In this document: positions 1 through 64,000 of the stretch, in pieces
Numbering within the stretch: position 1 is the stretch's first letter
Layout: each line of letters opens with the position of its first letter
Assembly: GCA_027487075.1 (NCBI GenBank)
Contig: JAIYEG010000006.1
Coordinates: 4,468 to 68,467 of the forward strand
Length of the DNA stretch: 64,000 nt
Direction: 5' to 3'
DNA from: a bacterium
GTDB taxonomy: Bacteria > Patescibacteriota > Minisyncoccia > Phycocordibacterales > CALRBL01
Translations under genes and position numbers: made by a program
Notes under the pieces: model-generated
What the model saw: only the letters and a program-made list of their open reading frames with translations
What the model was told of the DNA's origin: nothing
The model's database searches: none

Positions 1-64
1 TAGGAATCGAACCTACGACCATCTCCTTAAAAGGGAGCCGCTCTACCGACTGAGCTACGGGCGC
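1..64 (-). tRNA. tRNA-Lys (anticodon TTT), 3' end truncated by window edge
   Basis: Reverse complement reads GCGCCCGTAGCTCAGTCGGTAGAGCGGCTCCCTTTTAAGGAGATGGTCGTAGGTTCGATTCCTA; cloverleaf with anticodon loop CTTTTAA. Confidence 0.8.
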
Positions 65-110
65 AATAACACACAAGAAGTGCGCGTGAATGCCACTTTA
101 TCACAAAAAT

Positions 111-542
111 TTATAGCGGCAAATCAAATGCAAAAGGTCCTGCACCAGTGAGAAGTAGCGAAAGTGCAATCACGAGAAGAAGGGTGAGTTCGGCGCGTGC
201 GATCTCGTTGGTGAGGCGAGCGCGCTTGTCGAAGATAGATGCACACATAAGAATGGCGATGATGAGTGCAAATATTTGGGTATAGAGACCAATAAGAAGA
301 AACACTCCAGCAATAATGAAAGCGCTGCGATACGTCATTTCACCAACAGTGAGCTCTTTTTTGACTTCAGCGACGGATCCTTCACCAGCAATAATACGGA
401 CATTCTTATGATGAGCAGAAAAGCCAATAGCAATCACATAAATGGCAAGAACACAGCGAAGTAAGAGGGGCGCATAAAAAGAAAAATCGAGTAATTCGGG
501 GAAGGGTGTGACAAACGTAGGCATGATGCTAGTATACGGCAC
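111..542 (-). CDS. small hypothetical integral membrane protein (143 aa)
   Basis: ORF with several hydrophobic helices; no recognisable motif. Confidence 0.5.
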   Translation of the reverse strand: MPYTSIMPTFVTPFPELLDFSFYAPLLLRCVLAIYVIAIGFSAHHKNVRIIAGEGSVAEVKKELTVGEMTYRSAFIIAGVFLLIGLYTQIFALIIAILMCASIFDKRARLTNEIARAELTLLLVIALSLLLTGAGPFAFDLPL

Positions 543-1025
543 ATGGTGAAAAACTCAATCAAACTCGCGCTCGTACTCCATGATCTTAGAAGTGTGCAGA
601 ACGTGGCAACGCTGTTTCGCACCGCAGACTGTGCAGGTGTTTCAAAACTGTTTTTGGTGGGTACGACGCCGACACCGATAGATCGTTTCAAGCGGTTGCG
701 TGGCGACTTTGCCAAAATTTCCCTAGGCGCTGAAACGACGGTGCCTTATGAATATGTTGCGACGATTGATGAACTCATGGAGAAATTTAAAGAAGAGGGC
801 TATCAGCTTGTTGCGCTTGAACAGAGTAAAGAGTCGATCGACTACAAGACATTTGCCCCAACAGGGAATGTGGCACTCATGGTGGGGAATGAAGTTTCAG
901 GTGTTCCGCACGATGTGCTTACTCAGTGCGATCAGGTGATAGAGATACCTATGATGGGTACAAAGGAGTCACTCAATGTTTCAATTGCTGCGGCTGTTGC
1001 GGTGTTTCGCGTGATGAATATTTAG
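543..1025 (+). CDS. SpoU/TrmH-family RNA 2'-O-methyltransferase (SPOUT fold)
   Basis: Motifs LVLHDLRSVQNVATLFRTADCAGV and GNEVSGVP...IEIPMMG...SLNVSIAAAVAVF typical of SpoU methylases. Confidence 0.8.
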   Translation: MVKNSIKLALVLHDLRSVQNVATLFRTADCAGVSKLFLVGTTPTPIDRFKRLRGDFAKISLGAETTVPYEYVATIDELMEKFKEEGYQLVALEQSKESIDYKTFAPTGNVALMVGNEVSGVPHDVLTQCDQVIEIPMMGTKESLNVSIAAAVAVFRVMNI

Positions 1026-1194
1026 GATGGTGATAGAATGGGTGGCGAATGAAAATCCTCATGCTCCTTTTAGGTGCTCAGTCACCAAAGCCAAAAAAAG
1101 AGAAACCTCCCAAAACGGACCCACCGCTCGCGGACTAGTCATCTTAAGCAGAACGTCATGCCCCCCGTCCGCTCGTCGGATGGGGGTTCATGTT

Positions 1195-2127
1195 TTATCG
1201 ATACAACACCTGATGGGTGTCACAAAAATGTCCGCTTCGTCCGCGAATTACTTTGCGTTTGATGGCGCCTTTGCATCCACGCTTCAGACAGGTAGTGCCG
1301 GTGCGTCGATATGCCTGATGATGTTCTTGGAACTCACCGCGCTCACCATCGAGATTGCGATAGTCCGACATAGAGTCGCCACCAAAATCAATACCTTTCT
1401 TCAGTGTTTCTTTCATGGCGGTATACATAAGCTCGACATTTTTCTTTGGAATCTTGGCAAACACCGACTCGGGGTGTACGTGTGCGCGCCACAACATCTC
1501 ATCGGAATAAATATTGCCAATACCCGCAATGAGCCCCTGATCCATGAGCGCGCTCTTTATCGGAGTGTGAGGTCGACGTGAAAGACGCTCGATAAATTTT
1601 TTGAGGGTGAACGAGGGAAGGAGAGGTTCGGGTCCGAGATGTGCGGTGTGAAGCGATGCCTCAAGGTCTTCGGTGGGTATGAGGGTGACTTTTGCAAACT
1701 TACGCATATCAGAAAGTGCGAGGTGGGTGGTGGCACCGCCTTTGCTTAAGGTAAATACTAAATGGATATGGCGATTGAAGGGGTCTTTCAGAGGTCCATC
1801 TTCAGTCGGTGTCCATGGATCTTTCTTTTTTGCGGCGTCGAACGCATACGTGCCATAGAGAAGGTGGCCGGTCATTTTCATGTGAATGAGGAGGGTGTAG
1901 TTGTTCGAAAGATGAATGAAAATGTTTTTCGCGCGACGATCAACTCCGATAATCTTGGCTACTCTTACCAGCGAAGCAAACACGTCAAAGTATGCAGCAT
2001 TTTTGATGTTCTCTTTTCCTTTATGAAAGCTGCTTCCGTAGTCAGTCCAACAGTCGGTAATAGTAGAGCCGACTACGTAACGACGCAGTCCTCGGACAGT
2101 AGTTTCGACTTCTGGTAATTCTGGCAT
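1195..2127 (-). CDS. mutM: formamidopyrimidine-DNA glycosylase (Fpg/MutM)
   Basis: N-terminal MPELPEVETTVRGL after trimming the ORF-track N-extension; C-terminal zinc finger CLKRGCKG...RGRSGHFCDTHQ. Confidence 0.85.
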   Translation of the reverse strand: MPELPEVETTVRGLRRYVVGSTITDCWTDYGSSFHKGKENIKNAAYFDVFASLVRVAKIIGVDRRAKNIFIHLSNNYTLLIHMKMTGHLLYGTYAFDAAKKKDPWTPTEDGPLKDPFNRHIHLVFTLSKGGATTHLALSDMRKFAKVTLIPTEDLEASLHTAHLGPEPLLPSFTLKKFIERLSRRPHTPIKSALMDQGLIAGIGNIYSDEMLWRAHVHPESVFAKIPKKNVELMYTAMKETLKKGIDFGGDSMSDYRNLDGERGEFQEHHQAYRRTGTTCLKRGCKGAIKRKVIRGRSGHFCDTHQVLYR

Positions 2128-3015
2128 ATGATGGAGCATATCATAGCTATGAAATCCACTCACATTCTGTTTATTACGTGCATCATTGTGCTCATCGCAA
2201 TGTGGCCACTCGTGACGAAAGATGGATCGATAAATACGTTGAATCAAGGTCAGACGAACTCAGGTCAAAAAATCAAACTTCTCATTGTCCCTGGCCACGA
2301 ACCCAATGATGGTGGTGCCATATATCTTGATCGCAAAGAGCGCGACATGGTGCTCATACTTTCGCGAGAGCTTCAGCAGCTGTTTGCGACAGATAAGCGA
2401 TTTGAGGTGATGGTCGCTCGCGATGAGTCTGGCTTCACGCCGACATTTCAATCGTATTTTGATGCCAATGCAGATACTATTAAGTTGTGGCAAGCGCAGA
2501 AGAAAAAAGAGACAGTCGAACTCATCACATCAGGTACTCTTAAGGAGATAAAAGAAATTGAGCACAATCGTGCGTCTGATGTAGCAGCTCTGCATCTGTA
2601 TGGCATCAATAAATGGCTCAATGATCAGCGTTATGATCTCGTGGTACATCTTCATATCAATGATGATAATCGCAAGAAGCGAAAAACTCCGGGGAAGTAC
2701 AAAGGTTTCTCAATATACATACCCGAAAAGCAATTCACTGCATCAGCGAAGTCTCGCATGGTGGCTGAATCAATTAAAAAAGAGTTAGAGCAACACTTCG
2801 CAACAAGCACACTTGCATCAGAGAAGGGGACAGTCCTTGAATCGCAAAAACTTATTGCAACAGGTCGCTATCAAACACTCGATATTCCGTCGGTGCTCAT
2901 TGAGTATGGGTATATCTACGAACCTCACTTTGAGAGGGGTGCGTTTGAACAGGGTGTAGCACAGCAGATGGCAGAAGACACGTATCGTGGCATTACGAAC
3001 GTCCTATTTCCTTGA
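2128..3015 (+). CDS. N-acetylmuramoyl-L-alanine amidase (Amidase_3 family) with N-terminal membrane anchor
   Basis: LLIVPGHEPNDGGAIY and VVHLHINDDN motifs resemble MurNAc-LAA zinc amidases; true start may be the internal Met at 2149. Confidence 0.65.
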   Translation: MMEHIIAMKSTHILFITCIIVLIAMWPLVTKDGSINTLNQGQTNSGQKIKLLIVPGHEPNDGGAIYLDRKERDMVLILSRELQQLFATDKRFEVMVARDESGFTPTFQSYFDANADTIKLWQAQKKKETVELITSGTLKEIKEIEHNRASDVAALHLYGINKWLNDQRYDLVVHLHINDDNRKKRKTPGKYKGFSIYIPEKQFTASAKSRMVAESIKKELEQHFATSTLASEKGTVLESQKLIATGRYQTLDIPSVLIEYGYIYEPHFERGAFEQGVAQQMAEDTYRGITNVLFP

Positions 3016-3574
3016 GTGCTTGCTTGATCATGTCTTCAGTGCCAAGGTCTTTGTCCATTTTTTTCACCGCATCTCGTGCCTCACGTTCATCAAAACCGAG
3101 TGACTTAAGTGCTTCGACAGCAAGTGCTTCTTTGGTGACGTCTTTTCCTGAAGGGGTAGGACCGTAATCGTCTTTGAATTTTCCTTTGAGCTCAAGTACG
3201 ATTTTTTCCGCACTCTTTTTGCCAATCCCTGACACTTTAGTGAGGTATGAAATGTCTTCACTTACAATAGCTTCACGGAGCGTGTGTGCTGATGCGAGGC
3301 CGAGGATGCCAAGAGCAGACTTTGGTCCAATCCCTGAGACGGTGATGAGAAGTTCGAACATGTCGAGAGTTTCTTGGTTTTTGAAGCCGTAGAGGTCGAG
3401 AGCAGTTTCGCGTACGGCAAGATAGGTGAAAAGGGAAACCTGTTGACCAATATTGCCCGCGAGAGCTTCGAGACACTCGCCTCCAACATAGACTTTATAG
3501 CCAACACCCGCTACGTCGATAATAGCTGCCTTGAGGTCCAGATGGATAAGTGTCCCAGAAATGCGTGAAATCAT
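2993..3574 (-). CDS. ruvA: Holliday junction branch-migration protein RuvA
   Basis: MISRISGTL...VGGVGYKV...TVSGIGPKSALGIL...VSGIGKKSAEKIVLELKGK; start trimmed to the ATG at 3574. Confidence 0.9.
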   Translation of the reverse strand: MISRISGTLIHLDLKAAIIDVAGVGYKVYVGGECLEALAGNIGQQVSLFTYLAVRETALDLYGFKNQETLDMFELLITVSGIGPKSALGILGLASAHTLREAIVSEDISYLTKVSGIGKKSAEKIVLELKGKFKDDYGPTPSGKDVTKEALAVEALKSLGFDEREARDAVKKMDKDLGTEDMIKQALKEIGRS

Positions 3575-3614
3575 TGTGGTCACATTATAGCGTAAAAGAC
3601 CAAGTAGTAAGAGG

Positions 3615-3729
3615 GCTTCTCTGAGATGTTCTTCCGTAAGGAGACTTGCGAGGCTCGACGGAGTGAGCACGAGGAATTTTCTAGTAAGAAAATATCCGTG
3701 CTCCTGGAGGAAGAATATATCAGAGAAGC
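3615..3729. repeat. structured intergenic repeat element, copy A (conserved core inside a locus-specific inverted repeat)
   Basis: Arms GCTTCTCTGAGATGTTCTTCC / GGAAGAATATATCAGAGAAGC flank the core CGACGGAGTGAGCACGAGGAATTTTCTAGTAAGAAAATATCCGTGCTCCTGG. Core is near-identical to the copy at 37468-37535 (opposite strand) and homologous to copies at 11266, 29229, 31342 and 45130. Confidence 0.8.
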
Positions 3730-3775
3730 TGGTTAATACTTTGCATTCTTATGCTTTATGTGGTAATTTCTCCCT

Positions 3776-4039
3776 ATGCCAATTACATCATCAGCTAAAA
3801 AGGCGCTCCGATCTTCAAAGCGCAAGCGAATCGTCAATCTCGCTGCCAAGGAAAAGTATGCAAAGGCAGTGAAGACGGTGAAAAAGCTTGTCGTAGCAAA
3901 GACCAAGGAGGGAACAAAAGAAGCGCTTTCTCTTGCCTATAAGGCACTCGATAAAGCAGCTAAGAAGGGGGTGATCAAGAAGAACACCGCTTCTCGCCGA
4001 AAGGCTCGCCTTGCTAAAGCAATCAAGAAGCTTAGCTAA
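3776..4039 (+). CDS. rpsT: 30S ribosomal protein S20
   Basis: Lys/Ala-rich 87 aa protein MPITSSAKKALRSSKRKR...ARLAKAIKKLS. Confidence 0.9.
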   Translation: MPITSSAKKALRSSKRKRIVNLAAKEKYAKAVKTVKKLVVAKTKEGTKEALSLAYKALDKAAKKGVIKKNTASRRKARLAKAIKKLS

Positions 4040-4056
4040 TACGTGCATCGCACATC

Positions 4057-4092
4057 AAAAAACCGCCCTTAGCATAGCTTCGGCGGTTTTTT
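4057..4092. terminator. Rho-independent terminator (bidirectional position)
   Basis: AAAAAACCGCCC...GGCGGTTTTTT hairpin plus U-tract between convergent rpsT and the 4114-4719 ORF. Confidence 0.7.
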
Positions 4093-4113
4093 GATGTTGA
4101 GTTGAGATTTTCT

Positions 4114-4719
4114 TTACTTCTTGGTGAAGATTGCCTGAGGAGCAGCTTTTTTAGTATTTGGCTGGAGTTTGTCCCACATCACAGTGACGTGTTTATCGTC
4201 GGTTCGAGTGAGAGTAAAAAGAGTATCTCCTTTGGTAAATTTTTTAGTGGTATTCGATCCAAGTACTGAGTTGTCGTAGGTATCGAAGGTCACTTTATAT
4301 GTTCCATCGTCTTGTGTTTCAAGAATAGTGGTGAAGCGGAGTTGGGTCTGGAAGCCGTCGACTTTCATGTAGCCTCGGACAGGGTCGGTGTCGGCGGTAA
4401 TGTCATAAGAGTATTGCCATCGCTGAGTAGGGCTCGCTGATTCATCAAAGTAGTAGGTACCAAATTGTGTTGCTTCAGAGTCGGCGGGAAGTTTTGATTG
4501 GGGGTGAGTCATAGGCACCTGCACCATTGAAGTTTCTTCGATATAGTAGGTCGACATTGCACGGACTTGCTCATACTGTACGCCGATACAGAAACAGAGA
4601 GTGGGGATGACACCGAGAGCAAAAATAATCCACATCAGTTTTGAATACCAGGTAACTTCGTTGAGTTTGATCATGTTTGTAATATAACATGATTTTATGT
4701 GCGGTGCTCTACGAGGCAT
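4114..4719 (-). CDS. hypothetical membrane-anchored secreted protein
   Basis: N-terminal TM helix then soluble domain; start may be the internal Met (MIKLNEV). Confidence 0.5.
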   Translation of the reverse strand: MPRRAPHIKSCYITNMIKLNEVTWYSKLMWIIFALGVIPTLCFCIGVQYEQVRAMSTYYIEETSMVQVPMTHPQSKLPADSEATQFGTYYFDESASPTQRWQYSYDITADTDPVRGYMKVDGFQTQLRFTTILETQDDGTYKVTFDTYDNSVLGSNTTKKFTKGDTLFTLTRTDDKHVTVMWDKLQPNTKKAAPQAIFTKK

Positions 4720-4809
4720 CCATCGCTCCTTACAGGAGCAGTACCCCGATTGGATACTCTGCTTCGGCTCGAATACTCGCCTCGCATAGTATGCTCAATT
4801 TATTCGCTG

Positions 4810-4881
4810 TGCTCTCGGCAGGAATCGAACCTGCATTACAACTTCCGCAAAGTTGCGTCCTATCCATTGAACGACGAAAGC
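4810..4881 (-). tRNA. tRNA-Arg (anticodon GCG)
   Basis: GCTTTCGTCGTTCAATGGATAGGACGCAACTTTGCGGAAGTTGTAATGCAGGTTCGATTCCTGCCGAGAGCA; perfect 5-bp anticodon stem, loop TTGCGGA, no encoded CCA. Confidence 0.75.
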
Positions 4882-4910
4882 ATATGACTAACGGTACTCG
4901 GCACTATACA

Positions 4911-5411
4911 CTAAAATCCGAGCCATTCAAGTACTCGGTGACCGAGACTTTCCATGTGTTCACCCTCCTCGAGGAAGATAGAAAGATATTCACGAACATC
5001 CTCAGGGTGTACTTCGGCGATAGGGATTACGATGAGGGGCATCAATGATTTCTTTGATTTGATAAAGATTTTTGCAAAGGTGCCGATGTCAGTTTCGTGA
5101 GTTTCGATATCAAATGATTCGAGGGTTTTGTAAGGGTAGAAGGTGCGATCAATCTTGACTCCGCGCTCGTTCAACGTGATTTTTACCAGTTTTGGTTCAT
5201 GATGGTGTGCATGAACAGCGAGTGAGATTGCCGCTACGATGACGAGAAGTGCAAAAATTGCATTTCCAAATATGATTGATGCCCCCGCAATCGCAAGACT
5301 GATAACAAAGAGTGCCCAATACCAATCGGGGGTCTTTGGTTCATGAAGGTACTCGTACGCTTGCCATGTAATCGAAGATTCCATACCGTAAGTATATACT
5401 ATGACTCTCAC
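4911..5411 (-). CDS. hypothetical membrane protein
   Basis: Two TM helices plus His-rich segment HAHHHEP; no family assigned. Confidence 0.5.
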   Translation of the reverse strand: MRVIVYTYGMESSITWQAYEYLHEPKTPDWYWALFVISLAIAGASIIFGNAIFALLVIVAAISLAVHAHHHEPKLVKITLNERGVKIDRTFYPYKTLESFDIETHETDIGTFAKIFIKSKKSLMPLIVIPIAEVHPEDVREYLSIFLEEGEHMESLGHRVLEWLGF

Positions 5412-5438
5412 GTTCGAAAGCGTGTTAACATATAATCA

Positions 5439-6227
5439 ATGAAAAAAATAATTCTAGGAGCACTATTCACACTCCTTGGTATAGGCTCTTTGTTTGTATA
5501 TGAGCGTAATAAAGAACTACTCTATAGTAGTAAGAGTAAGGAATATTTTTTTCATGAGCAAATCAAGAGAGAGGATAATGTTTTTTATCTGGTGTTTAAC
5601 AGTATGGGTCAGCACATTGCTTCAGCTCTTGGTATCCACAAAGAAGTCATTCTTCTCCCTATACCGTTCAAGAGGCAAGAGAATGCACTTACCTGTGAAA
5701 TAGCTTCTTTGCGTATGGCTTTGAGTTATGTTGGTGTTGAGGTAACCGAAAAAGAATTGGTAGATCGCATAGCATATAGCGCTACTACCTCGAAAAGTCA
5801 TTTAAATGTGTGGGGGGATCCTCAGAAAGGTTTTGTGGGAGATGTGAATGGTTCAGTGATGCTCGGTACGGGATACGGAGTATATAATAAGCCCATAAGA
5901 GATCTAGCCCTTAACTATCATCATGCAGAAATAATGGAAGAGCCGACCATTGAAAACCTGCTTACGAATACACAACAAGGAAGACCTGTGATCGTGTGGG
6001 GTATCAGTAAAAGTAGAACTCCTATTTACTGGTTTTCGTACGAAGGTGATCTTATAAAAGCATGGAGAGGAGAGCATGCTCGGGTTGTTATGGGGTATGT
6101 GGGAACTATGACAAATCCAACCCACATTGTTTTAATGGATCCTTTGTATGGAAAAGTAAAAATAAACACTGCTCAATTTATTGAGGACTGGGCAAGATTA
6201 GATTATATGGCGGTGGTGGTGGGGTAA
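5439..6227 (+). CDS. C39-like (papain-fold) cysteine peptidase domain protein with N-terminal TM/signal
   Basis: QENALTCEIASLRMALSYVG (catalytic Cys context) and GEHARVVMGYVG (His) as in Peptidase_C39_2 / YvpB-like proteins. Confidence 0.6.
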   Translation: MKKIILGALFTLLGIGSLFVYERNKELLYSSKSKEYFFHEQIKREDNVFYLVFNSMGQHIASALGIHKEVILLPIPFKRQENALTCEIASLRMALSYVGVEVTEKELVDRIAYSATTSKSHLNVWGDPQKGFVGDVNGSVMLGTGYGVYNKPIRDLALNYHHAEIMEEPTIENLLTNTQQGRPVIVWGISKSRTPIYWFSYEGDLIKAWRGEHARVVMGYVGTMTNPTHIVLMDPLYGKVKINTAQFIEDWARLDYMAVVVG

Positions 6228-6231
6228 CGCT

Positions 6232-6855
6232 TTAATTTTTGTAAGAACTCAAAATAAGCGCTTTATCTTTTTTATATTTTTCAACAAGTGCGAGCTCTGT
6301 TGCGGTGAGAGGGATTGCCTCACCATAGCAAGAGACATGTTCAGGTAAGTCTCCAAGATTGTTGAATGCATCAGCTAGTGCGGTAAATGTAGAACCCTCT
6401 AAGCCTTCAGAGACAATGTCTGCAATTCGTTCAGGATAGTTTGTGGTAACCCACTCACAGAATTCTTTGCTCAACATTTTCTTTATCACAATTCCTTTGG
6501 GTACATTCTCATCAAGAAGGGGGTCAGATATGCGGACTTCACACAGTGCGCTGAGTGTATCGCTGGGATTGAGTGAGTCTGAAAGATTGGTAATTGCCCA
6601 GACGAGATGTCTATTAAGCTCTTCCATCTTTCGTTCGCCTTCGAGGGTGAGCGTGTGTTCTTTTGTGGGAGGTTCGATTCTGTCGTATACGGCGTATTCT
6701 TCGGTGAGAGGTCTTGTCGAAAGTTTACCATCTTGTGGAGGAGTAAGTTTTTCAGCAAGCACTCCCGCGCCAAACGCGAGAGCAGCAACCATGCCGTAAT
6801 TAAGACGACTCACGATCTCTCTGAGTTGTTCTTGATGTTTTTTAAATGATTCCAT
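6232..6855 (-). CDS. hypothetical protein
   Basis: 207 aa ORF with coherent codon usage and no recognisable motif. Confidence 0.5.
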   Translation of the reverse strand: MESFKKHQEQLREIVSRLNYGMVAALAFGAGVLAEKLTPPQDGKLSTRPLTEEYAVYDRIEPPTKEHTLTLEGERKMEELNRHLVWAITNLSDSLNPSDTLSALCEVRISDPLLDENVPKGIVIKKMLSKEFCEWVTTNYPERIADIVSEGLEGSTFTALADAFNNLGDLPEHVSCYGEAIPLTATELALVEKYKKDKALILSSYKN

Positions 6856-6979
6856 ATATATGTGTATAAAGTTATATACGGAATAATATCATGAAGAGAG
6901 AGGTGGAGAGAATATTTGTGTTGAAGGAATGGTTAAATGTTATTGAAAAAGTAAAACCAGAATGAATGTGGCAATATAA

Positions 6980-7624
6980 CTAATTAAATAAATCCTCACA
7001 TTCCTTCTTTAATTCATAATCTGCACTGATGTTGTCACATAATTGTGAATCATTAATTTCTTTTGCAATAAAAAAATAACAAACTTCTCTGTCTTTTTTA
7101 TCGGAGAGTGTCTCACATAATGATTTGTTCCTTGTATTTATAGCAATTTTTATGTAGCAATTGTATTTAGCAGGTTCATATCCGCCAAGAGTGGGGGCAT
7201 ACTTACATAGAGATACATCATTTGTATCAGTGGCCAATTTAAAGTAGCAGTATTTTTTAGAAAATTCACCTTTGTCTCCACTTAAAGCATTTGTTTCATG
7301 AAGCAATTTTTGGCAAAGCTGAGGATTTTTTTGTGCCATAGCATCATTAAAATAGATAATACGTTGATTAATAAGGTAAAAATGAAATACGTTTATTAAT
7401 AAAGTGATTACTCCAATCGTAATTAATAAAACAAATTGTTTTCTAGTATGTAACTTTTCCAATAAAATATATACAAATGCGGCTGTGATAATCCCTCCCC
7501 ACCATGTATAACGAGCGTATTCCTCTAATGAATAGTAAACTAAAATTCTACTAATGGTCTCAAATAATAAAAATGAAGATACGAGTGAAATAATTCCAGC
7601 TGTAAAGTTTTTTTGGCTTAACAT
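6980..7624 (-). CDS. hypothetical membrane protein with Cys-rich repeated C-terminal domain
   Basis: Four TM helices then repeated C-x(n)-C spacing (CYFKL..CKY..CYIK..CETL..CYFF..CDN..CEDL); gene is markedly AT-rich. Confidence 0.5.
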   Translation of the reverse strand: MLSQKNFTAGIISLVSSFLLFETISRILVYYSLEEYARYTWWGGIITAAFVYILLEKLHTRKQFVLLITIGVITLLINVFHFYLINQRIIYFNDAMAQKNPQLCQKLLHETNALSGDKGEFSKKYCYFKLATDTNDVSLCKYAPTLGGYEPAKYNCYIKIAINTRNKSLCETLSDKKDREVCYFFIAKEINDSQLCDNISADYELKKECEDLFN

Positions 7625-7656
7625 ACTTTATTTTATTAAGTATATCAGGTAATCAG

Positions 7657-7743
7657 CGGATGGGGTGAGATTCGAACTCACGGTACCCTTGCGAGCACGA
7701 CAGTTTTCAAGACTGTTGCCTTAAACCACTCGGCCACCCATCC
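7657..7743 (-). tRNA. tRNA-Ser (anticodon TGA)
   Basis: GGATGGGTGGCCGAGTGGTTTAAGGCAACAGTCTTGAAAACTGTCGTGCTCGCAAGGGTACCGTGAGTTCGAATCTCACCCCATCCG; long variable arm, loop CTTGAAA. Confidence 0.85.
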
Positions 7744-7815
7744 GTGCAAGGCATGGTAGCAAAAAAGACGAAACAGCACAATGACGGTCTTATATATGTA
7801 TGGTAAGCTCGGTTT

Positions 7816-8211
7816 ATGAAATATCTCGGTATTGATTTTGGTGACAAACACGTAGGAGTTGCTGTCTCAAACGATGGTGGCACAATGGCGTTCCCGCTCA
7901 CGACGCTTGATGGTGGGACAGGGCTTATAGATGAGGTCTCAAAGCTCATCGAAGAAAAGGGGGTTCAAGCGGTGGTCATCGGGGAATCAAAAGATTTTCA
8001 GGGACAGGACAATAAAATTATGAAGAAAGCTCGCGTATTTGCGGAGGAGCTAGCTCAGAAAACTTCAAAAAAGGTGCCTGTCCCCATTTACTTTGAACCC
8101 GAGTTTATGACTTCAGTAGAGGCGCGACTCATTCAGGGAGGGGGAGAAAAGACGCATGCCTCGGCAGCGGCACTCATCCTCAAGAGTTATCTCGACAGAA
8201 AAAACAATTAA
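7816..8211 (+). CDS. ruvX: Holliday junction resolvase-like protein RuvX/YqgF
   Basis: MKYLGIDFGDKHVGVAVSN... diagnostic YqgF N-terminus. Confidence 0.85.
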   Translation: MKYLGIDFGDKHVGVAVSNDGGTMAFPLTTLDGGTGLIDEVSKLIEEKGVQAVVIGESKDFQGQDNKIMKKARVFAEELAQKTSKKVPVPIYFEPEFMTSVEARLIQGGGEKTHASAAALILKSYLDRKNN

Positions 8212-8226
8212 TATATAAATAGACAC

Positions 8227-8556
8227 ATGATCACTATCGACGACTTTAAAAAAGTAGAAATTAAAATTGGCACCGTAGTAAGTGCAGAAAAGGTAGAAGG
8301 GGCTGACAAGCTCATTCGTTGTATGGTGGACTTCGGCGAAGAGGCTCCACGACAGATTCTTTCGGGTATCGCTATGCATTTTCCAGATCCCTCAGTGCTC
8401 GTGGGAAAAAGTTTTCCTTATGTCACCAATCTCGAACCTCGCACGATCCGTGGTTTTGAAAGCAACGGCATGATCATGGCAGCATCAGATAGCGATGGTG
8501 GTTTTGCACTCCTTTCTCCCACTGCTCCCATCAAACCCGGAACCCTCCTCTCGTAG
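8227..8556 (+). CDS. tRNA-binding domain protein (CsaA/Trbp111-like OB fold)
   Basis: FKKVEIKIGTVVSAEKVEGADKLIRCMVDFGEE resembles the MetRS C-terminal / EMAP tRNA-binding domain. Confidence 0.65.
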   Translation: MITIDDFKKVEIKIGTVVSAEKVEGADKLIRCMVDFGEEAPRQILSGIAMHFPDPSVLVGKSFPYVTNLEPRTIRGFESNGMIMAASDSDGGFALLSPTAPIKPGTLLS

Positions 8557-8714
8557 GCAACAGATGGATTGTCAGCATGAAAGAGAAAGAAATACCTAAA
8601 GCAATGTGTTGCGGAGTGCTGGGCACGAGCATAGCAAATTTTTACCAGAAAATTATGCGCGCATTGCGTAGGTATTTTCTTTTTCTCTTTCATGCTGTGA
8701 TATAATTTCTTTCG

Positions 8715-9785
8715 ATGAACGATTACAACTTTATCGCTCGCCACTTTCCCGCACCAGACGTACTCGATGTGCCGTATGTTGGTATCGACGTGTCTCCATC
8801 CGCTGTGCGTCTCATGGAAATCATCGATGTGCCATCACGCAAAGTTGGTGTGTATGCCGAAGCTCCGCTCTCGACACCGTTTCTCATCACAGAAGGCGAC
8901 AATAAAGAAGTAAAAGATATTCTCAAAAAGTGGAAAAAAGATTTTAAACTCCAATACATCAAAGCTTCTATTCCTGAAGAAAAAGCGTACTTGTTTGATA
9001 CCGAAATAGAATTTGGAGATGAAGAAAAAATGCGCACTGCTATCGAATTTTCTCTCGAAGAGCACGTTCCTCTCAAGGGTTCTGAGGTGATTTTCGATTA
9101 TCGTCTTGTGGGGGAGAGTCCTAAAAAAGGGTTTATTAATGTTGCGGTGACGGTGCTTCCTAGTGAAGTAGTGTATCGCTACGCTGATCTTTTTGAGGAG
9201 TGCGAGCTTACCCCGATCTCATTTCTTATCGAAGCCCAAGCGGTGTCACGCGCGCTCATTAGGCGAGGAGATAAAGGAACGTATCTTATTGTGAACATTC
9301 GTCACACTCGCACAGGCGTGTTTATTGTAAGTAATGGGGCGGTGCAGTTTACCTCGACACTTCAACTTGGTTCATATGATTTTACGAAGAGTATTATGGC
9401 TAAGTTGGGAGTAAACGATGAAGATGCAAAACAAAAGAAACATACGCTTGGTTTTGTAAAGTCGAAGGAAAATGATGTGCTTGATGCAATGCTTCCAACC
9501 GCACTCGAATTTAAAAAAGAAATTGAGAAGGTGTATATCTACTGGAGTAAGCACAAAAGTGCAACAGGTGAGGCAACACCGATTCAAAAAGTAATTGTGT
9601 CAGGAAGTGAGGCAATTACCCCAGGATTTAAAGAGTTTGCGAGTCAAATGCTGAAAGTGGAAGTTGAGATAGCGAATGTATGGAACAATCTCGCTTCGTT
9701 TGATGAATATGTCCCACCGCTTCCCTTAGCACAAGCACTTAATTTTGGAGCTGCTATCGGGCTCGCCCTTCCAGAAAAAGAATAA
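8715..9785 (+). CDS. pilM: type IV pilus assembly ATPase-fold protein PilM-like
   Basis: Actin-like fold, VGIDVSPSAVRLMEI N-terminus; followed by PilN- and PilO-like genes. Confidence 0.65.
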   Translation: MNDYNFIARHFPAPDVLDVPYVGIDVSPSAVRLMEIIDVPSRKVGVYAEAPLSTPFLITEGDNKEVKDILKKWKKDFKLQYIKASIPEEKAYLFDTEIEFGDEEKMRTAIEFSLEEHVPLKGSEVIFDYRLVGESPKKGFINVAVTVLPSEVVYRYADLFEECELTPISFLIEAQAVSRALIRRGDKGTYLIVNIRHTRTGVFIVSNGAVQFTSTLQLGSYDFTKSIMAKLGVNDEDAKQKKHTLGFVKSKENDVLDAMLPTALEFKKEIEKVYIYWSKHKSATGEATPIQKVIVSGSEAITPGFKEFASQMLKVEVEIANVWNNLASFDEYVPPLPLAQALNFGAAIGLALPEKE

Positions 9786-9786
9786 T

Positions 9787-10320
9787 ATGCTCAACCTTCT
9801 ACCAGAACAAGCAAAAAAAAGATTTATTCTCGCCTATCGCTTTAAGTTTGCCATTATGTGTGCGGTATTTCTTTGTATGCTTCTCATCTCTGCCGTGGTA
9901 GGTTTGCTGCCTTCGTACCTCAATATGCGAGTGCAGGCAGAACGCAATCGAGAGCAGGCTGAACAGAAAAAGCAGACCAGTGGACCAAGTATTGAACAAG
10001 CTGAAGCTCGTGTGGGGGCAAATAAAGTACTCGCACAGTATCTTGTGGATCGAGTCAGTGTACTTGAGAAGGCTCCCACACTTTCGCTTCTTACCAAGAC
10101 AATCTTTGACGTGGCGGGGTCAGCTGTTGTTATTGAGGGGATAGAACTCACGGGTACCATTCTGACGATACGAGGAGAAGCGGCAACACGAGAAGAACTT
10201 ATTTCGTTCCACCAGCGACTCAAGAAGCAACAATACTTTGAGACAGCACTTCTTCCTATATCCGATCTTGCACAGAGTATTAAGCCACGCTTTAGTATTC
10301 AAATCGTTTTACCACAATGA
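9787..10320 (+). CDS. pilN: PilN-like pilus assembly protein
   Basis: MLNLLPEQAKKRF start, single TM helix and coiled-coil; start trimmed from the ORF track to the ATG after the pilM stop. Confidence 0.6.
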   Translation: MLNLLPEQAKKRFILAYRFKFAIMCAVFLCMLLISAVVGLLPSYLNMRVQAERNREQAEQKKQTSGPSIEQAEARVGANKVLAQYLVDRVSVLEKAPTLSLLTKTIFDVAGSAVVIEGIELTGTILTIRGEAATREELISFHQRLKKQQYFETALLPISDLAQSIKPRFSIQIVLPQ

Positions 10321-10841
10321 AGAAAAATATACCCTTTTACATCACTACACTCACTATCCTTACGGTGGTTGCCGGCGTGCTTTTTTATGGATATATGTAT
10401 TTTTATACTGAGCTTACGGCAATCAGTAATGAGCAAAATGTACAGCAGACAAAAGCACAAAGCGCTGAGGCAATTCTTGCCCGTGAAAATGAGTATGCAA
10501 AAAAACTCGCAGGTTACTTTGTAAAAGAAGGTGATGAAGCAAGCTTCTTGGGTAAGGTTGAACGTTATTGTAATCAGATTGATCTCGCATGTTCAATACA
10601 ATCTCTCGATGAGACCGCCGAAGAATCAGGACGTACAAAGTTATTACATGTCTCCATTGCTGCTGATGGTTCACTCGAAAAACAAAATGAGCTTATTTCA
10701 CACCTCGAATCTTTTGAATATCCTCTTACCATCACCGAGGTATCAATAAATAGCATCAAAACCATCACCGCAAGCTCGACAACTCAAACATGGAAGGGAG
10801 CTTATAGTGTTAACGCCCCCGTTCTTATCGGTCAACAATAA
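10317..10841 (+). CDS. pilO: PilO-like pilus assembly protein
   Basis: N-terminal TM helix, coiled coil, 4-nt overlap with upstream gene. Confidence 0.5.
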   Translation: MKKNIPFYITTLTILTVVAGVLFYGYMYFYTELTAISNEQNVQQTKAQSAEAILARENEYAKKLAGYFVKEGDEASFLGKVERYCNQIDLACSIQSLDETAEESGRTKLLHVSIAADGSLEKQNELISHLESFEYPLTITEVSINSIKTITASSTTQTWKGAYSVNAPVLIGQQ

Positions 10842-10846
10842 ATTAT

Positions 10847-11113
10847 ATGAATATCAACCTTTCGCTTTTCAAGAAAAAGAAAAATACCATTCCCACCCAT
10901 TTATCGTGGAACCCCATTCATCCACGTCGTGATTGGCACCTCCTCCTTGGAGTGTCCACGATCATTTTTCTTGCCATTGTTGCATGGAGCGCCTATCTGT
11001 TTGTGACCATACAGGCGACCGAAAAACTACAGACGGAAGCTCAGCCGACTCAACAAGATGAGGTAGGAAACAAACTCAAGACCATTGAGGCGCACTTCGA
11101 GAAGCGTAGCTAA
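10847..11113 (+). CDS. small membrane protein (pilus-module associated, unassigned)
   Basis: 88 aa, one TM helix, co-directional with pilMNO. Confidence 0.45.
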   Translation: MNINLSLFKKKKNTIPTHLSWNPIHPRRDWHLLLGVSTIIFLAIVAWSAYLFVTIQATEKLQTEAQPTQQDEVGNKLKTIEAHFEKRS

Positions 11114-11149
11114 GTGTGTTAGTATGCCCGTGTAGACACTGTCTACCAT

Positions 11150-11221
11150 GCCCCTGTAGTTCAATGGATAGAACTGCGGACTTCTAAGCCGTCAATCTAG
11201 GTTCGATTCCTAGCGGGGGCA
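11150..11221 (+). tRNA. tRNA-Arg (anticodon TCT)
   Basis: GCCCCTGTAGTTCAATGGATAGAACTGCGGACTTCTAAGCCGTCAATCTAGGTTCGATTCCTAGCGGGGGCA; loop CTTCTAA. Confidence 0.8.
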
Positions 11222-11373
11222 CAAGCCAAGAAATCCAAACCGCTTTGGATTTCGCTGGACTTGTGCCGGCCGGAGCGCGACGGCGCGAGGTGGGGTCGCG
11301 GACATTTTTAGTAAAAAATGATCCGTGACCACAAGTTAAATCTTCAAACAGGGTACTGATCCTGTAAGGATCG
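11222..11373. repeat. composite structured repeat, copy F: tRNA-3' hairpin, GCGCGACGGCGCGAG core, A/T hairpin and UGUAA-loop hairpin
   Basis: GGCACAAGCC...GGACTTGTGCC hairpin; GGAGCGCGACGGCGCGAGG; ACATTTTTAGTAAAAAATGA; CAAACAGGGTACTGATCCTGTAAGGATCG. Confidence 0.75.
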
Positions 11374-11426
11374 ATATATTGATAAAAAACATCTTTTACG
11401 CTACAGTGAGTCGGTCAGTCTAAGAA

Positions 11427-11499
11427 GGGCGATTAGCTCAGTTGGTAGAGCAACCCGTTTACACCGGGAAGGTCATAGGTTCGAGTCCTGTATCGCCCA
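11427..11499 (+). tRNA. tRNA-Val (anticodon TAC)
   Basis: GGGCGATTAGCTCAGTTGGTAGAGCAACCCGTTTACACCGGGAAGGTCATAGGTTCGAGTCCTGTATCGCCCA. Confidence 0.85.
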
Positions 11500-11605
11500 C
11501 AAATGAACAGCGAGAGCGTGGAATTTTTTTTCAAACGAAGAAGAGAATTTTTATGAAATTCAAGAAGAATGTCGCAGATTTTATACCGAGCTGACAGAAT
11601 CGTTT

Positions 11606-12226
11606 TTGGAGGATCCGCAACATCTTGTTGGTTCGGGTAACATTGCCGAAGTTCACTTTCACCCGGCAAACCCACGATTCTGTATAAAAATTATCTCAAA
11701 TCAAACGATAGTAAAGGGAGTAGATCAAAACTACTGCTCTTTGGCTGAGGAAGCTCGATTTTTAAATGATGCCGCAAGAGTAAAAGGTCCCGCACGTGTA
11801 CCTCGACCGTATCTTTCGGTGGTGTTGAAACAGGAAGATACCACACTTGATCCTGATGATGTTGGTCTTCAAATATTGATAATGGAAAGATTGGATGCTG
11901 TTTCAATTAAAGACGTGCTTGAAGGTATAGAAGATATCCCTGAGGGTTTTGATGTGGATGCTTATTTCGAAAATTTAAGAACGTACATTGAGAAAGTTCA
12001 GAATGAAGCACGCATCTACCACCGGGATCTTCATGCAGGAAATATCATGGTAGGTAAAAATAACACGGCTTTTGTGATTGATTTTGGTTCAGCTATTAAA
12101 GCCTCAAGTGAAGAAGATTCATGGCCTACAAATGTGTACGGTGAAAGAAAGAAAATCCCTTCAGATGTTGCAAAGCTTAACTCGACTGAAAAAGAGTTAA
12201 GAAAAATGCTTGGTTTGACCAGATAA
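11606..12226 (+). CDS. small protein-kinase-like domain protein (RIO/Kdo-kinase-like), apparent TTG start
   Basis: Gly-rich loop GSGNIAEV; catalytic loop IYHRDLHAGNIMV; VIDFGSA (DFG) motif. Confidence 0.6.
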   Translation: MEDPQHLVGSGNIAEVHFHPANPRFCIKIISNQTIVKGVDQNYCSLAEEARFLNDAARVKGPARVPRPYLSVVLKQEDTTLDPDDVGLQILIMERLDAVSIKDVLEGIEDIPEGFDVDAYFENLRTYIEKVQNEARIYHRDLHAGNIMVGKNNTAFVIDFGSAIKASSEEDSWPTNVYGERKKIPSDVAKLNSTEKELRKMLGLTR

Positions 12227-12251
12227 GAGGGAAAAGGTATTCTGTTTTCAT

Positions 12252-12488
12252 ATGGAAACTCGTCACGCAGGTTCTTTTGAGTTCTCCGATGACTTTACGC
12301 ATAAATTGCAGACTGCTGCGGAAGAAATGTCTTCGAAGGGTCTGGATGAATTCCAGCTTTCGACTGATGAAGGTCAGTTGTTGCTTGTGCGAATAGATTC
12401 GGAGGCTTATTTTCACAGAAAAGCCAATCCCATGATGGCTCCTTTTCAAGATGCCGAGGGAAACAACTTCATCATTTTTTACGAATAA
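12252..12488 (+). CDS. small hypothetical protein, 78 aa
   Basis: Co-directional with the kinase-like gene, followed by a strong terminator. Confidence 0.45.
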   Translation: METRHAGSFEFSDDFTHKLQTAAEEMSSKGLDEFQLSTDEGQLLLVRIDSEAYFHRKANPMMAPFQDAEGNNFIIFYE

Positions 12489-12497
12489 AGTGAAGTC

Positions 12498-12531
12498 AAT
12501 CAGTCGCTCCCCAAGGGGCGACTGATTTTTG
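12498..12531 (+). terminator. Rho-independent terminator
   Basis: AATCAGTCGCTCCCCAAGGGGCGACTGATTTTT. Confidence 0.75.
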
Positions 12532-12540
12532 CAAAGTAAA

Positions 12541-12576
12541 ACCACTGGTTCGCTGGGGGGCCAGCGAACCAGTGGT
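12541..12576. other. perfect 16-bp hairpin (second tandem stem-loop)
   Basis: ACCACTGGTTCGCTGG-GGGG-CCAGCGAACCAGTGGT. Confidence 0.7.
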
Positions 12577-12899
12577 CAATTGGTGCGGGGAGGTCTCTAG
12601 AAGAGCTTATTCATGTATCGCCGCCCGCCGCCGTCGGGGTCGCGGGTTGGGACGTAGGAATGAGCTCAAGCTTAGAAGATCTTGACCAGGGAGTCTTTGG
12701 TCTCGATTTCCTTCGGGGATTGCTCGGGTAGCGCAAAGTCCGAGTCCGGCTAATACACTTGTTTCCAGTGGCTGCTGTTGCTGCTGCTTTCTCATACGAT
12801 TTCTATTGCTTGTTTACTGCGGGCGAATTTGCCCACTACCACACATTGTGATAGATTCGATGTCAAATCTATCATGCGACATTTTATCAATCAACTTTT

Positions 12900-13637
12900 A
12901 TGAATATTCCTCTCCTCTTCGAATCATCTGACATCATCGCTATCAACAAGCCTGCTGGCTTGGTTGTTCACAGTGACGGACGAACTGACGAGAAGACTTT
13001 GGTGGATTGGATTATGAAGCACTATCCTCATGCTGTTGATGTCGGAGAACCCATTACGCTTACCGATGGTGGCATAATTCATCGCCCTGGCATTGTGCAT
13101 CGTCTCGATCGCGACACTTCTGGAGTAATGCTTATCGCACTCACTCAGGCTGGTTTCAATCATCTCAAGCTCCAGTTTCAGGATCGTGTGACGGACAAGA
13201 AGTACCATGCGTTTGTGTACGGCATCATGAAAGAAGATGATGGAGTGATCGATCGTCCTATCACGCGCTCACGCAAAGACTTCCGTTTGTGGTCGGCACA
13301 ACGTGGCGGGCGAGGGGAAGGGCGTGATGCGGTGACACATTATAAGGTGCTGGCTCGTCATGAGGCGAAAAGTGGTCTAGCTATCGATGGAATCACCCTC
13401 ATCGAGGCTTCTCCTAAAACCGGCCGTACCCACCAAATCCGTGTACACATGAAGGCCATTAACCACCCTGTAGTAGCAGACCCGCTCTATGCGCCCAAGA
13501 AAAAGCCTGTTCTTGGCTTCAAGCGACTTGCCCTCCATGCCCGCGAAATCACCTTTGAAGACCTTGAAGGCACCCCCGTAACCGTCCAAGCACCCTATCC
13601 AGACGACTTTGAAGTTGCTCTTTCTCGCATCGTATGA
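12900..13637 (+). CDS. RluA-family pseudouridine synthase
   Basis: HRLDRDTSGVMLIA catalytic motif. Confidence 0.85.
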   Translation: MNIPLLFESSDIIAINKPAGLVVHSDGRTDEKTLVDWIMKHYPHAVDVGEPITLTDGGIIHRPGIVHRLDRDTSGVMLIALTQAGFNHLKLQFQDRVTDKKYHAFVYGIMKEDDGVIDRPITRSRKDFRLWSAQRGGRGEGRDAVTHYKVLARHEAKSGLAIDGITLIEASPKTGRTHQIRVHMKAINHPVVADPLYAPKKKPVLGFKRLALHAREITFEDLEGTPVTVQAPYPDDFEVALSRIV

Positions 13638-13665
13638 TAGAGTCGGTTCTACCTAATTCATATAT

Positions 13666-14091
13666 ATGGCGGCAAAACCAAAGAAAGAAGAACACGTAAA
13701 AGCAATCAAACTCAACGAAATTAACCTCGATGAGCGTAAAGCGCTTGCATTCCGTTCAGGTGACACCGTAAAAGTGCACCAGATTATTCACGAAAAAGGC
13801 AAAGTTCGCCTTCAGGTATTCGAAGGACTTGTACTTGCTCGTAAGCATGGCACCGAAGCGGGAGCTACCTTCACTGTACGTAAGGTGACCGAAAGCGTAG
13901 GAGTAGAACGTATCTTCCCCCTCTACTCTCCCATGATCGACAAGATCGAAGTCGTACGTAGCGCAAAAGTACGTCGCTCAAAGCTCTACTACATCCGTGA
14001 TAAAGCTGCTAAGGAAATCAGCCGTCAGATGCGCAACATCAAGGTTGCCAAAGCTCCTGTTGCTGCCACCGAAGAAGTAGCCGCTGAATAA
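13666..14091 (+). CDS. rplS: 50S ribosomal protein L19
   Basis: FRSGDTVKVHQIIHEKGKVRLQVFEGLVLARKHG. Confidence 0.9.
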   Translation: MAAKPKKEEHVKAIKLNEINLDERKALAFRSGDTVKVHQIIHEKGKVRLQVFEGLVLARKHGTEAGATFTVRKVTESVGVERIFPLYSPMIDKIEVVRSAKVRRSKLYYIRDKAAKEISRQMRNIKVAKAPVAATEEVAAE

Positions 14092-14096
14092 CATCT

Positions 14097-14546
14097 ATGA
14101 AGGACTTTCTGCTTCTCGCAGGACTTCTTCTCGCTCTCATCCTTGGTCTTATCATTCTCAATAAAAACTCGTATCGAGGAGTTGATACGGTCTTTCCTCG
14201 TCCCATTGAAGAAGTAGAAAACTCTCGTGATGATAAAACAATCGTCCTTAAGCTCCGAGAGCAAGTGACGTTTAATGATGTGATAATCGAACCGTGGGCA
14301 GTCACTGAAGATAGTCGATGTCCTCAAGATGTACAGTGTATCCAAGCGGGGCGGGTCAAGGTAGCGATTAATGTGCTGGATAAGAACAGCATATTCGTTC
14401 GCACTGCCGAGCTTGAACTTGGTGTGCCCCTCACCGTGAATGATGTCACCATCATTCTTACAAAAGTCACCCCCAATCCCATTTCAACCGCAAAAATTAT
14501 CGACGATCAATACCGATTCACCTTTGATTTCGTTGCGGTGAAATAA
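14097..14546 (+). CDS. hypothetical secreted/membrane-anchored protein
   Basis: N-terminal hydrophobic helix, no recognisable motif. Confidence 0.5.
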   Translation: MKDFLLLAGLLLALILGLIILNKNSYRGVDTVFPRPIEEVENSRDDKTIVLKLREQVTFNDVIIEPWAVTEDSRCPQDVQCIQAGRVKVAINVLDKNSIFVRTAELELGVPLTVNDVTIILTKVTPNPISTAKIIDDQYRFTFDFVAVK

Positions 14547-14587
14547 GTTGAATTTAAAAGAAGTTTAGCCTATACTGGCTTCCACAT

Positions 14588-14671
14588 GCGCAGGTGTTGA
14601 AACTGGTAGACAAGCACCCTTGAGGTGGGTGTGCCTTAACCGGCGTGGAGGTTCAAGTCCTCTCCTGCGCA
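14588..14671 (+). tRNA. tRNA-Leu (anticodon GAG)
   Basis: GCGCAGGTGTTGAAACTGGTAGACAAGCACCCTTGAGGTGGGTGTGCCTTAACCGGCGTGGAGGTTCAAGTCCTCTCCTGCGCA; long variable arm. Confidence 0.85.
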
Positions 14672-14715
14672 CAAACAAAAGAAATCCCGCAAGGGATTTT
14701 TTTGTTTGTGCGCAG
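14665..14715 (+). terminator. nested terminator: ~17-bp outer stem reusing the tRNA-Leu 3' acceptor strand, with inner AAATCCC-GCAA-GGGATTT hairpin and U-tract
   Basis: CTGCGCACAAACAAAAG ... TTTTGTTTGTGCGCAG are exact reverse complements. Confidence 0.7.
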
Positions 14716-14793
14716 AGCAAGCACCAAGGTGCTTGCGTGAGAGGACTTGAAGCCTGTTTGAGCATGTTGTACGAGCGAAGCGAAGTAGAACAT

Positions 14794-14822
14794 CCAAACA
14801 GGGTACAGGTCCTGTAAGGACC
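14794..14822 (+). repeat. tRNA-downstream UGUAA-loop hairpin motif
   Basis: CCAAACAGGGTACAGGTCCTGTAAGGACC; same motif at 11346-11373 and 4725-4753 (minus strand). Confidence 0.7.
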
Positions 14823-14929
14823 AAGTCCTTTACATTGACTTATTAATTCAAGTATTGTATTTTCCCTTAAAAGTTCCTTGACTTTAGATTGTTGAGTTTG
14901 GAAGAAAGACCGTAATTGACCTGCAGACA

Positions 14930-15271
14930 TTGTGTCTAGCGGATTATGTGCTTTCACCCCAAACTCAACACATCATGCTAAGTATTGATTCAACCTCAGT
15001 TGCACCCTTTCGGGTCGGCGACCAAGTGGTCTGGAATGAACGATGGAACCCAGTATACATATCGAAATATAAAGCGATGTGGGGAGAGGGTCCCTTCGTC
15101 ATCGTTTCGGTTGTGCTCAAGAAGAACTCTTGCTCCTATGCGGTGAAGGTCAAAATGGGTCGATGGTATCTCTACGCACAAATGCCTAGGGATTGTCGTC
15201 CAGATATCCCTGTTGATCATTTGCGTGAGTGGCAACCAATCTATTTCGTCAAACATCAAGCGGACGAATGA
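14930..15271 (+). CDS. hypothetical protein
   Basis: 113 aa ORF; start may be the internal Met. Confidence 0.45.
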   Translation: MCLADYVLSPQTQHIMLSIDSTSVAPFRVGDQVVWNERWNPVYISKYKAMWGEGPFVIVSVVLKKNSCSYAVKVKMGRWYLYAQMPRDCRPDIPVDHLREWQPIYFVKHQADE

Positions 15272-15324
15272 TCACGCCTGTTCATGCTGCAAAGAGCGCT
15301 TCACCTTCGGGTGTTGCGCTTTTT

Positions 15325-15834
15325 TTATTTATTCACCATCACAAACCGAAACTCCTTCTCGCTCCACTTCGCACCCGCATATTCCACACCAATTCGTTTC
15401 GACGCACGTATCTTCGGTTTCACTCCCTTGTCCCTCGGCTCAAACCACAACCCCGTTTCAACTCCTGCTTTCTTCCCATTAAATTTCATATCAATCTCAA
15501 GCGCTCGCCCTACACGCCCCGGACCCTTCACTCCCTCAACTCCACGAATCAACACCGCAGCAGGGTACTCGGCTTTTTCAGTCACCACGTTCAACAAATA
15601 GTACATCCCATAAATCAAATACACATACAGTGTCCCAGGCTCTGCAAACATTACTTCAGTCCGCTTTGTTTGTCCTTTCGACGCATGCGACGCTAAGTCG
15701 TGCGGACCGATATATGCTTCGGTTTCGGTGATCAGGTAGCGTTTGGTGGTGCGTCCTATGTTTCTGACGATATAACAACCTATAAGTTCCTCAGCAACGC
15801 GCAATGTTTTCTTCGAAAAGTCAGGAGATTTCAT
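15325..15834 (-). CDS. DNA-3-methyladenine glycosylase (Mpg/AAG family)
   Basis: RYLITETEAYIGPHDLASHASKGQTKRTEVMF matches the Mpg family core. Confidence 0.8.
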   Translation of the reverse strand: MKSPDFSKKTLRVAEELIGCYIVRNIGRTTKRYLITETEAYIGPHDLASHASKGQTKRTEVMFAEPGTLYVYLIYGMYYLLNVVTEKAEYPAAVLIRGVEGVKGPGRVGRALEIDMKFNGKKAGVETGLWFEPRDKGVKPKIRASKRIGVEYAGAKWSEKEFRFVMVNK

Positions 15835-15867
15835 ATCACGCGCATTATATGCTATAAAGTCTGAACA

Positions 15868-15943
15868 TGGCGACTATGGTGTAACGGTTAACACTGGAGC
15901 TTGTGGAGCTCTCAATTCGGGTTCGATTCCCGATAGTCGCCCA
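15868..15943 (+). tRNA. tRNA-His (anticodon GTG) with G-1 and encoded CCA
   Basis: G-GCGACTATGGTGTAACGGTTAACACTGGAGCTTGTGGAGCTCTCAATTCGGGTTCGATTCCCGATAGTCGCCCA; extra 5' G is the tRNA-His hallmark. Confidence 0.85.
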
Positions 15944-15945
15944 AA

Positions 15946-16443
15946 ATGAAAAAGATTGCCGTCATAGGCTGTCCAGGCTCTGGTAAAACCACGTTAGTAA
16001 ATAAGATGGGTTCGATTCTTAATCTCCCTATATATCATCTCGACACCTACTATTGGCGAGAAGGGAGGAAAGAATGTTCTGAAGACGAATTTATGACGAT
16101 AATTGATGGTATCTTAAAAAAAGATACATGGATTATTGATGGAAACTTTATAAGAAATATCGAGTTTCGCGCACGCGCGGCAGATACTATTGTAGTGCTA
16201 GATTTTCCAAAAATAGTTGTTGTATGGAGAACAATTAAGCGGTACTTTCAATATTTTAATAAAGTAAGACCTGAAATGGGTGGGTATAATAAAGAAAAAC
16301 TTACATGGGGAAGTATGAAATTTATTTTAAATTTCCCGCGAGAACTCATGCTTAAAAAAGTGTATGACAATGCGCAGGGTAAAAATGTAGTAGTATTAAA
16401 AAACAGTTCAGACATTAAAAAATTTCTTAAAACACTATCATGA
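15946..16443 (+). CDS. P-loop NTPase, adenylate-kinase-like (FlaR / topology-modulation-protein-like)
   Basis: IAVIGCPGSGKTTL Walker A; low-GC gene starting 3 nt after tRNA-His. Confidence 0.6.
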   Translation: MKKIAVIGCPGSGKTTLVNKMGSILNLPIYHLDTYYWREGRKECSEDEFMTIIDGILKKDTWIIDGNFIRNIEFRARAADTIVVLDFPKIVVVWRTIKRYFQYFNKVRPEMGGYNKEKLTWGSMKFILNFPRELMLKKVYDNAQGKNVVVLKNSSDIKKFLKTLS

Positions 16444-16655
16444 CTGCAGAATCACATATCGACAATGTTGTAACAGTGGAACACGCACTCGCTCATATTG
16501 GATATGTTCGACAGAACATTGCACTTCTCGGACGAAATGATAATGAATTCGCTCGTCTCGACGAAATCCAGCAAAAGCTTGAAGCAGGGCAATGTACTCC
16601 GATAGAAGCAATTGATCTTGCAAATGAGGTAGAAGCAAGTAAGCAACAGCACTAA
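16440..16655 (+). CDS. small hypothetical protein, 71 aa
   Basis: ATGA start/stop overlap with upstream gene. Confidence 0.45.
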   Translation: MTAESHIDNVVTVEHALAHIGYVRQNIALLGRNDNEFARLDEIQQKLEAGQCTPIEAIDLANEVEASKQQH

Positions 16656-16657
16656 AG

Positions 16658-17212
16658 CTACGCAATCTTTGTAAACACCTCTTCAATCTCCTTGTAAAGC
16701 GCCTCAATATCTCCGTTATTGTTCAGCACAAAATCTGCTTGTGCGATGCAGGCATTGATATTTTGTTTATGAGGATCCGTTGAGCTTGATTCACGTTTAT
16801 CTTGTTCGACAAAGGTGTCGAATGAAATATTGTCGGTGACACTTCCACGGAGCACGATGCGCTCATAGCGGACAGGGAGGTCGGCGGTGACAGCAAGAAG
16901 ATGGAAGTGGCCGATCTTGCGCAATGCCTCGACCTCACCGAGGGTGCGGATTGACTCAATGATGCAATTTTCGCCACGTTCTTTTGCCTCCTTGTAGAGC
17001 GCTTCGATGATGTAGCTTGGAGAGTGCTCTTCACGAAGGCTGTTTGATACGATGGCCATAGAGTCGCGATCGACGGGAAGTCCACGTTTCTCAACTTCGC
17101 GCGTGATGAATGAGCGTGCAGAGTAGTGTGTGAAGCCTTTGATGGTTTTGAGATAGTCGACGACGGTGCCTTTACCTGCGCCGATGTGACCTGTAATCCC
17201 AATAATAATCAT
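16658..17212 (-). CDS. P-loop nucleoside/nucleotide kinase (dephospho-CoA-kinase-like)
   Basis: IIGITGHIGAGKGT Walker A. Confidence 0.55.
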   Translation of the reverse strand: MIIIGITGHIGAGKGTVVDYLKTIKGFTHYSARSFITREVEKRGLPVDRDSMAIVSNSLREEHSPSYIIEALYKEAKERGENCIIESIRTLGEVEALRKIGHFHLLAVTADLPVRYERIVLRGSVTDNISFDTFVEQDKRESSSTDPHKQNINACIAQADFVLNNNGDIEALYKEIEEVFTKIA

Positions 17213-17660
17213 GATATGGTTACTATATCCTATGAAAATGATTTTCCAAAAATATGCATTGTTACTAGCTTGGATTCAGGCATTTGTTGGCATGATCGGG
17301 AGTCTCTTTTTTAGTTTGGTAATGCAGTTGCCTCCGTGTGATTTGTGTTGGTATCAGCGCATCGCCATGTATCCACTCATTATTATTCTTGGTCTCGGCA
17401 TTCTTCGTAAAGACAAGACAAGTCTTGATTATGCATTTCCCCTCGCCATTATCGGCTGGCTCATTGCGGTATATCACAACCTTTTGTATTACAACATTCT
17501 TCCTGAGGCGATGGCACCGTGCAAAGCAGGTGTTTCTTGCACCACAAAGTATATTGAGTGGTTCGGTTTTGTGACGATCCCTCTCCTTGCATGTATAGGG
17601 TTTAGTGTGATTCTCGTATGTCTCTACTTTGCAAAGAAAAAAAAAAAAAAAAAGGGATAA
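17211..17660 (+). CDS. dsbB: disulfide bond formation protein B (DsbB/BdbC family)
   Basis: PPCDLCWYQRIAMYP motif, four TM helices; C-terminal KKKKKK encoded by an A17 run. Confidence 0.75.
   Translation: MIWLLYPMKMIFQKYALLLAWIQAFVGMIGSLFFSLVMQLPPCDLCWYQRIAMYPLIIILGLGILRKDKTSLDYAFPLAIIGWLIAVYHNLLYYNILPEAMAPCKAGVSCTTKYIEWFGFVTIPLLACIGFSVILVCLYFAKKKKKKKG
17637..17653. repeat. A17 homopolymer tract
   Basis: 17 consecutive A at the 3' end of dsbB. Confidence 0.9.
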
Positions 17661-17678
17661 GGGGCTATTATCGTAGGC

Positions 17679-18317
17679 ATGACTACTGAAGCAAAAGCAA
17701 TTATTATTGTAACGATCGTATGTATTGGTATCTTGTTTGGTGGCACCTTTCTTTATCAAAAAAACGCTCCTAAAGATACCCTTACCGAAAACAAAGAAGC
17801 GCTCGTGCGTGACAATAGTATGCGCATGGGAGCAGCAACAAGTTCAAAAGTAACGCTCGTGGAATTCGGAGATTATCAGTGTCCAGCATGTGCATTTATT
17901 GCACCTGGTGTGAAGAAGCTCATGGAAGAATACAAAGATCGCGTGACGTTCGTATTCCGTGATTTTCCTCTTATCATGCACAAGAACGCTGTTATTGCCG
18001 CCCAGATGACCTATATTGCCAACGAGCAGGGCAAGTACTGGGAAATGCACGAAAAACTCTATGCAACTCAGACAGAATGGGAAAACGTCGATAATCCCTC
18101 AGATCTCTTCATTGGTTATGCCAAGGAGCTTGGTATGAACACCGATGGCATTAAAGAAAAGCTTGCTTCAAATATCTATAAAGATCGCATTCAAGCCGAT
18201 GTGAAAGACGGTGATCTCGTGGGGGTAAACTCAACACCAACATTCTTTGTGAATGACACTATTGTTCGTACCGCCGACTACAATGCGCTCAAGAAAGCAA
18301 TCGATGCGCAGCTATGA
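17679..18317 (+). CDS. dsbA: thiol:disulfide oxidoreductase DsbA/BdbD-like (thioredoxin fold)
   Basis: VEFGDYQCPACAFIAP CxxC motif after an N-terminal TM helix. Confidence 0.8.
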   Translation: MTTEAKAIIIVTIVCIGILFGGTFLYQKNAPKDTLTENKEALVRDNSMRMGAATSSKVTLVEFGDYQCPACAFIAPGVKKLMEEYKDRVTFVFRDFPLIMHKNAVIAAQMTYIANEQGKYWEMHEKLYATQTEWENVDNPSDLFIGYAKELGMNTDGIKEKLASNIYKDRIQADVKDGDLVGVNSTPTFFVNDTIVRTADYNALKKAIDAQL

Positions 18318-19138
18318 TCTTAAGCGGGAAACCTCTTCAAGAACAGATTAAAGAGCAGCTTAAACGTCACACCTCAGGCGTGCCCGGCCTTGCAATTATC
18401 CAGATTGGATCTGTTGAAGCGTCACGCATTTATGTAAAAGCCAAAAAAAAGTTTGGCGAAGAAATCGGTGTGTCAGTAGTGGTGTATGAATTTCCTGATG
18501 AAGTGAGTGAGGAAGAGGTGGTGCATCTTATTCAGCAGCTCAATGCCGATACAAAGGTGGGAGGTATTATTGTCCAGCTTCCTATTCCTGCACATCTTTC
18601 AAAATCTCGAATTATCGAAACGATAGATCCCGAGAAGGATGTTGATGGACTTCATTCAGTGAATGTAAAAAAGCTCATGACGAGCGATCCGACAGGTATT
18701 GTGCCCGCAACGACACGAGGCATTCTTTCACTTCTCGCGCACTACAATATTTCGTATGAAGGGAAGCAGGTTCTGGTAGTGGGACGCTCTGATTTGGTGG
18801 GGAAGCCAACCGCACTTGCACTCCTCAATAGACAAGCTACGGTCACTATTGCACACTCCAAAACACAAAATTTGAAGCGTCTATGTACGGAGGCAGACAT
18901 TATTGTGTCTGCTGTGGGTGTCCCAGGGCTTATTACCGCAGATCATGTGAGAGCGGGTCAGGTCCTTATAGATGTTGGAATTACGCGTAAAGATGGTGTG
19001 GTGGTAGGGGATGTATCAAAAGAGGCGCAAAGCTTGGCACAGGCTTTTTCGCCAGTTCCTGGTGGAGTGGGGCTGCTTACCATTGCTTCGCTTTTCCAAA
19101 ATCTCTTAAGGAAGTATACTGGCGGTATTACTACATAA
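18314..19138 (+). CDS. folD: bifunctional methylene-THF dehydrogenase/cyclohydrolase FolD
   Basis: VVGRSDLVGKPTALALL...VGVPGLITADHV. Confidence 0.9.
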   Translation: MILSGKPLQEQIKEQLKRHTSGVPGLAIIQIGSVEASRIYVKAKKKFGEEIGVSVVVYEFPDEVSEEEVVHLIQQLNADTKVGGIIVQLPIPAHLSKSRIIETIDPEKDVDGLHSVNVKKLMTSDPTGIVPATTRGILSLLAHYNISYEGKQVLVVGRSDLVGKPTALALLNRQATVTIAHSKTQNLKRLCTEADIIVSAVGVPGLITADHVRAGQVLIDVGITRKDGVVVGDVSKEAQSLAQAFSPVPGGVGLLTIASLFQNLLRKYTGGITT

Positions 19139-19147
19139 TCACATTAT

Positions 19148-19930
19148 ATGAATACGTTTTTTGATCAACAGACCAACACTATCATCAAAGTTGTCCTCGG
19201 ACTTCTCGGTCTTTTCCTTATTGTTCAAGCGGGAGTTGCAATCGCAGATGCGGTGGCAAGGCATGACAGCATTCCTTCAAATAAAACCATCAATGTTCAG
19301 GGAACAGGTGAGGCGGTAGGAATTCCTGATGTGGCAACCTTCACCTTCACCGTGCGAGAGAAAGCAAAAGATGCTCCAGCCGCACAGAATGCAATGTCAG
19401 AGAAAGCAAACAAAGCAATCGCATACCTTAAGAGCGAAGGTATTGATGCAAAAGATATCAAGACTGAAAACTTCCAATCAAACCCTACCTATGCAAATGT
19501 CTCATGTGGTATGTACGGATGCCCATCTCCTGCCATTACAGGCTATGAAGTGTCAGAGACCGTTTCAGTAAAAGTGCGTGAGAAGGATAAGGCAGGAAAT
19601 CTCCTCAAGGGAGTCATTGACCTCAAGATTGGTGAAGTGAGTGGTCTCCAGTTTGTTATCGATGATACTGATGCGCTCAAAGCAGAAGCTCGTGCCAACG
19701 CGATCGAGAAAGCTCGTATACAAGCAGAAAAGATTGCAGATAGTCTGGGTGTTAATCTTAGTGATGTAGTGAGTTACTACGAAGATCCTGGATTCATGCC
19801 ATACGCTGAAGCTGCTTACGGAGGTGATATGATGCGAGGTGAGGTAAAATCTGCAGGCACCGCTCCTACCCTCGAAGCAGGGCAGTCAAAGGTCCGCTCG
19901 ACGGTGACCGTCACCTTCCAGATCGACTAG
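19148..19930 (+). CDS. SIMPL/DUF541-domain periplasmic protein
   Basis: Signal-anchor plus INVQGTGEAVGIPDVATFTFTV...KAIAYLKSEGI typical of SIMPL domain. Confidence 0.65.
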   Translation: MNTFFDQQTNTIIKVVLGLLGLFLIVQAGVAIADAVARHDSIPSNKTINVQGTGEAVGIPDVATFTFTVREKAKDAPAAQNAMSEKANKAIAYLKSEGIDAKDIKTENFQSNPTYANVSCGMYGCPSPAITGYEVSETVSVKVREKDKAGNLLKGVIDLKIGEVSGLQFVIDDTDALKAEARANAIEKARIQAEKIADSLGVNLSDVVSYYEDPGFMPYAEAAYGGDMMRGEVKSAGTAPTLEAGQSKVRSTVTVTFQID

Positions 19931-20023
19931 GTGCGTTTGCACTCATCAAAAATCAGTGATAGGATAAGAAAAGCCCCAATGCCTAGCCGAGGGGTTTTTC
20001 TTTAATCTAAAAATACCTAGCAT

Positions 20024-20206
20024 ATGAGCCTTATTACTTATTTCAAGGATACCAAGAACGAAATGAAGCATGTTACCTGGCCGACACCTCGCCAGACAGT
20101 GGTCTTTACCGTGTCTGTTATCGTGATGTCTCTCTTCGTGGCCCTTTTCCTCGGTTTCTTCGACTATATTTTCTCTGAATACGTTATCAAATACATTATT
20201 CAATAA
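20024..20206 (+). CDS. secE: preprotein translocase subunit SecE
   Basis: EMKHVTWPTPRQTVVFTVSVIVMSLFVALFLGFFD; precedes nusG. Confidence 0.85.
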   Translation: MSLITYFKDTKNEMKHVTWPTPRQTVVFTVSVIVMSLFVALFLGFFDYIFSEYVIKYIIQ

Positions 20207-20217
20207 TTATCACCACC

Positions 20218-20763
20218 ATGTCTAAACAAGCAGAAGGAGAACGAAATTGGTACGCTATCCACACCTACGCAGGATATGAAAATGCGGTGCTTCGTAACTT
20301 GAAGCAGCGTATCGAATCATTGAACATGCAGGACCGTATTTTCAACGTGATCGTTCCTACCGAAAAGATCATCAAGGTAAAAGCGGGAAAGCGTGTGGAA
20401 GAAGAAGAGAAGATCTACCCTGGATATATTCTCGTGGACATGATCGTAACTGACGACTCATGGTTTGTGGTGCGTAACACTCCTCGCGTGACGGGATTCG
20501 TAGGTTCTGGAGTATATCCAGTGCCTCTTGAGAAGGGGGAAGTAGAGACACTGTTCAAGCGCATGAGTGGTGGAGATGCCGCAAAGCATGCTATCGACCT
20601 TACGGTAGACGATGCGGTGACTATCGCTGATGGACCATTCAAAGATTTCGAAGGAAAGGTATCAGAAGTTGATACTGATCGCGGAAAGGTGAAAGTGCTT
20701 GTGTCTATGTTCGGCCGCGAGACACCTGTTGAGCTCGATTTCTTGCAGGTACGCAAAATCTAA
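20218..20763 (+). CDS. nusG: transcription antitermination factor NusG
   Basis: WYAIHTYAGYENAV...KVKVLVSMFGRETPVELDFLQV (NGN + KOW). Confidence 0.9.
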   Translation: MSKQAEGERNWYAIHTYAGYENAVLRNLKQRIESLNMQDRIFNVIVPTEKIIKVKAGKRVEEEEKIYPGYILVDMIVTDDSWFVVRNTPRVTGFVGSGVYPVPLEKGEVETLFKRMSGGDAAKHAIDLTVDDAVTIADGPFKDFEGKVSEVDTDRGKVKVLVSMFGRETPVELDFLQVRKI

Positions 20764-20782
20764 TATGATACAATAAGAGAGC

Positions 20783-22441
20783 ATGTTCTCTCTTGAGTAT
20801 CGAAAAAACGCCGCAGTACTCCTTACCGCGGCTTTTTTCGTGTTCGCTTTTTACCCACAAGTATCGTTTGCAGCAACAGAAGGTTCTGGCCTTCTTCATT
20901 TTATTAATACTACTTTCTTTAAAGAAACATTACCGGACGTAAAACTTTCTGAAGAAGATTTGGCTCATGTGACGAAGCCAGGTATCGTGCGCATTGTTCA
21001 CCATATGAAGGGTGAGCTGGTGATTGATGGCAATTTTGATATCGATCTTAATAAGCTCACCATTGTTCCACTTCCTGCTAAAGCTCCTATCAAGGTACCA
21101 GTTGATGTGTACTACACAGGTACTGGATTTATTATCACTCCGAACGGGCATATTCTCACTAATTCACATGTCATTTCAAAAACTACGGTGATGAGTGAAG
21201 CTGTTACTAAAATTTTGACAGTGCTTATTGCGGGAAAGCTTCAGCGGATGACCGAGGCACAATATGCTGCGTTTACTAAAAAGGGACAGACCGCAGAAGG
21301 ATTAGAACAACAGGCTAAGTTTGCAAAGTCGCTGCGTGAGGAAGCTATGAACATTGTTTCTTTTGAAGGAAATGATGAGGTGGTAGTGCTTAATGGTTCA
21401 AGTGCAGATCAAGACGATACGTTGGTGAACTTGGTTTCAAAAGGATTTCCTGCCCGTGTTGTTAGCGTTAATCATGAATTTCTCAATGATCAAAAAGATG
21501 TCGCAATAGTAAAGATAGGGCAGAGTAATCTGCCATCACTGCCGTTTGTATCATCGAGCACTTCATTCGTAATTGGTAATCGTATTTATGCGTTCGGTTT
21601 TCCAGCTAATGCCGATATTGGTTCTAAAGTGGGAACAGCTTTTACCGTACCTAGCTTTACTACTGGAGTCATCAGTGCTTTCAAAGATTCGGATGATAAG
21701 AAATTTAAACTCATACAAACTGATACTAAAATATCGTCAGGATCGAGTGGAAGTCCTGCGTTTAATAAGCGAGGCGAAGTTGAAGGGATTATGACGTATG
21801 TCACGTCAAGTAATAGTAAGACGAGTGGAGACATTTTTTCTTTTGCGATTCCAAACGAAGTAGTGAAGGAGTTGCTTGATCAAGCTGAGATCACTCCCGA
21901 AACAGGGGATCTGTATACCTACTTCATTGAAGGACTTTCGTTCTATGAAGCAAAGCGTTGCACTGATGCTATGAAAGCTTTCAATAAGGCACGAGAGGTA
22001 AATACCACATTTGGTTCAAGCGCATTTGTCGATGAGTATATCCAAAAATGCAAAGATCTACAGGCTGCGGGGCTTTCTATTGATAGTGAATGGGAAAAAC
22101 TTATGTTCAACCTTAAGCCATGGAGAGGAGCGATTATTATAAGCGTCTCAGCACTCTTCGTGTTCTTTGTGCTTCTTCTGGTATTTATGAAAGTCTTTAG
22201 AAAAATGAAGCAGGATGAAGAAGTTATTGAGCACTATGTGCATCCGATCGCTCCTGTGGCAACAACCACACCTCCATCCATATCACCATCTGTTGTAGAA
22301 GATTCAGGGACTGATATCGTGAAGTTTATTAAAATGGAACAAAGCGTTGGAAGAACAACGGTTGAAATCGTGACCGAGCTCCGTAGTAAAGGACACACTG
22401 ACGAAGAAATACAGCAAGGATTTAATGAGGTGAATCGTTAA
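20783..22441 (+). CDS. secreted trypsin-like (S1 family) serine protease with C-terminal TM and cytoplasmic tail
   Basis: GTGFIITPNGHILTNSHVI (His), DVAIVKI (Asp), KISSGSSGSPAF (Ser) triad contexts; C-terminal TM helix. Confidence 0.75.
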   Translation: MFSLEYRKNAAVLLTAAFFVFAFYPQVSFAATEGSGLLHFINTTFFKETLPDVKLSEEDLAHVTKPGIVRIVHHMKGELVIDGNFDIDLNKLTIVPLPAKAPIKVPVDVYYTGTGFIITPNGHILTNSHVISKTTVMSEAVTKILTVLIAGKLQRMTEAQYAAFTKKGQTAEGLEQQAKFAKSLREEAMNIVSFEGNDEVVVLNGSSADQDDTLVNLVSKGFPARVVSVNHEFLNDQKDVAIVKIGQSNLPSLPFVSSSTSFVIGNRIYAFGFPANADIGSKVGTAFTVPSFTTGVISAFKDSDDKKFKLIQTDTKISSGSSGSPAFNKRGEVEGIMTYVTSSNSKTSGDIFSFAIPNEVVKELLDQAEITPETGDLYTYFIEGLSFYEAKRCTDAMKAFNKAREVNTTFGSSAFVDEYIQKCKDLQAAGLSIDSEWEKLMFNLKPWRGAIIISVSALFVFFVLLLVFMKVFRKMKQDEEVIEHYVHPIAPVATTTPPSISPSVVEDSGTDIVKFIKMEQSVGRTTVEIVTELRSKGHTDEEIQQGFNEVNR

Positions 22442-22442
22442 G

Positions 22443-22479
22443 AAAACTCCGGACAGGCTACGCCTCTCCGGAGTTTTTT
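22443..22479. terminator. bidirectional Rho-independent terminator
   Basis: AAAACTCCGGA...TCCGGAGTTTTTT between convergent genes. Confidence 0.75.
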
Positions 22480-22771
22480 ATGCGAGTGGTGGTTCGGTAT
22501 TTCTGCTAAGGGGGATGAGTCTGCCCGTCGTTTCATCGTACTTGTAGGGGCCTGGTGAGAAGTGAACGGTGATACAAGGCTCTTGAAGAGTTTGTTGTAA
22601 CCCATCGTCAATTCCTACATATGGTCCGATGCCGTCATCCGATCCTGCGCCATCAAAGTGCGGGCTTTGAATGACGATGGTGTTTGCCCCTACTGGTTTC
22701 ATAGTGCAAAGAAATCTTCCCTCAACAAAAACGTCGAGACCGCCACTCGTATTTCGGCGTGCTTCGATCAT
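22478..22771 (-). CDS. hypothetical protein, 97 aa
   Basis: ORF only. Confidence 0.4.
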   Translation of the reverse strand: MIEARRNTSGGLDVFVEGRFLCTMKPVGANTIVIQSPHFDGAGSDDGIGPYVGIDDGLQQTLQEPCITVHFSPGPYKYDETTGRLIPLSRNTEPPLA

Positions 22772-22796
22772 AGGCGTGTAATGAGCTATCAGGTGT

Positions 22797-23165
22797 GTGC
22801 TTGTCTATATGATACGACAGAAAAAGTATTTTGTGATAGGGTGTGTGCAAACACTCCATGGTGGAGTGATGTCAGTTCTACATCTTATGAATGAAAGTCC
22901 AAGGCTTATCGAGCTCTGCACTCGAAACGCACATCAATTGATCGGTCGAGTAATCACCATCGAATCAAAAAGAGGTGGGGATATTACTTCGACGATTACC
23001 GCGGTGATCCGTAAAGACGGAGTGACGAAGGTCGAAATCGCAGCACGGCAGTTTGACCTAGAGAAGGTTAATTATCTCATGTATACCCGCAATGAGTGGG
23101 TTCTGAATGTGGGGAGTGGTGATCACATCAGTGTTGGTGAGCCAACGATCGTGTCGCGAGAGTAG
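22797..23165 (+). CDS. hypothetical protein
   Basis: ORF; probable start at internal Met (MSVLHLMNESPR). Confidence 0.45.
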   Translation: MLVYMIRQKKYFVIGCVQTLHGGVMSVLHLMNESPRLIELCTRNAHQLIGRVITIESKRGGDITSTITAVIRKDGVTKVEIAARQFDLEKVNYLMYTRNEWVLNVGSGDHISVGEPTIVSRE

Positions 23166-23191
23166 GGTGGCGGCAGAAGAGTGTGTTGTCG

Positions 23192-23224
23192 AGAGGTCCG
23201 GTACCCATTCCGGACCTCTTTTGT
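23192..23224 (+). terminator. Rho-independent terminator
   Basis: AGAGGTCCGG-TACCCATT-CCGGACCTCTTTT. Confidence 0.7.
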
Positions 23225-23665
23225 ATACAAAATTTAAGCCCGCGCTCCACCTGGGTAGGTGAGGCGCGGGCTTTGGGTTAAGGGTTGCTGTTGGTTTCCG
23301 TGCTCTACCCAGCAAAAGCCGGGCGGGGCCGACTGTCCGGCGTGCACTGCGAGTTGCGCGTGCGGCCGAACCCTCGAAGGGTCTCCATAACCTTCGCTCC
23401 GGCAGGCTTTGCCTTGGGAGCAGGGGTGAACATGGGAGCGTTCATCCAGCCGGGCAGGCTGGAACTGTTGGAACGAACAGTGTGTTTCATCGGGTACTAA
23501 ATATAATATATTATGTATATTTTGTCAATATACGTAGACAAACCTCTTTTTTCATGTACTATATCTAGCACTGTTACGCGCTTCACGTATCACCGCCGTT
23601 AGGTAGTGGTGCAGTATGCAATTGCCGTCAGGCCATTGCATCATATAACAGATTAAATTTATACA

Positions 23666-24091
23666 ATGGCAAAAAAAGTAACAAAAGTAATTAAGCTTCA
23701 GATCCCCGGAGGAAAGGCAACGCCTGCACCTCCTGTCGGTACCGCTCTTGGTCCTGCGGGTGTTAACATCGGAGACTTCGTTAAGAAGTTTAATGATGCC
23801 ACTCAGGACCGTCGCGACGAAATCGTACCTGTTCTTATGAACGTGTACGAAGACCGTACCTTTGATTTTATCTTGAAGACTGCTCCGGCATCTCAGATGA
23901 TCCTCAAGGCTATCGGAGCAGAGAAGGGTTCTGGAACTAACCTCACCAAGAAAGCAGGAAAGATCACCGAAGCTCAGATCCGCGCCATCGCAGAAAAGAA
24001 GCTTCCTGAGCTCAATGCAAACGACATCGATGCGGCTATGGGTATCATCAAGGGAACCTGCCGATCAATGGGAGTAGAGGTGGTTAAGTAA
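23666..24091 (+). CDS. rplK: 50S ribosomal protein L11
   Basis: [34 protein letters not shown]. Confidence 0.95.
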
Positions 24092-24111
24092 CCTTTTTAC
24101 GATAAAAATGG

Positions 24112-24150
24112 AAAGAGCGGGACCTGCGATATGCGGGTCCCGCTCTTCTG
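24112..24150. terminator. bidirectional Rho-independent terminator
   Basis: AAGAGCGGGACC-TGCGATATGC-GGGTCCCGCTCTT. Confidence 0.75.
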
Positions 24151-24155
24151 TGATG

Positions 24156-24749
24156 TTACTGCCTTCTCCTTGAGCACGCTGCGATTCCTAGCCCCATCGC
24201 TGCGAGGAAAAAACTGCTTGGCTCAGGTACGCCTTTGGCCTCGATGAGGTTAGTGGTGAATCCTGCCGGCAAATCGATGCGGGTATAGTTTGTACTCAAC
24301 GCGTCGATTCTTGAGGGGGCGATATACATGTAATCAGCGCGAAACGCGAAAGTGCCGTTGTACGGCGCCGCTGATATGAAGTTCACCTCCATGATGCCGG
24401 TTTGTCCTTCGAGCACCATAAGAAAAGGTGATGAGCTTCCAACGCTCGACAGTTCAACCAGGCTCGCTCCGTAGTGCATGAATGGTTCGACGGTGTTGCC
24501 GTAGCCATCGATGAAACTCCAGATTACACCAGCATAGGCTCCAGGCCCATTGCTTGTATGGTAAGGAAACCAAGCATCCTGATCATTGGGAGTGAGTGAG
24601 AATTTGATTTTCCCATAAATCAGGTCAGGATAGCCGGCGGTCGGACTGACACCGATCTCGGTGGCGATAAGGGTTAAGGTGAATGGTTGAGGGTTCTGGG
24701 CGAACGCAAGACTCGCCCCCAGTAGGAGGATTAAGATTAAGAAACGCAT
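24156..24749 (-). CDS. secreted protein with C-terminal PEP-CTERM-like sorting signal
   Basis: Signal peptide MRFLILILLLGASLAFA and C-terminus VPEPSSFFLAAMGLGIAACSRRRQ (PEP motif, TM helix, Arg-rich tail). Confidence 0.65.
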   Translation of the reverse strand: MRFLILILLLGASLAFAQNPQPFTLTLIATEIGVSPTAGYPDLIYGKIKFSLTPNDQDAWFPYHTSNGPGAYAGVIWSFIDGYGNTVEPFMHYGASLVELSSVGSSSPFLMVLEGQTGIMEVNFISAAPYNGTFAFRADYMYIAPSRIDALSTNYTRIDLPAGFTTNLIEAKGVPEPSSFFLAAMGLGIAACSRRRQ

Positions 24750-24827
24750 TGTTCATATATTTTTATAATACATTAAACAATTAATGTCAAATTGGGGAAC
24801 ACACGTGTTCTCGGCTTTCGCTTTGAA

Positions 24828-25505
24828 TTACCGTTTCTTAATATCTCTATCCTTATACAACTGAGGAAGCATCATTTCTGGCTTCCATTTTTTCTTGAGC
24901 TCATCAAGGGTTTTTCCAGGATTATATTTTCCAAGGACTGAATAGTCGTCACCGATGATCTGGCCAGTTTCAAAAAAGATAAGCTGAGCGATGCGACGTC
25001 CTACCACAAGAGGAATGATGTAGTTCTTTGAGTTGTTGGTAATTTCCATGGTCCAGCGATTAATGTATCCAACATCACCCCACCCAGCACACTTACACAC
25101 TTCGATGAAGCTGCGACCGAGAGATGATCGTGCTTTCATCATGGTGGTGATGTGGTTTTTACCACCGATGAATTCGTTGGTGTGAGCAAGGATGGTTTCT
25201 CCAGGGCGGAGCATAATTACTTTGTCATTTGGAGCAATGCCTTCCCATTCGAAGTTAAATTTTTGAAATGCTTCTTTTGCGGTAATTGCTTTTTCAACCT
25301 TGTCTGCTCCCCATACGTGTTTTACATGCGATTCACTCCAAATATTGAAGATGGTGTGATTATATTTTGGAGCTTGTTCCCGGTAAAAGTACTCTCCGAG
25401 CGTGAGGTCATAGCTTGAGGTAGCAAGGTTTTCTTTTTTGAAAGGGTGAATAATAATGTCTCCTTTTTTAACTTCTTCGAGAATTTTCTGGTTTGATAGG
25501 GCCAT
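24828..25505 (-). CDS. dcd: dCTP deaminase
   Basis: SSYDLTLG, MLRPGETILAHTNEFIGG, ARSSLGRS, AGWGDVGYINRWTMEITNNS; start trimmed to MALSNQKIL. Confidence 0.85.
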   Translation of the reverse strand: MALSNQKILEEVKKGDIIIHPFKKENLATSSYDLTLGEYFYREQAPKYNHTIFNIWSESHVKHVWGADKVEKAITAKEAFQKFNFEWEGIAPNDKVIMLRPGETILAHTNEFIGGKNHITTMMKARSSLGRSFIEVCKCAGWGDVGYINRWTMEITNNSKNYIIPLVVGRRIAQLIFFETGQIIGDDYSVLGKYNPGKTLDELKKKWKPEMMLPQLYKDRDIKKR

Positions 25506-25515
25506 GGTCAGTAGA

Positions 25516-26823
25516 TTACTTGGTAATAGGTTTCTTTTCAACAATATCTTGAACTCCGCGTTTAACAGAGAATTCATCAACCCCTTCGTCAATGTAAAGC
25601 GCAATGTCCGGAACAACTTTCTTGAGTACTTTGCCTATTTCTTGTGCGATGGGGCGAAGGGTAGGGTGCACTGTCTTGCCTGATCGAAGTTCAGCGATGT
25701 AGACCGCAGAAGGAAGTGATGCGGTCATCTCGATAGAAACATTGAATCCCATAGCGATGTAACACTGCTTGGTCACATCATCACCGGGGAGTGATTTAAT
25801 TTCTTTTACGAGCGCAGCAATTTCTTTTTTGAGGATGAGTTGGAAGTCTTTTGGAAACTGTGAGAGATACCATGGGTGAAAACCAAGCTTGGTAGTGAGA
25901 AGTGGCATCGGAGCAGTCATGCTGCGCTGTCGTTGAAGATCGCGGTACGAACCAAAATCAAGAGGGAAGCGGAATACGATATCGCCGCATGATCGTGCTT
26001 GGTAAGGGAGTTCAGATTTTGCAGGGCGCTTTTTGAGCGCTTTTGCGTACCGTGCGATCTGATCCTTGCGAAGATATGCTTTGTATTCGAGCTTCTTTGT
26101 TGAAAATGGCTTTTGGTATGCCAATTCTTTTTGAGTTGCAGCAAGATATGTTTCTTCTTCAGGATAGCGCTTGTGACCAAAGCTGTTCGGGTATTTTTGT
26201 TGGAGTGAAGTAGTGATGCTTTCAGCAAGATCGCGGACTTCTTGAAGAGGGTGGTGGCGCATCACTTTGAGGTGGTCTGCTGCCTGTCGGAGGTTGGTGT
26301 GCCATGCAACCATAGTCGTCATGCCAGCAGGAAGAAGGCATCGTGAAATATCGAATGCGCGTGCCTTAATTGCTTTATCATATACATCCTCTTTTTCATC
26401 AGCTTTCCGTGGATGAAGTTCTTTGAGATGAATGACGAGGCGCTCGATAGCTTTGTTGTAGAGGTTCATCCATTTCTGCTGAATCGCTTCTCCTTTCTTT
26501 GTTCCAAGCGGATTCATGATGCTCATGGTTGAGAAATCAAGATAGCGGGTGCTTGATTCCTGTCCGTTATAGAGTGGCCAATCCTGAACAGCTTTTGCGG
26601 CGAGCATTGAAATACCTTCTGCAAAGATGGTGGTGGTGCCACAATCACCGATAGACTTGTGACCGTATCCAACATAGAAACGCTCCATGAATTTACCAGG
26701 ACCTGCTTCTTTTACTTTGTCGAGGTGTACCTTAACTGAGCGGGGATCGCGAGAATAAAGGGCTTGGAGCATGGCAACGTCTTCTGGGGGCAGATTGTCT
26801 ATGATGATGATTTCGGGCTGCAT
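25516..26823 (-). CDS. thyX: flavin-dependent thymidylate synthase ThyX-like, tandem (two Thy1-like halves) long form
   Basis: First half YNGQESSTRY... and NLRQAADHLKVMRHHPLQEVRDLAESI match Thy1; second half repeats an R-x3-R-x-R-S pattern (SYRDLQRQRSMT). The ORF may extend to 26859. Confidence 0.65.
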   Translation of the reverse strand: MQPEIIIIDNLPPEDVAMLQALYSRDPRSVKVHLDKVKEAGPGKFMERFYVGYGHKSIGDCGTTTIFAEGISMLAAKAVQDWPLYNGQESSTRYLDFSTMSIMNPLGTKKGEAIQQKWMNLYNKAIERLVIHLKELHPRKADEKEDVYDKAIKARAFDISRCLLPAGMTTMVAWHTNLRQAADHLKVMRHHPLQEVRDLAESITTSLQQKYPNSFGHKRYPEEETYLAATQKELAYQKPFSTKKLEYKAYLRKDQIARYAKALKKRPAKSELPYQARSCGDIVFRFPLDFGSYRDLQRQRSMTAPMPLLTTKLGFHPWYLSQFPKDFQLILKKEIAALVKEIKSLPGDDVTKQCYIAMGFNVSIEMTASLPSAVYIAELRSGKTVHPTLRPIAQEIGKVLKKVVPDIALYIDEGVDEFSVKRGVQDIVEKKPITK

Positions 26824-26862
26824 GATGGTTTGTTGTTGATAATAAAAACATCTTAGCATAAG

Positions 26863-27504
26863 ATGAATGCCAAGATGAAAACAGCACCATTCATAGTTCT
26901 CGACGGTGGGGAGGGTGCTGGTAAAACCACACTTCTCAAACGTCTCAAGTCACACTTTGGAGACACACTGGTGGCTACTCGCGAACCAGGAGGATCTCCT
27001 GAGGCCGAAGCAATTCGTGCCTATATCTTTGCTCATCCTGAATTCACCCCCAAAGAGCAGTTTGATTTATTTTGGAAAGCTCGGGAGCTCCACTTAAGAC
27101 AAACCATTATTCCTGCTATTGAAAGTGGAAAGATGGTGGTGTGCGATCGGTTCGACTCCTCGACTTTTGCGTATCAGCTGGTGGAGAAAGGTAATATGGA
27201 ACTGGAACCCGATTTTTGGGAGAAACGTGAGCAGATTGTAGGCACTCAAGCACCGGATCTCTACATTTACTTGGATGTTGATGTCGAGACAGGGTTGCGT
27301 CGTAAGCACGTTCAACAACAGGAAGGCAAGGAAGTTCTCAATCATTTTGATGATGCGAGTGTGGAAGATCAAAAGCGTAGACAACATGGTTTTCTTACGT
27401 TTTTTCAGAGAGTCCCTCATCGTGTCGTAGATGCGAATAGAGGAATTGATGAGGTATACGACGATCTTGTCAAGATTCTTGAGGAAGCAAGAGCGAAATT
27501 TTGA
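26863..27504 (+). CDS. tmk: thymidylate kinase
   Basis: FIVLDGGEGAGKTT...TREPGGSPEAEAIR. Confidence 0.9.
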   Translation: MNAKMKTAPFIVLDGGEGAGKTTLLKRLKSHFGDTLVATREPGGSPEAEAIRAYIFAHPEFTPKEQFDLFWKARELHLRQTIIPAIESGKMVVCDRFDSSTFAYQLVEKGNMELEPDFWEKREQIVGTQAPDLYIYLDVDVETGLRRKHVQQQEGKEVLNHFDDASVEDQKRRQHGFLTFFQRVPHRVVDANRGIDEVYDDLVKILEEARAKF

Positions 27505-27576
27505 TTCAACGGGAGGACCGCAAGGTTCTCCCGTTTTTCATTTTGCGCTTTTTTGTGATCGCGCTATTCTGTATCT

Positions 27577-28764
27577 ATGAAAGACACCACCGTCAAAAAA
27601 TTACTCACCGCAGAAGCAAAGCGTCAGAAGTCAGTTGTTAACCTCATCGCATCCGAAAACTATGTGTCAGACGACGTGCTCGAAGCGCTCGGTTCTGAGC
27701 TCACCAACAAATACTCAGAGGGGTATCCAGGAAAGCGTTACTACGGCGGCAATGAGATTGTCGACAAAGTCGAGCTCCTTGCACAACAGCGCGCCTTCAA
27801 GCTGTTCGGGCTTTCTCCAAAGAAGTGGGCAGTGAATGTACAACCTCTTTCTGGTTCTCCTGCAAACTTCGCCGTGTATACCGCACTTCTTCCCAAAGAT
27901 GGTACGGGAAAAATTATGGGTATGTCGCTCGACAATGGGGGACACCTCACTCACGGACACAAAGCATCTGCGACAGGAAAATTCTTTCAGCAGATTTCAT
28001 TCGGCGTTGATGCGAAAACTGAAGTCATCGATTATGGAGCACTAAAACTCAAAGCGATTGCGGAGAAACCGCACATCATCGTTGCAGGGTTTACCGCATA
28101 CCCACGCAAAGTTGATTGGAAGCAGTTTCGAGAAATCGCAGATGCATGCGGAGCGCTTCTCATGGTAGACATGTCACATATTGCTGGACTCATTGCAGGC
28201 AAAGCGTATCCGACACCGTTTCAATATGCAGATGTCGTGACCACCACCACTCACAAGAGCCTTCGAGGTCCGCGCTCAGCAATGATTTTCTCAAAAATCG
28301 ATGATCGAGCGATTCCATCAAAAATCGACAAAGCAGTATTTCCCGGCCTTCAGGGAGGTCCTCACAACAATCAGATTGCGGGTATTGCAGTGGCACTAGC
28401 GGAAGCTGCAACGCCAAAGTTTAAGGCATATGCTAAGCAAGTGATGAAGAATGCGAAAGTGCTTGCTACCGAACTTCAGAAAAAAGGATGGAAGATTGTA
28501 TCAGGAGGAACCGACAGTCACATGGTACTTGTTGATACATGGATGGGTGGAAAGGGAATCTCAGGTTCTGAAGCGAGTGATCGCCTCGAGAAGGTAGGCA
28601 TCATCGTGAATAAAAATACCATCCCAGGAGAATCTCGATCTGCGTTTGATCCCTCAGGTATTCGTCTTGGAACTTGTGCCGAAACAACTCGAGGAAAGAA
28701 AGAAAAAGATTTCAAGAAGATCGCGGAGAAGATCGACAAGACACTTCGAGGGGAAACTAAATAA
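27577..28764 (+). CDS. glyA: serine hydroxymethyltransferase
   Basis: VVTTTTHKSLRGPRSAMIF PLP-lysine motif. Confidence 0.95.
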   Translation: MKDTTVKKLLTAEAKRQKSVVNLIASENYVSDDVLEALGSELTNKYSEGYPGKRYYGGNEIVDKVELLAQQRAFKLFGLSPKKWAVNVQPLSGSPANFAVYTALLPKDGTGKIMGMSLDNGGHLTHGHKASATGKFFQQISFGVDAKTEVIDYGALKLKAIAEKPHIIVAGFTAYPRKVDWKQFREIADACGALLMVDMSHIAGLIAGKAYPTPFQYADVVTTTTHKSLRGPRSAMIFSKIDDRAIPSKIDKAVFPGLQGGPHNNQIAGIAVALAEAATPKFKAYAKQVMKNAKVLATELQKKGWKIVSGGTDSHMVLVDTWMGGKGISGSEASDRLEKVGIIVNKNTIPGESRSAFDPSGIRLGTCAETTRGKKEKDFKKIAEKIDKTLRGETK

Positions 28765-28765
28765 T

Positions 28766-29188
28766 ATGCAGATAAAGATCAAGCGCCTTCATCCTGATGC
28801 AAAGCTGCCAAATTTCGCACGTGAGGGAGATGTGGGACTTGATCTGTATTCCTTGGAAGAAAAAACACTTCAACCCGGTGAGCACGCAATACTCTTTACT
28901 GGATTCGCACTTGAATTCCCAAATGGCTATGCCGCGATTGTTAAAGACAAATCAAGTGTTTCTAAAGCTGGTCTTCATACGATGGGTGGAGTCTTCGATG
29001 CTGGATATCGAGGTGAGTACAACGTGCACCTCGTGAATTTGAGTGACACCGCATACACTGTAGAGAAGGGAGATAAGATTGCGCAGATCGTCATGCTTAA
29101 AGTTGAACATCCGGAGATCATTGAGGTTGATGAGTTGTCAGAAAGTGAACGAGGAACAGGAGGATTCGGTAGTACGGGTAAGAAGTAA
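28766..29188 (+). CDS. dut: dUTP diphosphatase
   Basis: MQIKIKRLHPDAKLPNFAREGDVGLDLYS...GVFDAGYRGEYNVHLVN; start trimmed from the ORF track. Confidence 0.9.
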   Translation: MQIKIKRLHPDAKLPNFAREGDVGLDLYSLEEKTLQPGEHAILFTGFALEFPNGYAAIVKDKSSVSKAGLHTMGGVFDAGYRGEYNVHLVNLSDTAYTVEKGDKIAQIVMLKVEHPEIIEVDELSESERGTGGFGSTGKK

Positions 29189-29202
29189 ATAGAGGAATAA
29201 AA

Positions 29203-29307
29203 CTTACAAAACCTTTTCGGAAGGAGGCTCGCAGAGCGCGACGGCGCGAGCGTGAAAAATTTTCTAGCAAGAAAATATCTGTACTCCTGAAGAAAAGGTT
29301 TTGTGAA
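29203..29307. repeat. structured intergenic repeat element, copy B
   Basis: Arms CTTACAAAACCTTTTCGGAAGG / CCTGAAGAAAAGGTTTTGTGAA; core GCAGAGCGCGACGGCGCGAGCGTGAAAAATTTTCTAGCAAGAAAATATCTGTACTCC. Confidence 0.8.
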
Positions 29308-29521
29308 TTTTATTTGCTATACTCATTTCATGAACACCGAAGAACGCCTTCTCGCGCTGGAACAAAAGATTGATGCAATGTCAGTAGTGGTAAAAAAGCT
29401 GTACCGTGTTTTTTTGATTACCGTGATTATAAGCGTAGTTGCGTTTGTGCTTCCTTTGATCGGGCTCCTGTTTGCGATTCCATCATTTTTATCTACCTAT
29501 GCAAGTATTTTGGGACAGTAG
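29303..29521 (+). CDS. small hypothetical membrane protein
   Basis: 72 aa with one TM helix; its 5' end lies in repeat copy B, so likely starts at the internal Met (MNTEERL). Confidence 0.4.
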   Translation: MNFICYTHFMNTEERLLALEQKIDAMSVVVKKLYRVFLITVIISVVAFVLPLIGLLFAIPSFLSTYASILGQ

Positions 29522-29543
29522 CAGCTCATGCTAGACTCATCTC

Positions 29544-31310
29544 GTGAACGACACTATTAAAGCCATTATTCATAGTGCGCTTGTCGCAGAGGGAATCCCC
29601 GCTGAGGTGATATCAGCAGGAACTTTTGTGATTGAGCACCCTGCGGATCTTTCTAAAGGAGACTATTCGACCAATGCAGCGCTCGTCTACGCAAAAGTAC
29701 TCAAGCGAAATCCTGTTGAGTTGGCAAACGCGCTGGTGTCACATATCAAGCTCGAGACTGATGCGGACATAACCCGTGTAGAAGTTGCGGGTCCTGGTTT
29801 TATTAATTTCTTTCTTTCATCGCTTTTTTTCGGAAAGCAGGTGAAAGTAATTCTCGAGAATCCTGAACGTTTCGGACACTCTTCAACTATGAAAGGGCAG
29901 GTGTGGGCGGTGGAGTATGCGTCGCCAAACCCAAACAAGGCAATGCACCTTGGTCATCTTCGCAACACCATTACGGGCGTCGCACTTTGTAATTTGCTTG
30001 AAGCAAATGGAGCGACGGTCATTCGTGAGATGGTGGACAACAATCGCGGTATCTCTATCGCAAAACTTATGTGGGGCTACCTTGTGTCTGCAAAGAAAGA
30101 TGGAAACCGTGTTGAAGACCTTGCGTATTGGCAATCACACAAAGATGAATGGCACACCATCACTGCTTCAGATCGACGTGTGCTCGATGTATGGTATGTG
30201 ACAGGTTCGGAGGAGTGTAAGGATCCGGCGCAAGAAGCGAAAGTACGTGAGCTCGTGGTGAAATGGGAAGCAAAAGATCCGGTGGTGTGGGATTTATGGA
30301 AGACGGTGCTTGATTTTGCGTATCTTCTTCAGAAAGCAACGCTTACTCGTCTTGGTGCGACCTTTGATTATGTCTGGCACGAACACGAACACTATGAAGA
30401 AGGAAAGCGTTATGTAGATGCGGGTGTGAAGACTGGTGTATTTCGTGTGCTCGAAGATGGAGCAATCCTCACTACACTTGAATCATTCGGACTCAGCGAT
30501 ACGATCGTGCAAAAGAATGATGGAACATCACTCTACATCACCCAAGACATCGCTCTCACTGATCTCAAAAAGAAAAAGCACAATGCCGACCATCAGGTAT
30601 GGGTGATTGGTCCTGAGCAATCGCTTGCGCTTCAGCAATTGTTTGCAGTGTGCGAACAGCTTGGTATCGGAATGCGCGAAGAATTTTCTCATGTCTCATA
30701 TGGGTATGTGACCATCAAAGGTCAGGGCAAGATGAGTTCTCGTGAAGGGAATGTGCTCTATGCTGATGATCTTCTTGATGAGCTTCGCATAAAGACAGAG
30801 GGAATCATGGCAGAACGACTTTCGGGGCAAGATAAATCAGTTATTGCAGAAAAGATCGCGCTTGGTGCTGCAATTTATGAAATGCTCAAAGCGGGGCGCA
30901 CTAAAGATATCGCATTTGATATGGAATCAGCGCTTTCATTTGAAGGAGATTCAGGTCCGTATCTTCAGTATGCTCACACCCGCGCACTTTCTATCATGCG
31001 CAAAGCCAAAGAGCAGGGCATCGGTCCTGACGTGGATGGTGCACTTCCTCATGAAGAAAGTGAATTGATTCGAAAGATCTATCGTTTGCCAGAGGTTATC
31101 GAAGAAGCTGCAAAGCTCTATGCTCCTCAGCAGGTGGTGACGTTCCTTACCGATCTTGCGGCGACCTTTAATAATTACTATGCGCATACACAAGTGATTG
31201 CTGACAATGATGCGACGTCTGGAAGACGTGTTGCACTCGTGGCTGCGTTTGCAGAGGTTATGGAGAGTGGGTTGAAGGTTCTTGGTATCAAAACACCGGG
31301 CGTAATGTAA
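29544..31310 (+). CDS. argS: arginyl-tRNA synthetase
   Basis: Class I HIGH region (AMHLGHLRNT), DALR anticodon-binding region, KMSSREGN variant of KMSKS. Confidence 0.9.
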   Translation: MNDTIKAIIHSALVAEGIPAEVISAGTFVIEHPADLSKGDYSTNAALVYAKVLKRNPVELANALVSHIKLETDADITRVEVAGPGFINFFLSSLFFGKQVKVILENPERFGHSSTMKGQVWAVEYASPNPNKAMHLGHLRNTITGVALCNLLEANGATVIREMVDNNRGISIAKLMWGYLVSAKKDGNRVEDLAYWQSHKDEWHTITASDRRVLDVWYVTGSEECKDPAQEAKVRELVVKWEAKDPVVWDLWKTVLDFAYLLQKATLTRLGATFDYVWHEHEHYEEGKRYVDAGVKTGVFRVLEDGAILTTLESFGLSDTIVQKNDGTSLYITQDIALTDLKKKKHNADHQVWVIGPEQSLALQQLFAVCEQLGIGMREEFSHVSYGYVTIKGQGKMSSREGNVLYADDLLDELRIKTEGIMAERLSGQDKSVIAEKIALGAAIYEMLKAGRTKDIAFDMESALSFEGDSGPYLQYAHTRALSIMRKAKEQGIGPDVDGALPHEESELIRKIYRLPEVIEEAAKLYAPQQVVTFLTDLAATFNNYYAHTQVIADNDATSGRRVALVAAFAEVMESGLKVLGIKTPGVM

Positions 31311-31423
31311 CTAGCACAGAATTCTTACTCGGAGAAAACATTGCGCAAGCGCGACGGCGCGAGCATAAGAATTTTCTACCAAGAAAATATCTGTGTTTTC
31401 GAAGAGTAGAGATTTTGTGCTAG
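31311..31423. repeat. structured intergenic repeat element, copy C (exemplar), filling the whole argS-ileS gap
   Basis: Arms CTAGCACAGAATTCTTACTCGGAGAAAACAT / CTGTGTTTTCGAAGAGTAGAGATTTTGTGCTAG; core TTGCGCAAGCGCGACGGCGCGAGCATAAGAATTTTCTACCAAGAAAATATC. Confidence 0.85.
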
Positions 31424-31432
31424 GATAACCCC

Positions 31433-34400
31433 ATGTACAGCCCTCAAAGAGAGACAGAGATCCTCGATTTCTGGAAGAAACACGACATTTTTAATAAGAG
31501 CCTTGAACGGACGAAGGAGGGAGAACCTTATGTGTTTTACGATGGACCGCCTTTCGCGACGGGGCTTCCGCACGTGGGGCACGTCCTTCCATCGACGATG
31601 AAAGACCTCATGCCACGTTATCAGACCATGCGCGGTCGCTATGTGGCACGCCGATGGGGATGGGATTGTCACGGACTTCCGGTAGAAAACCTTGTCGAGA
31701 AAGAGCTTGGACTCAAAACCAAGAAAGATATTCTTGATCTTGGGATCGAGAAGTTCAACACCGCTGCCAAAAACAGCGTGCTTCGCTATGCCGATCAGTG
31801 GCGCGAGCTGGTACCACGTTTTGGACGATGGGTGGATATGGATCATGACTACCGCACTATGGATGCTGACTACACCAGCTCGGTGTGGAGTGTCTTTTCA
31901 CGCCTTAACGACAAGAAACTTGTCTACGAAGGTTTCAAAGTAATGTATGTCTGTCCTCGTTGCGAAACTAGCCTCTCAAACTTCGAAGTGAATCAGGGAT
32001 ACAAAGACATCACTGATATTTCGGTGTATGTGAAATTCGCGAAGGTGAATGCTGAAGCTGACGCGAATGCTTCAAAAGAACATCTTCTTGCGTGGACCAC
32101 AACGCCATGGACTCTTCCTGGCAATATGGCGCTTGCCGTCGGACGCGATATGGAGTATGTGAAGGTTGAAATCACGGGAGAAGAAGGTGTGGTGGTGCTT
32201 GCAACGTCACGCGTAGAGCACGTACTCAAAGGAAAAGAATATAAGGTCGTAGCAGAGATGAAGGGAAGTGAACTCGTCGGCACTTCATATGAACCTGTGT
32301 TTGATACCTACAAAAATGCTGACCTTCAAAACAAGGCGAATGCATGGAAAGTATACGCAGCTGATTTTGTAACAGATGGTGATGGAACCGGTATCGTGCA
32401 TATTGCTCCTGGATTTGGAGATGATGACCTCAGGCTTTCTCAGGCGGAGCAGATTCCATTTGTGCAGCATGTCGGAATGAATGGCATCATCAAAGATGAA
32501 GTTACTGAATTTGCAGGTCTTCATGCAAAACCAAAAGATGAAAAGAAAGATGAGCATCAAGCGACCGATATTGAAGTGATCAAGTATCTCGCAAAGAAAG
32601 GTGCACTCTTCTCAAAAGAAAAAATTGTCCACTCATATCCGCACTGTTGGCGATGCAGTACACCACTTCTTAACTTCGCTACTACCTCGTGGTTCGTGAA
32701 GGTGACTGATCTTAAAGACAAACTCGTTGCAGAGAATAATAAGATTCACTGGGTGCCAGAAGCGGTAGGTGCAAACCGCTTTGGAAAGTGGCTCGAAGGT
32801 GCTCGCGATTGGGCGGTGTCACGAGCCCGTTTTTGGGGTGCACCGATTCCCGTATGGCGAAGTGCTGACGGAAAAACTATAGAGTGCGTGAGCTCCCTTG
32901 ATGATTTGAAGAATAAGATTCGACGCAACACTTATATCGCCATGCGTCATGGTGAGTCTGAACACAATGTAAAAGGCGTGCTTGATTCATCACTCAAGAG
33001 TACCTCGCATCTCACCGACAAAGGAAAAGAAGAAGTAAAAGCAACGGCCGCTGAAATCGGCATGGTTGATGTGATATATATTTCGCCACTGCTTCGCACG
33101 AAAGAAACGGCAAAGATTGTTGAAACAACGATCGGTTATACAGGAAAGGTGATAGTTGATCCGCGACTTGCAGAGTTTGATACTGGCGACTTCGACAAGA
33201 AGCCTCGTGAAGCATTCTTTGCCTACCTCGATACACATCGAACAGGCTCATGGCTTGATATGAAGATTCCAGGTGGGGAAGGATACAAGGATGTACGCAA
33301 TCGCGTATCGGAATTTTTGTATGACATCGATGCACAGCATGAAGGTAAGCGCATCCTCATCATCACTCATGAAGCGCTTGTAAAAATGATCGAAGCGGTA
33401 TCGCTCGGTGGTACTGCAAAAGATGTGACTCATGTATGGAATCAGGGTGGGGTAGCGACTGCGGATACACGCACTATCGACTTTGCCGCTCTTCCAAAAA
33501 ATGCTGACCACGAGCTTGATCTGCATCGTCCCTATATCGACGAGATCACTTGGAACGGCTTGAAGCGAGTTCCTGATGTGTTTGATTGCTGGTTTGAATC
33601 GGGCTCAATGCCATTTGCCTCGCATCAGACCAATTACCCTGCAGAGTTTATTGCGGAAGGTCTCGATCAGACGCGCGGATGGTTCTACTCAATGCTGGTG
33701 CTCGGTGTTGCGCTCGAAGATGCATCTCCCTACAAAAACGTGGTAGTGAATGGGCTGATCCTTGCAGAAGACGGCAAGAAAATGTCAAAGAGTCTTAACA
33801 ATTATCCGCCTCTTGATAAGATTCTCGAGAAGTATGGAGTCGATTCACTGCGCTACTTCCTCCTCTCATCACCTTCAGTGAAGTCTGAAGACACCGCATT
33901 TTCTGAGAAGAGCCTGGATGAAGTGATCAAGAAGCATTTCAATCGTCTGTACAATGTCATCTCTTTGTATGACACCTTCGACTCAACGGATCTTCCGACG
34001 GTGCAATCAGAGCATGTACTCGATCAGTGGATTGTGGCACTGCTTCGCAAGACCGCTGAAACTATCACCTATCACCTTGATCGTTACGAATTCGATAAGG
34101 CAACCAAGCCACTCGGTGACTTCATCGAAGATCTTTCGGTGTGGTATATCCGTCGTTCACGCGATCGCTTTAAGAGTGATGATGTGATAGATAAAGCGGC
34201 AGCACTTGCGACGACGCGCTATGTGCTTATTGAGTTCGCAAAACTCGCGGCGCCATTTGTGCCATTCATTGCCGAAGATGTGTATCTTCATATGACGAAG
34301 GGAATGACTGATGCACAAGAAAGTGTGCATCTTGAAAGCTGGCCAACACTCGGCGCTCCCGATCAACTCGCACTCGCAAAGATGGCAGAGACACGTAAGA

Positions 34401-34861
34401 TTGTGTCGATGGCGCTTGAGGCTCGTGCAAAGCGCACCATCAAAGTACGCCAGCCACTCTCACGACTTATGCTTCGCACCGATGAATACGATATTGCCGA
34501 TGATAGTGCTTATGCCGAACTCATCAAAGATGAAGTGAATGTAAAAGAAGTGATTCTTGATAGTGCGATCGAAGATGAGGTGATGCTCGATATCACGCTT
34601 ACCCCAGAACTCATTCAGGAAGGAGTGGTGCGTGAGCTCATGCGTTTCGTGCAGGATATGCGCAAGAACGCAGGACTTTCTCCAAAAGATACGATTGTAC
34701 TCACGGTACATGCTGGTGAAAACGAAAAAGCAATCATCGAACGTTTTAAAGAAGAGCTCATGAAGACAGCGCGTATTGCAGATATTGTGTACGCTCACAC
34801 TGATGGCGAAAAACTTACCGTCGAAGACTACCACTTCACACTTTCATTGAAGACGTTGTAA
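31433..34861 (+). CDS. ileS: isoleucyl-tRNA synthetase carrying an inserted histidine-phosphatase-family domain
   Basis: HVGHVLPSTMKD (HIGH), CPRCETSLS zinc knuckle, WTTTPWTLPGN editing motif, HIAPGFGDDD, YPHCWRCSTPL, KMSKSLNN; 1142 aa single ORF. Confidence 0.9.
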   Translation: MYSPQRETEILDFWKKHDIFNKSLERTKEGEPYVFYDGPPFATGLPHVGHVLPSTMKDLMPRYQTMRGRYVARRWGWDCHGLPVENLVEKELGLKTKKDILDLGIEKFNTAAKNSVLRYADQWRELVPRFGRWVDMDHDYRTMDADYTSSVWSVFSRLNDKKLVYEGFKVMYVCPRCETSLSNFEVNQGYKDITDISVYVKFAKVNAEADANASKEHLLAWTTTPWTLPGNMALAVGRDMEYVKVEITGEEGVVVLATSRVEHVLKGKEYKVVAEMKGSELVGTSYEPVFDTYKNADLQNKANAWKVYAADFVTDGDGTGIVHIAPGFGDDDLRLSQAEQIPFVQHVGMNGIIKDEVTEFAGLHAKPKDEKKDEHQATDIEVIKYLAKKGALFSKEKIVHSYPHCWRCSTPLLNFATTSWFVKVTDLKDKLVAENNKIHWVPEAVGANRFGKWLEGARDWAVSRARFWGAPIPVWRSADGKTIECVSSLDDLKNKIRRNTYIAMRHGESEHNVKGVLDSSLKSTSHLTDKGKEEVKATAAEIGMVDVIYISPLLRTKETAKIVETTIGYTGKVIVDPRLAEFDTGDFDKKPREAFFAYLDTHRTGSWLDMKIPGGEGYKDVRNRVSEFLYDIDAQHEGKRILIITHEALVKMIEAVSLGGTAKDVTHVWNQGGVATADTRTIDFAALPKNADHELDLHRPYIDEITWNGLKRVPDVFDCWFESGSMPFASHQTNYPAEFIAEGLDQTRGWFYSMLVLGVALEDASPYKNVVVNGLILAEDGKKMSKSLNNYPPLDKILEKYGVDSLRYFLLSSPSVKSEDTAFSEKSLDEVIKKHFNRLYNVISLYDTFDSTDLPTVQSEHVLDQWIVALLRKTAETITYHLDRYEFDKATKPLGDFIEDLSVWYIRRSRDRFKSDDVIDKAAALATTRYVLIEFAKLAAPFVPFIAEDVYLHMTKGMTDAQESVHLESWPTLGAPDQLALAKMAETRKIVSMALEARAKRTIKVRQPLSRLMLRTDEYDIADDSAYAELIKDEVNVKEVILDSAIEDEVMLDITLTPELIQEGVVRELMRFVQDMRKNAGLSPKDTIVLTVHAGENEKAIIERFKEELMKTARIADIVYAHTDGEKLTVEDYHFTLSLKTL
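32920..33500 (+). other. in-frame histidine phosphatase (PGM/CobC/SixA superfamily) domain inserted in IleRS between PIPVW and DVFDCWFESG
   Basis: YIAMRHGESEHN (RHG catalytic His), ISPLLRTKETAKIV, IPGGEGYKDVRNRV, ILIITHEALVKMI (second His) in canonical order. Confidence 0.8.
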
Positions 34862-34880
34862 CTAGGTACACACATATCAT

Positions 34881-35462
34881 ATGCATACCATCTTCGAGAC
34901 CGATTGCTTCATTTTAAGAAGCGTTCCGTCAGGGGAGGCGAATAAAGTCTTCGAGCTCTTCACCAAAGAGTTTGGATTGCTTCGTGCGACCGCTCAAGGG
35001 GTGCGCCATCTTAAGTCAAAACTTCGTTACACACTCACTGATTTTGCGTTGGTGCGTGTGTCACTTGTACGCGGAAAAGAATATTGGCGCATTACCACCG
35101 CACTCAAAATAGATGATGCAATGACGGCAATCCCTGATCGTGCCTCACGTGAGGTGTTGGTGCGTATTGCGGCACTCCTTCGGCGATTGCTTCAAGGGGA
35201 AGAATCCCATCCCGAATTATTTGTATTGATGCTCACTGTATTTGAAATACTTAAGGTTGCCTCAACGGAACAACGTATGGCGATAGAAGAAGTGGCAGTG
35301 CTCCGTGTGCTGACCTTACTTGGATATGTGCAAGATGATCCGATGCTGCGTGAGCTTGCACAAGGGCAGGAATTTTCCGTGGCAGTGCTCGAACAAGCAA
35401 CACTGCTTCGAAAACAAATGGTGACGGAAATCAATCGCGCGCTACGGGCATCGAGTTTGTGA
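34881..35462 (+). CDS. recO: DNA repair protein RecO-like (short form without zinc finger)
   Basis: ETDCFILRSVPSGEANKVFELFTKEFGLLRATAQGVRHLKSKL resembles the RecO N-terminal OB domain. Confidence 0.6.
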   Translation: MHTIFETDCFILRSVPSGEANKVFELFTKEFGLLRATAQGVRHLKSKLRYTLTDFALVRVSLVRGKEYWRITTALKIDDAMTAIPDRASREVLVRIAALLRRLLQGEESHPELFVLMLTVFEILKVASTEQRMAIEEVAVLRVLTLLGYVQDDPMLRELAQGQEFSVAVLEQATLLRKQMVTEINRALRASSL

Positions 35463-35475
35463 TATACTTTTTTGT

Positions 35476-37422
35476 ATGAATGATCTTGAGCGACAACGTG
35501 AAGAAGAGGAGGAGCGAAAAAGTCGTATCGACTCTGCGCGCGACAATTTGTATCGCCCAGGAGGTCCAAGTGTGATTCATCGTGAATCAGATCCGCGATT
35601 GCCGCAGGAAGAAGAGGCGCTCCCATCTCAAACATTCGCTCCACGTGTACCGCGCACCTTCGATGAACAAAAGTTTGCCTCAAAAGCAACTACGATCTTC
35701 CGTCGCATGTTCTTGGGAGCTCTGGTGTTTTTCGTAATTGCAATTGGCGTAGCAGGGTACATGTATTACTACGGCAACACCACTATCTCCGCAAAAAATA
35801 TTGAAGTCGATATTGTTGCACCACCGTCTGTGCCTTCAAGTGACACCTTTTCGTATGATGTGAGTATTCAAAATGGCAACAATGGTGATCTTCTTAACAC
35901 CGCACTCGTCATTGATTACCCAGAGGGCACGCGTAGCGTCGAAGATAATACGAAGCCGTTGGTGAGTGAGCGTATTGAGCTCGGTACCTTGTCGAAGGGG
36001 GCAGTAGTACGCCGCACATTGTCTGCGCGATTCTTTGGAGAAGAGAATGCGCAAAAAGATGTGCAGGTCCGAATCGAATATCAGGTGCCTGGATCTAATG
36101 GGCAGTTTAGTAAAGATGCCGGATTTAGTGTGTTCTTGAGACTCGCCCCTGTCGTGCTCACCATCGATGCGCTCAAAGAAATCAATAACAACCAAGAGGT
36201 GACATTGGTTGCTAAAGTGGTGTCAAACTCAAACAATACCTTAAGCAATCTCGCTCTCAATGTGACATATCCCTTCGGTTTTACGTACAAGAGCTCGAAT
36301 CTCGAAGTTGATGGACGAAAAGGAGAATTTCCACTCGGTGAACTCAAGCCAAATGAGACAAAGACGGTTGAGATTGTGGGAGATATCAGTGGGCAAAGCA
36401 ATGAAGATAAAGTATTTAAATTTAACGTAGGTACGGCAAGTAATGCAGATTCAACACGCGTGAGCACCTCACTTGCAATGCATGTGCATGACATGGTGAT
36501 TCGTGGAGATTTCTTGGCAACGTCGATCACCTTCGCAGATCGTAAGGATTATGTGATTGTTGGTGATAAGCTTCGAGGGACTATACAATGGCAGAATACG
36601 CTCAATGTGCCAGTCAACGATGCTAAGTTCACGCTTAAGATTGACGGGGACTTGATTGATAAAGATAATATCCGCGCAACTCAGGGATATTACGACTCAA
36701 ATCGCTCACTTATTGAATGGAATAAGAATATTGATCCTCGACTTGAAGAAATAAAGCCTGGTGAAAAGGGAGAATTCGCATTCGCTGTTGATCTTAAAGG
36801 TTTCGACGAAGCTCTTGCGGAACGGATTAGTAATCCAAAAATTAATTTGAAGTTCGATGTGCATGCGCGACGTATCAATGAGAATGATGTGACAGAAGAC
36901 ATTGAATCATCATTTGAGAGATCAGTGCCCATGGTGTCAGATGTGGTACTTACAGGCAAGACACTTTATAGCAGTGGTCCCTTGAAAAACAGTGGCCCTA
37001 TACCTCCAAAGGTTGAAACCAAGACCACGTATACCGTAGCACTCACCCTTACCAACACGGTTAATGAAGTATCAAATGGAGAGCTCACCCTTACGCTTCC
37101 CAACTATGTAACCTATGAAGGCGAGGTGACGCCCTCAAGTGAACGTATTTTATGGAATAGTAGCACCAAACAGCTTCGTTGGAGTGTGGGGTCATTGCCC
37201 GTGCGCACAGGATTTGGCACCGCGCCACGCACACTCAACTTTAAAGTGAGTGTATTGCCAAGTCGAAGTCAAATTGGAAAGACGTTGAATCTGGTGAATA
37301 ATGTTAGCTTTGTAGGACGTGATAATTTCGCAAATGCAGAGGTGAAGGCATCAGGAAATATTGTGACAACTTCGGTGCAAGATCCCGGAGCTGGATTTGG
37401 CACAGGGCAAGTGGTACAGTAA
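35476..37422 (+). CDS. large membrane-anchored surface protein with repeated beta-rich (Ig/CARDB-like) domains
   Basis: Charged N-terminus, one TM helix, then ~540 aa of Thr/Ser/Asn/Val-rich repeats. Confidence 0.55.
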   Translation: MNDLERQREEEEERKSRIDSARDNLYRPGGPSVIHRESDPRLPQEEEALPSQTFAPRVPRTFDEQKFASKATTIFRRMFLGALVFFVIAIGVAGYMYYYGNTTISAKNIEVDIVAPPSVPSSDTFSYDVSIQNGNNGDLLNTALVIDYPEGTRSVEDNTKPLVSERIELGTLSKGAVVRRTLSARFFGEENAQKDVQVRIEYQVPGSNGQFSKDAGFSVFLRLAPVVLTIDALKEINNNQEVTLVAKVVSNSNNTLSNLALNVTYPFGFTYKSSNLEVDGRKGEFPLGELKPNETKTVEIVGDISGQSNEDKVFKFNVGTASNADSTRVSTSLAMHVHDMVIRGDFLATSITFADRKDYVIVGDKLRGTIQWQNTLNVPVNDAKFTLKIDGDLIDKDNIRATQGYYDSNRSLIEWNKNIDPRLEEIKPGEKGEFAFAVDLKGFDEALAERISNPKINLKFDVHARRINENDVTEDIESSFERSVPMVSDVVLTGKTLYSSGPLKNSGPIPPKVETKTTYTVALTLTNTVNEVSNGELTLTLPNYVTYEGEVTPSSERILWNSSTKQLRWSVGSLPVRTGFGTAPRTLNFKVSVLPSRSQIGKTLNLVNNVSFVGRDNFANAEVKASGNIVTTSVQDPGAGFGTGQVVQ

Positions 37423-37608
37423 AGGGGACAGGCACCTTTTTTCGTGAAGCAGAGCACCACATAATCGTCAGTGTCCTTACAGGAGCACGGATATTTTCTT
37501 ACTAGAAAATTCCTCGTGCTCGCTCCGTCGAAGCCCCACAAGGCTCCTTTCAGGACACCGCCGATTATGCGTTTCTCTGTCTTTAAAAAGGTGCCTGCCC
37601 CCTTAATT
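37422..37608. repeat. structured intergenic repeat element, copy E (core on minus strand)
   Basis: Arms AAGGGGACAGGCACCTTTTTT / AAAAAGGTGCCTGCCCCCTT; reverse-complement core CGACGGAGCGAGCACGAGGAATTTTCTAGTAAGAAAATATCCGTGCTCCTGTAAGGAC is near-identical to copy A. Confidence 0.85.
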
Positions 37609-37612
37609 TTAT

Positions 37613-39160
37613 ATGGAACAACTTATTTCACTCTGTAAGCGACGCGGGTTTATTTACCAAGGTTCTGAAATCTATGGCGGTCTTGCGGGTACCTGGGATT
37701 ACGGGCCGCTCGGCGTCGCGCTCAAGAAGAATATCGAGAACTTGTGGTGGAAGCGCTTCGTGCTCGACCGTGAGGATATGTATGGTGTCGACGCAGCGCT
37801 TCTTATGAATCAGGAAGTCTGGAAATCTTCAGGTCATGTTGCGGGTTTTTCTGACCCTCTTGTTGAATGTAAGGTTTGTAATAAAAGATATAGAGTTGAT
37901 AATATCGTTGACCAAGAAAAATACTCAGAATATCTTAATTTGTTATTTAAACTTAACAGAGAAAAACTTGATCAAGGCGATCATGCTCGTATCATTGATA
38001 AGAATATTAAAGAAATTGAAAATGAATTTAAAAAAGTTTTTGTTAAGAAAAGAATCGCTGAATTAAATCTCGATTTGCAATCAATGATATTAAATGAGGT
38101 TCTTGAAGCAAGAAAGTATATTGGTACATGGGCACAATACTTTTTAAATAATTCAGTTAAATGTCAGTCTTGTGGTGAGCAAAAGTGGGGAATGCCAAGA
38201 CAATTTAATATGATGTTTAAAACAAATGTTGGTATTACAGAAGATGAAAAATCTATTTCATATCTTCGTCCTGAAACTGCACAGGGAATGTTTGTGAACT
38301 TCAAAAACATTCTTGATTCATTTCATCCAAAATTGCCGTTTGGTATGGCGCAGATTGGTAAAGCATTCCGCAACGAAATCGCACCTCGTGATTTTATTTT
38401 CCGCGTGCGTGAGCTTGAGCAGATGGAAATCGAGTATTTCGTGAAGCCTGAGACATGGGAAGAGCACTTCGAGCTGTTCCGCAAAGACATGTGGAGCTTC
38501 GTGAGCGATATTGGTCTTCCTGAAGCAAAAGTGCACGAGCTCGAAGTTGCTCCTGAAGATCGTGCGCACTACTCTAAGCGTACGATTGATTTTGAATTTG
38601 ATTTTCCGTTTGGAAAGAAAGAATTGTATGGCCTTGCATACCGTACTGACTACGATTTGAAGCAACATAGTGAAGGTTCAAAAGTTGATTTGTCATATTT
38701 CGATGAAGAGACCAAGTCTCGTTTTATTCCTCACTGCATTGAGCCATCATTTGGTATCGGCCGCACATTGCTTGCCGTGCTTTCGTCTGCATACACTGAA
38801 GACGAGCTTGGAGGAGAGAAGCGTACATATTTGAAGTTGTCTCCGAAGGTGGCTCCGTTCGTTGCTGCGGTCTTTCCACTTTTGAAGAATAAGCCAGAGC
38901 TTGTGGTTAAAGCGCGAGAAGTATTCGATGTGCTCCGCAAGAACCCAGCATTTTCAGGACGTATTGCATTCGATGATAACGGCAACATCGGTAAGCGCTA
39001 CCGACGTCAGGATGAAATTGGTACGCCGTTTTGTATTACCATCGACTTCGACACGCTCGGTGAGAATCCAGAACACAAAGATACTGTGACGTTGCGCTAT
39101 CGCGATACCGGAGAGCAGGTGAGAGTGGCGATTGCAGAGCTTGCTGCGAAACTCGTCTAA
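37613..39160 (+). CDS. glyQS: glycyl-tRNA synthetase, alpha2 homodimeric type
   Basis: RRGFIYQGSEIYGGLAGTWDYGPLGVALKKNI N-terminus; motif 2 FRNEIAPRDFIFRVRELEQMEIEYF; Cys4 insertion domain. Confidence 0.9.
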   Translation: MEQLISLCKRRGFIYQGSEIYGGLAGTWDYGPLGVALKKNIENLWWKRFVLDREDMYGVDAALLMNQEVWKSSGHVAGFSDPLVECKVCNKRYRVDNIVDQEKYSEYLNLLFKLNREKLDQGDHARIIDKNIKEIENEFKKVFVKKRIAELNLDLQSMILNEVLEARKYIGTWAQYFLNNSVKCQSCGEQKWGMPRQFNMMFKTNVGITEDEKSISYLRPETAQGMFVNFKNILDSFHPKLPFGMAQIGKAFRNEIAPRDFIFRVRELEQMEIEYFVKPETWEEHFELFRKDMWSFVSDIGLPEAKVHELEVAPEDRAHYSKRTIDFEFDFPFGKKELYGLAYRTDYDLKQHSEGSKVDLSYFDEETKSRFIPHCIEPSFGIGRTLLAVLSSAYTEDELGGEKRTYLKLSPKVAPFVAAVFPLLKNKPELVVKAREVFDVLRKNPAFSGRIAFDDNGNIGKRYRRQDEIGTPFCITIDFDTLGENPEHKDTVTLRYRDTGEQVRVAIAELAAKLV

Positions 39161-39170
39161 CTAGATAAGG

Positions 39171-39200
39171 AAAACACCCCGGAGGTCCGGGGTGTTTTGG
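39171..39200. terminator. bidirectional Rho-independent terminator
   Basis: AAAACACCCCGGAGGTCCGGGGTGTTTT. Confidence 0.75.
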
Positions 39201-39217
39201 TGAGAGAATGATTTTGG

Positions 39218-39604
39218 TCAGGCGAGAATTCGCGCGAGAAGCTCAATAAGCTCCTTTGGGTGCGATTTTCCACTCACTTGGTGAGTGCAGCCAGCCTCGA
39301 TCTGCCGAGTGCGGAATTCCTGAAGAGCGCTGTTCGCGATCATGTGGCCACTGTAGACCTTCTTGAAGGCTTGGATGAATCCATGGAAGGTGCTCATGCT
39401 ACTCCTCCCATGCATCATGCTTCCGTCCCACACGATTGCGGAAAATGCATCCGCTTGCTCAAGGAGACGAAGGAATTGAGGTTCCTGTGGATCGATGATT
39501 TCTCGGCAAAAGTGGACTTCAAACCCAGCTTGCCCGAGGGCTTGTTGGTATGCGTTTATCCAGTTCAAGTCGTCTTCGAAGATGAGGATTTTCTTGTTGT
39601 TCAT
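39218..39604 (-). CDS. stand-alone response-regulator receiver (CheY-like) domain protein
   Basis: KKILIFEDD...AIVWDGSMM. Confidence 0.6.
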   Translation of the reverse strand: MNNKKILIFEDDLNWINAYQQALGQAGFEVHFCREIIDPQEPQFLRLLEQADAFSAIVWDGSMMHGRSSMSTFHGFIQAFKKVYSGHMIANSALQEFRTRQIEAGCTHQVSGKSHPKELIELLARILA

Positions 39605-39710
39605 GGTGCTACGTGTTCAGTTGGTGAAGGTTGGTGTTGTAGAAACGTTTCCAAAAACCTATCACTTACAGACAGTGGCGTCAAAGCCGGGAAGATAGTA
39701 TAAATACCCC

Positions 39711-41000
39711 ATGCCAACTCCTATTCGCACTACACTTTCAAACGGTCTTCGTATCTGTCTCGTGCCACTTAAGGACGCTTCGACAGCGATGGTGATGATT
39801 CTTGCCGAGACTGGCTCAGAATACGAGACCAAAGAGCAGAACGGCATCTCGCATTTTCTCGAGCACATGTGCTTCAAGGGAACGACCAGGCGACCAACTT
39901 CTAAGATCATCAATGAAGAGCTTGATGGGCTTGGTGCTGCATCAAATGCCTTCACGGGTAGTAGCTACACCGGCTTTTATGCTAAAGCGCATGCTGACAA
40001 GACAGAGCAGATGCTCGATATCGTCTCTGATATCTATCTGAATTCAACATTTCCTCAAGAAGAAATTGAGAAAGAGAAGGGGGTAGTGATCGAAGAAATC
40101 AATATGTATGAAGACCGCCCACAAAGTAAAGTGTGGGATGTGCTTGGTGAAGCAGTGTTTGGTGACCAGCCGGCAGGACGCACCATCATCGGTACCAAAG
40201 AAACGGTGAGTTCATTCACGCGCGAAGATTTGGTGAACTATCATGCATCGCACTATGTTCCTGAAGCGACGATTGTGGTGGTTGCAGGAAAGATTGATGA
40301 AGCAAAAGTGATTACGCAAATCAAGAACATGTTTGGCGGTATCAAAGCGTTGCCTAAAGCGATGCGACCACACGTGATCGACGAACAGTCTGCTCCAAAA
40401 GTGGCAATCCTCCACAAAAAGAGCGATCAAACACACATCGCTTTTGCATTTCGTACGGGTATTCATCGCTACGATGTTGGACGCGCGTATCCTGCGGGTA
40501 TGCTCGGTGCGGTGCTCGGTTCCGGAATGGGTTCACGTTTATTCCACAAGATTCGCGAGGAGCTTGGTCTGGCATACTACATTCATGCATCGCACTCAGC
40601 AGACATCGATTATGGAACATTTACTATCAGCATGGGAGTTTCAAATGCAAAAGTGGTACCTGCACTCAAAGCAGTGTTCGAAGAATTGCGAAAGATTAAA
40701 GACGAGTTTGTGCCAGAGGCTGAACTTCGCAAAGTGAAAGATATGCGCAAAGGTCACTTCTACCTCGGCCTTGAAACCTCAAATGACTGGGCGGACTACT
40801 ATGGATTTCAAGAAATCTATCACGACAAGATCGAATCTCCTGAAGAGGTGATTGCAAAGCGTGAAGCGGTGACGGCAGAGCAGATGCGAGAGATTGCACG
40901 AGCGGTGTTCAAGCCTGAGCTTCTTACGATTGCCATGGTGGGGCCTGTTAAAGATGAAAAAGTAGTTTACGAGGCAATCGAATCATTGCGTAGCATTTGA
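39711..41000 (+). CDS. M16-family zinc metallopeptidase (pitrilysin/insulinase-like)
   Basis: GISHFLEHMCFKGT inverted HxxEH zinc motif. Confidence 0.8.
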   Translation: MPTPIRTTLSNGLRICLVPLKDASTAMVMILAETGSEYETKEQNGISHFLEHMCFKGTTRRPTSKIINEELDGLGAASNAFTGSSYTGFYAKAHADKTEQMLDIVSDIYLNSTFPQEEIEKEKGVVIEEINMYEDRPQSKVWDVLGEAVFGDQPAGRTIIGTKETVSSFTREDLVNYHASHYVPEATIVVVAGKIDEAKVITQIKNMFGGIKALPKAMRPHVIDEQSAPKVAILHKKSDQTHIAFAFRTGIHRYDVGRAYPAGMLGAVLGSGMGSRLFHKIREELGLAYYIHASHSADIDYGTFTISMGVSNAKVVPALKAVFEELRKIKDEFVPEAELRKVKDMRKGHFYLGLETSNDWADYYGFQEIYHDKIESPEEVIAKREAVTAEQMREIARAVFKPELLTIAMVGPVKDEKVVYEAIESLRSI

Positions 41001-41070
41001 CGCAAATGTATAAAATGGTTTAATCAGTGAGAACGTTATCTCATGTCGAGATCGCGCGCTCCTCACTCAA

Positions 41071-41607
41071 ATGAAACCATATCTCTTCAGACTCCTTCAG
41101 CTTCTTCTCGTGTTCGGCTTAGTGTGGGCCCATGCTCGCGCGTGTGCGTACCTGCTCAATCCAGTGCAACCGTTTGAAAGGACGATTGCGCTGCAGCACC
41201 CTTCGCACTCAACACGCGTCATCAGTGATGGCGAGGCAGATGGGCTCGAACGCACATCAGTCTTTGTTACCATGAACGACGTGCGCAGGGTAAGCCCTCA
41301 AACTCTTGTTGAGGTGTTGGTACATCCCAACGGAACCGCGTACTACCATTATTGGATGAGCGGAATCTCCTTTGTGGGAAAAGATTCCTTTCGTCCCGCC
41401 ATGATGGAGGGAATTCCTGATACGGCGGGGGTTGATAGGATCTATGTCGACGATCTGGGTCGGCTTCAGATTACGTACGCAAAGGCGTGGGGGGACAGCA
41501 TTCTCCTGCTGTCGCTTTATACGTGCATCACCGTGGGGATGATCTTCGCCGTGTTGGTGCTGCCGGTGAACAGCAAATTCCAGAGGCCTCGTATGGCTTC
41601 TGCGTAA
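41071..41607 (+). CDS. hypothetical exported protein with C-terminal TM helix
   Basis: Signal-like N-terminus; GC-richer than flanks. Confidence 0.45.
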   Translation: MKPYLFRLLQLLLVFGLVWAHARACAYLLNPVQPFERTIALQHPSHSTRVISDGEADGLERTSVFVTMNDVRRVSPQTLVEVLVHPNGTAYYHYWMSGISFVGKDSFRPAMMEGIPDTAGVDRIYVDDLGRLQITYAKAWGDSILLLSLYTCITVGMIFAVLVLPVNSKFQRPRMASA

Positions 41608-41631
41608 ATCGTTCCCGAACCTCAAGAGTAA

Positions 41632-41667
41632 GAGCCGCACCGAATCAAGTAGGTGCGGCTTTTTTTA
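41632..41667 (+). terminator. Rho-independent terminator
   Basis: AGAGCCGCACC-GAATCAAGTA-GGTGCGGCTTTTTTT. Confidence 0.75.
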
Positions 41668-41694
41668 TATACAGCTTGGTGGTAGTATCGACGT

Positions 41695-43137
41695 ATGAGT
41701 CATGCCGCGCCTTTCTACGTCACTACCCCCATTTTTTACCCCAACGCTGAGCTCCACCTCGGTCATGCCTATGCCGTGACAGTCTGCGATATCTTGGCGC
41801 GCTACCACCGCCTTCAGGGTGACCCTACGTACTTTCTGACCGGTGCCGACGAAAACACCTCGAAGGTGATCAAGGCTGCCAACGAGCTCAACAAAGAACC
41901 ACGCCAACATCTTGATGATATTGTATCGAGTTTCAAAGCATTGTTTGCAGAGCTTGAGTCATCTCATGATCAGTTTATTCGTACCTCAGATGAAAAAGTT
42001 CACTGGCCGGGTGCGGTAAAGTTGTGGAATAAGCTCGTAGAGAAAGGGGATATCGAGAAGCGATCATACAAAGGTCTCTATTGCCCTTCATGTGAAGCGT
42101 TTTATACCGAAAAAGATTTGGTTGAGGGAAAGTGTCCTCAGCACTACATCGAGCTCGAAACGATCGAAGAAGAAAATTATTTCTTTCTGTTGTCTCGCTA
42201 TACACAAGCGATTAAAGAAAAAATTGAGAGTGGCGAACTCAATATCATTCCTCAGACACGAAAAAATGAAATTCTCTCAGTGCTCAAGGATGGGTTGCAA
42301 GATGTGAGCTTTTCTCGACCTCGTACTAAGGTGCCATGGGGAATTCCGGTCCCGGGGGATAATGCGCAGGTGATGTATGTATGGTGCGACGCACTTTCAA
42401 ACTACATTTCTGCACTTGGATACGGCTCAGATGATGAGAGTTTGTATGAGAAGTTCTGGCCTGCGAATGTGCATGTGGTAGGTAAGGATATTTTGCGTTT
42501 CCATGCGGCGATTTGGCCCGGTATGCTGCTTTCTGCGGGTCTTCCACTTCCACAAAATATTTTGGTGACAGGTCTTATTCAGTCGGGAGGGAAGAAGATG
42601 TCAAAGTCGCTGGGGAATGTTATTTCTCCGAAAGAGCTTATTGACGAATATGGTGTAGAGGCGCTTCGCGCATACTTTGCAAAAGAAATTTCGCTCTTCG
42701 AAGATGGAGAGCTCAATCGGGAGAGTTTTAAGGCGTCATTCAACGCTGATCTTGCAAATGGTATTGGGAACCTCACGTCACGTGTCATGAAAATGGCAGA
42801 ATCAAATCTTGATGCGCCTGTGGTGATCCCCGAAGAGAATAAGGTATGGTCAGAAGAGTACAAGAAAGCCTTCGAAGAATTCAATATTAAGAAAGCAATC
42901 GACGTGGTGTTTGAATCGATAAAGACAATCGATACTGCAATCCAGGATACTCAGCCATTCAAGGTGGTGAAGACTGATCCAGAGAAGGGGAAAGCACTCA
43001 TTGCTGATTTGGTAATCCGCCTTTACGGTGTTGCGCAGCACCTCGCGCCATTCATGCCAGAAACTTCACGAAAGATTCAAGAGGCAATTGCTTCAAACAA
43101 AATGCCAAGCGAGTCACTCTTCATGCGCAAGGATTAA
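41695..43137 (+). CDS. metG: methionyl-tRNA synthetase (short form)
   Basis: PIFYPNAELHLGHAY (HIGH), KMSKSLGN. Confidence 0.9.
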   Translation: MSHAAPFYVTTPIFYPNAELHLGHAYAVTVCDILARYHRLQGDPTYFLTGADENTSKVIKAANELNKEPRQHLDDIVSSFKALFAELESSHDQFIRTSDEKVHWPGAVKLWNKLVEKGDIEKRSYKGLYCPSCEAFYTEKDLVEGKCPQHYIELETIEEENYFFLLSRYTQAIKEKIESGELNIIPQTRKNEILSVLKDGLQDVSFSRPRTKVPWGIPVPGDNAQVMYVWCDALSNYISALGYGSDDESLYEKFWPANVHVVGKDILRFHAAIWPGMLLSAGLPLPQNILVTGLIQSGGKKMSKSLGNVISPKELIDEYGVEALRAYFAKEISLFEDGELNRESFKASFNADLANGIGNLTSRVMKMAESNLDAPVVIPEENKVWSEEYKKAFEEFNIKKAIDVVFESIKTIDTAIQDTQPFKVVKTDPEKGKALIADLVIRLYGVAQHLAPFMPETSRKIQEAIASNKMPSESLFMRKD

Positions 43138-43143
43138 CTATTC

Positions 43144-43935
43144 ATGAGTGATATTACTTACATCGACATCCACTCGCATCTCAACTTTCCGGAGTATGAC
43201 GCTGATCGTGAGCAGGTCATTGCGCGCATGAAAGAAAAAGGTGTGGCCACCATTACGGTCGGAACTTCACTCGCAACCTCGCAGAGTGCGGTCGGGCTCG
43301 CCGAACAGCACGATAATATTTTTGCCTGCATCGGTATTCATCCGATTGATGAAGAATTTCCTGAGTTTAATGAAGAAGAATTTGCGAAGTTGGTCGTGAG
43401 CCCAAAGGTGGTAGCAGTCGGTGAGTGTGGGCTCGACTACGGAAGAGAAGGAGTGATCGATGAAGATAAGAAAGCGGTGCAGATGGCATTGTTTGATCAG
43501 CAGATTGAGTTTGCAGTGAAGCACAACAAGGCAATTATGATCCACGCCCGCAATGCGAATCAGGACATCATCGCGCTTCTTGCAGAAAAGAAAAACGTGC
43601 ATGGTGAACGACTTCGGGGGAATGTCCACTTCTTCACGGGAACTATTGAGGAGGCACGGCAATTTGCTGAGCTCGATTTCAGTGTGTCGTTTACGGGGGT
43701 GATCACTTTTGCACGAGAATATGCCACAACCATCAAAGAACTCCCACTTTCTGACTTTATGTCTGAGACAGACGCACCCTTTGTGAGTCCGATTCCATAC
43801 CGTGGTACCCGAAATGAGCCAACCTATGTGATCGAGGTGGTCAAAAAAATGGCTGAAATTAAGGGGTTAGACGAGGGAGACGTAGCTCAAGAAATACTCA
43901 AGAACGCTGTTGCAAAGTTCAATCTCGTGTGGTAA
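43144..43935 (+). CDS. tatD: TatD-family metal-dependent hydrolase/DNase
   Basis: YIDIHSHLNF...AVGECGLDY...HARNA. Confidence 0.85.
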   Translation: MSDITYIDIHSHLNFPEYDADREQVIARMKEKGVATITVGTSLATSQSAVGLAEQHDNIFACIGIHPIDEEFPEFNEEEFAKLVVSPKVVAVGECGLDYGREGVIDEDKKAVQMALFDQQIEFAVKHNKAIMIHARNANQDIIALLAEKKNVHGERLRGNVHFFTGTIEEARQFAELDFSVSFTGVITFAREYATTIKELPLSDFMSETDAPFVSPIPYRGTRNEPTYVIEVVKKMAEIKGLDEGDVAQEILKNAVAKFNLVW

Positions 43936-43948
43936 GTTAGCGTAACTT

Positions 43949-44365
43949 ATGCAAGAAATAAACATTTACGAAGCTGGCTACCACATCGTGCCTACCTTGG
44001 CAGAGGATCTTATTCCTGCTGAAGTAGAGAAGGTGAAAGCCTTTATCACCGACCTTGGTGGCGAGATTATCTCTGAAGGAGCACCTGAGCTTAAGACGCT
44101 TGCATACCCTATCTCAAAGACGGTGAAGTCTATCAAGAGCACCTACGGCAAGGCATACTTTACCTGGGTTAAGTTCAGCCTTTCACCAGAGTCAGTCGAG
44201 AAGGTAAAAGCAATGTTTGATGCCTCAGAAACCACTCTTCGCTACCTCATCATCTCAACAGTAAAGGAGAGCACACTCATGGCAGACCGCGTTACCAAGC
44301 GACCTAAGACAGAAGCCGGAGCCGAGGAAGCTACCGAAGAAGCTCCTGCGGACTCTGACAAATAA
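43949..44365 (+). CDS. rpsF: 30S ribosomal protein S6
   Basis: YEAGYHIVPTLAE... with acidic C-terminal tail; precedes ssb-rpsR. Confidence 0.85.
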   Translation: MQEINIYEAGYHIVPTLAEDLIPAEVEKVKAFITDLGGEIISEGAPELKTLAYPISKTVKSIKSTYGKAYFTWVKFSLSPESVEKVKAMFDASETTLRYLIISTVKESTLMADRVTKRPKTEAGAEEATEEAPADSDK

Positions 44366-44380
44366 CCTCATCATCACCTC

Positions 44381-44848
44381 ATGTACCTTAACAAAGCACT
44401 CATCATAGGAAACCTCACTCGAGACCCAGAGATCAAAGCTCTCCCGTCAGGAATGCAGGTGACCAGCTTTTCTGTTGCTACTAATCGTGTCTGGAAAGAC
44501 AAGTCAGGAGCACGTCAGGAAAGCTCTGATTACCACAACATCGTGGTCTTTGGACGTCAGGCTGAGACGTCAGCTCAATATCTTAAGAAGGGTGCTTCAG
44601 TGCTCATTGAAGGCCGTATCCAGACTCGTTCATGGGACGGACAGGATGGCAAAAAGCAGTACCGCACCGAAATCGTAGCCGACAACGTACAATTCGGTCC
44701 TCGAGCAGGGGGTATGAGTGGAGGCGCTGTGTCCGAGGCCTCTGCTTCGGCTTCTGCAGTTCCTGGTGCACGCAAGGCTCCTATGCAAGAGGATGAGGGT
44801 ATAGCATACCCCGATGAGGAAATTAACCCCGAAGACATCCCATTTTAG
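44381..44848 (+). CDS. ssb: single-stranded DNA-binding protein
   Basis: LNKALIIGNLTRDPE...IVADNVQFG, C-terminal DIPF tail. Confidence 0.9.
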   Translation: MYLNKALIIGNLTRDPEIKALPSGMQVTSFSVATNRVWKDKSGARQESSDYHNIVVFGRQAETSAQYLKKGASVLIEGRIQTRSWDGQDGKKQYRTEIVADNVQFGPRAGGMSGGAVSEASASASAVPGARKAPMQEDEGIAYPDEEINPEDIPF

Positions 44849-44905
44849 GTCTCACATTTGCAATTTTACTGAAATACGATATAAATACCCCTACACACAA
44901 ATTAT

Positions 44906-45106
44906 ATGAAAAAATGCTACTTCTCACAGAATAATATCAAGCATGTAGATTACAAGGATACGGACTTGCTCAAAAAGTTCCTTAATCCTCATGCTCGTCT
45001 TCTTTCAAGCAAGAAGACTGGTGTGAATGCTAAGCACCAGCGCAAGCTTGCTAACGCTGTAAAGCGCGCTCGCTTCATGGCTCTCATTCCGTATATTAGT
45101 CGATAA
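44906..45106 (+). CDS. rpsR: 30S ribosomal protein S18
   Basis: VDYKDTDLLKKFLNPHARLLSSKKTGVNAKHQRKLANAVKRARFMALIPY. Confidence 0.9.
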   Translation: MKKCYFSQNNIKHVDYKDTDLLKKFLNPHARLLSSKKTGVNAKHQRKLANAVKRARFMALIPYISR

Positions 45107-45220
45107 ACTAAACAAAATACCCCGAAAGAAACATTGCGCAGCCTTGCGGCGAGCATAGGAATTTTTCAGAAGAAAAATATCCGTGTTTCTGAAGGGGTAT
45201 TTTGTTTATTTATCGCTGAC
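45099..45220. repeat. structured intergenic repeat element, copy D, spanning the convergent rpsR-efp gap
   Basis: Arms GTCGATAAACTAAACAAAATACCCC / GGGGTATTTTGTTTATTTATCG; core CATTGCGCAGCCTTGCGGCGAGCATAGGAATTTTTCAGAAGAAAAATATCCGTGTTTC; left arm overlaps the rpsR stop. Confidence 0.8.
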
Positions 45221-45222
45221 GT

Positions 45223-45786
45223 TTAGTTTACGCGTTCTACGTATTCGCCAGTTTCGGTATTGATACGCACTATGTCACCTTCTTTGATAAACATTGGAGT
45301 GGTGACTGTTGCACCAGTTTCGAGGGTGATGAGCTTGTTACCACCTTTTGCGGTATCTCCGCGTACGGCGTCAGGAGCCTCAGTAACCTTGAGTTCAACC
45401 TTGATAGGGAGCTTCACACCGAAAATTTTATCCTCGAAGAGAAGGGCGTCAACGATTGAGTTAGTCTTGATGAACTTGATAGCCACACCAAGCACTGACT
45501 CGTCGAGCTTGAAGCGATTTGAAGGATCTTTTTCGTCACAGAACCAGTACTCACCTTTGTTGAGATAGAGATACTTTACTTTTTTGGTGGTGATTTCGGC
45601 TTCTTCAGCCTTATCTGATACATGGAAAGAGTGTTCGACGATGCGGCCCGAGATGAGATTGCGAAGCTTGGTAGCATTTACCGGCTTTCGCTGTTGCTTG
45701 CGGAATACGTGTGATGCAAGTACTTCATAAGGCTCGTTTTCGAAGATAATATATTTTCGTAGGGTAATTTCATTGTATTCAAGCAT
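45223..45786 (-). CDS. efp: elongation factor P
   Basis: 187 aa, KPGKGxA-equivalent loop RKQQRKPVNA, three OB-like domains. Confidence 0.85.
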   Translation of the reverse strand: MLEYNEITLRKYIIFENEPYEVLASHVFRKQQRKPVNATKLRNLISGRIVEHSFHVSDKAEEAEITTKKVKYLYLNKGEYWFCDEKDPSNRFKLDESVLGVAIKFIKTNSIVDALLFEDKIFGVKLPIKVELKVTEAPDAVRGDTAKGGNKLITLETGATVTTPMFIKEGDIVRINTETGEYVERVN

Positions 45787-45817
45787 AGTAAGGTGATACT
45801 ATCGCATAATTAACGAA

Positions 45818-46372
45818 ATGAAAAGATATCTCTTACTAGTGCCATTCCTCGCCGTTCAAGGACCGCTCACCACGGTCTATGCTGCGTTTAAGGCTTCTCC
45901 TGCGGGTGGGGTAAAGTATGGGCTACTGACACTCTTTATCCTTGCTGTGCTTGTAGATCTGCTTACTGACGTTGGAGCGTTTCTTATAGGAAAGTACGGT
46001 AAAGAGCGTATTGTGGGACGTTATCCAAAGCGTTTCTCGATTTCCCCCGAGCGTTTCCGTGTTCTTGAGGAGTATTTTAAGGTTGAGGGTACCAAGACAC
46101 TTGCTCTTGCGAAGGTGAGTCATGGTTTGGGATGGCCGGTGATGATTGTGGCGGGAAGTGCAGGGGTGACGTATGCGAGGTTTGTTACCATTAATGTGAT
46201 CACAAGTATGGTGAAGTCAGCTGCACTTATGTGGCTTGGGTACTATTATGGCCGTCACTACAAACAAATTGTTCACGCTCTTTCAGGTATCGCACTCATT
46301 TTCACAAGTTTGCTCGTGATTGTGGTCGCGTATTTTATGTTGAGTCGACAGCGAAGAAAGAAGAGGGGGTAG
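45818..46372 (+). CDS. DedA/SNARE-associated (VTT-domain) family membrane protein
   Basis: Multiple TM helices; central RIVGRYPKRF...FFKVEGTKTLALAKVSHGLGWPVMIVAGSAG core. Confidence 0.55.
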   Translation: MKRYLLLVPFLAVQGPLTTVYAAFKASPAGGVKYGLLTLFILAVLVDLLTDVGAFLIGKYGKERIVGRYPKRFSISPERFRVLEEYFKVEGTKTLALAKVSHGLGWPVMIVAGSAGVTYARFVTINVITSMVKSAALMWLGYYYGRHYKQIVHALSGIALIFTSLLVIVVAYFMLSRQRRKKRG

Positions 46373-47473
46373 CTATTCTTCTGATTCAGCAGGACCTCCT
46401 TCATCCTGATTGCGAGATGAAAGATTCTTGTCGAGAGCGCCTTCTTTAAGTTTGGTGCGGATGTGGTTGAGAATTTCGTTAGTGAGTTTGGTATTTTCGC
46501 GGAGGAATTGGCGGGTGGCATCGTATCCACGGCCTAGCTTCACCTCGCCGTATGAGTATGAGCTCCCAGACTTTTGGATGAGCTTCATGCTTTCGCCAAG
46601 AGCGATGATTTCGCCTTCCCGTGATATTCCCTCGTTGTACATGAGGTCGAATTCGGTCTGTTTGAATGGGGGAGCAACTTTGTTCTTCACGACTTTCACG
46701 CGCACACGACCTCCCATGACTTCATCACCTTTCTTGATCTGCGCAATACGACGGATATCAATACGTACTGAAGTGTAAAACTTGAGAGCTTTTCCTCCGG
46801 GGGTAGTTTCTGGGTTTCCGAACATCACCCCAATCTGCATACGAATTTGGTTGATGAAGATGACAATGGTCTTTGAGCGGGCAACGATGGCGGTGAGCTT
46901 GCGGAGTGCTTGAGACATAAGGCGTGCTTGCTTGCCCACATGATGTGCTCCCATATCTCCCTCGATCTCGTCTTTAGGGGTAAGGGCAGCAACTGAGTCG
47001 ATGACAATAACATCAAGCTTACCTGATCGTACAAGACTCTCTACAATTTCGAGAGCTTGTTCACCTGTGTCTGGCTGTGAGATGAGGAGTTCGTCAATCT
47101 TCACTCCAAGGCGACCTGCGTACACAGGATCCATGGCATGTTCAGCGTCGATGAAAGCACAGATACCACCTTTCTTTTGTGCTTCTGCAATCACGTGAAG
47201 AGTGAGAGTGGTCTTACCAGATGATTCAGGACCAAAGATTTCGACAATGCGTCCGCGGGGAAGTCCTCCTACGCCAAGTGCGGCATCAAGGCCGATAGAT
47301 CCGGTAGAGATAGCATCAACGTCGACCTTGGTTTTTTCACCAAGCATCATGATTGAATCGTCGCCAAATTTGCTTTTGATTTCGTTCAGGGTTGCCTGAA
47401 TATTTCCAGAACCTCGTTCTCGTGCTTCATTTTTTTCTTCGGCTTTTTCACTTTTTCGTGTTTTTTTAGGCAT
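46373..47473 (-). CDS. recA: recombinase RecA
   Basis: [20 protein letters not shown] Walker A; L1/L2 loops; acidic C-tail; ~20 aa basic N-extension. Confidence 0.95.
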
Positions 47474-47519
47474 GTCTGTAGTTTAGGTTAGGGTGAGTAA
47501 AATTCTTGATAAGGAAGGT

Positions 47520-47876
47520 TCAATTAAGATTCAATTCGATTACTTTCTTCGTCTCCTTGTTGAACTTATCTTTCGCTTCAAGCTTTATTATATTATATCC
47601 CCGAAGAAGCACTAGCCTTTCGTTGAAATTTCCTTGCTCGTCGATATAGATAGGGGAGCCATTGAGGCTAATTTCTTTAATATTAGTGGCAATGCCAGCA
47701 AGCTTGACGAGAGGCTCTGACACGCTTCCTCCAAGTTGCACAGGTGAGGTGATCTTGATCTCAGGCCCCTCGACAATCTTACGTGCTTGGAATGCTGAAT
47801 AGCCGAGGATAACCACTAAAAGAGTAGTGAAGAAGCCTATGCGGAGCCATGTTTTTACATCTTTTCTATTAGTCAT
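47520..47876 (-). CDS. hypothetical membrane-anchored protein
   Basis: One TM helix; 4-nt overlap with ftsK stop. Confidence 0.45.
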   Translation of the reverse strand: MTNRKDVKTWLRIGFFTTLLVVILGYSAFQARKIVEGPEIKITSPVQLGGSVSEPLVKLAGIATNIKEISLNGSPIYIDEQGNFNERLVLLRGYNIIKLEAKDKFNKETKKVIELNLN

Positions 47877-50077
47877 TCTTCTTCTGGTGCTACTTCAGCA
47901 CTTCCTTGAAATCCGTACACCTCACGAGGTTTTGAGCCATTAGCGGGACCAATAACGCCTTTTTCCTCGAGAATATCCATAAGCCGGGCAGCACGACCGT
48001 ATCCGATGCTAAGCTTTCGTTGGAGATATGAGGTAGAAGCTTTGCCTGATTTAATGACAAGGTCTTTAGCTTCTTCATAGAGGTCGTCATCGGCCTCATC
48101 ATCTGCTTCGAGGCTAGTACCAAGGGTTGCATCAAAGAGGGCGTCTTTAGTGACTTGTTCGCCAGAAATGTTGATTTCAGAAGGGAGAGAGTCATAGTTG
48201 TCGGCAAGATATTTTACTACTTCCTTTACTTCGCTTTCGCTAATATAGGCAGATTGGATACGTTCAGGGTTAGGAGCTTTGCTTGAGAGATAGAGCATGT
48301 CTCCAGCTCCAAGGAGTTCTTCAGCACCTCGCATATCAAGAATGGTACGTGAGTCGATCTGTGAAGCCACCTGAAGAGCAATACGTGAGGGTACATTTGC
48401 CTTAATGAGACCGGTGATGACGTTCACCGAAGGACGCTGGGTTGAAAGAATGAGGTGAATACCGACAGCACGTGACATCTGGGCAAGGCGCACAATAGCG
48501 GATTCAAGTTCGCGAGGGTAGGTCTGCATGATGTCAGCAAGCTCGTCGATAACCACGACGATGTAAGGCATGGTTTCTGGTACAGGATCACCTTCTTTCA
48601 CATTCTTCATGGCAGGAGCCAAGATAGTTTTGTGGTAGGAGCCAATGTCACGTACTGAACACTTTTCGAGGATGTTGTATCGTCTATCCATTTCTTTAGC
48701 TGCCCATTTAAGAGAAAGGATAGCTTTTTTAGCATCGGTGATGACGGGGGTGAGAAGGTGAGGGATCTTGTTGTAGAGGGTGAGCTCAACACGCTTAGGG
48801 TCGATCATAATGAAGCGAAGGTTGTCTGGAGAATTGCGGTAGAGGAGAGAAGTGATGATGGTATGGATGGTCACCGATTTACCTGAGCCTGTCGTACCAG
48901 CAATAAGGGTGTGGGGCATACCCGCAATGTCAGCAAAGTGTGATTTACCTGAAATACCTTTACCAAGCGAAGCCAGGAGAGGCTTATCAGAGTTTTGGAA
49001 CTCAGGGCTTGCAAGGAGTGTTCCGAGACCAACGGTCGTTTTGATACTGTTTGGAATTTCGATACCCACGAGTGATTTTCCTGGAATTGGTGCCTCGATA
49101 CGGATAGGGTGAGCGGCGAGAGCAAGGGAAAGATTATTTTGAAGACCTAAGATGCGCGAGAGCTTCACTCCTTCAGCGGGTTTGAGGGCATAGCGAGTAA
49201 CAGATGGTCCGATAGAGATTTCATCCATCTCAACATCGATGCCGAAGTTCTGTAGGGTGCGCTTGATGATGTTGGCGTTTGCTTTGATGTCTCCAACGCC
49301 AGGCTTTCCTTTATCGACTTCAAGAATTGAAAGTGGAGGAGGTACAAACTTTTTACCCATAAGAGTGAATGAAGGGGTGCCAATAGGCATATCATCCTTT
49401 GTCTTCTCCGGAGCAGTTTTTTTAGGCTCGGCTACTTTCTCAGGTCGGACTTCTTCGGCTTTTGCCTTCTCTGATTTAAGGATGGTATTTTCGACGCTCT
49501 TTTCGATATCATCATTATTTGTATTTCCAAGCGCTTTTGTTTTTGCGAGTACAGCCTCAGCTTTTTTGAAAGGTGTAATAAGCATCGAGAGATGAGAACG
49601 CTTGAGGCGGGTGTTGAAGATCACAAAACAAGAAATAAGCATGAACGCAATTAGAAGGGCAGATGCAACATAGGTATCAAAAGTGGAAATAAGGGGTACG
49701 CCGATTATGCGACCAACGACTCCTCCAAGATCGCGCGACATGATCTCCAGAAGACCAAGTCCTGACATTACAAAAAGAATAGATCCAAGGATGCGAGAAA
49801 GGGGGAATCGCTTTTCAACTTGGGTAAGGTATGAGAGTCCTAAAATGACAAAAATAATAGGGAGGAGATAGTAGCCGATTCCTGAAAGATGAGAAAGAGC
49901 GTTATAGGCTGCGGTACCCGCTGGGCCACCTTTTCCAAAAGGAGCAAGCATGAAAAAGAATGCAATAACAAAAAAACACACCGACCAAATTCCGTAGAGA
50001 GCCTCTTCCTTTAGAAGGGGATCACGCTCTTTTTTTTCTTTAGTTTTATTAGCCATATTTGCCTTATATGGTAACAC
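47873..50077 (-). CDS. ftsK: DNA translocase FtsK/SpoIIIE
   Basis: N-terminal TM domain, GTTGSGKSV Walker A, C-terminal winged-helix gamma domain. Confidence 0.9.
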   Translation of the reverse strand: MLPYKANMANKTKEKKERDPLLKEEALYGIWSVCFFVIAFFFMLAPFGKGGPAGTAAYNALSHLSGIGYYLLPIIFVILGLSYLTQVEKRFPLSRILGSILFVMSGLGLLEIMSRDLGGVVGRIIGVPLISTFDTYVASALLIAFMLISCFVIFNTRLKRSHLSMLITPFKKAEAVLAKTKALGNTNNDDIEKSVENTILKSEKAKAEEVRPEKVAEPKKTAPEKTKDDMPIGTPSFTLMGKKFVPPPLSILEVDKGKPGVGDIKANANIIKRTLQNFGIDVEMDEISIGPSVTRYALKPAEGVKLSRILGLQNNLSLALAAHPIRIEAPIPGKSLVGIEIPNSIKTTVGLGTLLASPEFQNSDKPLLASLGKGISGKSHFADIAGMPHTLIAGTTGSGKSVTIHTIITSLLYRNSPDNLRFIMIDPKRVELTLYNKIPHLLTPVITDAKKAILSLKWAAKEMDRRYNILEKCSVRDIGSYHKTILAPAMKNVKEGDPVPETMPYIVVVIDELADIMQTYPRELESAIVRLAQMSRAVGIHLILSTQRPSVNVITGLIKANVPSRIALQVASQIDSRTILDMRGAEELLGAGDMLYLSSKAPNPERIQSAYISESEVKEVVKYLADNYDSLPSEINISGEQVTKDALFDATLGTSLEADDEADDDLYEEAKDLVIKSGKASTSYLQRKLSIGYGRAARLMDILEEKGVIGPANGSKPREVYGFQGSAEVAPEEE

Positions 50078-50180
50078 ATTCTTTTCTCACACTGTAATGA
50101 AACACACAATAAAATATGGCTCAATATTGTCTTTTATAATGTCCTCTATATAATGGACCCAACTTTTACTTATTAAGGAC

Positions 50181-50945
50181 ATGGAAGAAAAAAAGACACA
50201 CCTCCCATCAGAAATTAAAGACATGTCTTTAATCATAAATAAGCCTTATATTGCTTATCTTTTTAAAAAGACACAAAAAATTGCCCAAGCACTCTACATG
50301 GTTTCTGAGTACTTCGATACCAAAGAACCACTGCGAGAAACATTCCGCAAAAACGCTACTTCATTGCTTCGTGCGGGGGGTGAATTTCTTCGTGGAGAAC
50401 TAAAGGACAATGAGGCGCAAGCGCACCAGTTGATGAGCTTCTACATCGAAGTACAAAGTGCTGTTGAAATTGCTGAAGCAGTAGGGTTGGTATCTTCTCG
50501 AAACGCTCAAATTCTTAAAGAACAGATTGCACTTGTATTAAATGAAATAGAGCATCACAAAGAAAAGAAGATTCAGCTTAGCGTGGACTTCATGAATGTC
50601 CCAAGTGTAGAAGAATATAAAAGACAGGATGTCCTTTATAAAGGACATGAGAGTGTCCTTGAGAAAAAAATCCTAACAACACCTCTTGTTGCTCAGACTC
50701 CAGAACGTAAAGATGTTTCTCGTGTCCTTTATAACCCTAAGCCGACTGCTGATTCAAAAGCACAACGATCAGTCCAGATCATTGCACTTTTTAAACCGGG
50801 TGCTGAACTCATGATTAAAGACATTACTACCCACTTGAAAGATGTCAGTGAAAAGACTGTTCAACGCGAATTACTCTCTTTGGTTGCTCGGGGAATTCTC
50901 AAGAAAAAGGGGGAGAGAAGGTGGAGTAAATACATGCTCAGATAG
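50181..50945 (+). CDS. hypothetical protein with C-terminal winged-helix-like segment
   Basis: KDITTHLKDVSEKTVQRELLSLVARGILKKKGERRWSKY resembles a wHTH. Confidence 0.45.
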   Translation: MEEKKTHLPSEIKDMSLIINKPYIAYLFKKTQKIAQALYMVSEYFDTKEPLRETFRKNATSLLRAGGEFLRGELKDNEAQAHQLMSFYIEVQSAVEIAEAVGLVSSRNAQILKEQIALVLNEIEHHKEKKIQLSVDFMNVPSVEEYKRQDVLYKGHESVLEKKILTTPLVAQTPERKDVSRVLYNPKPTADSKAQRSVQIIALFKPGAELMIKDITTHLKDVSEKTVQRELLSLVARGILKKKGERRWSKYMLR

Positions 50946-51328
50946 ATATACATATATATAAGTATATTTTGACTTTCGACCCCAAAACCTGTAAGATACC
51001 GCCAGATTTACCGTCATCAAATACGTAGGCGAAACGGCCCTAGTTTCTTAGGTATACACTTCGGTTATCCACAGAAACTATTTGCACCAGCAAAACCGTT
51101 CCGCTTATAATAAAGCTTGCGACGACAGAACTTTGAAAAATCAATAGTAGACGTAAAGTAAGTTAGTTCCGCCCCACCTTATTCCGATATGACCGCACGA
51201 CAGATATTCCCCATCCCCTTTACAGCTCTTTTCATTGTTTTGTGTCGATAATAAAGCAATGAATTATGAAAAGAGTTTGTTCGGTATTATTAACAAAAAT
51301 TACTAATAAATATTTATTAAGTTTTATT

Positions 51329-53242
51329 ATGAAAAAATTTATCGTAAGTGTTAGCGCAGTTGCGCTCGCGCTTGCATTCACATTCAATGTGGCTGCTGCG
51401 CAGACCGTAACTACAACCACTACTACCACATCAAGTGCGTTCACTCGCAACTTGACTATCGGTAGTACTGGTGCAGATGTTTCTGCTCTTCAGGCCCTCC
51501 TTATTGCAGGTGGCAAGCTTCAGATCGCAGCTCCTACAGGTTACTTCGGAGCAATGACAAAGGCTGCTCTTGCATCATGGCAGGCATCAGTTGGAATTAC
51601 TCCAGCTTCAGGATACTTTGGTCCTAAGACCCGAGCATACGTAGCAACTATGGGCGGATCAACAACCGGTGGCTCAACCGTTCCAGGTTGTGTTGCAGGT
51701 GCAATGTTCAGCTCAACAACAGGAGCTCCTTGCTCAGGTTCAACTTCAGGAAGCTCATCTTCACTTAACGGTGGAGAGGCTTCACTAGAAGATTTCGACC
51801 TCGTTAGTGAAGATGATGCTGAGGAAGGAGAGAGCAAGGTTGAAGTTGCAACAGCTCGTTTCTACGCTCGTGATGCCGATGCTAAGCTCGACCGAGCTGA
51901 CTTCGAATTCGAGTCAACAGGAACTGGTTCAACAGACAACGAGCCTTGGAAAGTCTTCGAGAAGGCATACCTTATGATGGATGGAAAGACCATCGCAACA
52001 AAGGATGTTGACAATGAAGATGACTGGTCAGACGAGGGAAGTGACGTGTACCGCGTTCGATTCACTGGTCTTAACTCAGTTGTTAAGGAAGATAAACGAG
52101 CAGAAATTACTCTTGCTCTTGATGTAATGGATAACATCGATGATGCAGACAATGCTTCATGGGAAGTTACTGTTGCTGACGAAGGTATCCGAGCTATCGA
52201 TGGAGCAGGAATCGACCAGTACACTGGAGATGCTGCTGACACCGTAGCATTCGATATCAACGTTGCAGGAGAGAATGATGACCTTACATTCCGTGAGTCT
52301 TCAGACAATCCTTCAGCTCAGACATTCCGAGTTGATGCAGACCAGACTTCAGACTGGGCAACTGTCCTTAAGTTCGAAGCAGAAGCTGATGATTCAGGAG
52401 CTGATGTTCAGATTAAGAAGCTTCCTATCACCATCGACTTCAGCAACTCAGAGACTTATGCTCAGGTTGTAAACGATGCTAAGCTTGTTATTGACGGTGA
52501 AGACTACAATGATTTCGAAGTTGCTACTTCAACTAACGGATCAGCTGTTCTTGTCTTTGACCTTGATAATGGTGATGATGTAATTGTTGATGCTGGAGAA
52601 ACTCTTGATTTTGAGTTTGCACTTGAATTCAAGAAGACTACTCAGTACAACGAAGGCACAACTGTTACTGCAAACCTTACAGCTGTTAACGTAAACAACG
52701 TTGATGCAGAAGGAGCTGATGATCTTGATCAGGATGCTCTTAAGGGTTCAGTAGACGGAGAAGCATTCACACTTCGAACATCTGGAGTTACTGTAGAAAA
52801 GACAGCAGCAAGTGCAACAAGCGATGCTGGTCTTGATACCACAACTACTGATGACCAGGGTATGTACACTATCTCATTCGATGTCACTGGCTTCGAAGAA
52901 GATACTTATGTACAGCTCACAGCTGGACAGGGTTCAACAACAGGAGCAACCTTCCGTGTTGAGAACTCATCAAACATTGAAATTGCTTCAACAACTGGAA
53001 CCACAACTGCAGCTCTCGAGCTTGTATCAGGTGGAAGTCAGACTGGAAACTATGTTCGCATCAGCGATGGTCAGGTTGCTAAGTTCAAACTTACTGTAAA
53101 CTTTGACCCTGCTACAACTGCGTTCTACCGAGTACAGCTTGTAAGTGTGAACACAAACACTTCAGCATCTGCTCCTAACGTATTCCAGAATGTAGGACCA
53201 GAAGAAGAATTCCAAACAAATTCAATTCAGGTTCGAAACTAG
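51329..53242 (+). CDS. secreted acidic surface protein with N-terminal peptidoglycan-binding (PG_binding_1-like) domain
   Basis: Signal peptide; LTIGSTGADVSALQALLIAGG...GYFGAMTKAALASWQASVGI...GYFGPKTRAYV; then ~500 aa D/E/T-rich; ORF track starts earlier at 51266. Confidence 0.6.
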   Translation: MKKFIVSVSAVALALAFTFNVAAAQTVTTTTTTTSSAFTRNLTIGSTGADVSALQALLIAGGKLQIAAPTGYFGAMTKAALASWQASVGITPASGYFGPKTRAYVATMGGSTTGGSTVPGCVAGAMFSSTTGAPCSGSTSGSSSSLNGGEASLEDFDLVSEDDAEEGESKVEVATARFYARDADAKLDRADFEFESTGTGSTDNEPWKVFEKAYLMMDGKTIATKDVDNEDDWSDEGSDVYRVRFTGLNSVVKEDKRAEITLALDVMDNIDDADNASWEVTVADEGIRAIDGAGIDQYTGDAADTVAFDINVAGENDDLTFRESSDNPSAQTFRVDADQTSDWATVLKFEAEADDSGADVQIKKLPITIDFSNSETYAQVVNDAKLVIDGEDYNDFEVATSTNGSAVLVFDLDNGDDVIVDAGETLDFEFALEFKKTTQYNEGTTVTANLTAVNVNNVDAEGADDLDQDALKGSVDGEAFTLRTSGVTVEKTAASATSDAGLDTTTTDDQGMYTISFDVTGFEEDTYVQLTAGQGSTTGATFRVENSSNIEIASTTGTTTAALELVSGGSQTGNYVRISDGQVAKFKLTVNFDPATTAFYRVQLVSVNTNTSASAPNVFQNVGPEEEFQTNSIQVRN

Positions 53243-53315
53243 TTCTCTAGCGTAAGCTTTAGAAGGTAGATTCAACAAAAACACCCCGAAAGGGGTGTTT
53301 TTGTTTGCCTAATTT

Positions 53316-53774
53316 TTGAAATCACCTATAATCAATTATATGAAATCATTCTTTGTATCAATAAGTGCCATTGTATTATTACTAGTTAGTGTGCAACATG
53401 CTCGCGCTGAAATTGCGGTATCAAATGTATTACAAAAAGTATCTTTTGATCTTGAACTTACCGAAACAGCGAATATAAAGAATACCAATAAAACTATTTT
53501 TACTTTCAATGCAAAAAATATTAAAAATTCTACGGCTATCAACTCATGGTCTATTGTTCTCTATTGCCCACAGTACATATCAGTCAGTGTGAATAAGGGA
53601 ATAGGTAACGATTGTGGAAAGGAAATCATCTTGCCAAAGACAGTCTCGCCATCTTTCTATCTTTTGTTTGAATCACAAAATAGGCGTCCCGCAGAATTCT
53701 TTTTTAGAATGAAGGCTCTCGATGTAAACGGTCGTCGCCTCGATGTAGAAAAACAAAACTTTAATTGGAAATAA
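53316..53774 (+). CDS. hypothetical secreted protein
   Basis: Signal peptide; AT-rich. Confidence 0.45.
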   Translation: MKSPIINYMKSFFVSISAIVLLLVSVQHARAEIAVSNVLQKVSFDLELTETANIKNTNKTIFTFNAKNIKNSTAINSWSIVLYCPQYISVSVNKGIGNDCGKEIILPKTVSPSFYLLFESQNRRPAEFFFRMKALDVNGRRLDVEKQNFNWK

Positions 53775-53897
53775 TGCTAGATCGCACCGCACTTCGTTTC
53801 ATTGCTGCTTTTGTCTCCATCATCGCCCTCAGTTTTATTTTTGCTGGGGTGGTGCGGTTTATTGAGATTTGATATTTTCTTAAAGCTGGTTTGATGT

Positions 53898-56627
53898 GTG
53901 TTTGTCCATACTGTGGACATGCACACATTTTTATATACATTATTTCGATCGGCTCTGGTTTTTATTATGTTATGTGGCGGGCTTTATGGGGTTGCACATG
54001 CAGATACTGAGCTCGACTCTTTTTACAATACTGATCTCCGCTTAGAAAAAAGTGGTTCGCCATATGTTGTGCCCAATGGAGGAGTATACGTTGCCCCAGA
54101 CCATACGGTGACGATTGATCCTGGTGTTGAGGTGAGAGTTGGTTCAGGATGGTTCTATGTAGATGGCTCTACGCTTATTGTTGGAAGTTCAAGTTCTCAG
54201 GAAGGTGTGGTCATGAAGAGTGATAGTTCTTCACTCTGGCAAGGAATATACTTGTTGAATGCAACTGCTGATATGTATGCACTCACTATCAATGGAGCAC
54301 AAACCCCTGTTTTTGCGGTGAATAGTAGCACTACTATCAAGGGTGCTGTTATTGATGGTTCAGGTGTTACGAGTGGTTTAGAAAGAGGTCTTTCTTTTAT
54401 AGGAGGAACTTTCGATGTTGCCACATCGACAATATCGAATTGGGGATCAATGGGGATTTTCGCTGAGGATGCATCGGGTGGTATCGATAGAACTATAATT
54501 ACTAGGAACAGGGTGGGAGTACTTTACTCAGGAAACCACATTCACAATGTTCGTGGCAGACATAATGTATTTTCTGAAAACGACATATCCATTCAAAATG
54601 TAAACCAATTTACCGAACTAGACTTCAGGGATAATGAGTGGGGTACAGGAGGTGCTCCACAGGAGGGGAGTGTCATTGGGAGAGTGATAACTGGTTACGA
54701 ACCAGAAATACCTTGCTGTTCAAATGTGGTGTTTATTCCTGGTTTTGGGGGCTCACGACTCCATCTTGGGAATAATCAATTATGGGAACCAAATATCAAT
54801 GCGGATGTGAAGAAGTTGTACATGGATGAGAATGGGCAAAGTCTTGAGCAAGATGTTACGGTGGGTGAGATTATTAAAAAGACAAATTCATACGGACCAA
54901 TAGGAAGTTTTGATGTGTACCAGAGTTTTGCAAATACCATGGACTCACTGGTGTCCGGAGGACTAATACAATCTTGGAAGCCTCTCCCTTATGATTGGCG
55001 TAATAATATTGAAGAGGTGGCACAAGGAATGGTCGATAGTATTGAGCAGGTTGCTTCATCATCTAAAAATAAAAAGGTAACAATCGTTGCTCATAGTAAT
55101 GGTGGATTAGTCGCAAAAGCGCTCATAAAAATTTTCGAAGAACAAGGTAAAAGTAATTTGATCAATGAGCTTGTGCTTGTGGCGGTGCCACAGGTAGGCA
55201 CCCCAGAATCAATTGGCAGTCTGCTTCATGGCGATGGTCAAGAAAAGGGCCTTGGCTTTGTGATAAGTCAAAAAACCGCACGCACTTTTGGTGAACATGT
55301 TCCAAGTTCGTATGGTCTCATTCCTTCAGGTAGTTATTTTGATCAAAGTATAGATCCGGTAGTGAAGTTTAATTCAACAATCGATCAACTTACTGCATGG
55401 AGAGCTGCATACGGTGACAGTACTGATAGTAAGCATATGCTAAATAGATTTTTGCTGGGAGCGGAAGGAAGAGAAAAACCAAGTGAAGATGACTTATCTC
55501 AGCCGAATGTTTTGAATGAGCAACATCTATCTATTGCAGATGAAATGCATCAATCTCTCGATGGGTACCGCATTCCTTCATCGATAAAAGTGTCTCAAGT
55601 GTCTGGGTGGGGTATAAATACGGTCTCAGGTATTGAGTACTATGCTTCTAGACATTGTGGATTCACCAACTTCTTCTGCATTGGAAATACCGGTCTTGGA
55701 CTTGATCATAAAGCCCTACTCACGACAGATGGCGATGGAATTGTCGTAGCAAGTAGTTCAGTGGCAATGCGTGGTTCTAACATCAGTACTTATTACGTGA
55801 ATTTGTATTCAGAAAATGTAAACAGAGGAAAGAATAATAGTCATGCGATTATTCTTGAATCACCAAGTGTATTGAATCTCATTACTAATATCGTGAAAGG
55901 AAGTTCAACTAATCCGGTTGCGCATGTTTCAACCACAACTCCTAAGCAGTCATCTATCTCAAGTCTTCAAATTTCAATACATTCACCAGCAGATATTCAT
56001 GCATATGATACTCAGAGAAGACATACGGGAATTGTATACTCATCTTCAACCGATCTTATGATCGTGGAAGAACAGATTCCAAATAGTTCGTATGCGATGG
56101 TGGGTGAGGGTTCTTACATAAATGTTGTTGGAAACAGTGTCAAACGTGTCTCACTTCAGGGTACAGGGGTTGGTGTGTTTACACTTAATGTTGATAAAAA
56201 AGTAAATGGAGTGATGACATCAATTGAGTTTGTCGATATTCCAGTCACTGATGTAACCAAAGCTGAAGTACTAGTAGCCTCCAATCTTAGTCAAAGTTCG
56301 CTCGCGCTTGATGTTGAAGGCGATGGGAAAGTAGATAACGTTATCAAGCCTCAAAAAGAATGTGACGCCATTTTGTATCTAGAAATCCTTAAGAAACAGA
56401 TATATCTTCTAAAACTAAAGCCCTCGGTTGAAGCTAGGGTAATAGCAAAGATCGATAAGACAATAAAAGCTCTCACAAAAGAAAAAGTAAAAGTGGCAAC
56501 AAAACGACTTAGTCGATTTGGCTTACAACTCAATACCAAAAAGTGGAGCATCAAGCATCTTTCCGAATCTAATAGAAATGAGATACTTAAGAGCATAGAT
56601 GAAACACTCGATCTTCTCACGAATTGA
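53898..56627 (+). CDS. large secreted protein with alpha/beta-hydrolase (lipase/esterase, PGAP1/LCAT-like) domain
   Basis: VVFIPGFGGSRLH and TIVAHSNGGLVA (GxSxG) motifs after a beta-helix-like N-terminal region. Confidence 0.6.
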   Translation: MFVHTVDMHTFLYTLFRSALVFIMLCGGLYGVAHADTELDSFYNTDLRLEKSGSPYVVPNGGVYVAPDHTVTIDPGVEVRVGSGWFYVDGSTLIVGSSSSQEGVVMKSDSSSLWQGIYLLNATADMYALTINGAQTPVFAVNSSTTIKGAVIDGSGVTSGLERGLSFIGGTFDVATSTISNWGSMGIFAEDASGGIDRTIITRNRVGVLYSGNHIHNVRGRHNVFSENDISIQNVNQFTELDFRDNEWGTGGAPQEGSVIGRVITGYEPEIPCCSNVVFIPGFGGSRLHLGNNQLWEPNINADVKKLYMDENGQSLEQDVTVGEIIKKTNSYGPIGSFDVYQSFANTMDSLVSGGLIQSWKPLPYDWRNNIEEVAQGMVDSIEQVASSSKNKKVTIVAHSNGGLVAKALIKIFEEQGKSNLINELVLVAVPQVGTPESIGSLLHGDGQEKGLGFVISQKTARTFGEHVPSSYGLIPSGSYFDQSIDPVVKFNSTIDQLTAWRAAYGDSTDSKHMLNRFLLGAEGREKPSEDDLSQPNVLNEQHLSIADEMHQSLDGYRIPSSIKVSQVSGWGINTVSGIEYYASRHCGFTNFFCIGNTGLGLDHKALLTTDGDGIVVASSSVAMRGSNISTYYVNLYSENVNRGKNNSHAIILESPSVLNLITNIVKGSSTNPVAHVSTTTPKQSSISSLQISIHSPADIHAYDTQRRHTGIVYSSSTDLMIVEEQIPNSSYAMVGEGSYINVVGNSVKRVSLQGTGVGVFTLNVDKKVNGVMTSIEFVDIPVTDVTKAEVLVASNLSQSSLALDVEGDGKVDNVIKPQKECDAILYLEILKKQIYLLKLKPSVEARVIAKIDKTIKALTKEKVKVATKRLSRFGLQLNTKKWSIKHLSESNRNEILKSIDETLDLLTN

Positions 56628-56895
56628 CAAAATTGTATGGGTGATTTTACTTGTCACTATCTTTGGAATACTACTTAGTTTCCTTGTTGACCCTGGAATT
56701 TGGCTTGGAGGAACTATCTATTTGTATCCTCTGCCATTCTTTATTACATGGTACTTCTTGGTAAGGAATATAGTTGCTGGTAAGGGTGCAAATCGTATGA
56801 TGATTAGAGGATTTATTACTGGAATGTTATGGTGTATTGCGATGTATTTTTTGGTCTCATATATAATGAGTGATTATCAAATCAGGATGGTATAG
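56599..56895 (+). CDS. hypothetical small membrane protein
   Basis: Three TM helices; overlaps upstream stop by 29 nt. Confidence 0.4.
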   Translation: MKHSIFSRIDKIVWVILLVTIFGILLSFLVDPGIWLGGTIYLYPLPFFITWYFLVRNIVAGKGANRMMIRGFITGMLWCIAMYFLVSYIMSDYQIRMV

Positions 56896-56908
56896 TGAAG
56901 GGAGGTAA

Positions 56909-56937
56909 TTGACACCACCTCGTTTCTCCGGTATATT
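56909..56937 (+). promoter_or_regulatory. sigma70-type promoter for rplJ-rplL
   Basis: TTGACA - 17 nt - TATATT, ~130-nt leader before rplJ. Confidence 0.55.
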
Positions 56938-57069
56938 CTCTTCAAAGCTTCAAAGACTACAGGCGCCGCCGCAAGGCTATAAGTCCTGTATAGGAGATAC
57001 ACTCTACTATCGTCACTTGGGCTTTTGGTCGAATCTCTTTATCAGCACATTACGTGTAAGAATCAGAAC

Positions 57070-57558
57070 ATGCCAATTACAAAGGAACAGAAGAAAGAAA
57101 CTCTTGATCAGATCAAGGGAGCAGTAAAAGATTCTTCATCAGTAGTCTTCGTAAACTTCCATGGACTTAACGTTGCGGATTCAAGTGAGATGCGTCGAGC
57201 ACTTCGCGCAAACAATGTTGGGTACTTGGTAGCAAAAAAGACACTTATCAAGAAAGCGCTTGAAGATCAGTCAATCGCGAGCGATATGCCCGTACTTGAT
57301 GGGGAAGTAGCAATTGCCTACAGCAAGGATGCTATCTCACCAGCGCGCGAGATCTACACATTCCAGAAGAAGTTTGACGGAAAACTTGCAATTCTCGGAG
57401 GTATCTTCGAGGGTTCATTCCGCGACAAGGAAAGTATGATGTCGATTGCTACCATCCCACCTCTACAGGTGCTCTATGGTCAGTTCGTCAACCTCATCAA
57501 TTCTCCTATTCAGGGGCTTGTACTCGCTCTCAATGCAATCGCAGAAAAGAAGCAGTAA
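57070..57558 (+). CDS. rplJ: 50S ribosomal protein L10
   Basis: MPITKEQKKETLDQIKGAVKDSSSVVFVNFHGLNVADSSEMRRALRANNVGYLVAKKTL; start trimmed from the ORF track. Confidence 0.9.
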   Translation: MPITKEQKKETLDQIKGAVKDSSSVVFVNFHGLNVADSSEMRRALRANNVGYLVAKKTLIKKALEDQSIASDMPVLDGEVAIAYSKDAISPAREIYTFQKKFDGKLAILGGIFEGSFRDKESMMSIATIPPLQVLYGQFVNLINSPIQGLVLALNAIAEKKQ

Positions 57559-57592
57559 GCAACGTTTATTTATTCATCATTAATCAATTATT

Positions 57593-58000
57593 ATGGCAGA
57601 AGAAAATACAAACGCAGTGATCGAAACTCCAGCACAGTTCAAGACTGTTGTTGAAGCTATCGAAAAGATGTCAGTACTTGAGCTCCACGAGCTCGTAAAG
57701 TTCCTCGAAAAGAAGTTTGGTGTATCAGCAGCTGCAGTAGCAGTAGCTGGTCCAGCAGCAGGAGGAGCTGCAGCAGCGGCTGAAGAGAAGTCTTCATTCG
57801 ATGTTGAACTCAAGGATGCTGGCGCACAGAAGATCGCTATCATCAAGGTAGTGAAGGAAGTGCTCGGACTTGGTCTTAAGGAAGCTAAGGACCTCGTTGA
57901 CGGTGCACCTGCAATGCTTAAGCAGGGTATGAAGAAGGAAGAAGCAGAAGCCCTCAAGAAGCAGATTGAAGACGCAGGAGGAAAGGTAGAACTCAAGTAA
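57593..58000 (+). CDS. rplL: 50S ribosomal protein L7/L12
   Basis: Ala-rich hinge and C-terminal [22 protein letters not shown]...GGKVELK. Confidence 0.95.
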
Positions 58001-58012
58001 TACCACCCCTCA

Positions 58013-58053
58013 AAAAAGAGCCTCCAGACAACTCGTCTCGGGGCTCTTTTTTG
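58013..58053 (+). terminator. Rho-independent terminator after rplL
   Basis: AAGAGCC...GGGGCTCTTTTTT. Confidence 0.65.
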
Positions 58054-58083
58054 TTGTGCCTGTAATCTGCTATACTATCGCTC

Positions 58084-58674
58084 ATGGATATTTTAGATAA
58101 ACTATTTGGGTCAGCCGGAAAGGTGCGTGTTATTAAGCTTTTTGTCTTTAATGTCGACCATCTTTTTGATGTAAAGTCTGTTATGCAGCGTGCACGTCTT
58201 ACCTCAGCGCAGGCGCGCAAAGAGCTTTCATTGCTCGCAAAGATTGGTCTCCTCAAGCAGAAGGGAAAGACGGGAAGTAAGATCTATTCTCTCAATGAAT
58301 CGTTCCCCTACGTGCGTCCCCTCACCGAGCTTATGACACACACCATCACTATCAGCTACGATGAGATCGTGAAGAAAATTGGTCGTACCTGCAAGCTCAA
58401 GAGTGTGGTGCTCTCAGGTATCTTTTTGGGGAACCAAGAAAGTCGTGTGGACATGCTCATTATCGGTAATCACTTCAACAAGAACGCGCTCACTAAGTGC
58501 ATGAAAAAGATAGAGACCGAAATTGGCAAAGAGATAAGCTACGCCATTCTAGAGACCGAGGATTTCAAGTTTCGTATGAGTGTGGGGGACCGTTTGGTGC
58601 GTGATATTTTGGAATTTCCTCATCAGGTTGCGTACGACAAAATAGGGTTACAGAGTGTGGAGAGTATGGTATAG
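58084..58674 (+). CDS. hypothetical protein with N-terminal wHTH-like region
   Basis: SVMQRARLTSAQARKELSLLAKIGLLKQKG. Confidence 0.45.
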   Translation: MDILDKLFGSAGKVRVIKLFVFNVDHLFDVKSVMQRARLTSAQARKELSLLAKIGLLKQKGKTGSKIYSLNESFPYVRPLTELMTHTITISYDEIVKKIGRTCKLKSVVLSGIFLGNQESRVDMLIIGNHFNKNALTKCMKKIETEIGKEISYAILETEDFKFRMSVGDRLVRDILEFPHQVAYDKIGLQSVESMV

Positions 58675-58711
58675 TACAAGGGTCGGTATGTTATCAGCTT
58701 AATTCACCTTT

Positions 58712-59401
58712 ATGATTAACAATTACGGTACTTCCTTGGTTACTTCCTTTAATACCCTCGGTCCAGTGTTGCTTCAGATTGCAGCCCGACTTGTGATCGC
58801 GCTTGCTATCTTTATCATCGGTTGGATCGTCGGTATGTTCGTTGCAAGCATTGTTGAGAAAATCTTTAAGAAGCTCAATATTGATAATGCACTTCGAAAG
58901 GCTGGTGTAGAAAGCACCCTCCACAAGGGTGGTCTTACACTTAACTCAGGATACTTTGTTGGATCTCTTCTTAAGTGGTTCATCATCATTGTCTTCCTCA
59001 TTTCATCACTAGGTGTGTTGGGACTTACGCAGGTTACGTACTTCCTTCGAGAGATCGCCGTCGGATTTCTCCCACAGATTATTATTGCAATCCTCATCCT
59101 CATGGCAGCAGCTGTCATCGGTGATGTAGTGCAGCGAATTATTCGCGCTTCAGCAGGAGCAGCGGGTGTTCGCCCAGCACAGCTTCTTGGTGCTATTGCT
59201 AAGTGGATCATTTGGATCTTTGCAATCCTCACTGTCCTCGTACAGCTCGGTATCGCAGCAGACCTTATCCGCATTCTCTTTACTGGCATTGTGGTAGCAG
59301 GGGCTATTGCATTCGGTATTGCGTTCGGACTAGGAGGTCAGACTCATGCATCTCAGTTGATCGAGAAGATCAAGAAGGAGATCGGAGATCATCGCGAGTA
59401 A
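58712..59401 (+). CDS. hypothetical multi-pass membrane protein with repeated conserved TM-helix motifs
   Basis: Gly/Ala/Ile-rich helices; possibly MscS-N-like TM_helix repeats. Confidence 0.45.
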   Translation: MINNYGTSLVTSFNTLGPVLLQIAARLVIALAIFIIGWIVGMFVASIVEKIFKKLNIDNALRKAGVESTLHKGGLTLNSGYFVGSLLKWFIIIVFLISSLGVLGLTQVTYFLREIAVGFLPQIIIAILILMAAAVIGDVVQRIIRASAGAAGVRPAQLLGAIAKWIIWIFAILTVLVQLGIAADLIRILFTGIVVAGAIAFGIAFGLGGQTHASQLIEKIKKEIGDHRE

Positions 59402-59428
59402 GTCTATAAAGGCTCTTTCGGGAGATCG

Positions 59429-59468
59429 TAAAACCCTCTTGGAACCATGGTTCCAAGAGGGTTTTACC
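59429..59468 (+). terminator. strong hairpin terminator (17-bp perfect stem)
   Basis: TAAAACCCTCTTGGAACC-ATG-GTTCCAAGAGGGTTTTA. Confidence 0.75.
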
Positions 59469-59486
59469 TTGGTTTGTGGGGTCTAT

Positions 59487-59514
59487 TTGACATTTATTTT
59501 TGCTCGTATATACT
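59487..59514 (+). promoter_or_regulatory. candidate promoter upstream of 23S rRNA
   Basis: TTGACA - 16 nt - TATACT. Confidence 0.35.
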
Positions 59515-60377
59515 CACTTCTACATCGCAAATATGTCACTCACCTCAAAACCCAAGCGCCTCGAATAACGCCCCATTGTTGAGTGTTATTCAAGACCGCT
59601 CGGAAGAGCGGTTTTTCTTTAAAACGATAGTTTTAAAGAAGATATAATCGCAAGCGAGGGGTCATGTTACGATGTCGATTTTTGACAAATCCATCCCGCC
59701 CCGACACTTTTGTTCAGAAGCCGCAAGGCCTATGAACAACTGGAGGTCTTTTCAGTTGGAGGCGGAAAGGTAATAGAAAGTAAATGTAAGTAATTGTGGT
59801 CTTTAAATTTCCTAATAGGAAATTAAGAGCATATGGTGGATGCCTTGACTTAAAGTGACGATGAAGGACGCTGCGTAGCTGCGATATGCTTCGGGGAGGT
59901 GCCAAGCAACCTTTGATCCGGAGATCTCCGAATGGGGAAACCCTACCGCTTCGGCGGTAATCCACGCGCTAGACGTGTGGAGGTGTTACCTGGGGAAGTA
60001 AAACATTTCAGTACCCAGAGGAATAGAAAAGAATGTCACATTGTGACGATATTTCGTTAGTAGCGGCGAGCGAAAACGAAAGAGCCCAAACCGAACTCCT
60101 CTATTGAAGGCGCTTCGTAGACTCAGCGCGCAAGTGCTGTGTCCGCGAGTTCCTTCGATAGGGTAGTTCGGGGTTGTAAGGTAGTGATCGTAATTTATTA
60201 CAGAGAGTTACAAATTATATTGTTAGCAGAATGAGCTGGAAAGCTCGGCCCAAGCAGGTGATAGCCCTTTACGCGAAAACAATATAACTCTCATCGCTAT
60301 TCTTGAGTACCTCGAGACACGAATGGCTCGGGGGAATCCAGCGGAACTAACCGCTAAGGCTAAATACACTTTAAGAT

Positions 60378-60420
<43 letters not shown>

Positions 60421-61835
60421 GGAGAGGGGAGTGAAATAGAACTGAAACCATATGTTTACAAGGAGTCGAAGAGGGTATTTATATCCTCGACGGCGTGCCT
60501 ATTGAAGAATGAGCCAACGAGTTGTTGCATGCGGCCCGGCTAAGTCCTAAGGGACGAAGTCATAGGGAAACCGAGTATTAATAGTGCGTTAGTCGTATGC
60601 ATCAGACCCGAAGCCAAGTGAGCTTGCCTTGCGCAGGGTGAAGTTCGCCGAAAGGCGGATGGAGGCCCGAACCGTTTTGCCGTTCAACACATTCGGATGA
60701 CGTGAGGTAAGAAGTGAAAAGCTAATCGAACTTGGTAATAGCTGGTTCTCTCCGAAATAGCTTTTGGGCTAGCGTCGGATGTTCCTTTTGGGGGTAGAGC
60801 ACTGGAAGGTCTCGACAGGGAGAAATCTCGCGAGACCTATCAAACTCCGAATACCAAAAGTTAATAGTCCGGCAGTTAGACCGTGGGGGCTAAGCTCCAC
60901 TGGTCAAAAGGGAAACAGCCCTTGATCTCAAGTTAAGGTCCCAAAATCTACGTTAAGTACACTTAAGGTGGTAGAATTTCTCTGACAATGAGGAGGTTGG
61001 CTTAGAAGCAGCCATCCTTTAAAGATAGCGTAACAGCTCACTCATCCAGAGATTCCGCGCCGCAAATGATCGGGGTTAAACGTAGTACCGAAGCTGAGGG
61101 CTTTCCGTGTGTTCGCACATGGGGAGCGGTAGGAGAGTGTTCCATTCGCGATGAAGGCAAAGGGGTGACCCATGCTGGAGCGCTTGGAAGTAAGAATGTT
61201 GGCACAAGTAACCACAATGCGGGTGAAATCCCCGCACGTCGAAAGATCCAGGTTTCCTTCGCTACGACAATCGGCGAAGGGTTAGTCGGCCCTAAGGGGA
61301 TGGCGAAAGCCGCACCCGATGGACACATGGTTAATATTCCATGACCGTTATATATTGCGATGGGAGGACGGAGAGTAGTATGTGTTGCGTATTATTGGAT
61401 TTACGTTCGTGTTGTAAGGATGAGTTCTAGGCAAATCCGGAACTCGCTAATCCAAGCAAAGCGAAAATGTCCGCCGAAAGACGGATAAATTATGCAAAGC
61501 ACTCTTCCAAGAAAAATCTCTAAGCTTCAAATATATAATGACCGTACCGCAAACCGACACAGGTGATCAGGGCGAGTAGCCCAAGACGAACGAGTGAGAA
61601 GTCCCCAAGGAACTCGGCAAAAAAGCAGCCGTAACTTCGGAATAAGGCTTGCCCCATTTCAGCAATGAAAGGGGGCCGCAGCTAAAGTATCTCTGGCAAC
61701 TGTTTACCAAAAACACAGCTCCCTGCGAACTCGTAAGAGGATGTATAGGGGGTGACACCTGACCAATGCCCGAAGGTCAAACGATGGCGGTGCGACACTA
61801 TTTATTTAGTGGCAAGCTGACCGTTGTAAGCCCGG

Positions 61836-61886
<51 letters not shown>

Positions 61887-62440
61887 TGGTAAGTTCAGAC
61901 GCGCACGAATGGTGTAATGACTGGAGAACTGTCTCGGGGACCTGCTCGGTGAAAATACAGTAGCGGTGAAGATGCCGCTTACCTGCAGTTAGACGAAAAG
62001 ACCCCAGAAGCTTTACTGCAACTTGGTATTGAATATACATTTCTGCTGCGTAGCATAGTGGTGAGACTTTGAAGTATCGATTTCGGTTGGTATGGAGTCG
62101 TCAGTGAAATAGCCATCTGTATTTGTGTATATTCTAACCTCAACGGCAAAAACGATGAGAGACAGTATCTGGCGGGCAGTTTTAGTGGGGCGCTATCCTC
62201 CCAAAAAGTAACGGAGGAGTTTATTAAGGTCAGCTAGGCGCGAATGGAAACCGTGCCGATAGTGTAATGGCACAAGCTGGCTTGACTGTGAGACGTATTT
62301 GTCAAACAGGCGCGAAAGCGGAACATAGTGAACCGACCATAGGCATTAGACGCCGTGGAAGATTATCAGACAAAAGCTACTCTGGGGATAACAGGCTGGT
62401 TGTATCTAAGAGTCCAAATCGACGATACAGTTCGGCACCT

Positions 62441-63243
62441 TAACACATCGGGGTGCCTAGGAAAGTAATTTCCTACAAAAAATCTTGGCTTATAACGGTG
62501 GACTCCATGTATAATTAATACATGGACAATACCGTGGGAAGTTTAACCAAATTGCAAAGATCAGTGATCATCGGAACCCTTTTAGGTGATGGATATGTGA
62601 GAATTGTTCCAAGAAGAGTACATGCTTTTCTTGAAATAAATCATTCAATCACTCAAAAGGAATACGTTGACTGGAAATATGAAATGTTAAAATCGGTATG
62701 CAAGTCTGGACCAATCCAAAGAAAAGGGAATGGAACAAGAATTGCATATAGATTTACGACAAGACAAAGCAAAGAATTAACTTCGCTTTATCAAGCTTTT
62801 TATCAAAATGGTAAAAAGATTATTCCGGAAATATTGGAAATTGATCCAATTTCACTCGCAGTGTGGTTCATGGATGATGGAAGTAGATGCAGAGAAAGAG
62901 ATGTCTATCTGAATACTCAACAATTTGATGTTGAAGATCAGAAAAAACTCATCTCTTTTCTGCAAAAATGGGGAATCGAGAGTACATTGAATAAAGATAA
63001 AATCTATTGGAGAATTCGAATCAAGAAATCTTCAATACATACCTTTTTCAAAATAATTTCTCCCCATGTTATTCCATCTATGAATTACAAAATTGGTTAT
63101 AACCCTGTAGAGACTTGTATTGAAGAGCAATTTCTTCATACAGAGCTGCTTCCAAGGGAAGCGGTTAACACGCCAACTCCTTTCTGATCAGAAAGGATGA
63201 AGATATAGTCCGATCCTTCTAGTAATAGAAGCAAAATACGACA
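62441..63243 (+). mobile_element. group I-like intron in 23S rRNA (site homologous to E. coli ~2449) carrying a homing-endonuclease ORF
   Basis: Exon junction ...TTCGGCACCT | intron | CGATGTCGGCTC...; intron ends in G. Confidence 0.75.
62522..63187 (+). CDS. double-motif LAGLIDADG homing endonuclease (intron-encoded)
   Basis: GTLLGDGYV and [19 protein letters not shown] motifs; 221 aa ORF wholly within the rRNA intron. Confidence 0.8.
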
Positions 63244-63337
63244 GCGATGTCGGCTCAACTTATCCTGGGGCTGGAGAAGGTCCCAAGGGTTTGGCTGTTC
63301 GCCAATTAAAAAGTTACGCGAGCTGGGTTCAGACCGT

Positions 63338-63714
63338 TTTGAATCGCAAGATTCAAAACAGATATATAGCGTGTTTTTGCGCAAGGTATTTGTTTTGACT
63401 TTAGGTTTAAAACACTCTGAATCCTTAGAGGAAAAATGAGAAATTTAATGTTATGTCTTTTCGACAAAAATGATAGAGATATCATGTTAGGAAACAACCA
63501 AAACGGCGGTCGTACATAGAGATGTGTATGAAAGCAGTTGACTTATATCGGTAGAAGCCCAATTTGAAAAAATGGCCAATACCGAGGGAAGAGGGTCCGT
63601 CCTTACCCGTAGAGACTGAACGTCAACCATCACGAATTTATTCGAGATGATATTACAGTCCGAACCTCACAGTAATGTGAGTTGCTAAGCAACAAAATTG
63701 TTTAGGTACACAAG
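63338..63714 (+). mobile_element. second, ORF-less group I-like intron in 23S rRNA (site homologous to the I-CreI / E. coli ~2593 site)
   Basis: Exon junction ...GAGCTGGGTTCAGACCGT | intron | CGTGAGACAGGTTGGTCTCCTATC...; ~377 nt, ends in G. Confidence 0.65.
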
Positions 63715-63766
63715 CGTGAGACAGGTTGGTCTCCTATCTACTGCAGGCGTTGATTTTTGAGAAGAT

Positions 63767-63797
<31 letters not shown>

Positions 63798-64000
63798 TGA
63801 CCTCTGGTGTGTCTGCTGTCCTGCCAAGGGCACCGCAGAGTAGCTAAGTCGGGAATGGATAAACGCTGAAAGCATCTAAGCGTGAAGCCAGCTTCAAGAT
63901 AAGAAATCGTAGACCCGTAAGAGATGATTACGTTGATAGGCGCTAGATGTAAGCTCAGTAATGAGTTGAGTCGAGGCGTACTAATTAGTCGTATCCTATT

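Follow-up and report, generated by a model that had tools for sequence, protein, structure and literature searches.

A whole histidine phosphatase is nested in the loop of the CP3 zinc hairpin of an isoleucyl-tRNA synthetase (IleRS), in one polypeptide with a complete type-2 IleRS. The protein is encoded by ileS of an ultra-small CPR bacterium (GTDB lineage Patescibacteriota; Minisyncoccia; Phycocordibacterales; CALRBL01), and the nested architecture extends beyond that genome, being clade-wide in Patescibacteria. We are fairly confident that permissive surface loops of IleRS took in an operon partner of ileS on several independent occasions, and that the product is, as predicted from its residues, an enzyme with two active sites. 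With a probability of about one in two, the product is a bifunctional synthetase-phosphatase whose second activity came from the ileS operon partner, moved into the synthetase, and is tied to tRNA charging.

Few enzymes are as conserved as the aminoacyl-tRNA synthetases (aaRSs); their catalytic cores rarely acquire additions, and those that occur are usually meaningful, as in the classic case of the CP1 editing domain. The genomes of Patescibacteria are minimal, and sequence that is superfluous would not be expected to last in them. A search of the literature on IleRS and other aaRSs in connection with histidine phosphatases, phosphoglycerate mutase, GNAT or CPR/Patescibacteria found no description of this architecture, which an earlier note on this DNA had likewise believed to be undescribed. 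What is reported below on the origin from an operon, on more than one insertion site and on tandem copies goes beyond that note. The DNA analysed, here called the window, is a 64,000-nt stretch of contig JAIYEG010000006.1 (GCA_027487075.1), positions 4,468–68,467 of the forward strand; all coordinates are those of the window.

The ileS gene and its synthetase body

The ileS gene (31433..34861, + strand) encodes 1142 aa and was recognised from its ORF, Pfam and TIGR00392 as specifying a type-2 (eukaryote-like/MupA-like) IleRS with a nested phosphatase. The frame runs without interruption over the 1142 aa to a single terminal stop, and the full ORF product scored 841 bits against TIGR00392 (ileS; cutoff 621.4), as a member of the type-2 IleRS; the intact ORF with all IleRS hallmarks described in the earlier note was thus upheld. 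The first Rossmann half, CP core, CP1 editing domain and CP2 occupy aa 1–475 (31433..32857, +), and include HVGH (aa 47–50; 31571–31582), CPRC (aa 174–177; 31952–31963) and WTTTPWT (aa 221–227; 32093–32113), followed by CWRC (aa 405–408; 32645–32656) and WGAPIPVW (aa 468–475; 32834–32857). The second Rossmann half, stem-contact fold, anticodon-binding and DUF5915 domains lie at 33575..34861 (+); DVFDCWFESG (aa 715–724; 33575–33604) and KMSKS (aa 783–787; 33779–33793) are found there, along with the anticodon-binding domain (34022–34462) and the C-terminal DUF5915 domain (34580–34852), and Pfam matched both Anticodon_1 and DUF5915.

The whole-chain fold is shared with Priestia megaterium IleRS2 (8c8u/8c8v), T. 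thermophilus IleRS (1ile) and the yeast IleRS-tRNA structure (8wnd), with matches to 8c8v, 8wnd and 1ile at E values of 1e-85 to 1e-66, and the type-2 features (signature motifs, CP1 editing, anticodon-binding and C-terminal DUF5915 domains) are all in the query. It differs from other type-2 IleRSs in that its CP3 loop holds an extra 190-aa domain, predicted to be catalytic, and its CP3 zinc ligands are gone. The synthetase part would be expected to charge tRNA-Ile normally. No Rfam match to a leader RNA or T-box was seen near ileS, and promoter and terminator consensus sites near the gene were no commoner than chance.

Position of the insert in CP3

Between WGAPIPVW and DVFDCWFESG there are 239 residues in the query vs 57 in an insert-free CPR IleRS (L080), and query positions 478 to 691 align to 460 to 482 of Priestia IleRS2 (PDB 8c8u). 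From this spacing and this alignment the extra segment was set at ~190 aa, aa 496–686; its limits in the DNA (32918–33490) match the 32920–33500 given in the earlier note, which had counted about 190 extra residues between the same two motifs. The N-terminal arm of the CP3 hairpin (aa 476–495, RSADGKTIECVSSLDDLKNK; 32858..32917, +) precedes the insert, and the C-terminal arm (aa 687–714, LPKNADHELDLHRPYIDEITWNGLKRVP; 33491..33574, +) follows it as native IleRS sequence in which P688, H698, P700 and D703 are invariant. Among the 120 closest homologs the junction residues N499 and P688 are likewise invariant; the CxxC zinc ligands of CP3 were kept in 44/120 and lost in 76/120, the query having S477 and G480 instead.

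CP3 is described as a Zn hairpin at the surface, variable in structure, which lies between CP2 and the second half of the Rossmann fold; its topology differs among IleRSs, and the Zn hairpin is seen in T. thermophilus IleRS (PMC7191050). The insertion had been placed in the second half of the Rossmann fold; the host site is instead this surface hairpin and not a core Rossmann strand. That the domain is internal, and not a fusion at a terminus, agrees with the Pfam matches, where PF00300 sits between both halves of tRNA-synt_1, and with confident structural models. NF040702 ("ileS_w_GNAT") likewise describes IleRS with an extra module near or in the second Rossmann half, but that module is an N-acetyltransferase and not a phosphatase, and the query lies outside that family (312 bits vs a cutoff of 1999, with no GNAT Pfam match). 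Tolerance of an extra module in a class-Ia enzyme is also seen in the leucine-specific domain of LeuRS, which is not an independent enzyme.

The inserted phosphatase domain

The insert (191 aa, aa 496–686; 32918..33490, +) is a branch-1 histidine phosphatase, delimited by Pfam, the domain model and homolog lengths. Pfam His_Phos_1 (PF00300) matched aa 503–663 with E=9.8e-29 and 100.8 bits (cutoff 21.7), and the catalytic Arg and His are present, so that the motif match is not spurious. The full ordered motif set that had been read from the sequence (RHGESEHN, SPLLRTKETA, PGGEGY, IITHEAL) aligns throughout to active-site positions of PhoE/PspA, and R505, H506, G507, N512, R555, E581 and H646 keep the canonical order. 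On the + strand, R505-H506-G507 (RHG; 32945..32953) aligns to PhoE R10/H11 and contains the predicted phospho-accepting nucleophile H506; N512 (32966..32968; PhoE N17) is the phosphate-pocket Asn; R555, in SPLLRTKETA (33095..33097; PhoE R59), is the second phosphate-pocket Arg; E581, in AEFDTG (33173..33175; PhoE E83), is the predicted general acid/base (proton donor); and H646, in IITHEAL (33368..33370; PhoE H151), is the second conserved phosphate-pocket His. The His of IITHEAL had been taken for the proton donor, a role that by the alignment with PhoE E83 belongs to E581. The phosphatase part would hydrolyse a phosphomonoester by way of a predicted phospho-H506 intermediate, with the phosphate held by R505, N512, R555 and H646 and with E581 as acid/base.

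The isolated domain was modelled with pLDDT 96.7 and pTM 0.92, and the full-length protein with pLDDT 90.1 and pTM 0.80, the insert and its linkers ranging from 90 to 97. The domain model, an alpha/beta/alpha sandwich of the dPGM-like type, superposed upon 4ij5, 1h2e, 6e4b, 6nru and 2a6p with TM scores of 0.78–0.84 and rmsd of 2.2–3.4 Å; the best PDB sequence match of the insert was 4ij5 (PspA), at E=4.6e-11. With a median pI of 5.9 the domain is mildly acidic, which is not typical of RNA-binding modules. Its GC content (0.466) shows no compositional break from the rest of ileS (0.475).

Among known enzymes, the broad-specificity branch-1 histidine phosphatases PhoE/YhfR (1h2e, 1ebb), PspA (4ij5), CobC (6e4b, 6nru), Rv3214, Rv2419c and the riboflavin-pathway HFP (9mmh) have the same fold as the insert. 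This PhoE/PspA/CobC group and the insert also have in common the ordered catalytic set R-H-(G)-N...R...E...H and a compact length of ~190–200 aa, lacking the long C-terminal tail that dPGM has; the members of the group are free-standing, whereas here a whole enzyme is nested within another, and identity is just 20–26%. None of the NCBIfam equivalogs reached its cutoff for the insert, and the substrates of the PhoE/PspA/CobC group are therefore not transferable to it. The top-scoring named family, CobC alpha-ribazole phosphatase (TIGR03162), gave 77.7 vs 162.9 bits, PspA phosphoserine phosphatase (NF045917) 59 vs 350, and dPGM_arch 63.7 vs 225; the comparison with dPGM took in TIGR01258, NF038349, NF010713 and others, and TIGR01258 (pgm_1) had no insert match at E<=1e-5, the free-standing homologs scoring 30–35 bits vs 81.7.

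Precedents for a branch-1 histidine phosphatase joined covalently to a second enzyme are the RNase H/acid phosphatase (NF005567, Rv2228c-type), whose RNase H partner is a nucleic-acid enzyme, and PFKFB (6-phosphofructo-2-kinase/fructose-2,6-bisphosphatase). NF005567 was among the best NCBIfam matches: the insert alone scored 69.5 bits against it, and the free-standing protein of L086 scored 90.4 bits. Both precedents are end-to-end fusions, whereas here the phosphatase is inserted within the catalytic core and the partner is an aaRS.

Conservation of the nested architecture

A survey of orthologs for the same insertion found PF00300 in 120/120 of the closest homologs, which are 50–71% identical to the query and have inserts of 190–201 aa; six active-site residues (R505, H506, N512, R555, E581 and H646) were invariant in all 120. 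Stretches confirmed by tblastn in species-representative genomes numbered at least 591, and of the 80 loci retained from these nearly all carried the insert, covering Paceibacteria lineages, Peribacteria and Peregrinibacteria. An in-frame stop or frameshift within the insert was seen at a few MAG loci (L052, L074, L060). The nested architecture is old and under purifying selection over a very large part of Patescibacteria.

Gene neighbourhood and origin of the insert

The gene order in the window is argS-ileS[insert]-recO, with argS (arginyl-tRNA synthetase; 29544..31310, +) ending 122 bp upstream of ileS and recO (34881..35462, +), a conserved downstream neighbour that served as synteny marker, following it. 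Neither the window nor the 80 related loci held a separate phosphatase gene. Immediately upstream, 33/57 insert-bearing loci have argS; downstream, 45/66 have recO. The recO gene is as conserved as argS and yet has no link to tRNA charging, and synteny alone is for that reason weak functional evidence.

Where the IleRS is without the insert, a free-standing homolog of ~190 aa lies between argS and ileS. Seven of the 11 sampled free-standing homologs (L085, L086/87, L090, L091, L092, L094 and L095) adjoin argS and/or an insert-free ileS; the phosphatase stop and ileS start form an ATGA overlap in L090 and L095. Another (L088/89) comes after a gene for a MetRS-beta tRNA-binding protein, and the contexts of 3/11 were without an aaRS neighbour. 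The closest free-standing homologs are 33–36% identical to the insert and have the same catalytic residues, and the insert is as long as the entire free-standing protein. The insert is homologous to a phosphatase of the argS-ileS interval that is sometimes translationally coupled to ileS. AbiEii-family toxin genes adjoin the phosphatase in L095 and, by a weak match, in L091.

Insertion was seen at several IleRS sites (L080 numbering): A at ~498, B at ~552–560 and C at ~684–692. Site A is CP3, the site of the query, and B and C are occupied in other CPR lineages, where 2–4 tandem copies of the domain, or copies beside other enzyme domains, are also found; all three flank the KMSKS region in sequence. 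The R-H-N-R-E-H set was present in all site B and C copies and in nearly all copies overall. Unrelated domains (an alpha/beta hydrolase, a GNAT and a REP-associated transposase-like domain) also sit in some CPR IleRS loops, the GNAT being at site B in one IleRS (P0173). In a neighbour-joining distance tree of IleRS the insert-free lineages with the upstream phosphatase formed deep branches, and loci with the insert at A, at B or at C fell in separate clades; the tree of domain copies was star-like at 30–45% identity and does not match free-standing donors to inserts.

Five candidates were rejected as free-standing phosphatases: P0124 and P0128 are IleRS fragments on short contigs, and P0134, P0135 and P0220 are CP3-flanked pieces. 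P0134 is a phosphatase ORF with CP3 flanks but without an IleRS body, and a search seeded with it returned only P0134 itself. An N-terminal read-through fusion of the phosphatase to IleRS was not present among the 270 proteins examined.

Function of the phosphatase and alternative explanations

We suggest tentatively that the phosphatase serves tRNA charging, because it was tethered repeatedly to the same synthetase although the operon already co-expresses the two, and because its aaRS-type neighbourhoods are limited to argS, ileS or the MetRS-beta tRNA-binding protein gene. Its substrate may be a phosphorylated nucleotide or a tRNA-end species encountered at the synthetase; alarmones, tRNA 3' phosphate ends and editing-related chemistry, put forward in the earlier note, would be candidates. 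Several observations weigh against a tie to charging: the domain has a mildly acidic pI (median 5.9), unrelated domains in IleRS loops indicate that the loops may simply be permissive, P0134 hints at a role independent of IleRS, and the free-standing phosphatase lacks an aaRS neighbour in 3/11 contexts.

A second enzyme with an intact predicted active site has been retained in IleRS over a large part of Patescibacteria. Its evolutionary record is unusually clear, an operon partner, at least three sites of internalisation and tandem amplification making it a natural experiment in domain insertion. This record is also a strong "Rosetta stone" hint at a link between a phosphatase activity and tRNA charging in these bacteria. 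The identity of the substrate could point to a step so far unrecognised in how CPR bacteria translate or manage their nucleotides, for instance removal of a product, repair of tRNA ends or defence against toxins that target translation, and would annotate thousands of entries named "class I tRNA ligase family protein" or "histidine phosphatase family protein".

The phosphatase could instead have been captured neutrally or for convenience, as an ordinary housekeeping small-molecule phosphatase (broad-specificity PhoE-like, phosphoserine phosphatase or small dPGM) that acts independently of aminoacylation and whose neighbouring gene was swallowed into permissive loops; we regard this as a real but rather doubtful possibility. 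Such a capture is consistent with the nearest solved structures, all of which are small-molecule phosphatases, with the acidic domain, and with P0134, in which the CP3+phosphatase piece is kept although the IleRS body is absent. That the donor gene adjoins ileS accounts for IleRS as the recipient, the synteny of recO is a case of conserved order without necessarily shared function, the same loops hold unrelated domains in some CPR IleRS, and CP3 is structurally variable (PMC7191050). Tethering would however give merely co-expression or stability, and co-expression is already supplied by the operon; in-frame entry into an essential enzyme is rare, yet occurred at no fewer than three sites in several clades, while the simpler N-terminal read-through fusion went unseen. 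Linker length and junction residues are also tightly conserved, the junction is predicted to be rigid in the model, and the free-standing neighbours include a tRNA-binding protein besides ileS and argS. If capture was neutral, the protein would be a clean example of the permissiveness of the CP3 loop, useful for synthetase engineering.

It is improbable that the domain is a dedicated repair or immunity enzyme of the charging step, recruited repeatedly into IleRS to act where uncharged tRNA ends are presented, and stripping inhibitory phosphates from the charging machinery: either a toxSAS-type 3'-terminal (pyro)phosphate on the tRNA CCA or a HipA/HipT-type phospho-serine on a class-I synthetase. 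The histidine phosphatase superfamily does include protein phosphatases (SixA, PGAM5, Sts-1); sites A, B and C all flank KMSKS, the only aaRS-type partners are class-I aaRS genes and the tRNA-binding protein, and AbiEii-family toxin genes adjoin the phosphatase at the two loci mentioned. No histidine phosphatase is known to act on RNA ends, however, and the domain is acidic, has metabolite phosphatases as its nearest structural relatives and has no toxin partner within the window; only 102/120 homologs keep the middle Ser of KMSKS, and the restriction of the module to IleRS is left unexplained. Damage of the kind required has precedents: toxSAS enzymes pyrophosphorylate tRNA at its 3'-CCA end and block aminoacylation (PMC11559606, PMC11782079), and HipA phosphorylates the conserved Ser239 of GltX, with split HipA homologs inhibiting TrpRS (PMC6581861). 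Were this explanation true, no earlier member of the superfamily would have been directed at RNA ends or at an aaRS, and the domain would represent a form of quality control acting in cis that is new for an aaRS.

We consider it very unlikely that the module is non-catalytic, either a structural stand-in for the CP3 zinc hairpin or an allosteric sensor of a phospho-metabolite that tunes IleRS without turnover. The query and 76/120 homologs lost the CP3 zinc ligands, for which the insert might substitute structurally, and the modelled junction appears rigid; but the ligands and the insert coexist in 44/120, and the nucleophile, acid/base and pocket residues, invariant in 120/120 and kept by copies at all sites and by the free-standing homologs, are predicted by catalysis and not by scaffolding. 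An assembly chimera, a frameshift join of two genes, or an intein-like, mobile or otherwise selfish insertion (the last had been raised in the earlier note) is effectively refuted, notwithstanding the stops or frameshifts at L052, L074 and L060, by the uninterrupted ORF, the lack of a compositional break, the absence of Pfam matches to intein or homing-endonuclease families in the ileS product, junctions (NK/IRRN and DFAA/LPKN, read by eye) that we take not to be intein-like from their splice-junction residues, the housekeeping genes that flank ileS, a donor that is the chromosomal operon neighbour of ileS, and the recurrence of the same architecture, with conserved junctions, on hundreds of contigs that many studies obtained independently.

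An uninterrupted ileS with an internal phosphatase

The ileS gene (window 31433-34861, +) was a single open frame of 1142 aa, as the earlier note had held, and each of the IleRS motifs named there was recovered: HVGH (47-50), CPRC (174-177), WTTTPWT (221-227), CWRC (405-408) and KMSKS (783-787). In the NCBIfam profile search the protein scored 841 bits with TIGR00392 (cutoff 621.4), the runners-up being the MupA and MupB models, and its closest solved structures were Priestia megaterium IleRS2 (8c8u/8c8v), yeast IleRS and T. thermophilus IleRS; the synthetase is a type-2, eukaryote-like isoleucyl-tRNA synthetase. Pfam His_Phos_1 (PF00300) matched aa 503-663 (E=9.8e-29) between two tRNA-synt_1 stretches, so the domain recognized by motif was confirmed by profile. 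In the alignment with 8c8u the query advanced from 478 to 691 while the target moved merely from 460 to 482; against L080, an insert-free CPR IleRS, the sole insertion above 40 aa comprised 188 residues at L080 position 498. Together these place the histidine phosphatase insert at window 32918-33490 (+; aa 496-686), in agreement with the 32920-33500 first proposed. Base composition was alike in insert and host gene (GC 0.466 vs 0.475).

The phosphatase is nested in the IleRS core, as claimed, but at CP3 and ahead of the second Rossmann half rather than within it. In published structures CP3 follows CP2 and precedes the second Rossmann half; it is a surface subdomain of variable topology among IleRSs and, in the T. 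thermophilus enzyme, contains a zinc motif (PMC7191050). The CP3 sequence of insert-free CPR enzymes is ...[49 protein letters not shown]... (L080); the phosphatase stands in place of a few loop residues that separate GSxxELKxK from LPxxxxxELDLH(K/R)PYID, at the tip of the CxxC...CxC hairpin. The zinc-ligand cysteines of CP3 are lost in the window's IleRS (S477, G480 ... G709; window 32858-32917 and 33491-33574), and all four are kept in 44 of 120 insert-bearing homologs. Across all 120 homologs the insert measured 190-201 aa, and junction residues N499 and P688 were invariant. The full-length model had a mean pLDDT of 90.1 and a pTM of 0.80, with blocks 480-700 at 90-97 and both junctions confident.

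Active site and fold of the insert

Modelled alone, the insert gave a pLDDT of 96.7 and a pTM of 0.92, and matched small-molecule branch-1 histidine phosphatases with TM 0.78-0.84; the structures superposed included PspA 4ij5, PhoE 1h2e, CobC 6e4b/6nru, Rv3214, Rv2419c, TIGAR and 9mmh, a riboflavin-pathway phosphatase. Profile, motifs and fold each assign it to the branch-1 superfamily. In the sequence alignment with PhoE and PspA, the RHG nucleophile falls on R505/H506, the pocket Asn on N512, the second Arg on R555, the acid/base Glu on E581 and the second His on H646; all six residues were invariant in 120/120 homologs, as were G507, G531, S551 and E616. The inserted domain is complete, and it appears competent for catalysis. 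The catalytic motifs reported earlier were present and aligned, but the proton donor, by homology, would be E581 and not H646, which belongs to the phosphate pocket.

Identification of the insert as a CobC, dPGM or PspA equivalog was rejected, since the NCBIfam scores fell below threshold (CobC, 77.7 bits vs 162.9; archaeal dPGM, 63.7 vs 225; PspA, 59 vs 350), as did that for the RNase H/acid phosphatase model (69.5 vs 326). Because every specific-function model falls below its cutoff, the substrate is not readable from homology.

Spread, additional sites and multiple copies

PF00300 was present in 120/120 best database matches (50-71% identity, 1133-1270 aa), whose named organisms were Patescibacteria, Paceibacterota, Parcubacteria and Yonathbacteria. 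A one-genome-per-species scan confirmed at least 591 stretches, and nearly all of the 80 loci retained from it had the insert; they span Nomura-, Taylor-, Adler-, Kaiser-, Wolfe-, Sung- and Lloydbacteria, others, and also Peribacteria and Peregrinibacteria. The ortholog survey suggested in the earlier note therefore shows an architecture that is clade-wide and not peculiar to this contig, though a few CPR IleRSs lack it (L078-L080). Mean column conservation of the insert (0.56) was lower than that of the catalytic body (0.72-0.76) and on par with the C-terminal domain (0.51). A few metagenome-assembled loci had an in-frame stop or frameshift within the insert (L052:1-1956, L074:1-1747, L060:5437-7119); sequencing or assembly error is the probable cause, though pseudogenisation may be an alternative.

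At CP3 (site A), Peribacteria carry two tandem phosphatase domains in IleRSs of 1450-1600 aa (L056:4558-8952, L064:4471-8931, L071:4108-8919); the second is 18-31% identical to the first, and both keep the catalytic residues, with some first domains reading RHA, not RHG (L051, L071). Exhaustive search seeded with the insert uncovered further sites and copies. Site B lies at about 552-560 (L080 numbering), directly after DCWFESG, in P0240 and P0196, both annotated Ca. Peregrinibacteria. Site C lies at about 684-692, after KMSKS and just ahead of the anticodon-binding domain, in P0168 and P0254. Sites B and C are combined in P0146 and P0187, and two to four copies occur in P0123, P0146, P0158 and P0129, the last (1161 aa) with four Pfam phosphatase stretches downstream of an N-terminal IleRS half. 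P0200 (1394 aa) has an alpha/beta Ser_hydrolase (PF06821) at site B and a phosphatase at site C. In P0173 (1066 aa) a phosphatase occupies site A, a GNAT domain follows DCWFESG, where the protein ends, and the editing region holds a domain resembling REP-associated tyrosine transposases (NF047646, 81.3 bits vs cutoff 80); the gene may have been split or disrupted. Domain copies clustered weakly by site, with free-standing proteins scattered among them at 30-45% identity.

Free-standing homologs beside synthetase genes

About 41 of 58 short matches were genuine free-standing phosphatases of ~180-210 aa. They start at the ...N.Y(F/Y).(L/M)RHG strand and stop right after the last strand, and therefore the whole protein is equivalent to the insert. 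L090 has argS, a phosphatase gene (197 aa), insert-free ileS (966 aa) and recO in that order, with an ATGA overlap of phosphatase stop and ileS start that recurs in L095; the gene order is repeated in L086/87, L091 and L092. In L085 and L094 the phosphatase follows argS, with ileS convergent, and in L088/89 it follows a stand-alone MetRS beta/tRNA-binding protein (TIGR00399, 130.7 bits vs cutoff 116.65). No synthetase neighbour was found beside three more distant homologs (L093, L096, L097). The operon phosphatases shared 33-36% identity with the insert of the window (E 1e-23 to 1e-27), and their IleRS neighbours shared 35-47% with the IleRS body encoded there.

In the window, argS (29544-31310) ends 122 bp before ileS, and recO (34881-35462) follows it. 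Among insert-bearing loci argS was immediately upstream in 33/57 and recO immediately downstream in 45/66, with no separate phosphatase gene within ±6 kb. In a neighbour-joining tree of IleRS bodies, which is rough and no more than indicative, lineages with a free upstream phosphatase branch deep and the A, B and C states occupy different clades. The insert-free IleRS of L086 (6001-9633), preceded directly by a phosphatase gene, is placed among site-A Paceibacteria in this rough tree, which could mean that the domain was excised or that the placement is an artefact.

Several other arrangements were seen. In a Liptonbacteria genome (L088:3600-6588) the genes ahead of the MetRS-beta protein are one of APH/kinase fold and one that is faintly PP2C-like. 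AbiEii-family toxin genes (PF08843), whose relatives modify tRNA acceptor ends, adjoin the free phosphatase at the argS-ileS locus (L091:5614-6180, a weak match; L095:257-970), which may be coincidence. P0134 (L081:875-1630; also L082-L084; 13 contigs) is a 251-aa ORF of CP3 arms plus phosphatase (MLVWKNSNG...RRNIYIVMRHG...IPHNSAYEFDV), with an MGMT-like gene on one side and recO on the other; the remainder of ileS is missing and the pocket Asn is changed to Met. Decay of ileS could have left this ORF behind, or the domain may have been freed again as a separate gene. P0135 and P0220 are likewise CP3-flanked pieces.

Proposed function and alternatives

At the level of sequence, the ileS product carries two intact active sites on one polypeptide. 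With fair confidence, the synthetase half would act as an ordinary type-2 IleRS, the phosphatase half would hydrolyse a phosphomonoester through phospho-H506 with E581 as acid/base, and a neighbouring gene would have been internalised into permissive IleRS surface loops more than once. More tentatively, the phosphatase activity may serve tRNA charging. We place the probability of a bifunctional enzyme with the phosphatase functionally tied to charging at about one half, because in-frame internalisations, rare events in an essential enzyme, were fixed at three sites despite the co-expression already given by translational coupling, amplified copies retain intact active sites, class-I synthetase genes and a tRNA-binding protein are the sole neighbours that recur, and the linkers are conserved and, as modelled, rigid.

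Weighed against this tie, the insert is acidic (pI ~5.9) and has structural relatives with metabolite substrates, recO is conserved as a neighbour to the same degree and is unconnected with charging, other enzyme domains fill the same loops in some CPR IleRSs, and the CP3-flanked phosphatase P0134 persists beside recO without an IleRS body. Given these points for and against, an independent housekeeping phosphatase captured from the adjacent gene is a serious but less probable explanation. The serine targeted by HipA is located in the KMSKS motif. A repair or immunity role, in which the domain strips a toxSAS-type 3'-pyrophosphate from tRNA (PMC11559606, PMC11782079) or rids a class-I synthetase of a HipA-type phosphoserine (PMC6581861), seems unlikely. 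A non-catalytic role is more doubtful still; R-H-N-R-E-H is read by every site-B and site-C copy. That the arrangement is an artefact is scarcely credible given its recurrence.

The same phosphatase class is fused to another catalytic domain in PFKFB and in the RNase H/acid phosphatase (NF005567), but end-to-end; NF040702 (GNAT) is a database precedent for an IleRS with a foreign enzyme domain. Within open-access full text and bioRxiv, no description was found of a phosphatase nested in a synthetase catalytic core, which upholds the claim of novelty, nor of an argS-phosphatase-ileS operon; the homologs are already in public databases as 'isoleucine--tRNA ligase' or 'class I tRNA ligase family protein'. 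The nested phosphatase is a real, ancient, widespread and evolutionarily well documented case of a synthetase with an accessory domain.

Other features of the window

A stretch of less than 14 kb (29544-43137) holds four aminoacyl-tRNA synthetase genes, namely argS, ileS, a class-II synthetase gene (37613-39160) and metG (41695-43137). A 447-aa ORF (25516-26859, -) is much longer than expected for ThyX, and its ThyX (Thy1) match is confined to residues 45-225; it may have an extra C-terminal region or be an over-long ORF call. The 23S rRNA (59813-62497) covers the full Rfam model (1-2925) in just 2685 nt and is thus a shortened LSU rRNA.

Follow-up and report, generated by a model that had tools for sequence, protein, structure and literature searches.

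Directly upstream of the glycyl-tRNA synthetase gene (glyQS, ORF 37613–39160), a self-complementary element fills the gap left by an open reading frame with a weak DUF11 match (35476–37422). Coordinates here are those of the window, the whole 64-kb stretch of Patescibacteria DNA that we analyzed, which comes from a Paceibacteria-type genome. In Firmicutes, glyQS is T-box regulated, and the first-pass annotation of this DNA had likewise implied a control region specific to glyQS. Candidate-phyla-radiation (CPR) bacteria have genomes among the most streamlined known. The locus raises the question of whether this element, copy E, regulates the synthetase gene that follows it or came to lie there for reasons of its own.

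The element at the glyQS junction is one long hairpin

Copy E was delimited as a hairpin at 37423–37603 on the minus strand, which is the sense strand of the element, from its folds, its inverted-repeat arms and its absence in four syntenic relatives. When 37415–37615 was folded as RNA, the plus strand reached −84.7 kcal/mol and the minus strand −102.6 kcal/mol, making the minus-strand fold 18 kcal/mol more stable; for either strand z was about −11, and none of 200 shuffled sequences folded as well. Folding thus bears out the earlier claim that a self-complementary element fills the gap between the surface-protein gene and glyQS. The extent first given to it, 37422–37608, was about right: the well-paired part, from 37422/37423 to 37603/37604, is a single long imperfect hairpin, around which pairing continues more weakly (85%) out to 37415–37611. 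At 183–187 nt, copy E falls in the top ~5% of hairpin lengths in its family (median 115, maximum 215), so it is long, yet not unique.

Folds and inverted-repeat arms place an imperfect stem of about 60 bp on each side of the core. By inverted-repeat search, the outermost left arm (37423–37441) has the outermost right arm (37585–37603) as its partner, with a single mismatch that is A·C on the plus strand and G·U on the minus strand. Further inward, the inverted repeat and the folds give a left arm of 37 nt (37450–37486) that is 81% complementary to the right arm at 37543–37579. These inner arms include GTCCTTACAGGAGC (37473–37486) and GCTCCTTTCAGGAC (37543–37556), respectively, which had been read as two extra TCCT-loop-AGGA hairpins. 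Instead, they pair together as the strands of one stem with a 3 × 3 internal loop, TAC at 37478–37480 opposite TTC at 37549–37551 (GUA/GAA on the minus strand). In the minimum-energy folds this loop is flanked by GTGTCCT paired with AGGACAC and AGGAGC paired with GCTCCT, and the same G-N-A/G-N-A loop is present in the other high-scoring window copies.

The conserved core of copy E (37476–37553, minus strand) consists of stem P2 and a three-way junction, in which P3 is a GC-rich hairpin with tandem G·A pairs and P4 is an AUUUUCU-AGUA-AGAAAAU hairpin with a bulged A. It was identified by covariation in 103 sequences and by its match to R1 (79.5 bits, E = 1.4e-18, model positions 1–76), a covariance model of the P2–P3–P4 core that we built in the present analysis.

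Seven copies in the window share a core and differ in their arms

The core pattern has five exact matches in the window and R1 has seven, with chance matches scoring at most 15 bits; the five copies counted at first therefore become seven, the additions being 8597–8671 and 11258–11337. Apart from copy E, all cores lie on the plus strand. Copy A (core 3634–3710, hairpin about 3613–3731, 80.8 bits) is situated between the divergent genes ruvA and rpsT, and copy G (core 8597–8671, arms 8573–8588 and 8682–8697, 43.6 bits) between a gene with a tRNA-binding domain and pilM. Copy F (core 11258–11337, 42.2 bits) separates tRNA-Arg from tRNA-Val. Copy B (core 29217–29293, arms 29196–29226 and 29284–29314, 72 bits) lies between a dUTPase gene and a 63-aa gene, copy C (core 31329–31405, arms 31311–31340 and 31394–31423, 67.9 bits) between argS and ileS, and copy D (core 45122–45195, arms 45106–45133 and 45184–45211, 58.4 bits) between the convergent genes rpsR and efp. 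Copy E is, as had been noted, both the longest copy and inverted, the sole one with its core on the minus strand. For each copy in the window, the sense strand gives the more stable fold. Together the element occupies ~1.4% of the 64-kb stretch.

The outer arms of the seven copies show no mutual similarity, those of E being unrelated to the arms of A–D, F and G. Only one of the seven has an arm that matches anything else in the 64 kb: the reverse complement of the outer left arm of E (37424–37442) is identical at 19/19 positions to a plus-strand segment of the ruvX coding sequence (8067–8085). This ruvX-matching arm suggests that arms may grow by copying of host sequence. The idea that arms are inverted local ancestral sequence was rejected, as it fails for E and for an insertion in PcrA/UvrD (see below), where both arms are new. 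It does fit part of the right arm of copy C, which overlaps the conserved −10 region of ileS and terminates within the −10 box.

The family is widespread in Patescibacteria

The three-way-junction center of ~60 nt occurs in at least 100 Patescibacteria genomes, mostly Paceibacteria, with arms that differ per locus. In a species-representative genome collection, the core pattern matched at least 120 stretches, nearly all of them, among the matches listed, in Patescibacteria. Across 103 cores, 91.5% of cells pair, compared with at most 58% after the partners have been slid; double-sided changes number 541. The core structure is thus a three-way junction backed by strong covariation. Its invariant stretches are GGAAUUUU, AAAAUAUCCGU and a GAC loop. 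Arm mismatches across the family are G·U on the sense strand in 96 cases and on the opposite strand in 40. The core is much better conserved than the arms, and this holds for orthologous sites too (pheT of three species; loci L019 and L039). Because a dead selfish insertion, lacking both gene conversion and selection in situ, would not keep its core, a host function is possible.

Orientation is not tied to the flanking genes, with copies antisense to their neighbors as often as sense; relative to GC skew, it is biased 68:31 across loci, and the bias is opposite (6:1) in the window. The distance from stop codon to hairpin is at most 15 nt in 45/122 cases in the loci, as estimated with approximate gene maps and a greedy hairpin-boundary script by which copy E itself comes out truncated. 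Copy number varies between related genomes, from seven per 64 kb here to no convincing R1 copy in 41 kb of four relatives (L122–L125); other carriers have about one extra copy per 35 kb. At one locus (L050), two copies share 28–32 nt of each arm at 96–97% identity. For paired copies such as these and those at L105, a composite transposon was rejected, as housekeeping or glycosyl-transferase genes lie between them with no transposase, and none of the copies inspected has an adjoining transposase; an enzyme that would mobilize the element was likewise not detected.

We found no Rfam family match, whether for the whole window at the gathering threshold or for three element regions at E up to 10. 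At relaxed E, what appeared were chance hairpin- or miRNA-type matches and a sub-threshold plant-virus translation enhancer (28 bits) on the wrong strand. A phage vector was rejected: three pattern matches in IMG/VR included none that the model confirmed, and a BLAST search of a phage collection returned no match. Literature searches on palindromic elements, structured RNAs and leaderless translation in CPR/Patescibacteria found nothing relevant. The family thus appears to be previously undescribed and specific to Patescibacteria, mainly Paceibacteria/Parcubacteria. TIGR-Tas units form arrays beside Tas genes, with variable spacers between box C/D motifs and variable palindromic flanks (PMC12045711); a TIGR-Tas guide array was rejected, as the present family has an invariant interior and dispersed copies.

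Some copies lie inside protein-coding genes

Copies were also found within genes for SecA, PcrA/UvrD, phosphoglucomutase, an M23 peptidase and, in three species, PheT, each flanked on either side by Pfam or PDB homology. In total, long open frames contain 11/109 copies (6 sense, 5 antisense), and at least four reading frames pass through the nucleotide-conserved core of these in-gene copies. Peptides predicted to span the element include, for example, ARARGIFQQKNIR in PcrA/UvrD and EHGYFSAEKFLVL in PheT. That in-gene elements keep open frames would imply translation rather than excision. An archaeal bulge-helix-bulge intron was rejected because the 3-nt loops are opposed rather than staggered by 4 bp, and because in-gene copies keep the frame. 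In PcrA/UvrD (locus L110), the insertion relative to solved PcrA begins exactly at the start of the left arm. This boundary, together with the shared arms at L050, indicates that the inserted unit includes the arms. In-frame insertion is a trait of the repeat family; copy E itself is intergenic.

Copy E interrupts an operon junction that is tight in relatives

The gene order ileS-recO-DUF11-glyQS is kept in the four syntenic relatives, and in all of these the stop codon of the DUF11-like gene is separated from the glyQS ATG by 4–6 nt, without the element. The 4–6 nt junction indicates that glyQS was ancestrally the second gene of an operon and that E was inserted at a closely coupled junction within it, as shown by a between-species comparison in which the closest relative available is 75% identical in GlyRS. 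Both borders of the junction can be placed. The TAA stop of the DUF11-like gene (37420–37422, plus strand), at the foot of the hairpin, is at the same position in relatives, and the glyQS start codon was confirmed by an N-terminus (MEQLISLCKRRG) that is conserved in them. Between the hairpin and this start codon (37613–37615) there is a 9-nt AU-rich spacer, TAATTTTAT (37604–37615 on the plus strand, with the start codon included). The TAA at 37420–37422 is repeated at 37604–37606, bracketing E. These two may represent a 3-bp target duplication, a 3-nt match being weak evidence; excising E along with one TAA leaves a 6-nt spacer, as in relatives. No flanking direct repeat like this one is evident at copies B, C or D.

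At least 13 window genes have an extended −10 box (TGnTAnnnT) located 6–8 nt before the start codon (~0.5 expected by chance), and boxes this near to starts would imply leaderless mRNAs without Shine-Dalgarno sites. One of them, TGATATACT (35460–35468, plus strand), is found 7 nt before the DUF11 ATG (35476), is conserved in L122 and L124, and is likely the promoter of a DUF11-glyQS transcript. There is no extended −10 box before glyQS, and a simple promoter scan found no promoter-like site within E. As such a promoter precedes DUF11 and is lacking at glyQS, we consider it most likely that glyQS is co-transcribed through E from the DUF11 promoter. The first-pass annotation had proposed that glyQS is either co-transcribed or driven by signals inside the element, arguing that there is no room for a promoter or RBS elsewhere. 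The junction in relatives speaks for the former option, and the promoter scan speaks against the latter. The argument from lack of room is weakened by the boxes that lie 6–8 nt before starts in the window. A consensus scan detected no intrinsic terminator at E. At its foot the 183-nt hairpin is rich in GC, with UUAAUUUUAU downstream, and some of the transcripts could end there; as glyQS is essential and has no promoter of its own, such termination would be awkward.

An inserted repeat and its alternatives

Overall, the probable explanation is that copy E, as one copy of a non-coding, self-complementary Patescibacteria repeat, was inserted in an operon and that glyQS is transcribed through it. 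Intergenic landings in every gene arrangement, together with roughly one in ten copies in frame within genes, suggest selfish palindromic behavior of the RPE/REP/MITE kind. Whole hairpins, arms included, would be the units that are inserted and duplicated, and E would have landed between the DUF11-like stop codon and the 4–6 nt spacer before glyQS. The operon transcript would start at the leaderless-type DUF11 promoter and carry E in antisense. Such an insertion may be tolerated because a perfect hairpin would hold the DUF11 stop and the glyQS AUG, 9 nt past the stem, adjacent in the folded mRNA, and this proximity could permit either termination-reinitiation or initiation at an AU-rich, unstructured start. 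The conserved center might be recognized as folded single-stranded DNA or RNA by putative trans-acting machinery, or it might be homogenized by gene conversion. A more far-reaching proposal, which we put forward tentatively, is that the family is a new CPR mobile or self-maintaining element whose three-way junction would fold as single-stranded DNA or RNA and be recognized by lineage-specific machinery. Its arms would be carried along, lengthened by copying neighboring host sequence and kept complementary by intra-palindrome correction, and since the hairpin joins its flanks, it could spread into essential genes as well as operon junctions and leave these undisrupted. In the strongest version of this proposal, the hairpin would actively aid translational coupling or be processed in leaderless-mRNA organisms.

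Several other explanations have to be weighed against an inserted repeat. E could be operon punctuation adopted by the host, namely an intrinsic terminator/attenuator or double-stranded RNase III site that sets the DUF11:glyQS expression ratio or cuts the polycistronic RNA to give glyQS a short 5′ end for leaderless-type translation. The GC-rich stem foot followed by a U-rich tract is in line with this, and so is placement: the hairpins of B, C, D, E and G begin 0–17 nt after the stop codon of the preceding gene, three of them (B, C and G) stop just short of the next gene's −10 box, and short stop-to-hairpin distances recur in the loci. Ordinary terminators of this genome are likewise long hairpins, and where copy B lies here, the relative L122 carries a long hairpin that lacks the core. 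We nonetheless consider punctuation unlikely, as the element also lies between divergent promoters (copy A) and within coding sequence both ways, with antisense copies as frequent as sense copies. In addition, the 4–6 nt junction suffices in relatives, the terminator scan is blank at E, and a terminator ahead of an essential gene without its own promoter would be harmful. The family might also mark a DNA-level host site for a nucleoid, replication or recombination protein, as REP/BIME do with gyrase and IHF, with E merely happening to precede glyQS. Long invariant core stretches do resemble sequence-specific recognition, and the core is kept regardless of reading frame or orientation, is biased in strand relative to GC skew and persists at orthologous sites as the arms drift. 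We judge this improbable, however, given that copy number is strongly uneven between related genomes, that no partner protein was identified, and that the G·U-type asymmetry and the non-canonical motifs favor a single-stranded form over a duplex.

The greater stability of the minus-strand fold, the ruvX identity of the outer arm and a TAAAAT hexamer shortly before the hairpin on the minus strand would be in line with E being an independent minus-strand small-RNA gene, processed to a stable three-way-junction RNA and/or short duplex-derived RNAs, with an outer arm antisense to ruvX mRNA. This is very unlikely, as the arm match is limited to 1/7 window copies, the other copies lack a common upstream promoter motif, and in-gene copies and empty sites in relatives oppose a gene of fixed function. 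As for a glyQS-specific leader (T-box-like, riboswitch or attenuator) sensing tRNA-Gly or glycine, it has the position directly upstream of glyQS in its favor and is otherwise effectively refuted: neither the T-box (RF00230) nor any other Rfam family matches at E up to 10, the strand carrying the conserved core is antisense to glyQS, and the element is missing upstream of glyQS in the four relatives. The core is moreover shared with hundreds of unrelated loci, where the element is dispersed in both orientations and also within genes, which leaves the control region implied at the outset unsupported. Judged from these comparisons, the structure before glyQS is not a synthetase-specific regulator.

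Comparison with known systems

Current annotation of repeats and RNA families misses an architecture of this kind, a conserved junction with free arms. Some unexplained insertions in CPR proteins, and some long hairpins between genes, may stem from the family, and R1 can be used to annotate such repeats. The family also raises testable questions about how hairpins are mobilized and how genes are expressed across them in an apparently leaderless-mRNA lineage.

Like the T-box leader of Firmicutes glyQS, copy E is a structured element directly upstream of the gene, but it has no T-box sequence or specifier architecture, lies on the wrong strand, is multi-copy and is missing in relatives. Integron attC sites are similar in being folded single-strand structures of a recombination type, at gene 3′ ends, in which structure is partly conserved over sequence. 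However, attC sites have conserved outer R/L boxes and a variable center and are arrayed by an integrase, whereas the present family is the opposite. The intervening sequences (IVS) of 23S and 16S rRNA are also sporadic extended hairpins inside a functional gene, with a stem that joins the flanks; these are confined to rRNA and are cut by RNase III without religation, in contrast to our in-gene elements with open frames.

MITEs (Correia of Neisseria, ERIC, BOX, RUP) resemble the family as non-autonomous, co-transcribable elements that form long RNA hairpins and can carry or disrupt expression signals. Their terminal inverted repeats are conserved and their target duplications defined, whereas here the termini vary and E is flanked by no more than a possible TAA...TAA duplication. 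With REP/BIME/REPIN-RAYT, the family shares dispersed palindromes in both orientations, folded single strands, strand asymmetry, a non-autonomous nature and an apparent lack of notable target duplications. In REP, the palindrome itself is conserved (20–40 nt, with a conserved 5′ tetranucleotide), copies are strictly extragenic, and the RAYT gene (IS200/IS605-like Y1) is flanked by REPs; the present family instead has variable arms and 10% of its copies in genes, and a scan of the genes adjoining some copies found no Y1 (RAYT/TnpA) gene. The RPE of Rickettsia is likewise a self-complementary element of ~100–200 bp, multi-copy in a small reduced genome and without an ORF of its own, and it occurs between genes and beside RNA genes as well as in frame in essential genes, where it adds a peptide, with no adjacent transposase. 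The two are set apart by description: RPE copies are alike over their full length, whereas only the ~60-nt center is conserved here and the arms are locus-specific, and the hosts are Patescibacteria, not Rickettsia, so that kinship in sequence would not be expected. The present family would thus be a second, independent case, after Rickettsia, of palindromic DNA entering essential genes of reduced genomes.

Copy E and its neighbours

The gap between the open reading frame at 35476–37422 (648 aa, with a weak DUF11 match) and that at 37613–39160 (glyQS, whose 515-aa product has a class II synthetase core and an anticodon-binding domain) is a single long self-complementary sequence, copy E. This bears out the first-pass annotation, which had the gap filled by a repeat copy and described that copy as the longest and inverted: of the seven copies in the window it is the longest and the only one on the minus strand. 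Folded as RNA, 37415–37615 reached −84.7 kcal/mol on the plus strand and −102.6 kcal/mol on the minus strand (z-score about −11 for both), and 0/200 shuffles folded equally well. The structure is real and not a chance feature. Its stem is well paired between 37422/37423 and 37603/37604, with AGGGGACAGGCACCTTTTT / AAAAAGGTGCCTGCCCCCT as the outermost 19 bp and imperfect inner arms at 37450–37486 and 37543–37579. Within the stem, GTGTCCT pairs with AGGACAC and AGGAGC with GCTCCT, and a 3x3 internal loop sets TAC opposite TTC (GUA/GAA on the minus strand). As the same G-N-A/G-N-A loop is present in the window's remaining high-scoring copies, nothing in copy E is extra; the two additional TCCT-loop-AGGA hairpins ascribed to it are really both strands of one stem, around this shared loop. 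The outer left arm (37424–37442) is an exact 19-nt reverse complement of a coding stretch within ruvX (8067–8085, codons KKVPVP), at a distance of 29 kb; among the arms of all seven copies, no other one has a match elsewhere in the window.

The core pattern recovered five copies in the window, and a later-built covariance model of the repeat core (stem P2 plus hairpins P3 and P4) recovered seven. Six cores lie on the plus strand: copy A (3634–3710) between the divergent ruvA and rpsT, copy G (8597–8671) between a tRNA-binding-domain gene and pilM, copy F (11258–11337) between tRNA-Arg and tRNA-Val, copy B (29217–29293) between the dUTPase gene and a 63-aa gene, copy C (31329–31405) between argS and ileS, and copy D (45122–45195) between the convergent rpsR and efp. 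The core of copy E (37476–37553, DUF11/glyQS) is on the minus strand. Arm sequences are unrelated between different window copies.

Hairpins of other kinds were also seen. Behind tRNA-Arg and tRNA-Leu, the 3′ trailers (11218–11267 and 14664–14716) fold into ~20-bp hairpins that take in the last acceptor-stem bases; the 3′ strand of the tRNA-Arg hairpin doubles as the 5′ strand of P2 in copy F, and only one of these two pairings can therefore form at a time. A second short repeat adjoins tRNA genes at 4722–4771 (−), 11333–11375 (+) and 14776–14820 (+), with the pattern ..CAAACAGGGUAC.G.UCCUGUAAGGA.C.. and a UCCU-GUA-AGGA hairpin; it had no Rfam match, and it has the 13-mer GCUCCUGUAAGGA in common with copy E. 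A perfect 40-nt palindrome (59428–59467), made up of 20-bp arms without a loop, precedes the 23S rRNA gene by ~350 nt. This rRNA is shortened, as its match (59813–62497) spans only 2685 nt against the 2925 positions of the bacterial model.

A repeat family with a conserved core and free arms

In a collection of species-representative genomes, the core pattern matched >120 stretches among the matches listed, nearly all in Patescibacteria (Yonath-, Wildermuth-, Taylor-, Nomura-, Zambryski- and Vogelbacteria, Paceibacterota, and MAGs labelled Saccharibacteria), and ~108 of those listed are true family members. Their consensus is [P2] U(U/A)GCGAG-CGCG-ACGG-CGCG-AGC(A/U)CGAGGAAUUUUUC-AGCA-GAAAAAUAUCCGU [P2′], with GGAAUUUU, AAAAUAUCCGU and the GAC loop as invariant long stretches. 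The core comprises stem P2, hairpin P3 (tandem G.A pairs and a U.C mismatch) and hairpin P4 (a bulged A). In an alignment of 103 cores drawn from the matches listed, 91.5% of cells were paired under this structure, compared with at most 58% when the partners were slid, and 541 double-sided changes were counted. The arms span 18–81 aligned pairs, and whole hairpins measure 115 nt at the median and 215 nt at most. G.U-type arm mismatches number 96 on the sense strand, which bears the core as modelled, and 40 on the other, which argues that what folds is one of the two strands in particular, as RNA or as single-stranded DNA. No Rfam family resembled the core, even at E up to 10, and full-text literature searches found no description of the family.

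The gene pairs that flank a copy may be tandem, convergent or divergent. On a crude gene map, their orientations relative to the flanking genes were opposite/opposite in 34 cases, opposite/same in 20, same/same in 19 and same/opposite in 17, a spread that indicates no tie to those genes. In other genomes the sense strand coincides with the C-rich strand (68:31); in the window it coincides with the G-rich strand (6:1). Long open frames contain 11/109 copies (6 sense, 5 antisense), with homology on both flanks of the insert. These include a 48-residue stretch of PcrA/UvrD that the solved PcrA structure lacks and that starts exactly where the left arm starts, an insert of ~70 residues in the SecA motor domain, copies at an identical position of PheT in three species, and copies in phosphoglucomutase and an M23 peptidase. 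The conserved core is crossed by at least four different reading frames, and its conservation is therefore at the nucleic-acid level.

Whole hairpins, judging from their arms, are duplicated together with them: locus L050 has two copies with 28–32 nt of each arm in common (96–97% identity), and arm sequences are common to several MAGs. In some genomes, two or three copies with arm sequences in common are directly adjacent or nested (L099 42–486, L085 3120–3333, L053 1226–1460). Density is uneven, at 7 copies per 64 kb in the window, no convincing one in 41 kb of its syntenic relatives and ~1 extra per 35 kb in other carriers. No transposase was found beside the copies examined, and no phage carrying the repeat among the phage sequences searched. 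At orthologous pheT sites (L027, L034, L117) the core is nearly constant and the arms diverge with compensatory changes. At another orthologous site in two species (L019 575–650, L039 972–1047), ~130 nt are identical save two compensatory pairs at the top of P4 (UC/GA versus CU/AG). Such patterns suggest that copies undergo gene conversion by one another or are selected where they stand; the L019/L039 difference looks like conversion by another copy.

Copy E as an insertion at a tight gene junction

The GlyRS of the window has one database entry at 100% identity and many Parcubacteria homologues, and we compared four relatives (L122–L125, GlyRS identity 70–75%). All four have the order ileS (with a histidine-phosphatase insert)–recO–DUF11-like–glyQS–M16 peptidase, with 4–6 nt between the DUF11-like stop and the glyQS ATG, and their DUF11-like C-terminal codons and GlyRS N-terminus align with those of the window. 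A covariance-model search of the relatives' 41 kb gave no convincing copy. The ~181-nt hairpin is therefore a lineage-specific insertion at a short junction. TAA stands on either side of it (37420–37422 and 37604–37606), and removing copy E with one TAA leaves a 6-nt spacer resembling theirs in the relatives. The repeated triplet may reflect a target duplication, for which it is weak evidence by itself.

In the window's ileS (31433–34861), the phosphatase domain (PF00300, residues ~503–663) splits the class I catalytic domain in two, as it does in the relatives (L122 3048–6527, L124, L125). At the orthologous site of copy B, 3′ of the dUTPase gene, L122 has a hairpin with a 22-bp stem around a different 39-nt interior, GGAAGGGAAUCUGGUCCGCAGGACUAGGGAAUUCC (690–775), which may be another hairpin family or an ancestral terminator.

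Expression of glyQS

At least 13 window genes have an extended −10 box (TGnTAnnnT) 6–8 nt 5′ of the start codon, where ~0.5 would be expected by chance (for example 3761–3769, 8698–8706, 29314–29322, 31415–31423 and 35460–35468), and the box is kept in relatives before ileS, the 63-aa gene and the DUF11-like gene. This placement implies leaderless mRNAs and would explain the general scarcity of ribosome-binding sites; the lineage thus appears to do without Shine-Dalgarno sites. We found no paper on leaderless mRNAs or such boxes in Patescibacteria.

The first-pass annotation had placed the glyQS signals inside the element or else proposed co-transcription through it. The latter is the supported alternative: the DUF11-like gene has such a box (35460–35468), glyQS has none, and a promoter scan of copy E found nothing. 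Most probably, glyQS comes second on a DUF11–glyQS transcript that reads through copy E. Copy E would then lie antisense within that RNA, and its near-perfect hairpin would be tolerated as it holds the DUF11 stop, at the stem foot, beside the glyQS AUG, which is 9 nt past the stem in AU-rich unpaired sequence. On such a transcript, partial termination at the GC-rich foot and U-rich tail is possible, as is cleavage by RNase III. Copy E is not a glyQS regulator.

Comparison with known repeats

Taken together, free orientation, copies within genes, duplication of whole hairpins and uneven density match the way a selfish palindromic repeat behaves. Copy E is one member of a widespread and apparently undescribed Paceibacteria family, inserted at an operon junction. 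The family's interest lies in its conserved junction, its spread across streamlined genomes and its presence within essential genes; bacterial palindromic repeats are an already known kind, within which it falls. It most resembles the Rickettsia palindromic elements, which likewise enter genes in-frame in a reduced genome; unlike these, the present family has a conserved centre and free arms.

Follow-up and report, generated by a model that had tools for sequence, protein, structure and literature searches.

What is the element that fills the gap between the convergent genes rpsR and efp, and does it end the transcripts of both? In the window, by which we mean the whole 64-kb stretch of DNA analysed here, rpsR (ribosomal protein S18, PF01084) occupies 44906–45106 on the + strand and efp (elongation factor P) 45223–45786 on the − strand, and these identities are backed by Pfam matches (S18, EF-P, SSB and S6) in an identical Logan contig (run SRR30952591). 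A sequence-only reading of this DNA had described, in the gap between the two genes, one copy (copy D) of a repeat whose left arm includes the rpsR stop codon, and had proposed that this copy is the sole terminator candidate for both genes, acting without a U-tract as a bidirectional structural terminator or as an RNA stabiliser. From sequence comparison, we give a probability of about one half to the reading that copy D is a dispersing, structure-defined repeat lodged in the bidirectional terminator of rpsR and efp, where it would still end and stabilise both transcripts.

The hairpin between rpsR and efp

The rpsR/efp gap measures 116 nt and is entirely occupied by copy D. The 5΄ arm, GTCGATAAACTAAACAAAATACCCC (45099–45123), does hold the rpsR TAA at 45104–45106, and the 3΄ arm, GGGGTATTTTGTTTATTTATCGCTGAC, covers 45194–45220, the efp stop codon (45223–45225, minus strand) beginning 2 nt further on. 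In an inverted-repeat search the arms measure 28 nt and are 86% complementary. Read on the + strand, the 5΄ arm (45096–45123) consists of the final rpsR codons with the stop, an A-rich run and a CCCC clamp, and the 3΄ arm of a GGGG clamp, a U-rich run and an inverted copy of the rpsR 3΄ end (TTTATCGCTGAC). Folded as RNA, the + strand of the 135-nt region reaches −54.9 kcal/mol (z = −9.45, a value equalled by 0 of 200 shuffles) and the − strand −49.9 kcal/mol (z = −8.3, with none of 200 shuffles as good); with DNA parameters copy D reaches −34.9 kcal/mol (z = −8.9). A chance or locally evolved palindrome, unrelated to other sequences, would have nothing in its favour beyond the A+T-rich composition, and it is already refuted by the z of −9.45 and by a score of 68 bits (E about 1e-15) against a model made from the copies of other genomes.

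A consensus scan of positions 44700–45900 found no canonical short-loop terminator, so copy D, which sits at the 3΄ end of transcription units between the two stop codons, is indeed the sole terminator candidate for rpsR and efp. The claim that it has no U-tract was wrong: directly past the GGGG clamp the + strand reads UAUUUUGUUUAUUUAU, with 12 U in 16 positions, and the − strand, past its own GGGG, reads UAUUUUGUUUAGUUUAU, with 12 U in 17. Both runs are base-paired to A-rich sequence of the other arm, as happens in every terminator of the bidirectional intrinsic type, and were overlooked for that reason. With such terminators copy D shares the convergent-gene site, the CCCC/GGGG clamp and the A- and U-rich runs on both strands, but their loop has 3–8 nt, whereas here a clamp of no more than CCCC/GGGG encloses, in place of a loop, a conserved three-way junction, a structured insert of about 70 nt that puts copy D outside the canonical terminator definition. 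The family differs from them too, in that most of its members lack a U-tract and many lie away from gene 3΄ ends. In mycobacteria, 'I-shaped' hairpin terminators without a U-tract have been proposed; there a strong hairpin with no U-run would end transcription, as was supposed for copy D, which differs from them in having U-rich runs and in belonging to a family that is not placed like terminators.

All parts of the insert are numbered on the + strand. It opens with GAA (45124–45126), which together with the GAA at 45191–45193 makes up a symmetric 3x3 GNA/GNA internal loop and forms its 5΄ side; loops of this kind recur among the family copies. The 5΄ strand of helix P2, AGAAACAU (45127–45134), pairs with 45183–45190, and the P2 3΄ strand, GUGUUUCU, together with the closing GAA of the internal loop, covers 45183–45193 according to the fold. 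Between them, fold and alignment place the P3 hairpin at 45135–45155, with a UGC...GCA base and a GCC/GGC tip, a shortened form of the family hairpin xGC-GA-NNNN-GnCG-NNNN-GA-GCx', and the P4 hairpin, GGAAUUUUUC-AGAA-GAAAAAU(A)UCC, at 45158–45182. Relative to the family consensus of P4, GGAAUUUUCU-AGCA-AGAAAAU(A)UCC, the changes are compensatory (UUUUUC/GAAAAA against UUUUCU/AGAAAA, a double compensatory variant), and copy D departs somewhat from the rest of the family. By its core it clusters with a 'type 2' subfamily (..GCGCAG..GAGCA.AG..UUCAGNAGAA..) and also with copy C, whose core is nearest to it within the window.

A family of capped hairpins in Patescibacteria

Five window copies were aligned, and the pattern AATTTTCTNNNNAGAAAATATCYGT was searched in one genome per GTDB species. 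It matches at least 118 genome loci, nearly all of them in metagenome-assembled genomes of Patescibacteria (CPR); among the matches listed, the labels are Yonath-, Taylor-, Nomura-, Vogel-, Wildermuth-, Zambryskii- and Moraniibacteria, Paceibacterota and 'Saccharibacteria', and single genomes often give several matches. A covariance model, R1, was built from 100 copies. In one run it matched 15 of 15 Patescibacteria pattern loci, and 0 of 5 non-Patescibacteria and 0 of 5 viral loci that had been found by the pattern alone; a phage origin was rejected, the five viral matches not being elements. One short contig labelled Flavobacterium sp. (CAZSZH010000134.1, 1.7 kb, locus L065) carries a partial core, a 3΄ arm and a flank identical to those of the Patescibacteria locus L085, and is therefore probably mis-binned.

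Within the window R1 finds seven copies, which bears out the earlier description of the rpsR/efp hairpin as one copy of a repeat. On the + strand are copy A (3616–3721, 91 bits), between the divergent ruvA and rpsT promoters; copy B (29199–29304, 92 bits), after dut; copy C (31311–31416, 76 bits), between argS and ileS; copy D itself (model match 45104–45206); copy F (8579–8681, 52 bits), between a gene with a tRNA-binding domain and pilM; and copy G (11238–11345, 41 bits), which belongs to a variant subfamily and lies 15 nt after a tRNA-Arg gene. Copy E (37465–37571, 83 bits) is on the − strand, antisense to both neighbours. The arms of the seven copies are mutually unrelated, the stem not being conserved between copies, and related arms are seen only within some genomes (ELA554, Yonathbacteria).

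Some further repeats of the window touch on these copies. The variant subfamily (..GGAGCGCGACGGCGCGAGG..GGUCGC-P4-GUGACC), which has short stems, comprises 11238–11345 of the window and the loci L014, L093, L096, L106 and L109, and in the window and in L014 it directly follows a tRNA gene. Copy E is nested in a second, 27-nt inverted repeat (37415–37441 and 37585–37611, 85% complementary), a hairpin inside a larger hairpin, and a third copy of this outer motif (AAAGGTGCCTGTCCCC) lies at 8067–8088. A second repeat family, whose core ACAGGGTACnGnTCCTGTAAGGA is itself a small hairpin, is found at 4722–4771 (−), 11333–11375 (+) and 14776–14820 (+), and adjoins tRNA-Arg (4809–4881), tRNA-Arg (11150–11222) together with copy G, and tRNA-Leu (14588–14672), respectively.

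Scanned with Rfam 15 in gathering mode, no copy gives a match, and scans by E-value return only hairpin-shaped chance matches such as microRNA precursors and Virus-PTE (RF02521), the cap-independent translation enhancer of plant viruses. The latter, also a T-shaped three-way junction, is the best sub-threshold match, but at 28 bits against a gathering score of 80, on the antisense strand and with unrelated biology, the likeness is one of shape only. The same is true of parvovirus terminal repeats (T-shaped, flip/flop), which likewise carry two small hairpins on a long stem and a cap that lies either way round, as it does between the window and locus L143; those repeats are ends of linear replicons, whereas the capped hairpins are internal to chromosomes and have no sequence relation to them. 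The TIGR-Tas guide arrays of CPR bacteria were rejected as relatives, being arrays beside Tas genes and of a different architecture. No description was met in the searched full-text literature, including a search with the sequence itself. The capped hairpin is a class absent from Rfam and from the literature searched, and it spans many Patescibacteria lineages.

In every copy a long, copy-specific stem (median 18 paired positions, maximum 43) ends in a three-way junction that is conserved and some 60 nt long. Here P2 continues the stem, P3 is rich in G+C (xGC, tandem G·A, 4 bp, a GnCG loop, 4 bp, tandem G·A, GCx') and P4 in A+U (3 + 7 bp, with one A bulged out and AGCA as its loop). The first sample was biased to an invariant P4 by the search pattern, and 69 copies were then gathered with the model. 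In these, 94.1% of the cells hold standard pairs, against 61.4% in shuffles and 46–55% with slid partners, all 35 modelled pairs change on both sides and the covariation score is 0.773 against 0.195, figures that carry the caveat of an alignment fitted to the model. On an independent MAFFT alignment, RNAalifold scores 28 of the 35 pairs as compensatory. Among the unpaired positions conserved at 90% or more are the G·A pairs, the two loops (GnCG and AGCA), one A of the junction, GU, and the UAU at the bulge; insertions of variable length occur in P3 and between P3 and P4 (L021, L069 and L075). A pseudoknot of the P3 loop with CCGU was rejected, as it shows no covariation. Two elements of one MAG (CAZWJU01, loci L029 and L056) have identical stems and differing P3 hairpins (GUGUGGCGACAC and GCGCGACGGCGCG); an allelic swap of cores was rejected for them, these being two different loci that have in common a repeat, some 300 nt long, within which the element lies.

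The two strands are not equivalent. On the sense strand, as defined by the cap, the stems hold 118 G·U, 15 A·C and 74 G·A or A·G pairs, whereas the reverse complements folded alike hold 59 G·U, 48 A·C and 6 G·A, and the mean folding energy is −64.3 kcal/mol for sense against −59.2 kcal/mol for antisense. The excess of G·U and G·A on the sense strand argues that the element is kept in single-stranded, folded form, be it as RNA or as DNA; covariation on one strand is what is found in structured RNAs generally, and a folded DNA strand fits the same data.

The main rival of the dispersing repeat starts from these observations. Unpaired cap nucleotides conserved across lineages, covariation in every helix, strand-specific G·U and tandem G·A typical of folded RNA, insertions of variable length as in structured RNAs, and arms of a median of 18 bp and up to 43 bp, enough for a double-strand-specific RNase, would all suit a small RNA that serves the host and is encoded by a multi-copy gene family. 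The cap (about 60–80 nt) would be the RNA, the stems would be RNase III-type processing stems as at rRNAs, and copy D would be one gene that overlaps the rpsR/efp boundary by chance. Conservation of cap nucleotides together with compensatory change at apparent orthologues is indeed what one would sooner expect of an RNA with a function for the host than of a selfish repeat. We nevertheless regard such a gene family as rather improbable, on account of the placement of the copies that is described below. As to known RNA motifs, a hammerhead was rejected because its core motifs CUGAUGA and GAAA are unlike the junction strands ACU / CGA / GUG (by eye), and a kink-turn because the required asymmetric bulge is absent (by eye); other ribozyme classes are excluded only through the negative Rfam scans.

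Placement of the copies in their genomes

The surroundings of the copies were counted from crude ORF calls and the counts are approximate: the gene end that a copy faces is a 3΄ end in 95 cases and a 5΄ end in 89, the copy is antisense to its neighbour in 114 cases and sense in 70, and 14 contexts are divergent and 17 convergent. A T-run past the end of the arms, scored as 5 or more T in 8 nt, was present in just 17 of the 103 copies. No neighbour family recurs: when the 184 flanking ORFs are clustered by similarity, no cluster exceeds four members. A cis-regulatory leader or riboswitch is not indicated, there being no coherent set of neighbours, and copies being found upstream as well as downstream of genes and in either orientation.

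Could the whole family be a dedicated terminator? A factor-assisted structural terminator or insulator of Patescibacteria, with a cap that nucleates folding or recruits a factor and stems that stop polymerase both ways, would account for the six of seven window copies that come after the 3΄ end of a gene or tRNA, for the position of most copies just upstream of the promoter of the next gene, and for the replacement of a canonical terminator at the efp/rpsR site. Of the 36 gaps in the window, 7 hold an element, about 10 a canonical terminator and none both, where about 1.9 would be expected by chance to hold both, a difference that is suggestive only and not significant. We consider this device unlikely, somewhat more so than the functional RNA, given that across the family 5΄ and 3΄ ends are faced about equally often and that divergent contexts are nearly as many as convergent ones, and given that 83% of the copies have no U-tract beyond the arms. 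In the genome ELA554 copies lie a few bases downstream of canonical terminators, and copy A, between ruvA and rpsT, is upstream of both promoter-like boxes and therefore cannot terminate either gene. Moreover, the preferred strand is more often antisense, so the cap would usually be outside the terminated transcript. The proposal of a bidirectional terminator or RNA stabiliser stands as plausible for copy D itself, the only structure in its gap, with terminator-like arms and a plain terminator at the same site in relatives; it does not hold for the conserved middle, which is not specific to termination in a family with this placement.

The promoter-like boxes deserve a remark of their own. TATAAT-like boxes at 3574–3600 (−), 3741–3776 (+), 8698–8715 (+) and 29318–29330 (+) lie 6–9 nt before the starts of ruvA, rpsT, pilM and a small ORF, with no intervening Shine-Dalgarno sequence, and boxes so near the starts suggest leaderless mRNAs. 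A promoter inside the cap that would drive a partner copy was also looked for and rejected, no −35/−10 pair being present on either strand (by eye).

Placement also weighs against the small host-functional RNA. There is no promoter-like signal at a fixed place upstream of the copies, and several of them follow canonical terminators or lie between divergent promoters, where sense transcription is unlikely; the sense orientation is, if anything, disfavoured by the counts given above. Apparently decayed copies exist, and copy number is very unequal among relatives, as the comparison of EF-P relatives shows below.

With regard to strand, the sense strand of the element is the C-rich strand of the 8-kb surroundings in 67 of 96 pattern loci (p = 1.3e-4). 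This orientation, the independence of placement from transcription units, the good fold obtained with DNA parameters too, and arms apparently made by inverted duplication, a process at the level of replication, would fit an element that acts as folded single-stranded DNA and for which transcription does not matter: a hairpin recognised by a single-strand-specific transposase or recombinase (REP/RAYT- or IS200/IS605-like), or else a site linked to replication. DNA hairpins also tolerate G·T and tandem G·A. However, no Y1/HUH transposase or recombinase is present in the window or among the neighbouring ORFs, the skew is confounded with gene orientation and is reversed in the window, where six of seven copies are on the G-rich strand, and elements of the REP type conserve the stem, which is here the variable part. 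Of the readings that start from a real family, we find this one the least likely.

The dispersing repeat, which we prefer, has its closest parallels in the REP/BIME/REPIN, ERIC and Correia repeats, the Rickettsia palindromic elements, the mitochondrial double-hairpin elements and MITE-like elements, all of them multicopy, intergenic and hairpin-forming. These repeats are also alike in presence or absence among relatives, in frequent inverted pairs and in their likely side effects on termination and mRNA stability. They differ in that their stem or terminal inverted repeats are conserved, whereas the capped hairpin has a unique stem and a conserved apical cap, and in that they are confined to a genus or species while the capped hairpin extends over many Patescibacteria lineages; no transposase or target duplication was found for it. 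What speaks for mobility is the dispersal of copies (7 in 64 kb) and their presence or absence at the orthologous efp/rpsR site.

Against a dispersing repeat we count that no mobilising gene was found in the window or beside copies, that no target-site duplication was seen, and that the copies keep to a strict rule of arrangement. No transposase or reverse transcriptase occurs among the 65 ORFs of the window, nor any mobilising gene among the 184 ORFs that flank copies. Neither a target-site duplication nor a conserved flank motif was seen at the copies, whose flanks show only an A at −1 (58%) and a G at +1 (40%), because of the tandem G·A closing pairs; the GNA/GNA loops were considered as a target-site duplication and rejected, their halves differing in four of five window copies, as a structural motif. 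Likewise rejected was a composite transposon, since between the members of the three pairs of copies 2.6–2.9 kb apart lie unrelated housekeeping genes or a stretch without ORFs. As for the rule of arrangement, whenever copies on opposite strands are 400 nt or less apart their 5΄ ends face each other, in 11 of 11 pairs (10 of them independent; loci L090, L012, L022, L030, L060, L081, L069, L092, L078, L152 and L176). These pairs usually combine a type-1 and a type-2 core on similar stems, and occur in convergent, tandem and divergent contexts alike.

Elsewhere in the window, an ORF at 62522–63184 (+) matches the LAGLIDADG_2 homing endonucleases (E = 3.6e-40); it begins 25 nt past the end of a 23S rRNA match (59813–62497) that covers all 2925 model positions in only 2685 nt.

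Turnover of the efp/rpsR site and the origin of the arms

The site of copy D was compared among 80 metagenomic loci whose EF-P is 63–87% identical to that of the window. These relatives give only 17 model matches in 400 kb, against 7 per 64 kb in the window. Among genomes with 83–87% identical EF-P the efp/rpsR gap exists in five different states; among them, it is short in L125 (EF-P 83%), has long arms around an apparent decayed copy in L124 (84%), has long arms, an apparent decayed copy and a plain terminator in L126/L127 (84%), and in L123 (86%) holds a type-1 copy in efp-sense orientation on unrelated arms of about 50 bp. In other relatives the gap is a textbook bidirectional terminator (L128 and L129, EF-P 76–77%, and L139, 74%), which in L128 reads AAAACAAAAACCUCCC-AACU-GGGAGGUUUUUGUUUU, or it holds two copies (L152 and L176, 69–72%). 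In L143 (70%) the arms are homologous to those of copy D (ACAAAAUAC[C/U]CC ... GG[G/A]GUAUUUUGU) and the cap has the opposite orientation. The site therefore turns over quickly, and the cap fits the same stem either way.

The arms of copy D (AAACAAAAUACCCC / GGGGUAUUUUGUUU) resemble the plain terminator of these relatives, with the cap in the position of the loop. They also resemble the canonical bidirectional terminators that the window has at 53280–53299 (AACACCCCGAAAGGGGUGUU) and 14680–14701, with which they share the layout of A-tract, CCCC/GGGG and U-tract.

Beyond the terminator-like part, the arms follow the rpsR gene. In L143 the stem reaches 12 nt into the rpsR coding sequence, and on the efp side the arm repeats ...ACGTCACAAATTAAAC, the last rpsR codons with the stop, exactly and in inverted form; in the window, the efp-side arm (reverse complement ACGTCAGCGATAAATAAAC...) mirrors the rpsR end of the window itself (AGTCGATAAACTAAAC...). 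In the element-free relative L125 the end of rpsR, C-terminal codons and stop, is conserved, and the non-coding arm is therefore the derived one. That in each genome this arm matches the genome's own rpsR end points to templated inverted copying of the flank, or else to strong selection for pairing. Templated copying would be the correction or extension of a near-palindrome by strand switching. Of 104 hairpins across the family, 13 have a stem that runs into a flanking ORF at its 3΄ end.

We propose that the family is a non-autonomous dispersing repeat selected as a folded single strand in one orientation, which at copy D would be the rpsR-sense one, and that a putative recognising factor reads the cap in this folded form. 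Copies would appear, flip, decay and vanish at an intergenic site while the cap stays conserved. At rpsR/efp, the cap may occupy the place of the loop of an ancestral bidirectional terminator, and the present arms would be the A-tract, G+C clamp and U-tract of that terminator, extended by an inverted copy of the rpsR 3΄ end. Copy D would then be a composite that offers a hairpin and a U-rich run on either strand, and it would most likely still end both transcripts and shield their 3΄ ends.

What does the family stand for beyond this locus? It is conceivable, though we put it well below even odds, that the cap identifies either a new functional RNA, be it a processed small RNA, a protein-binding module or a ribozyme on processing stems of its own making, or a new mobile element that is recognised by its cap and builds its stems by templated inverted duplication of its flanks, with coding sequence among them. 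With 69–100 aligned members and covariation in every modelled pair, the family is ready for an RNA-family model. Because copies take the place of terminators and extend over stop codons and ribosome-binding sites, they bear on the prediction of operons and terminators, and perhaps on assembly, in these genomes. Patescibacteria have very small genomes, and yet about 1% of the DNA in the window consists of seven copies of one structured element. If this is a selfish repeat, it would be of an unusual type, defined by an apical structure and not by its ends, with stems that duplicate the neighbouring sequence together with its stop codons; should some cellular machine read the cap, this would point to an unknown RNA or DNA biology in a large and mostly uncultured branch of the bacteria.
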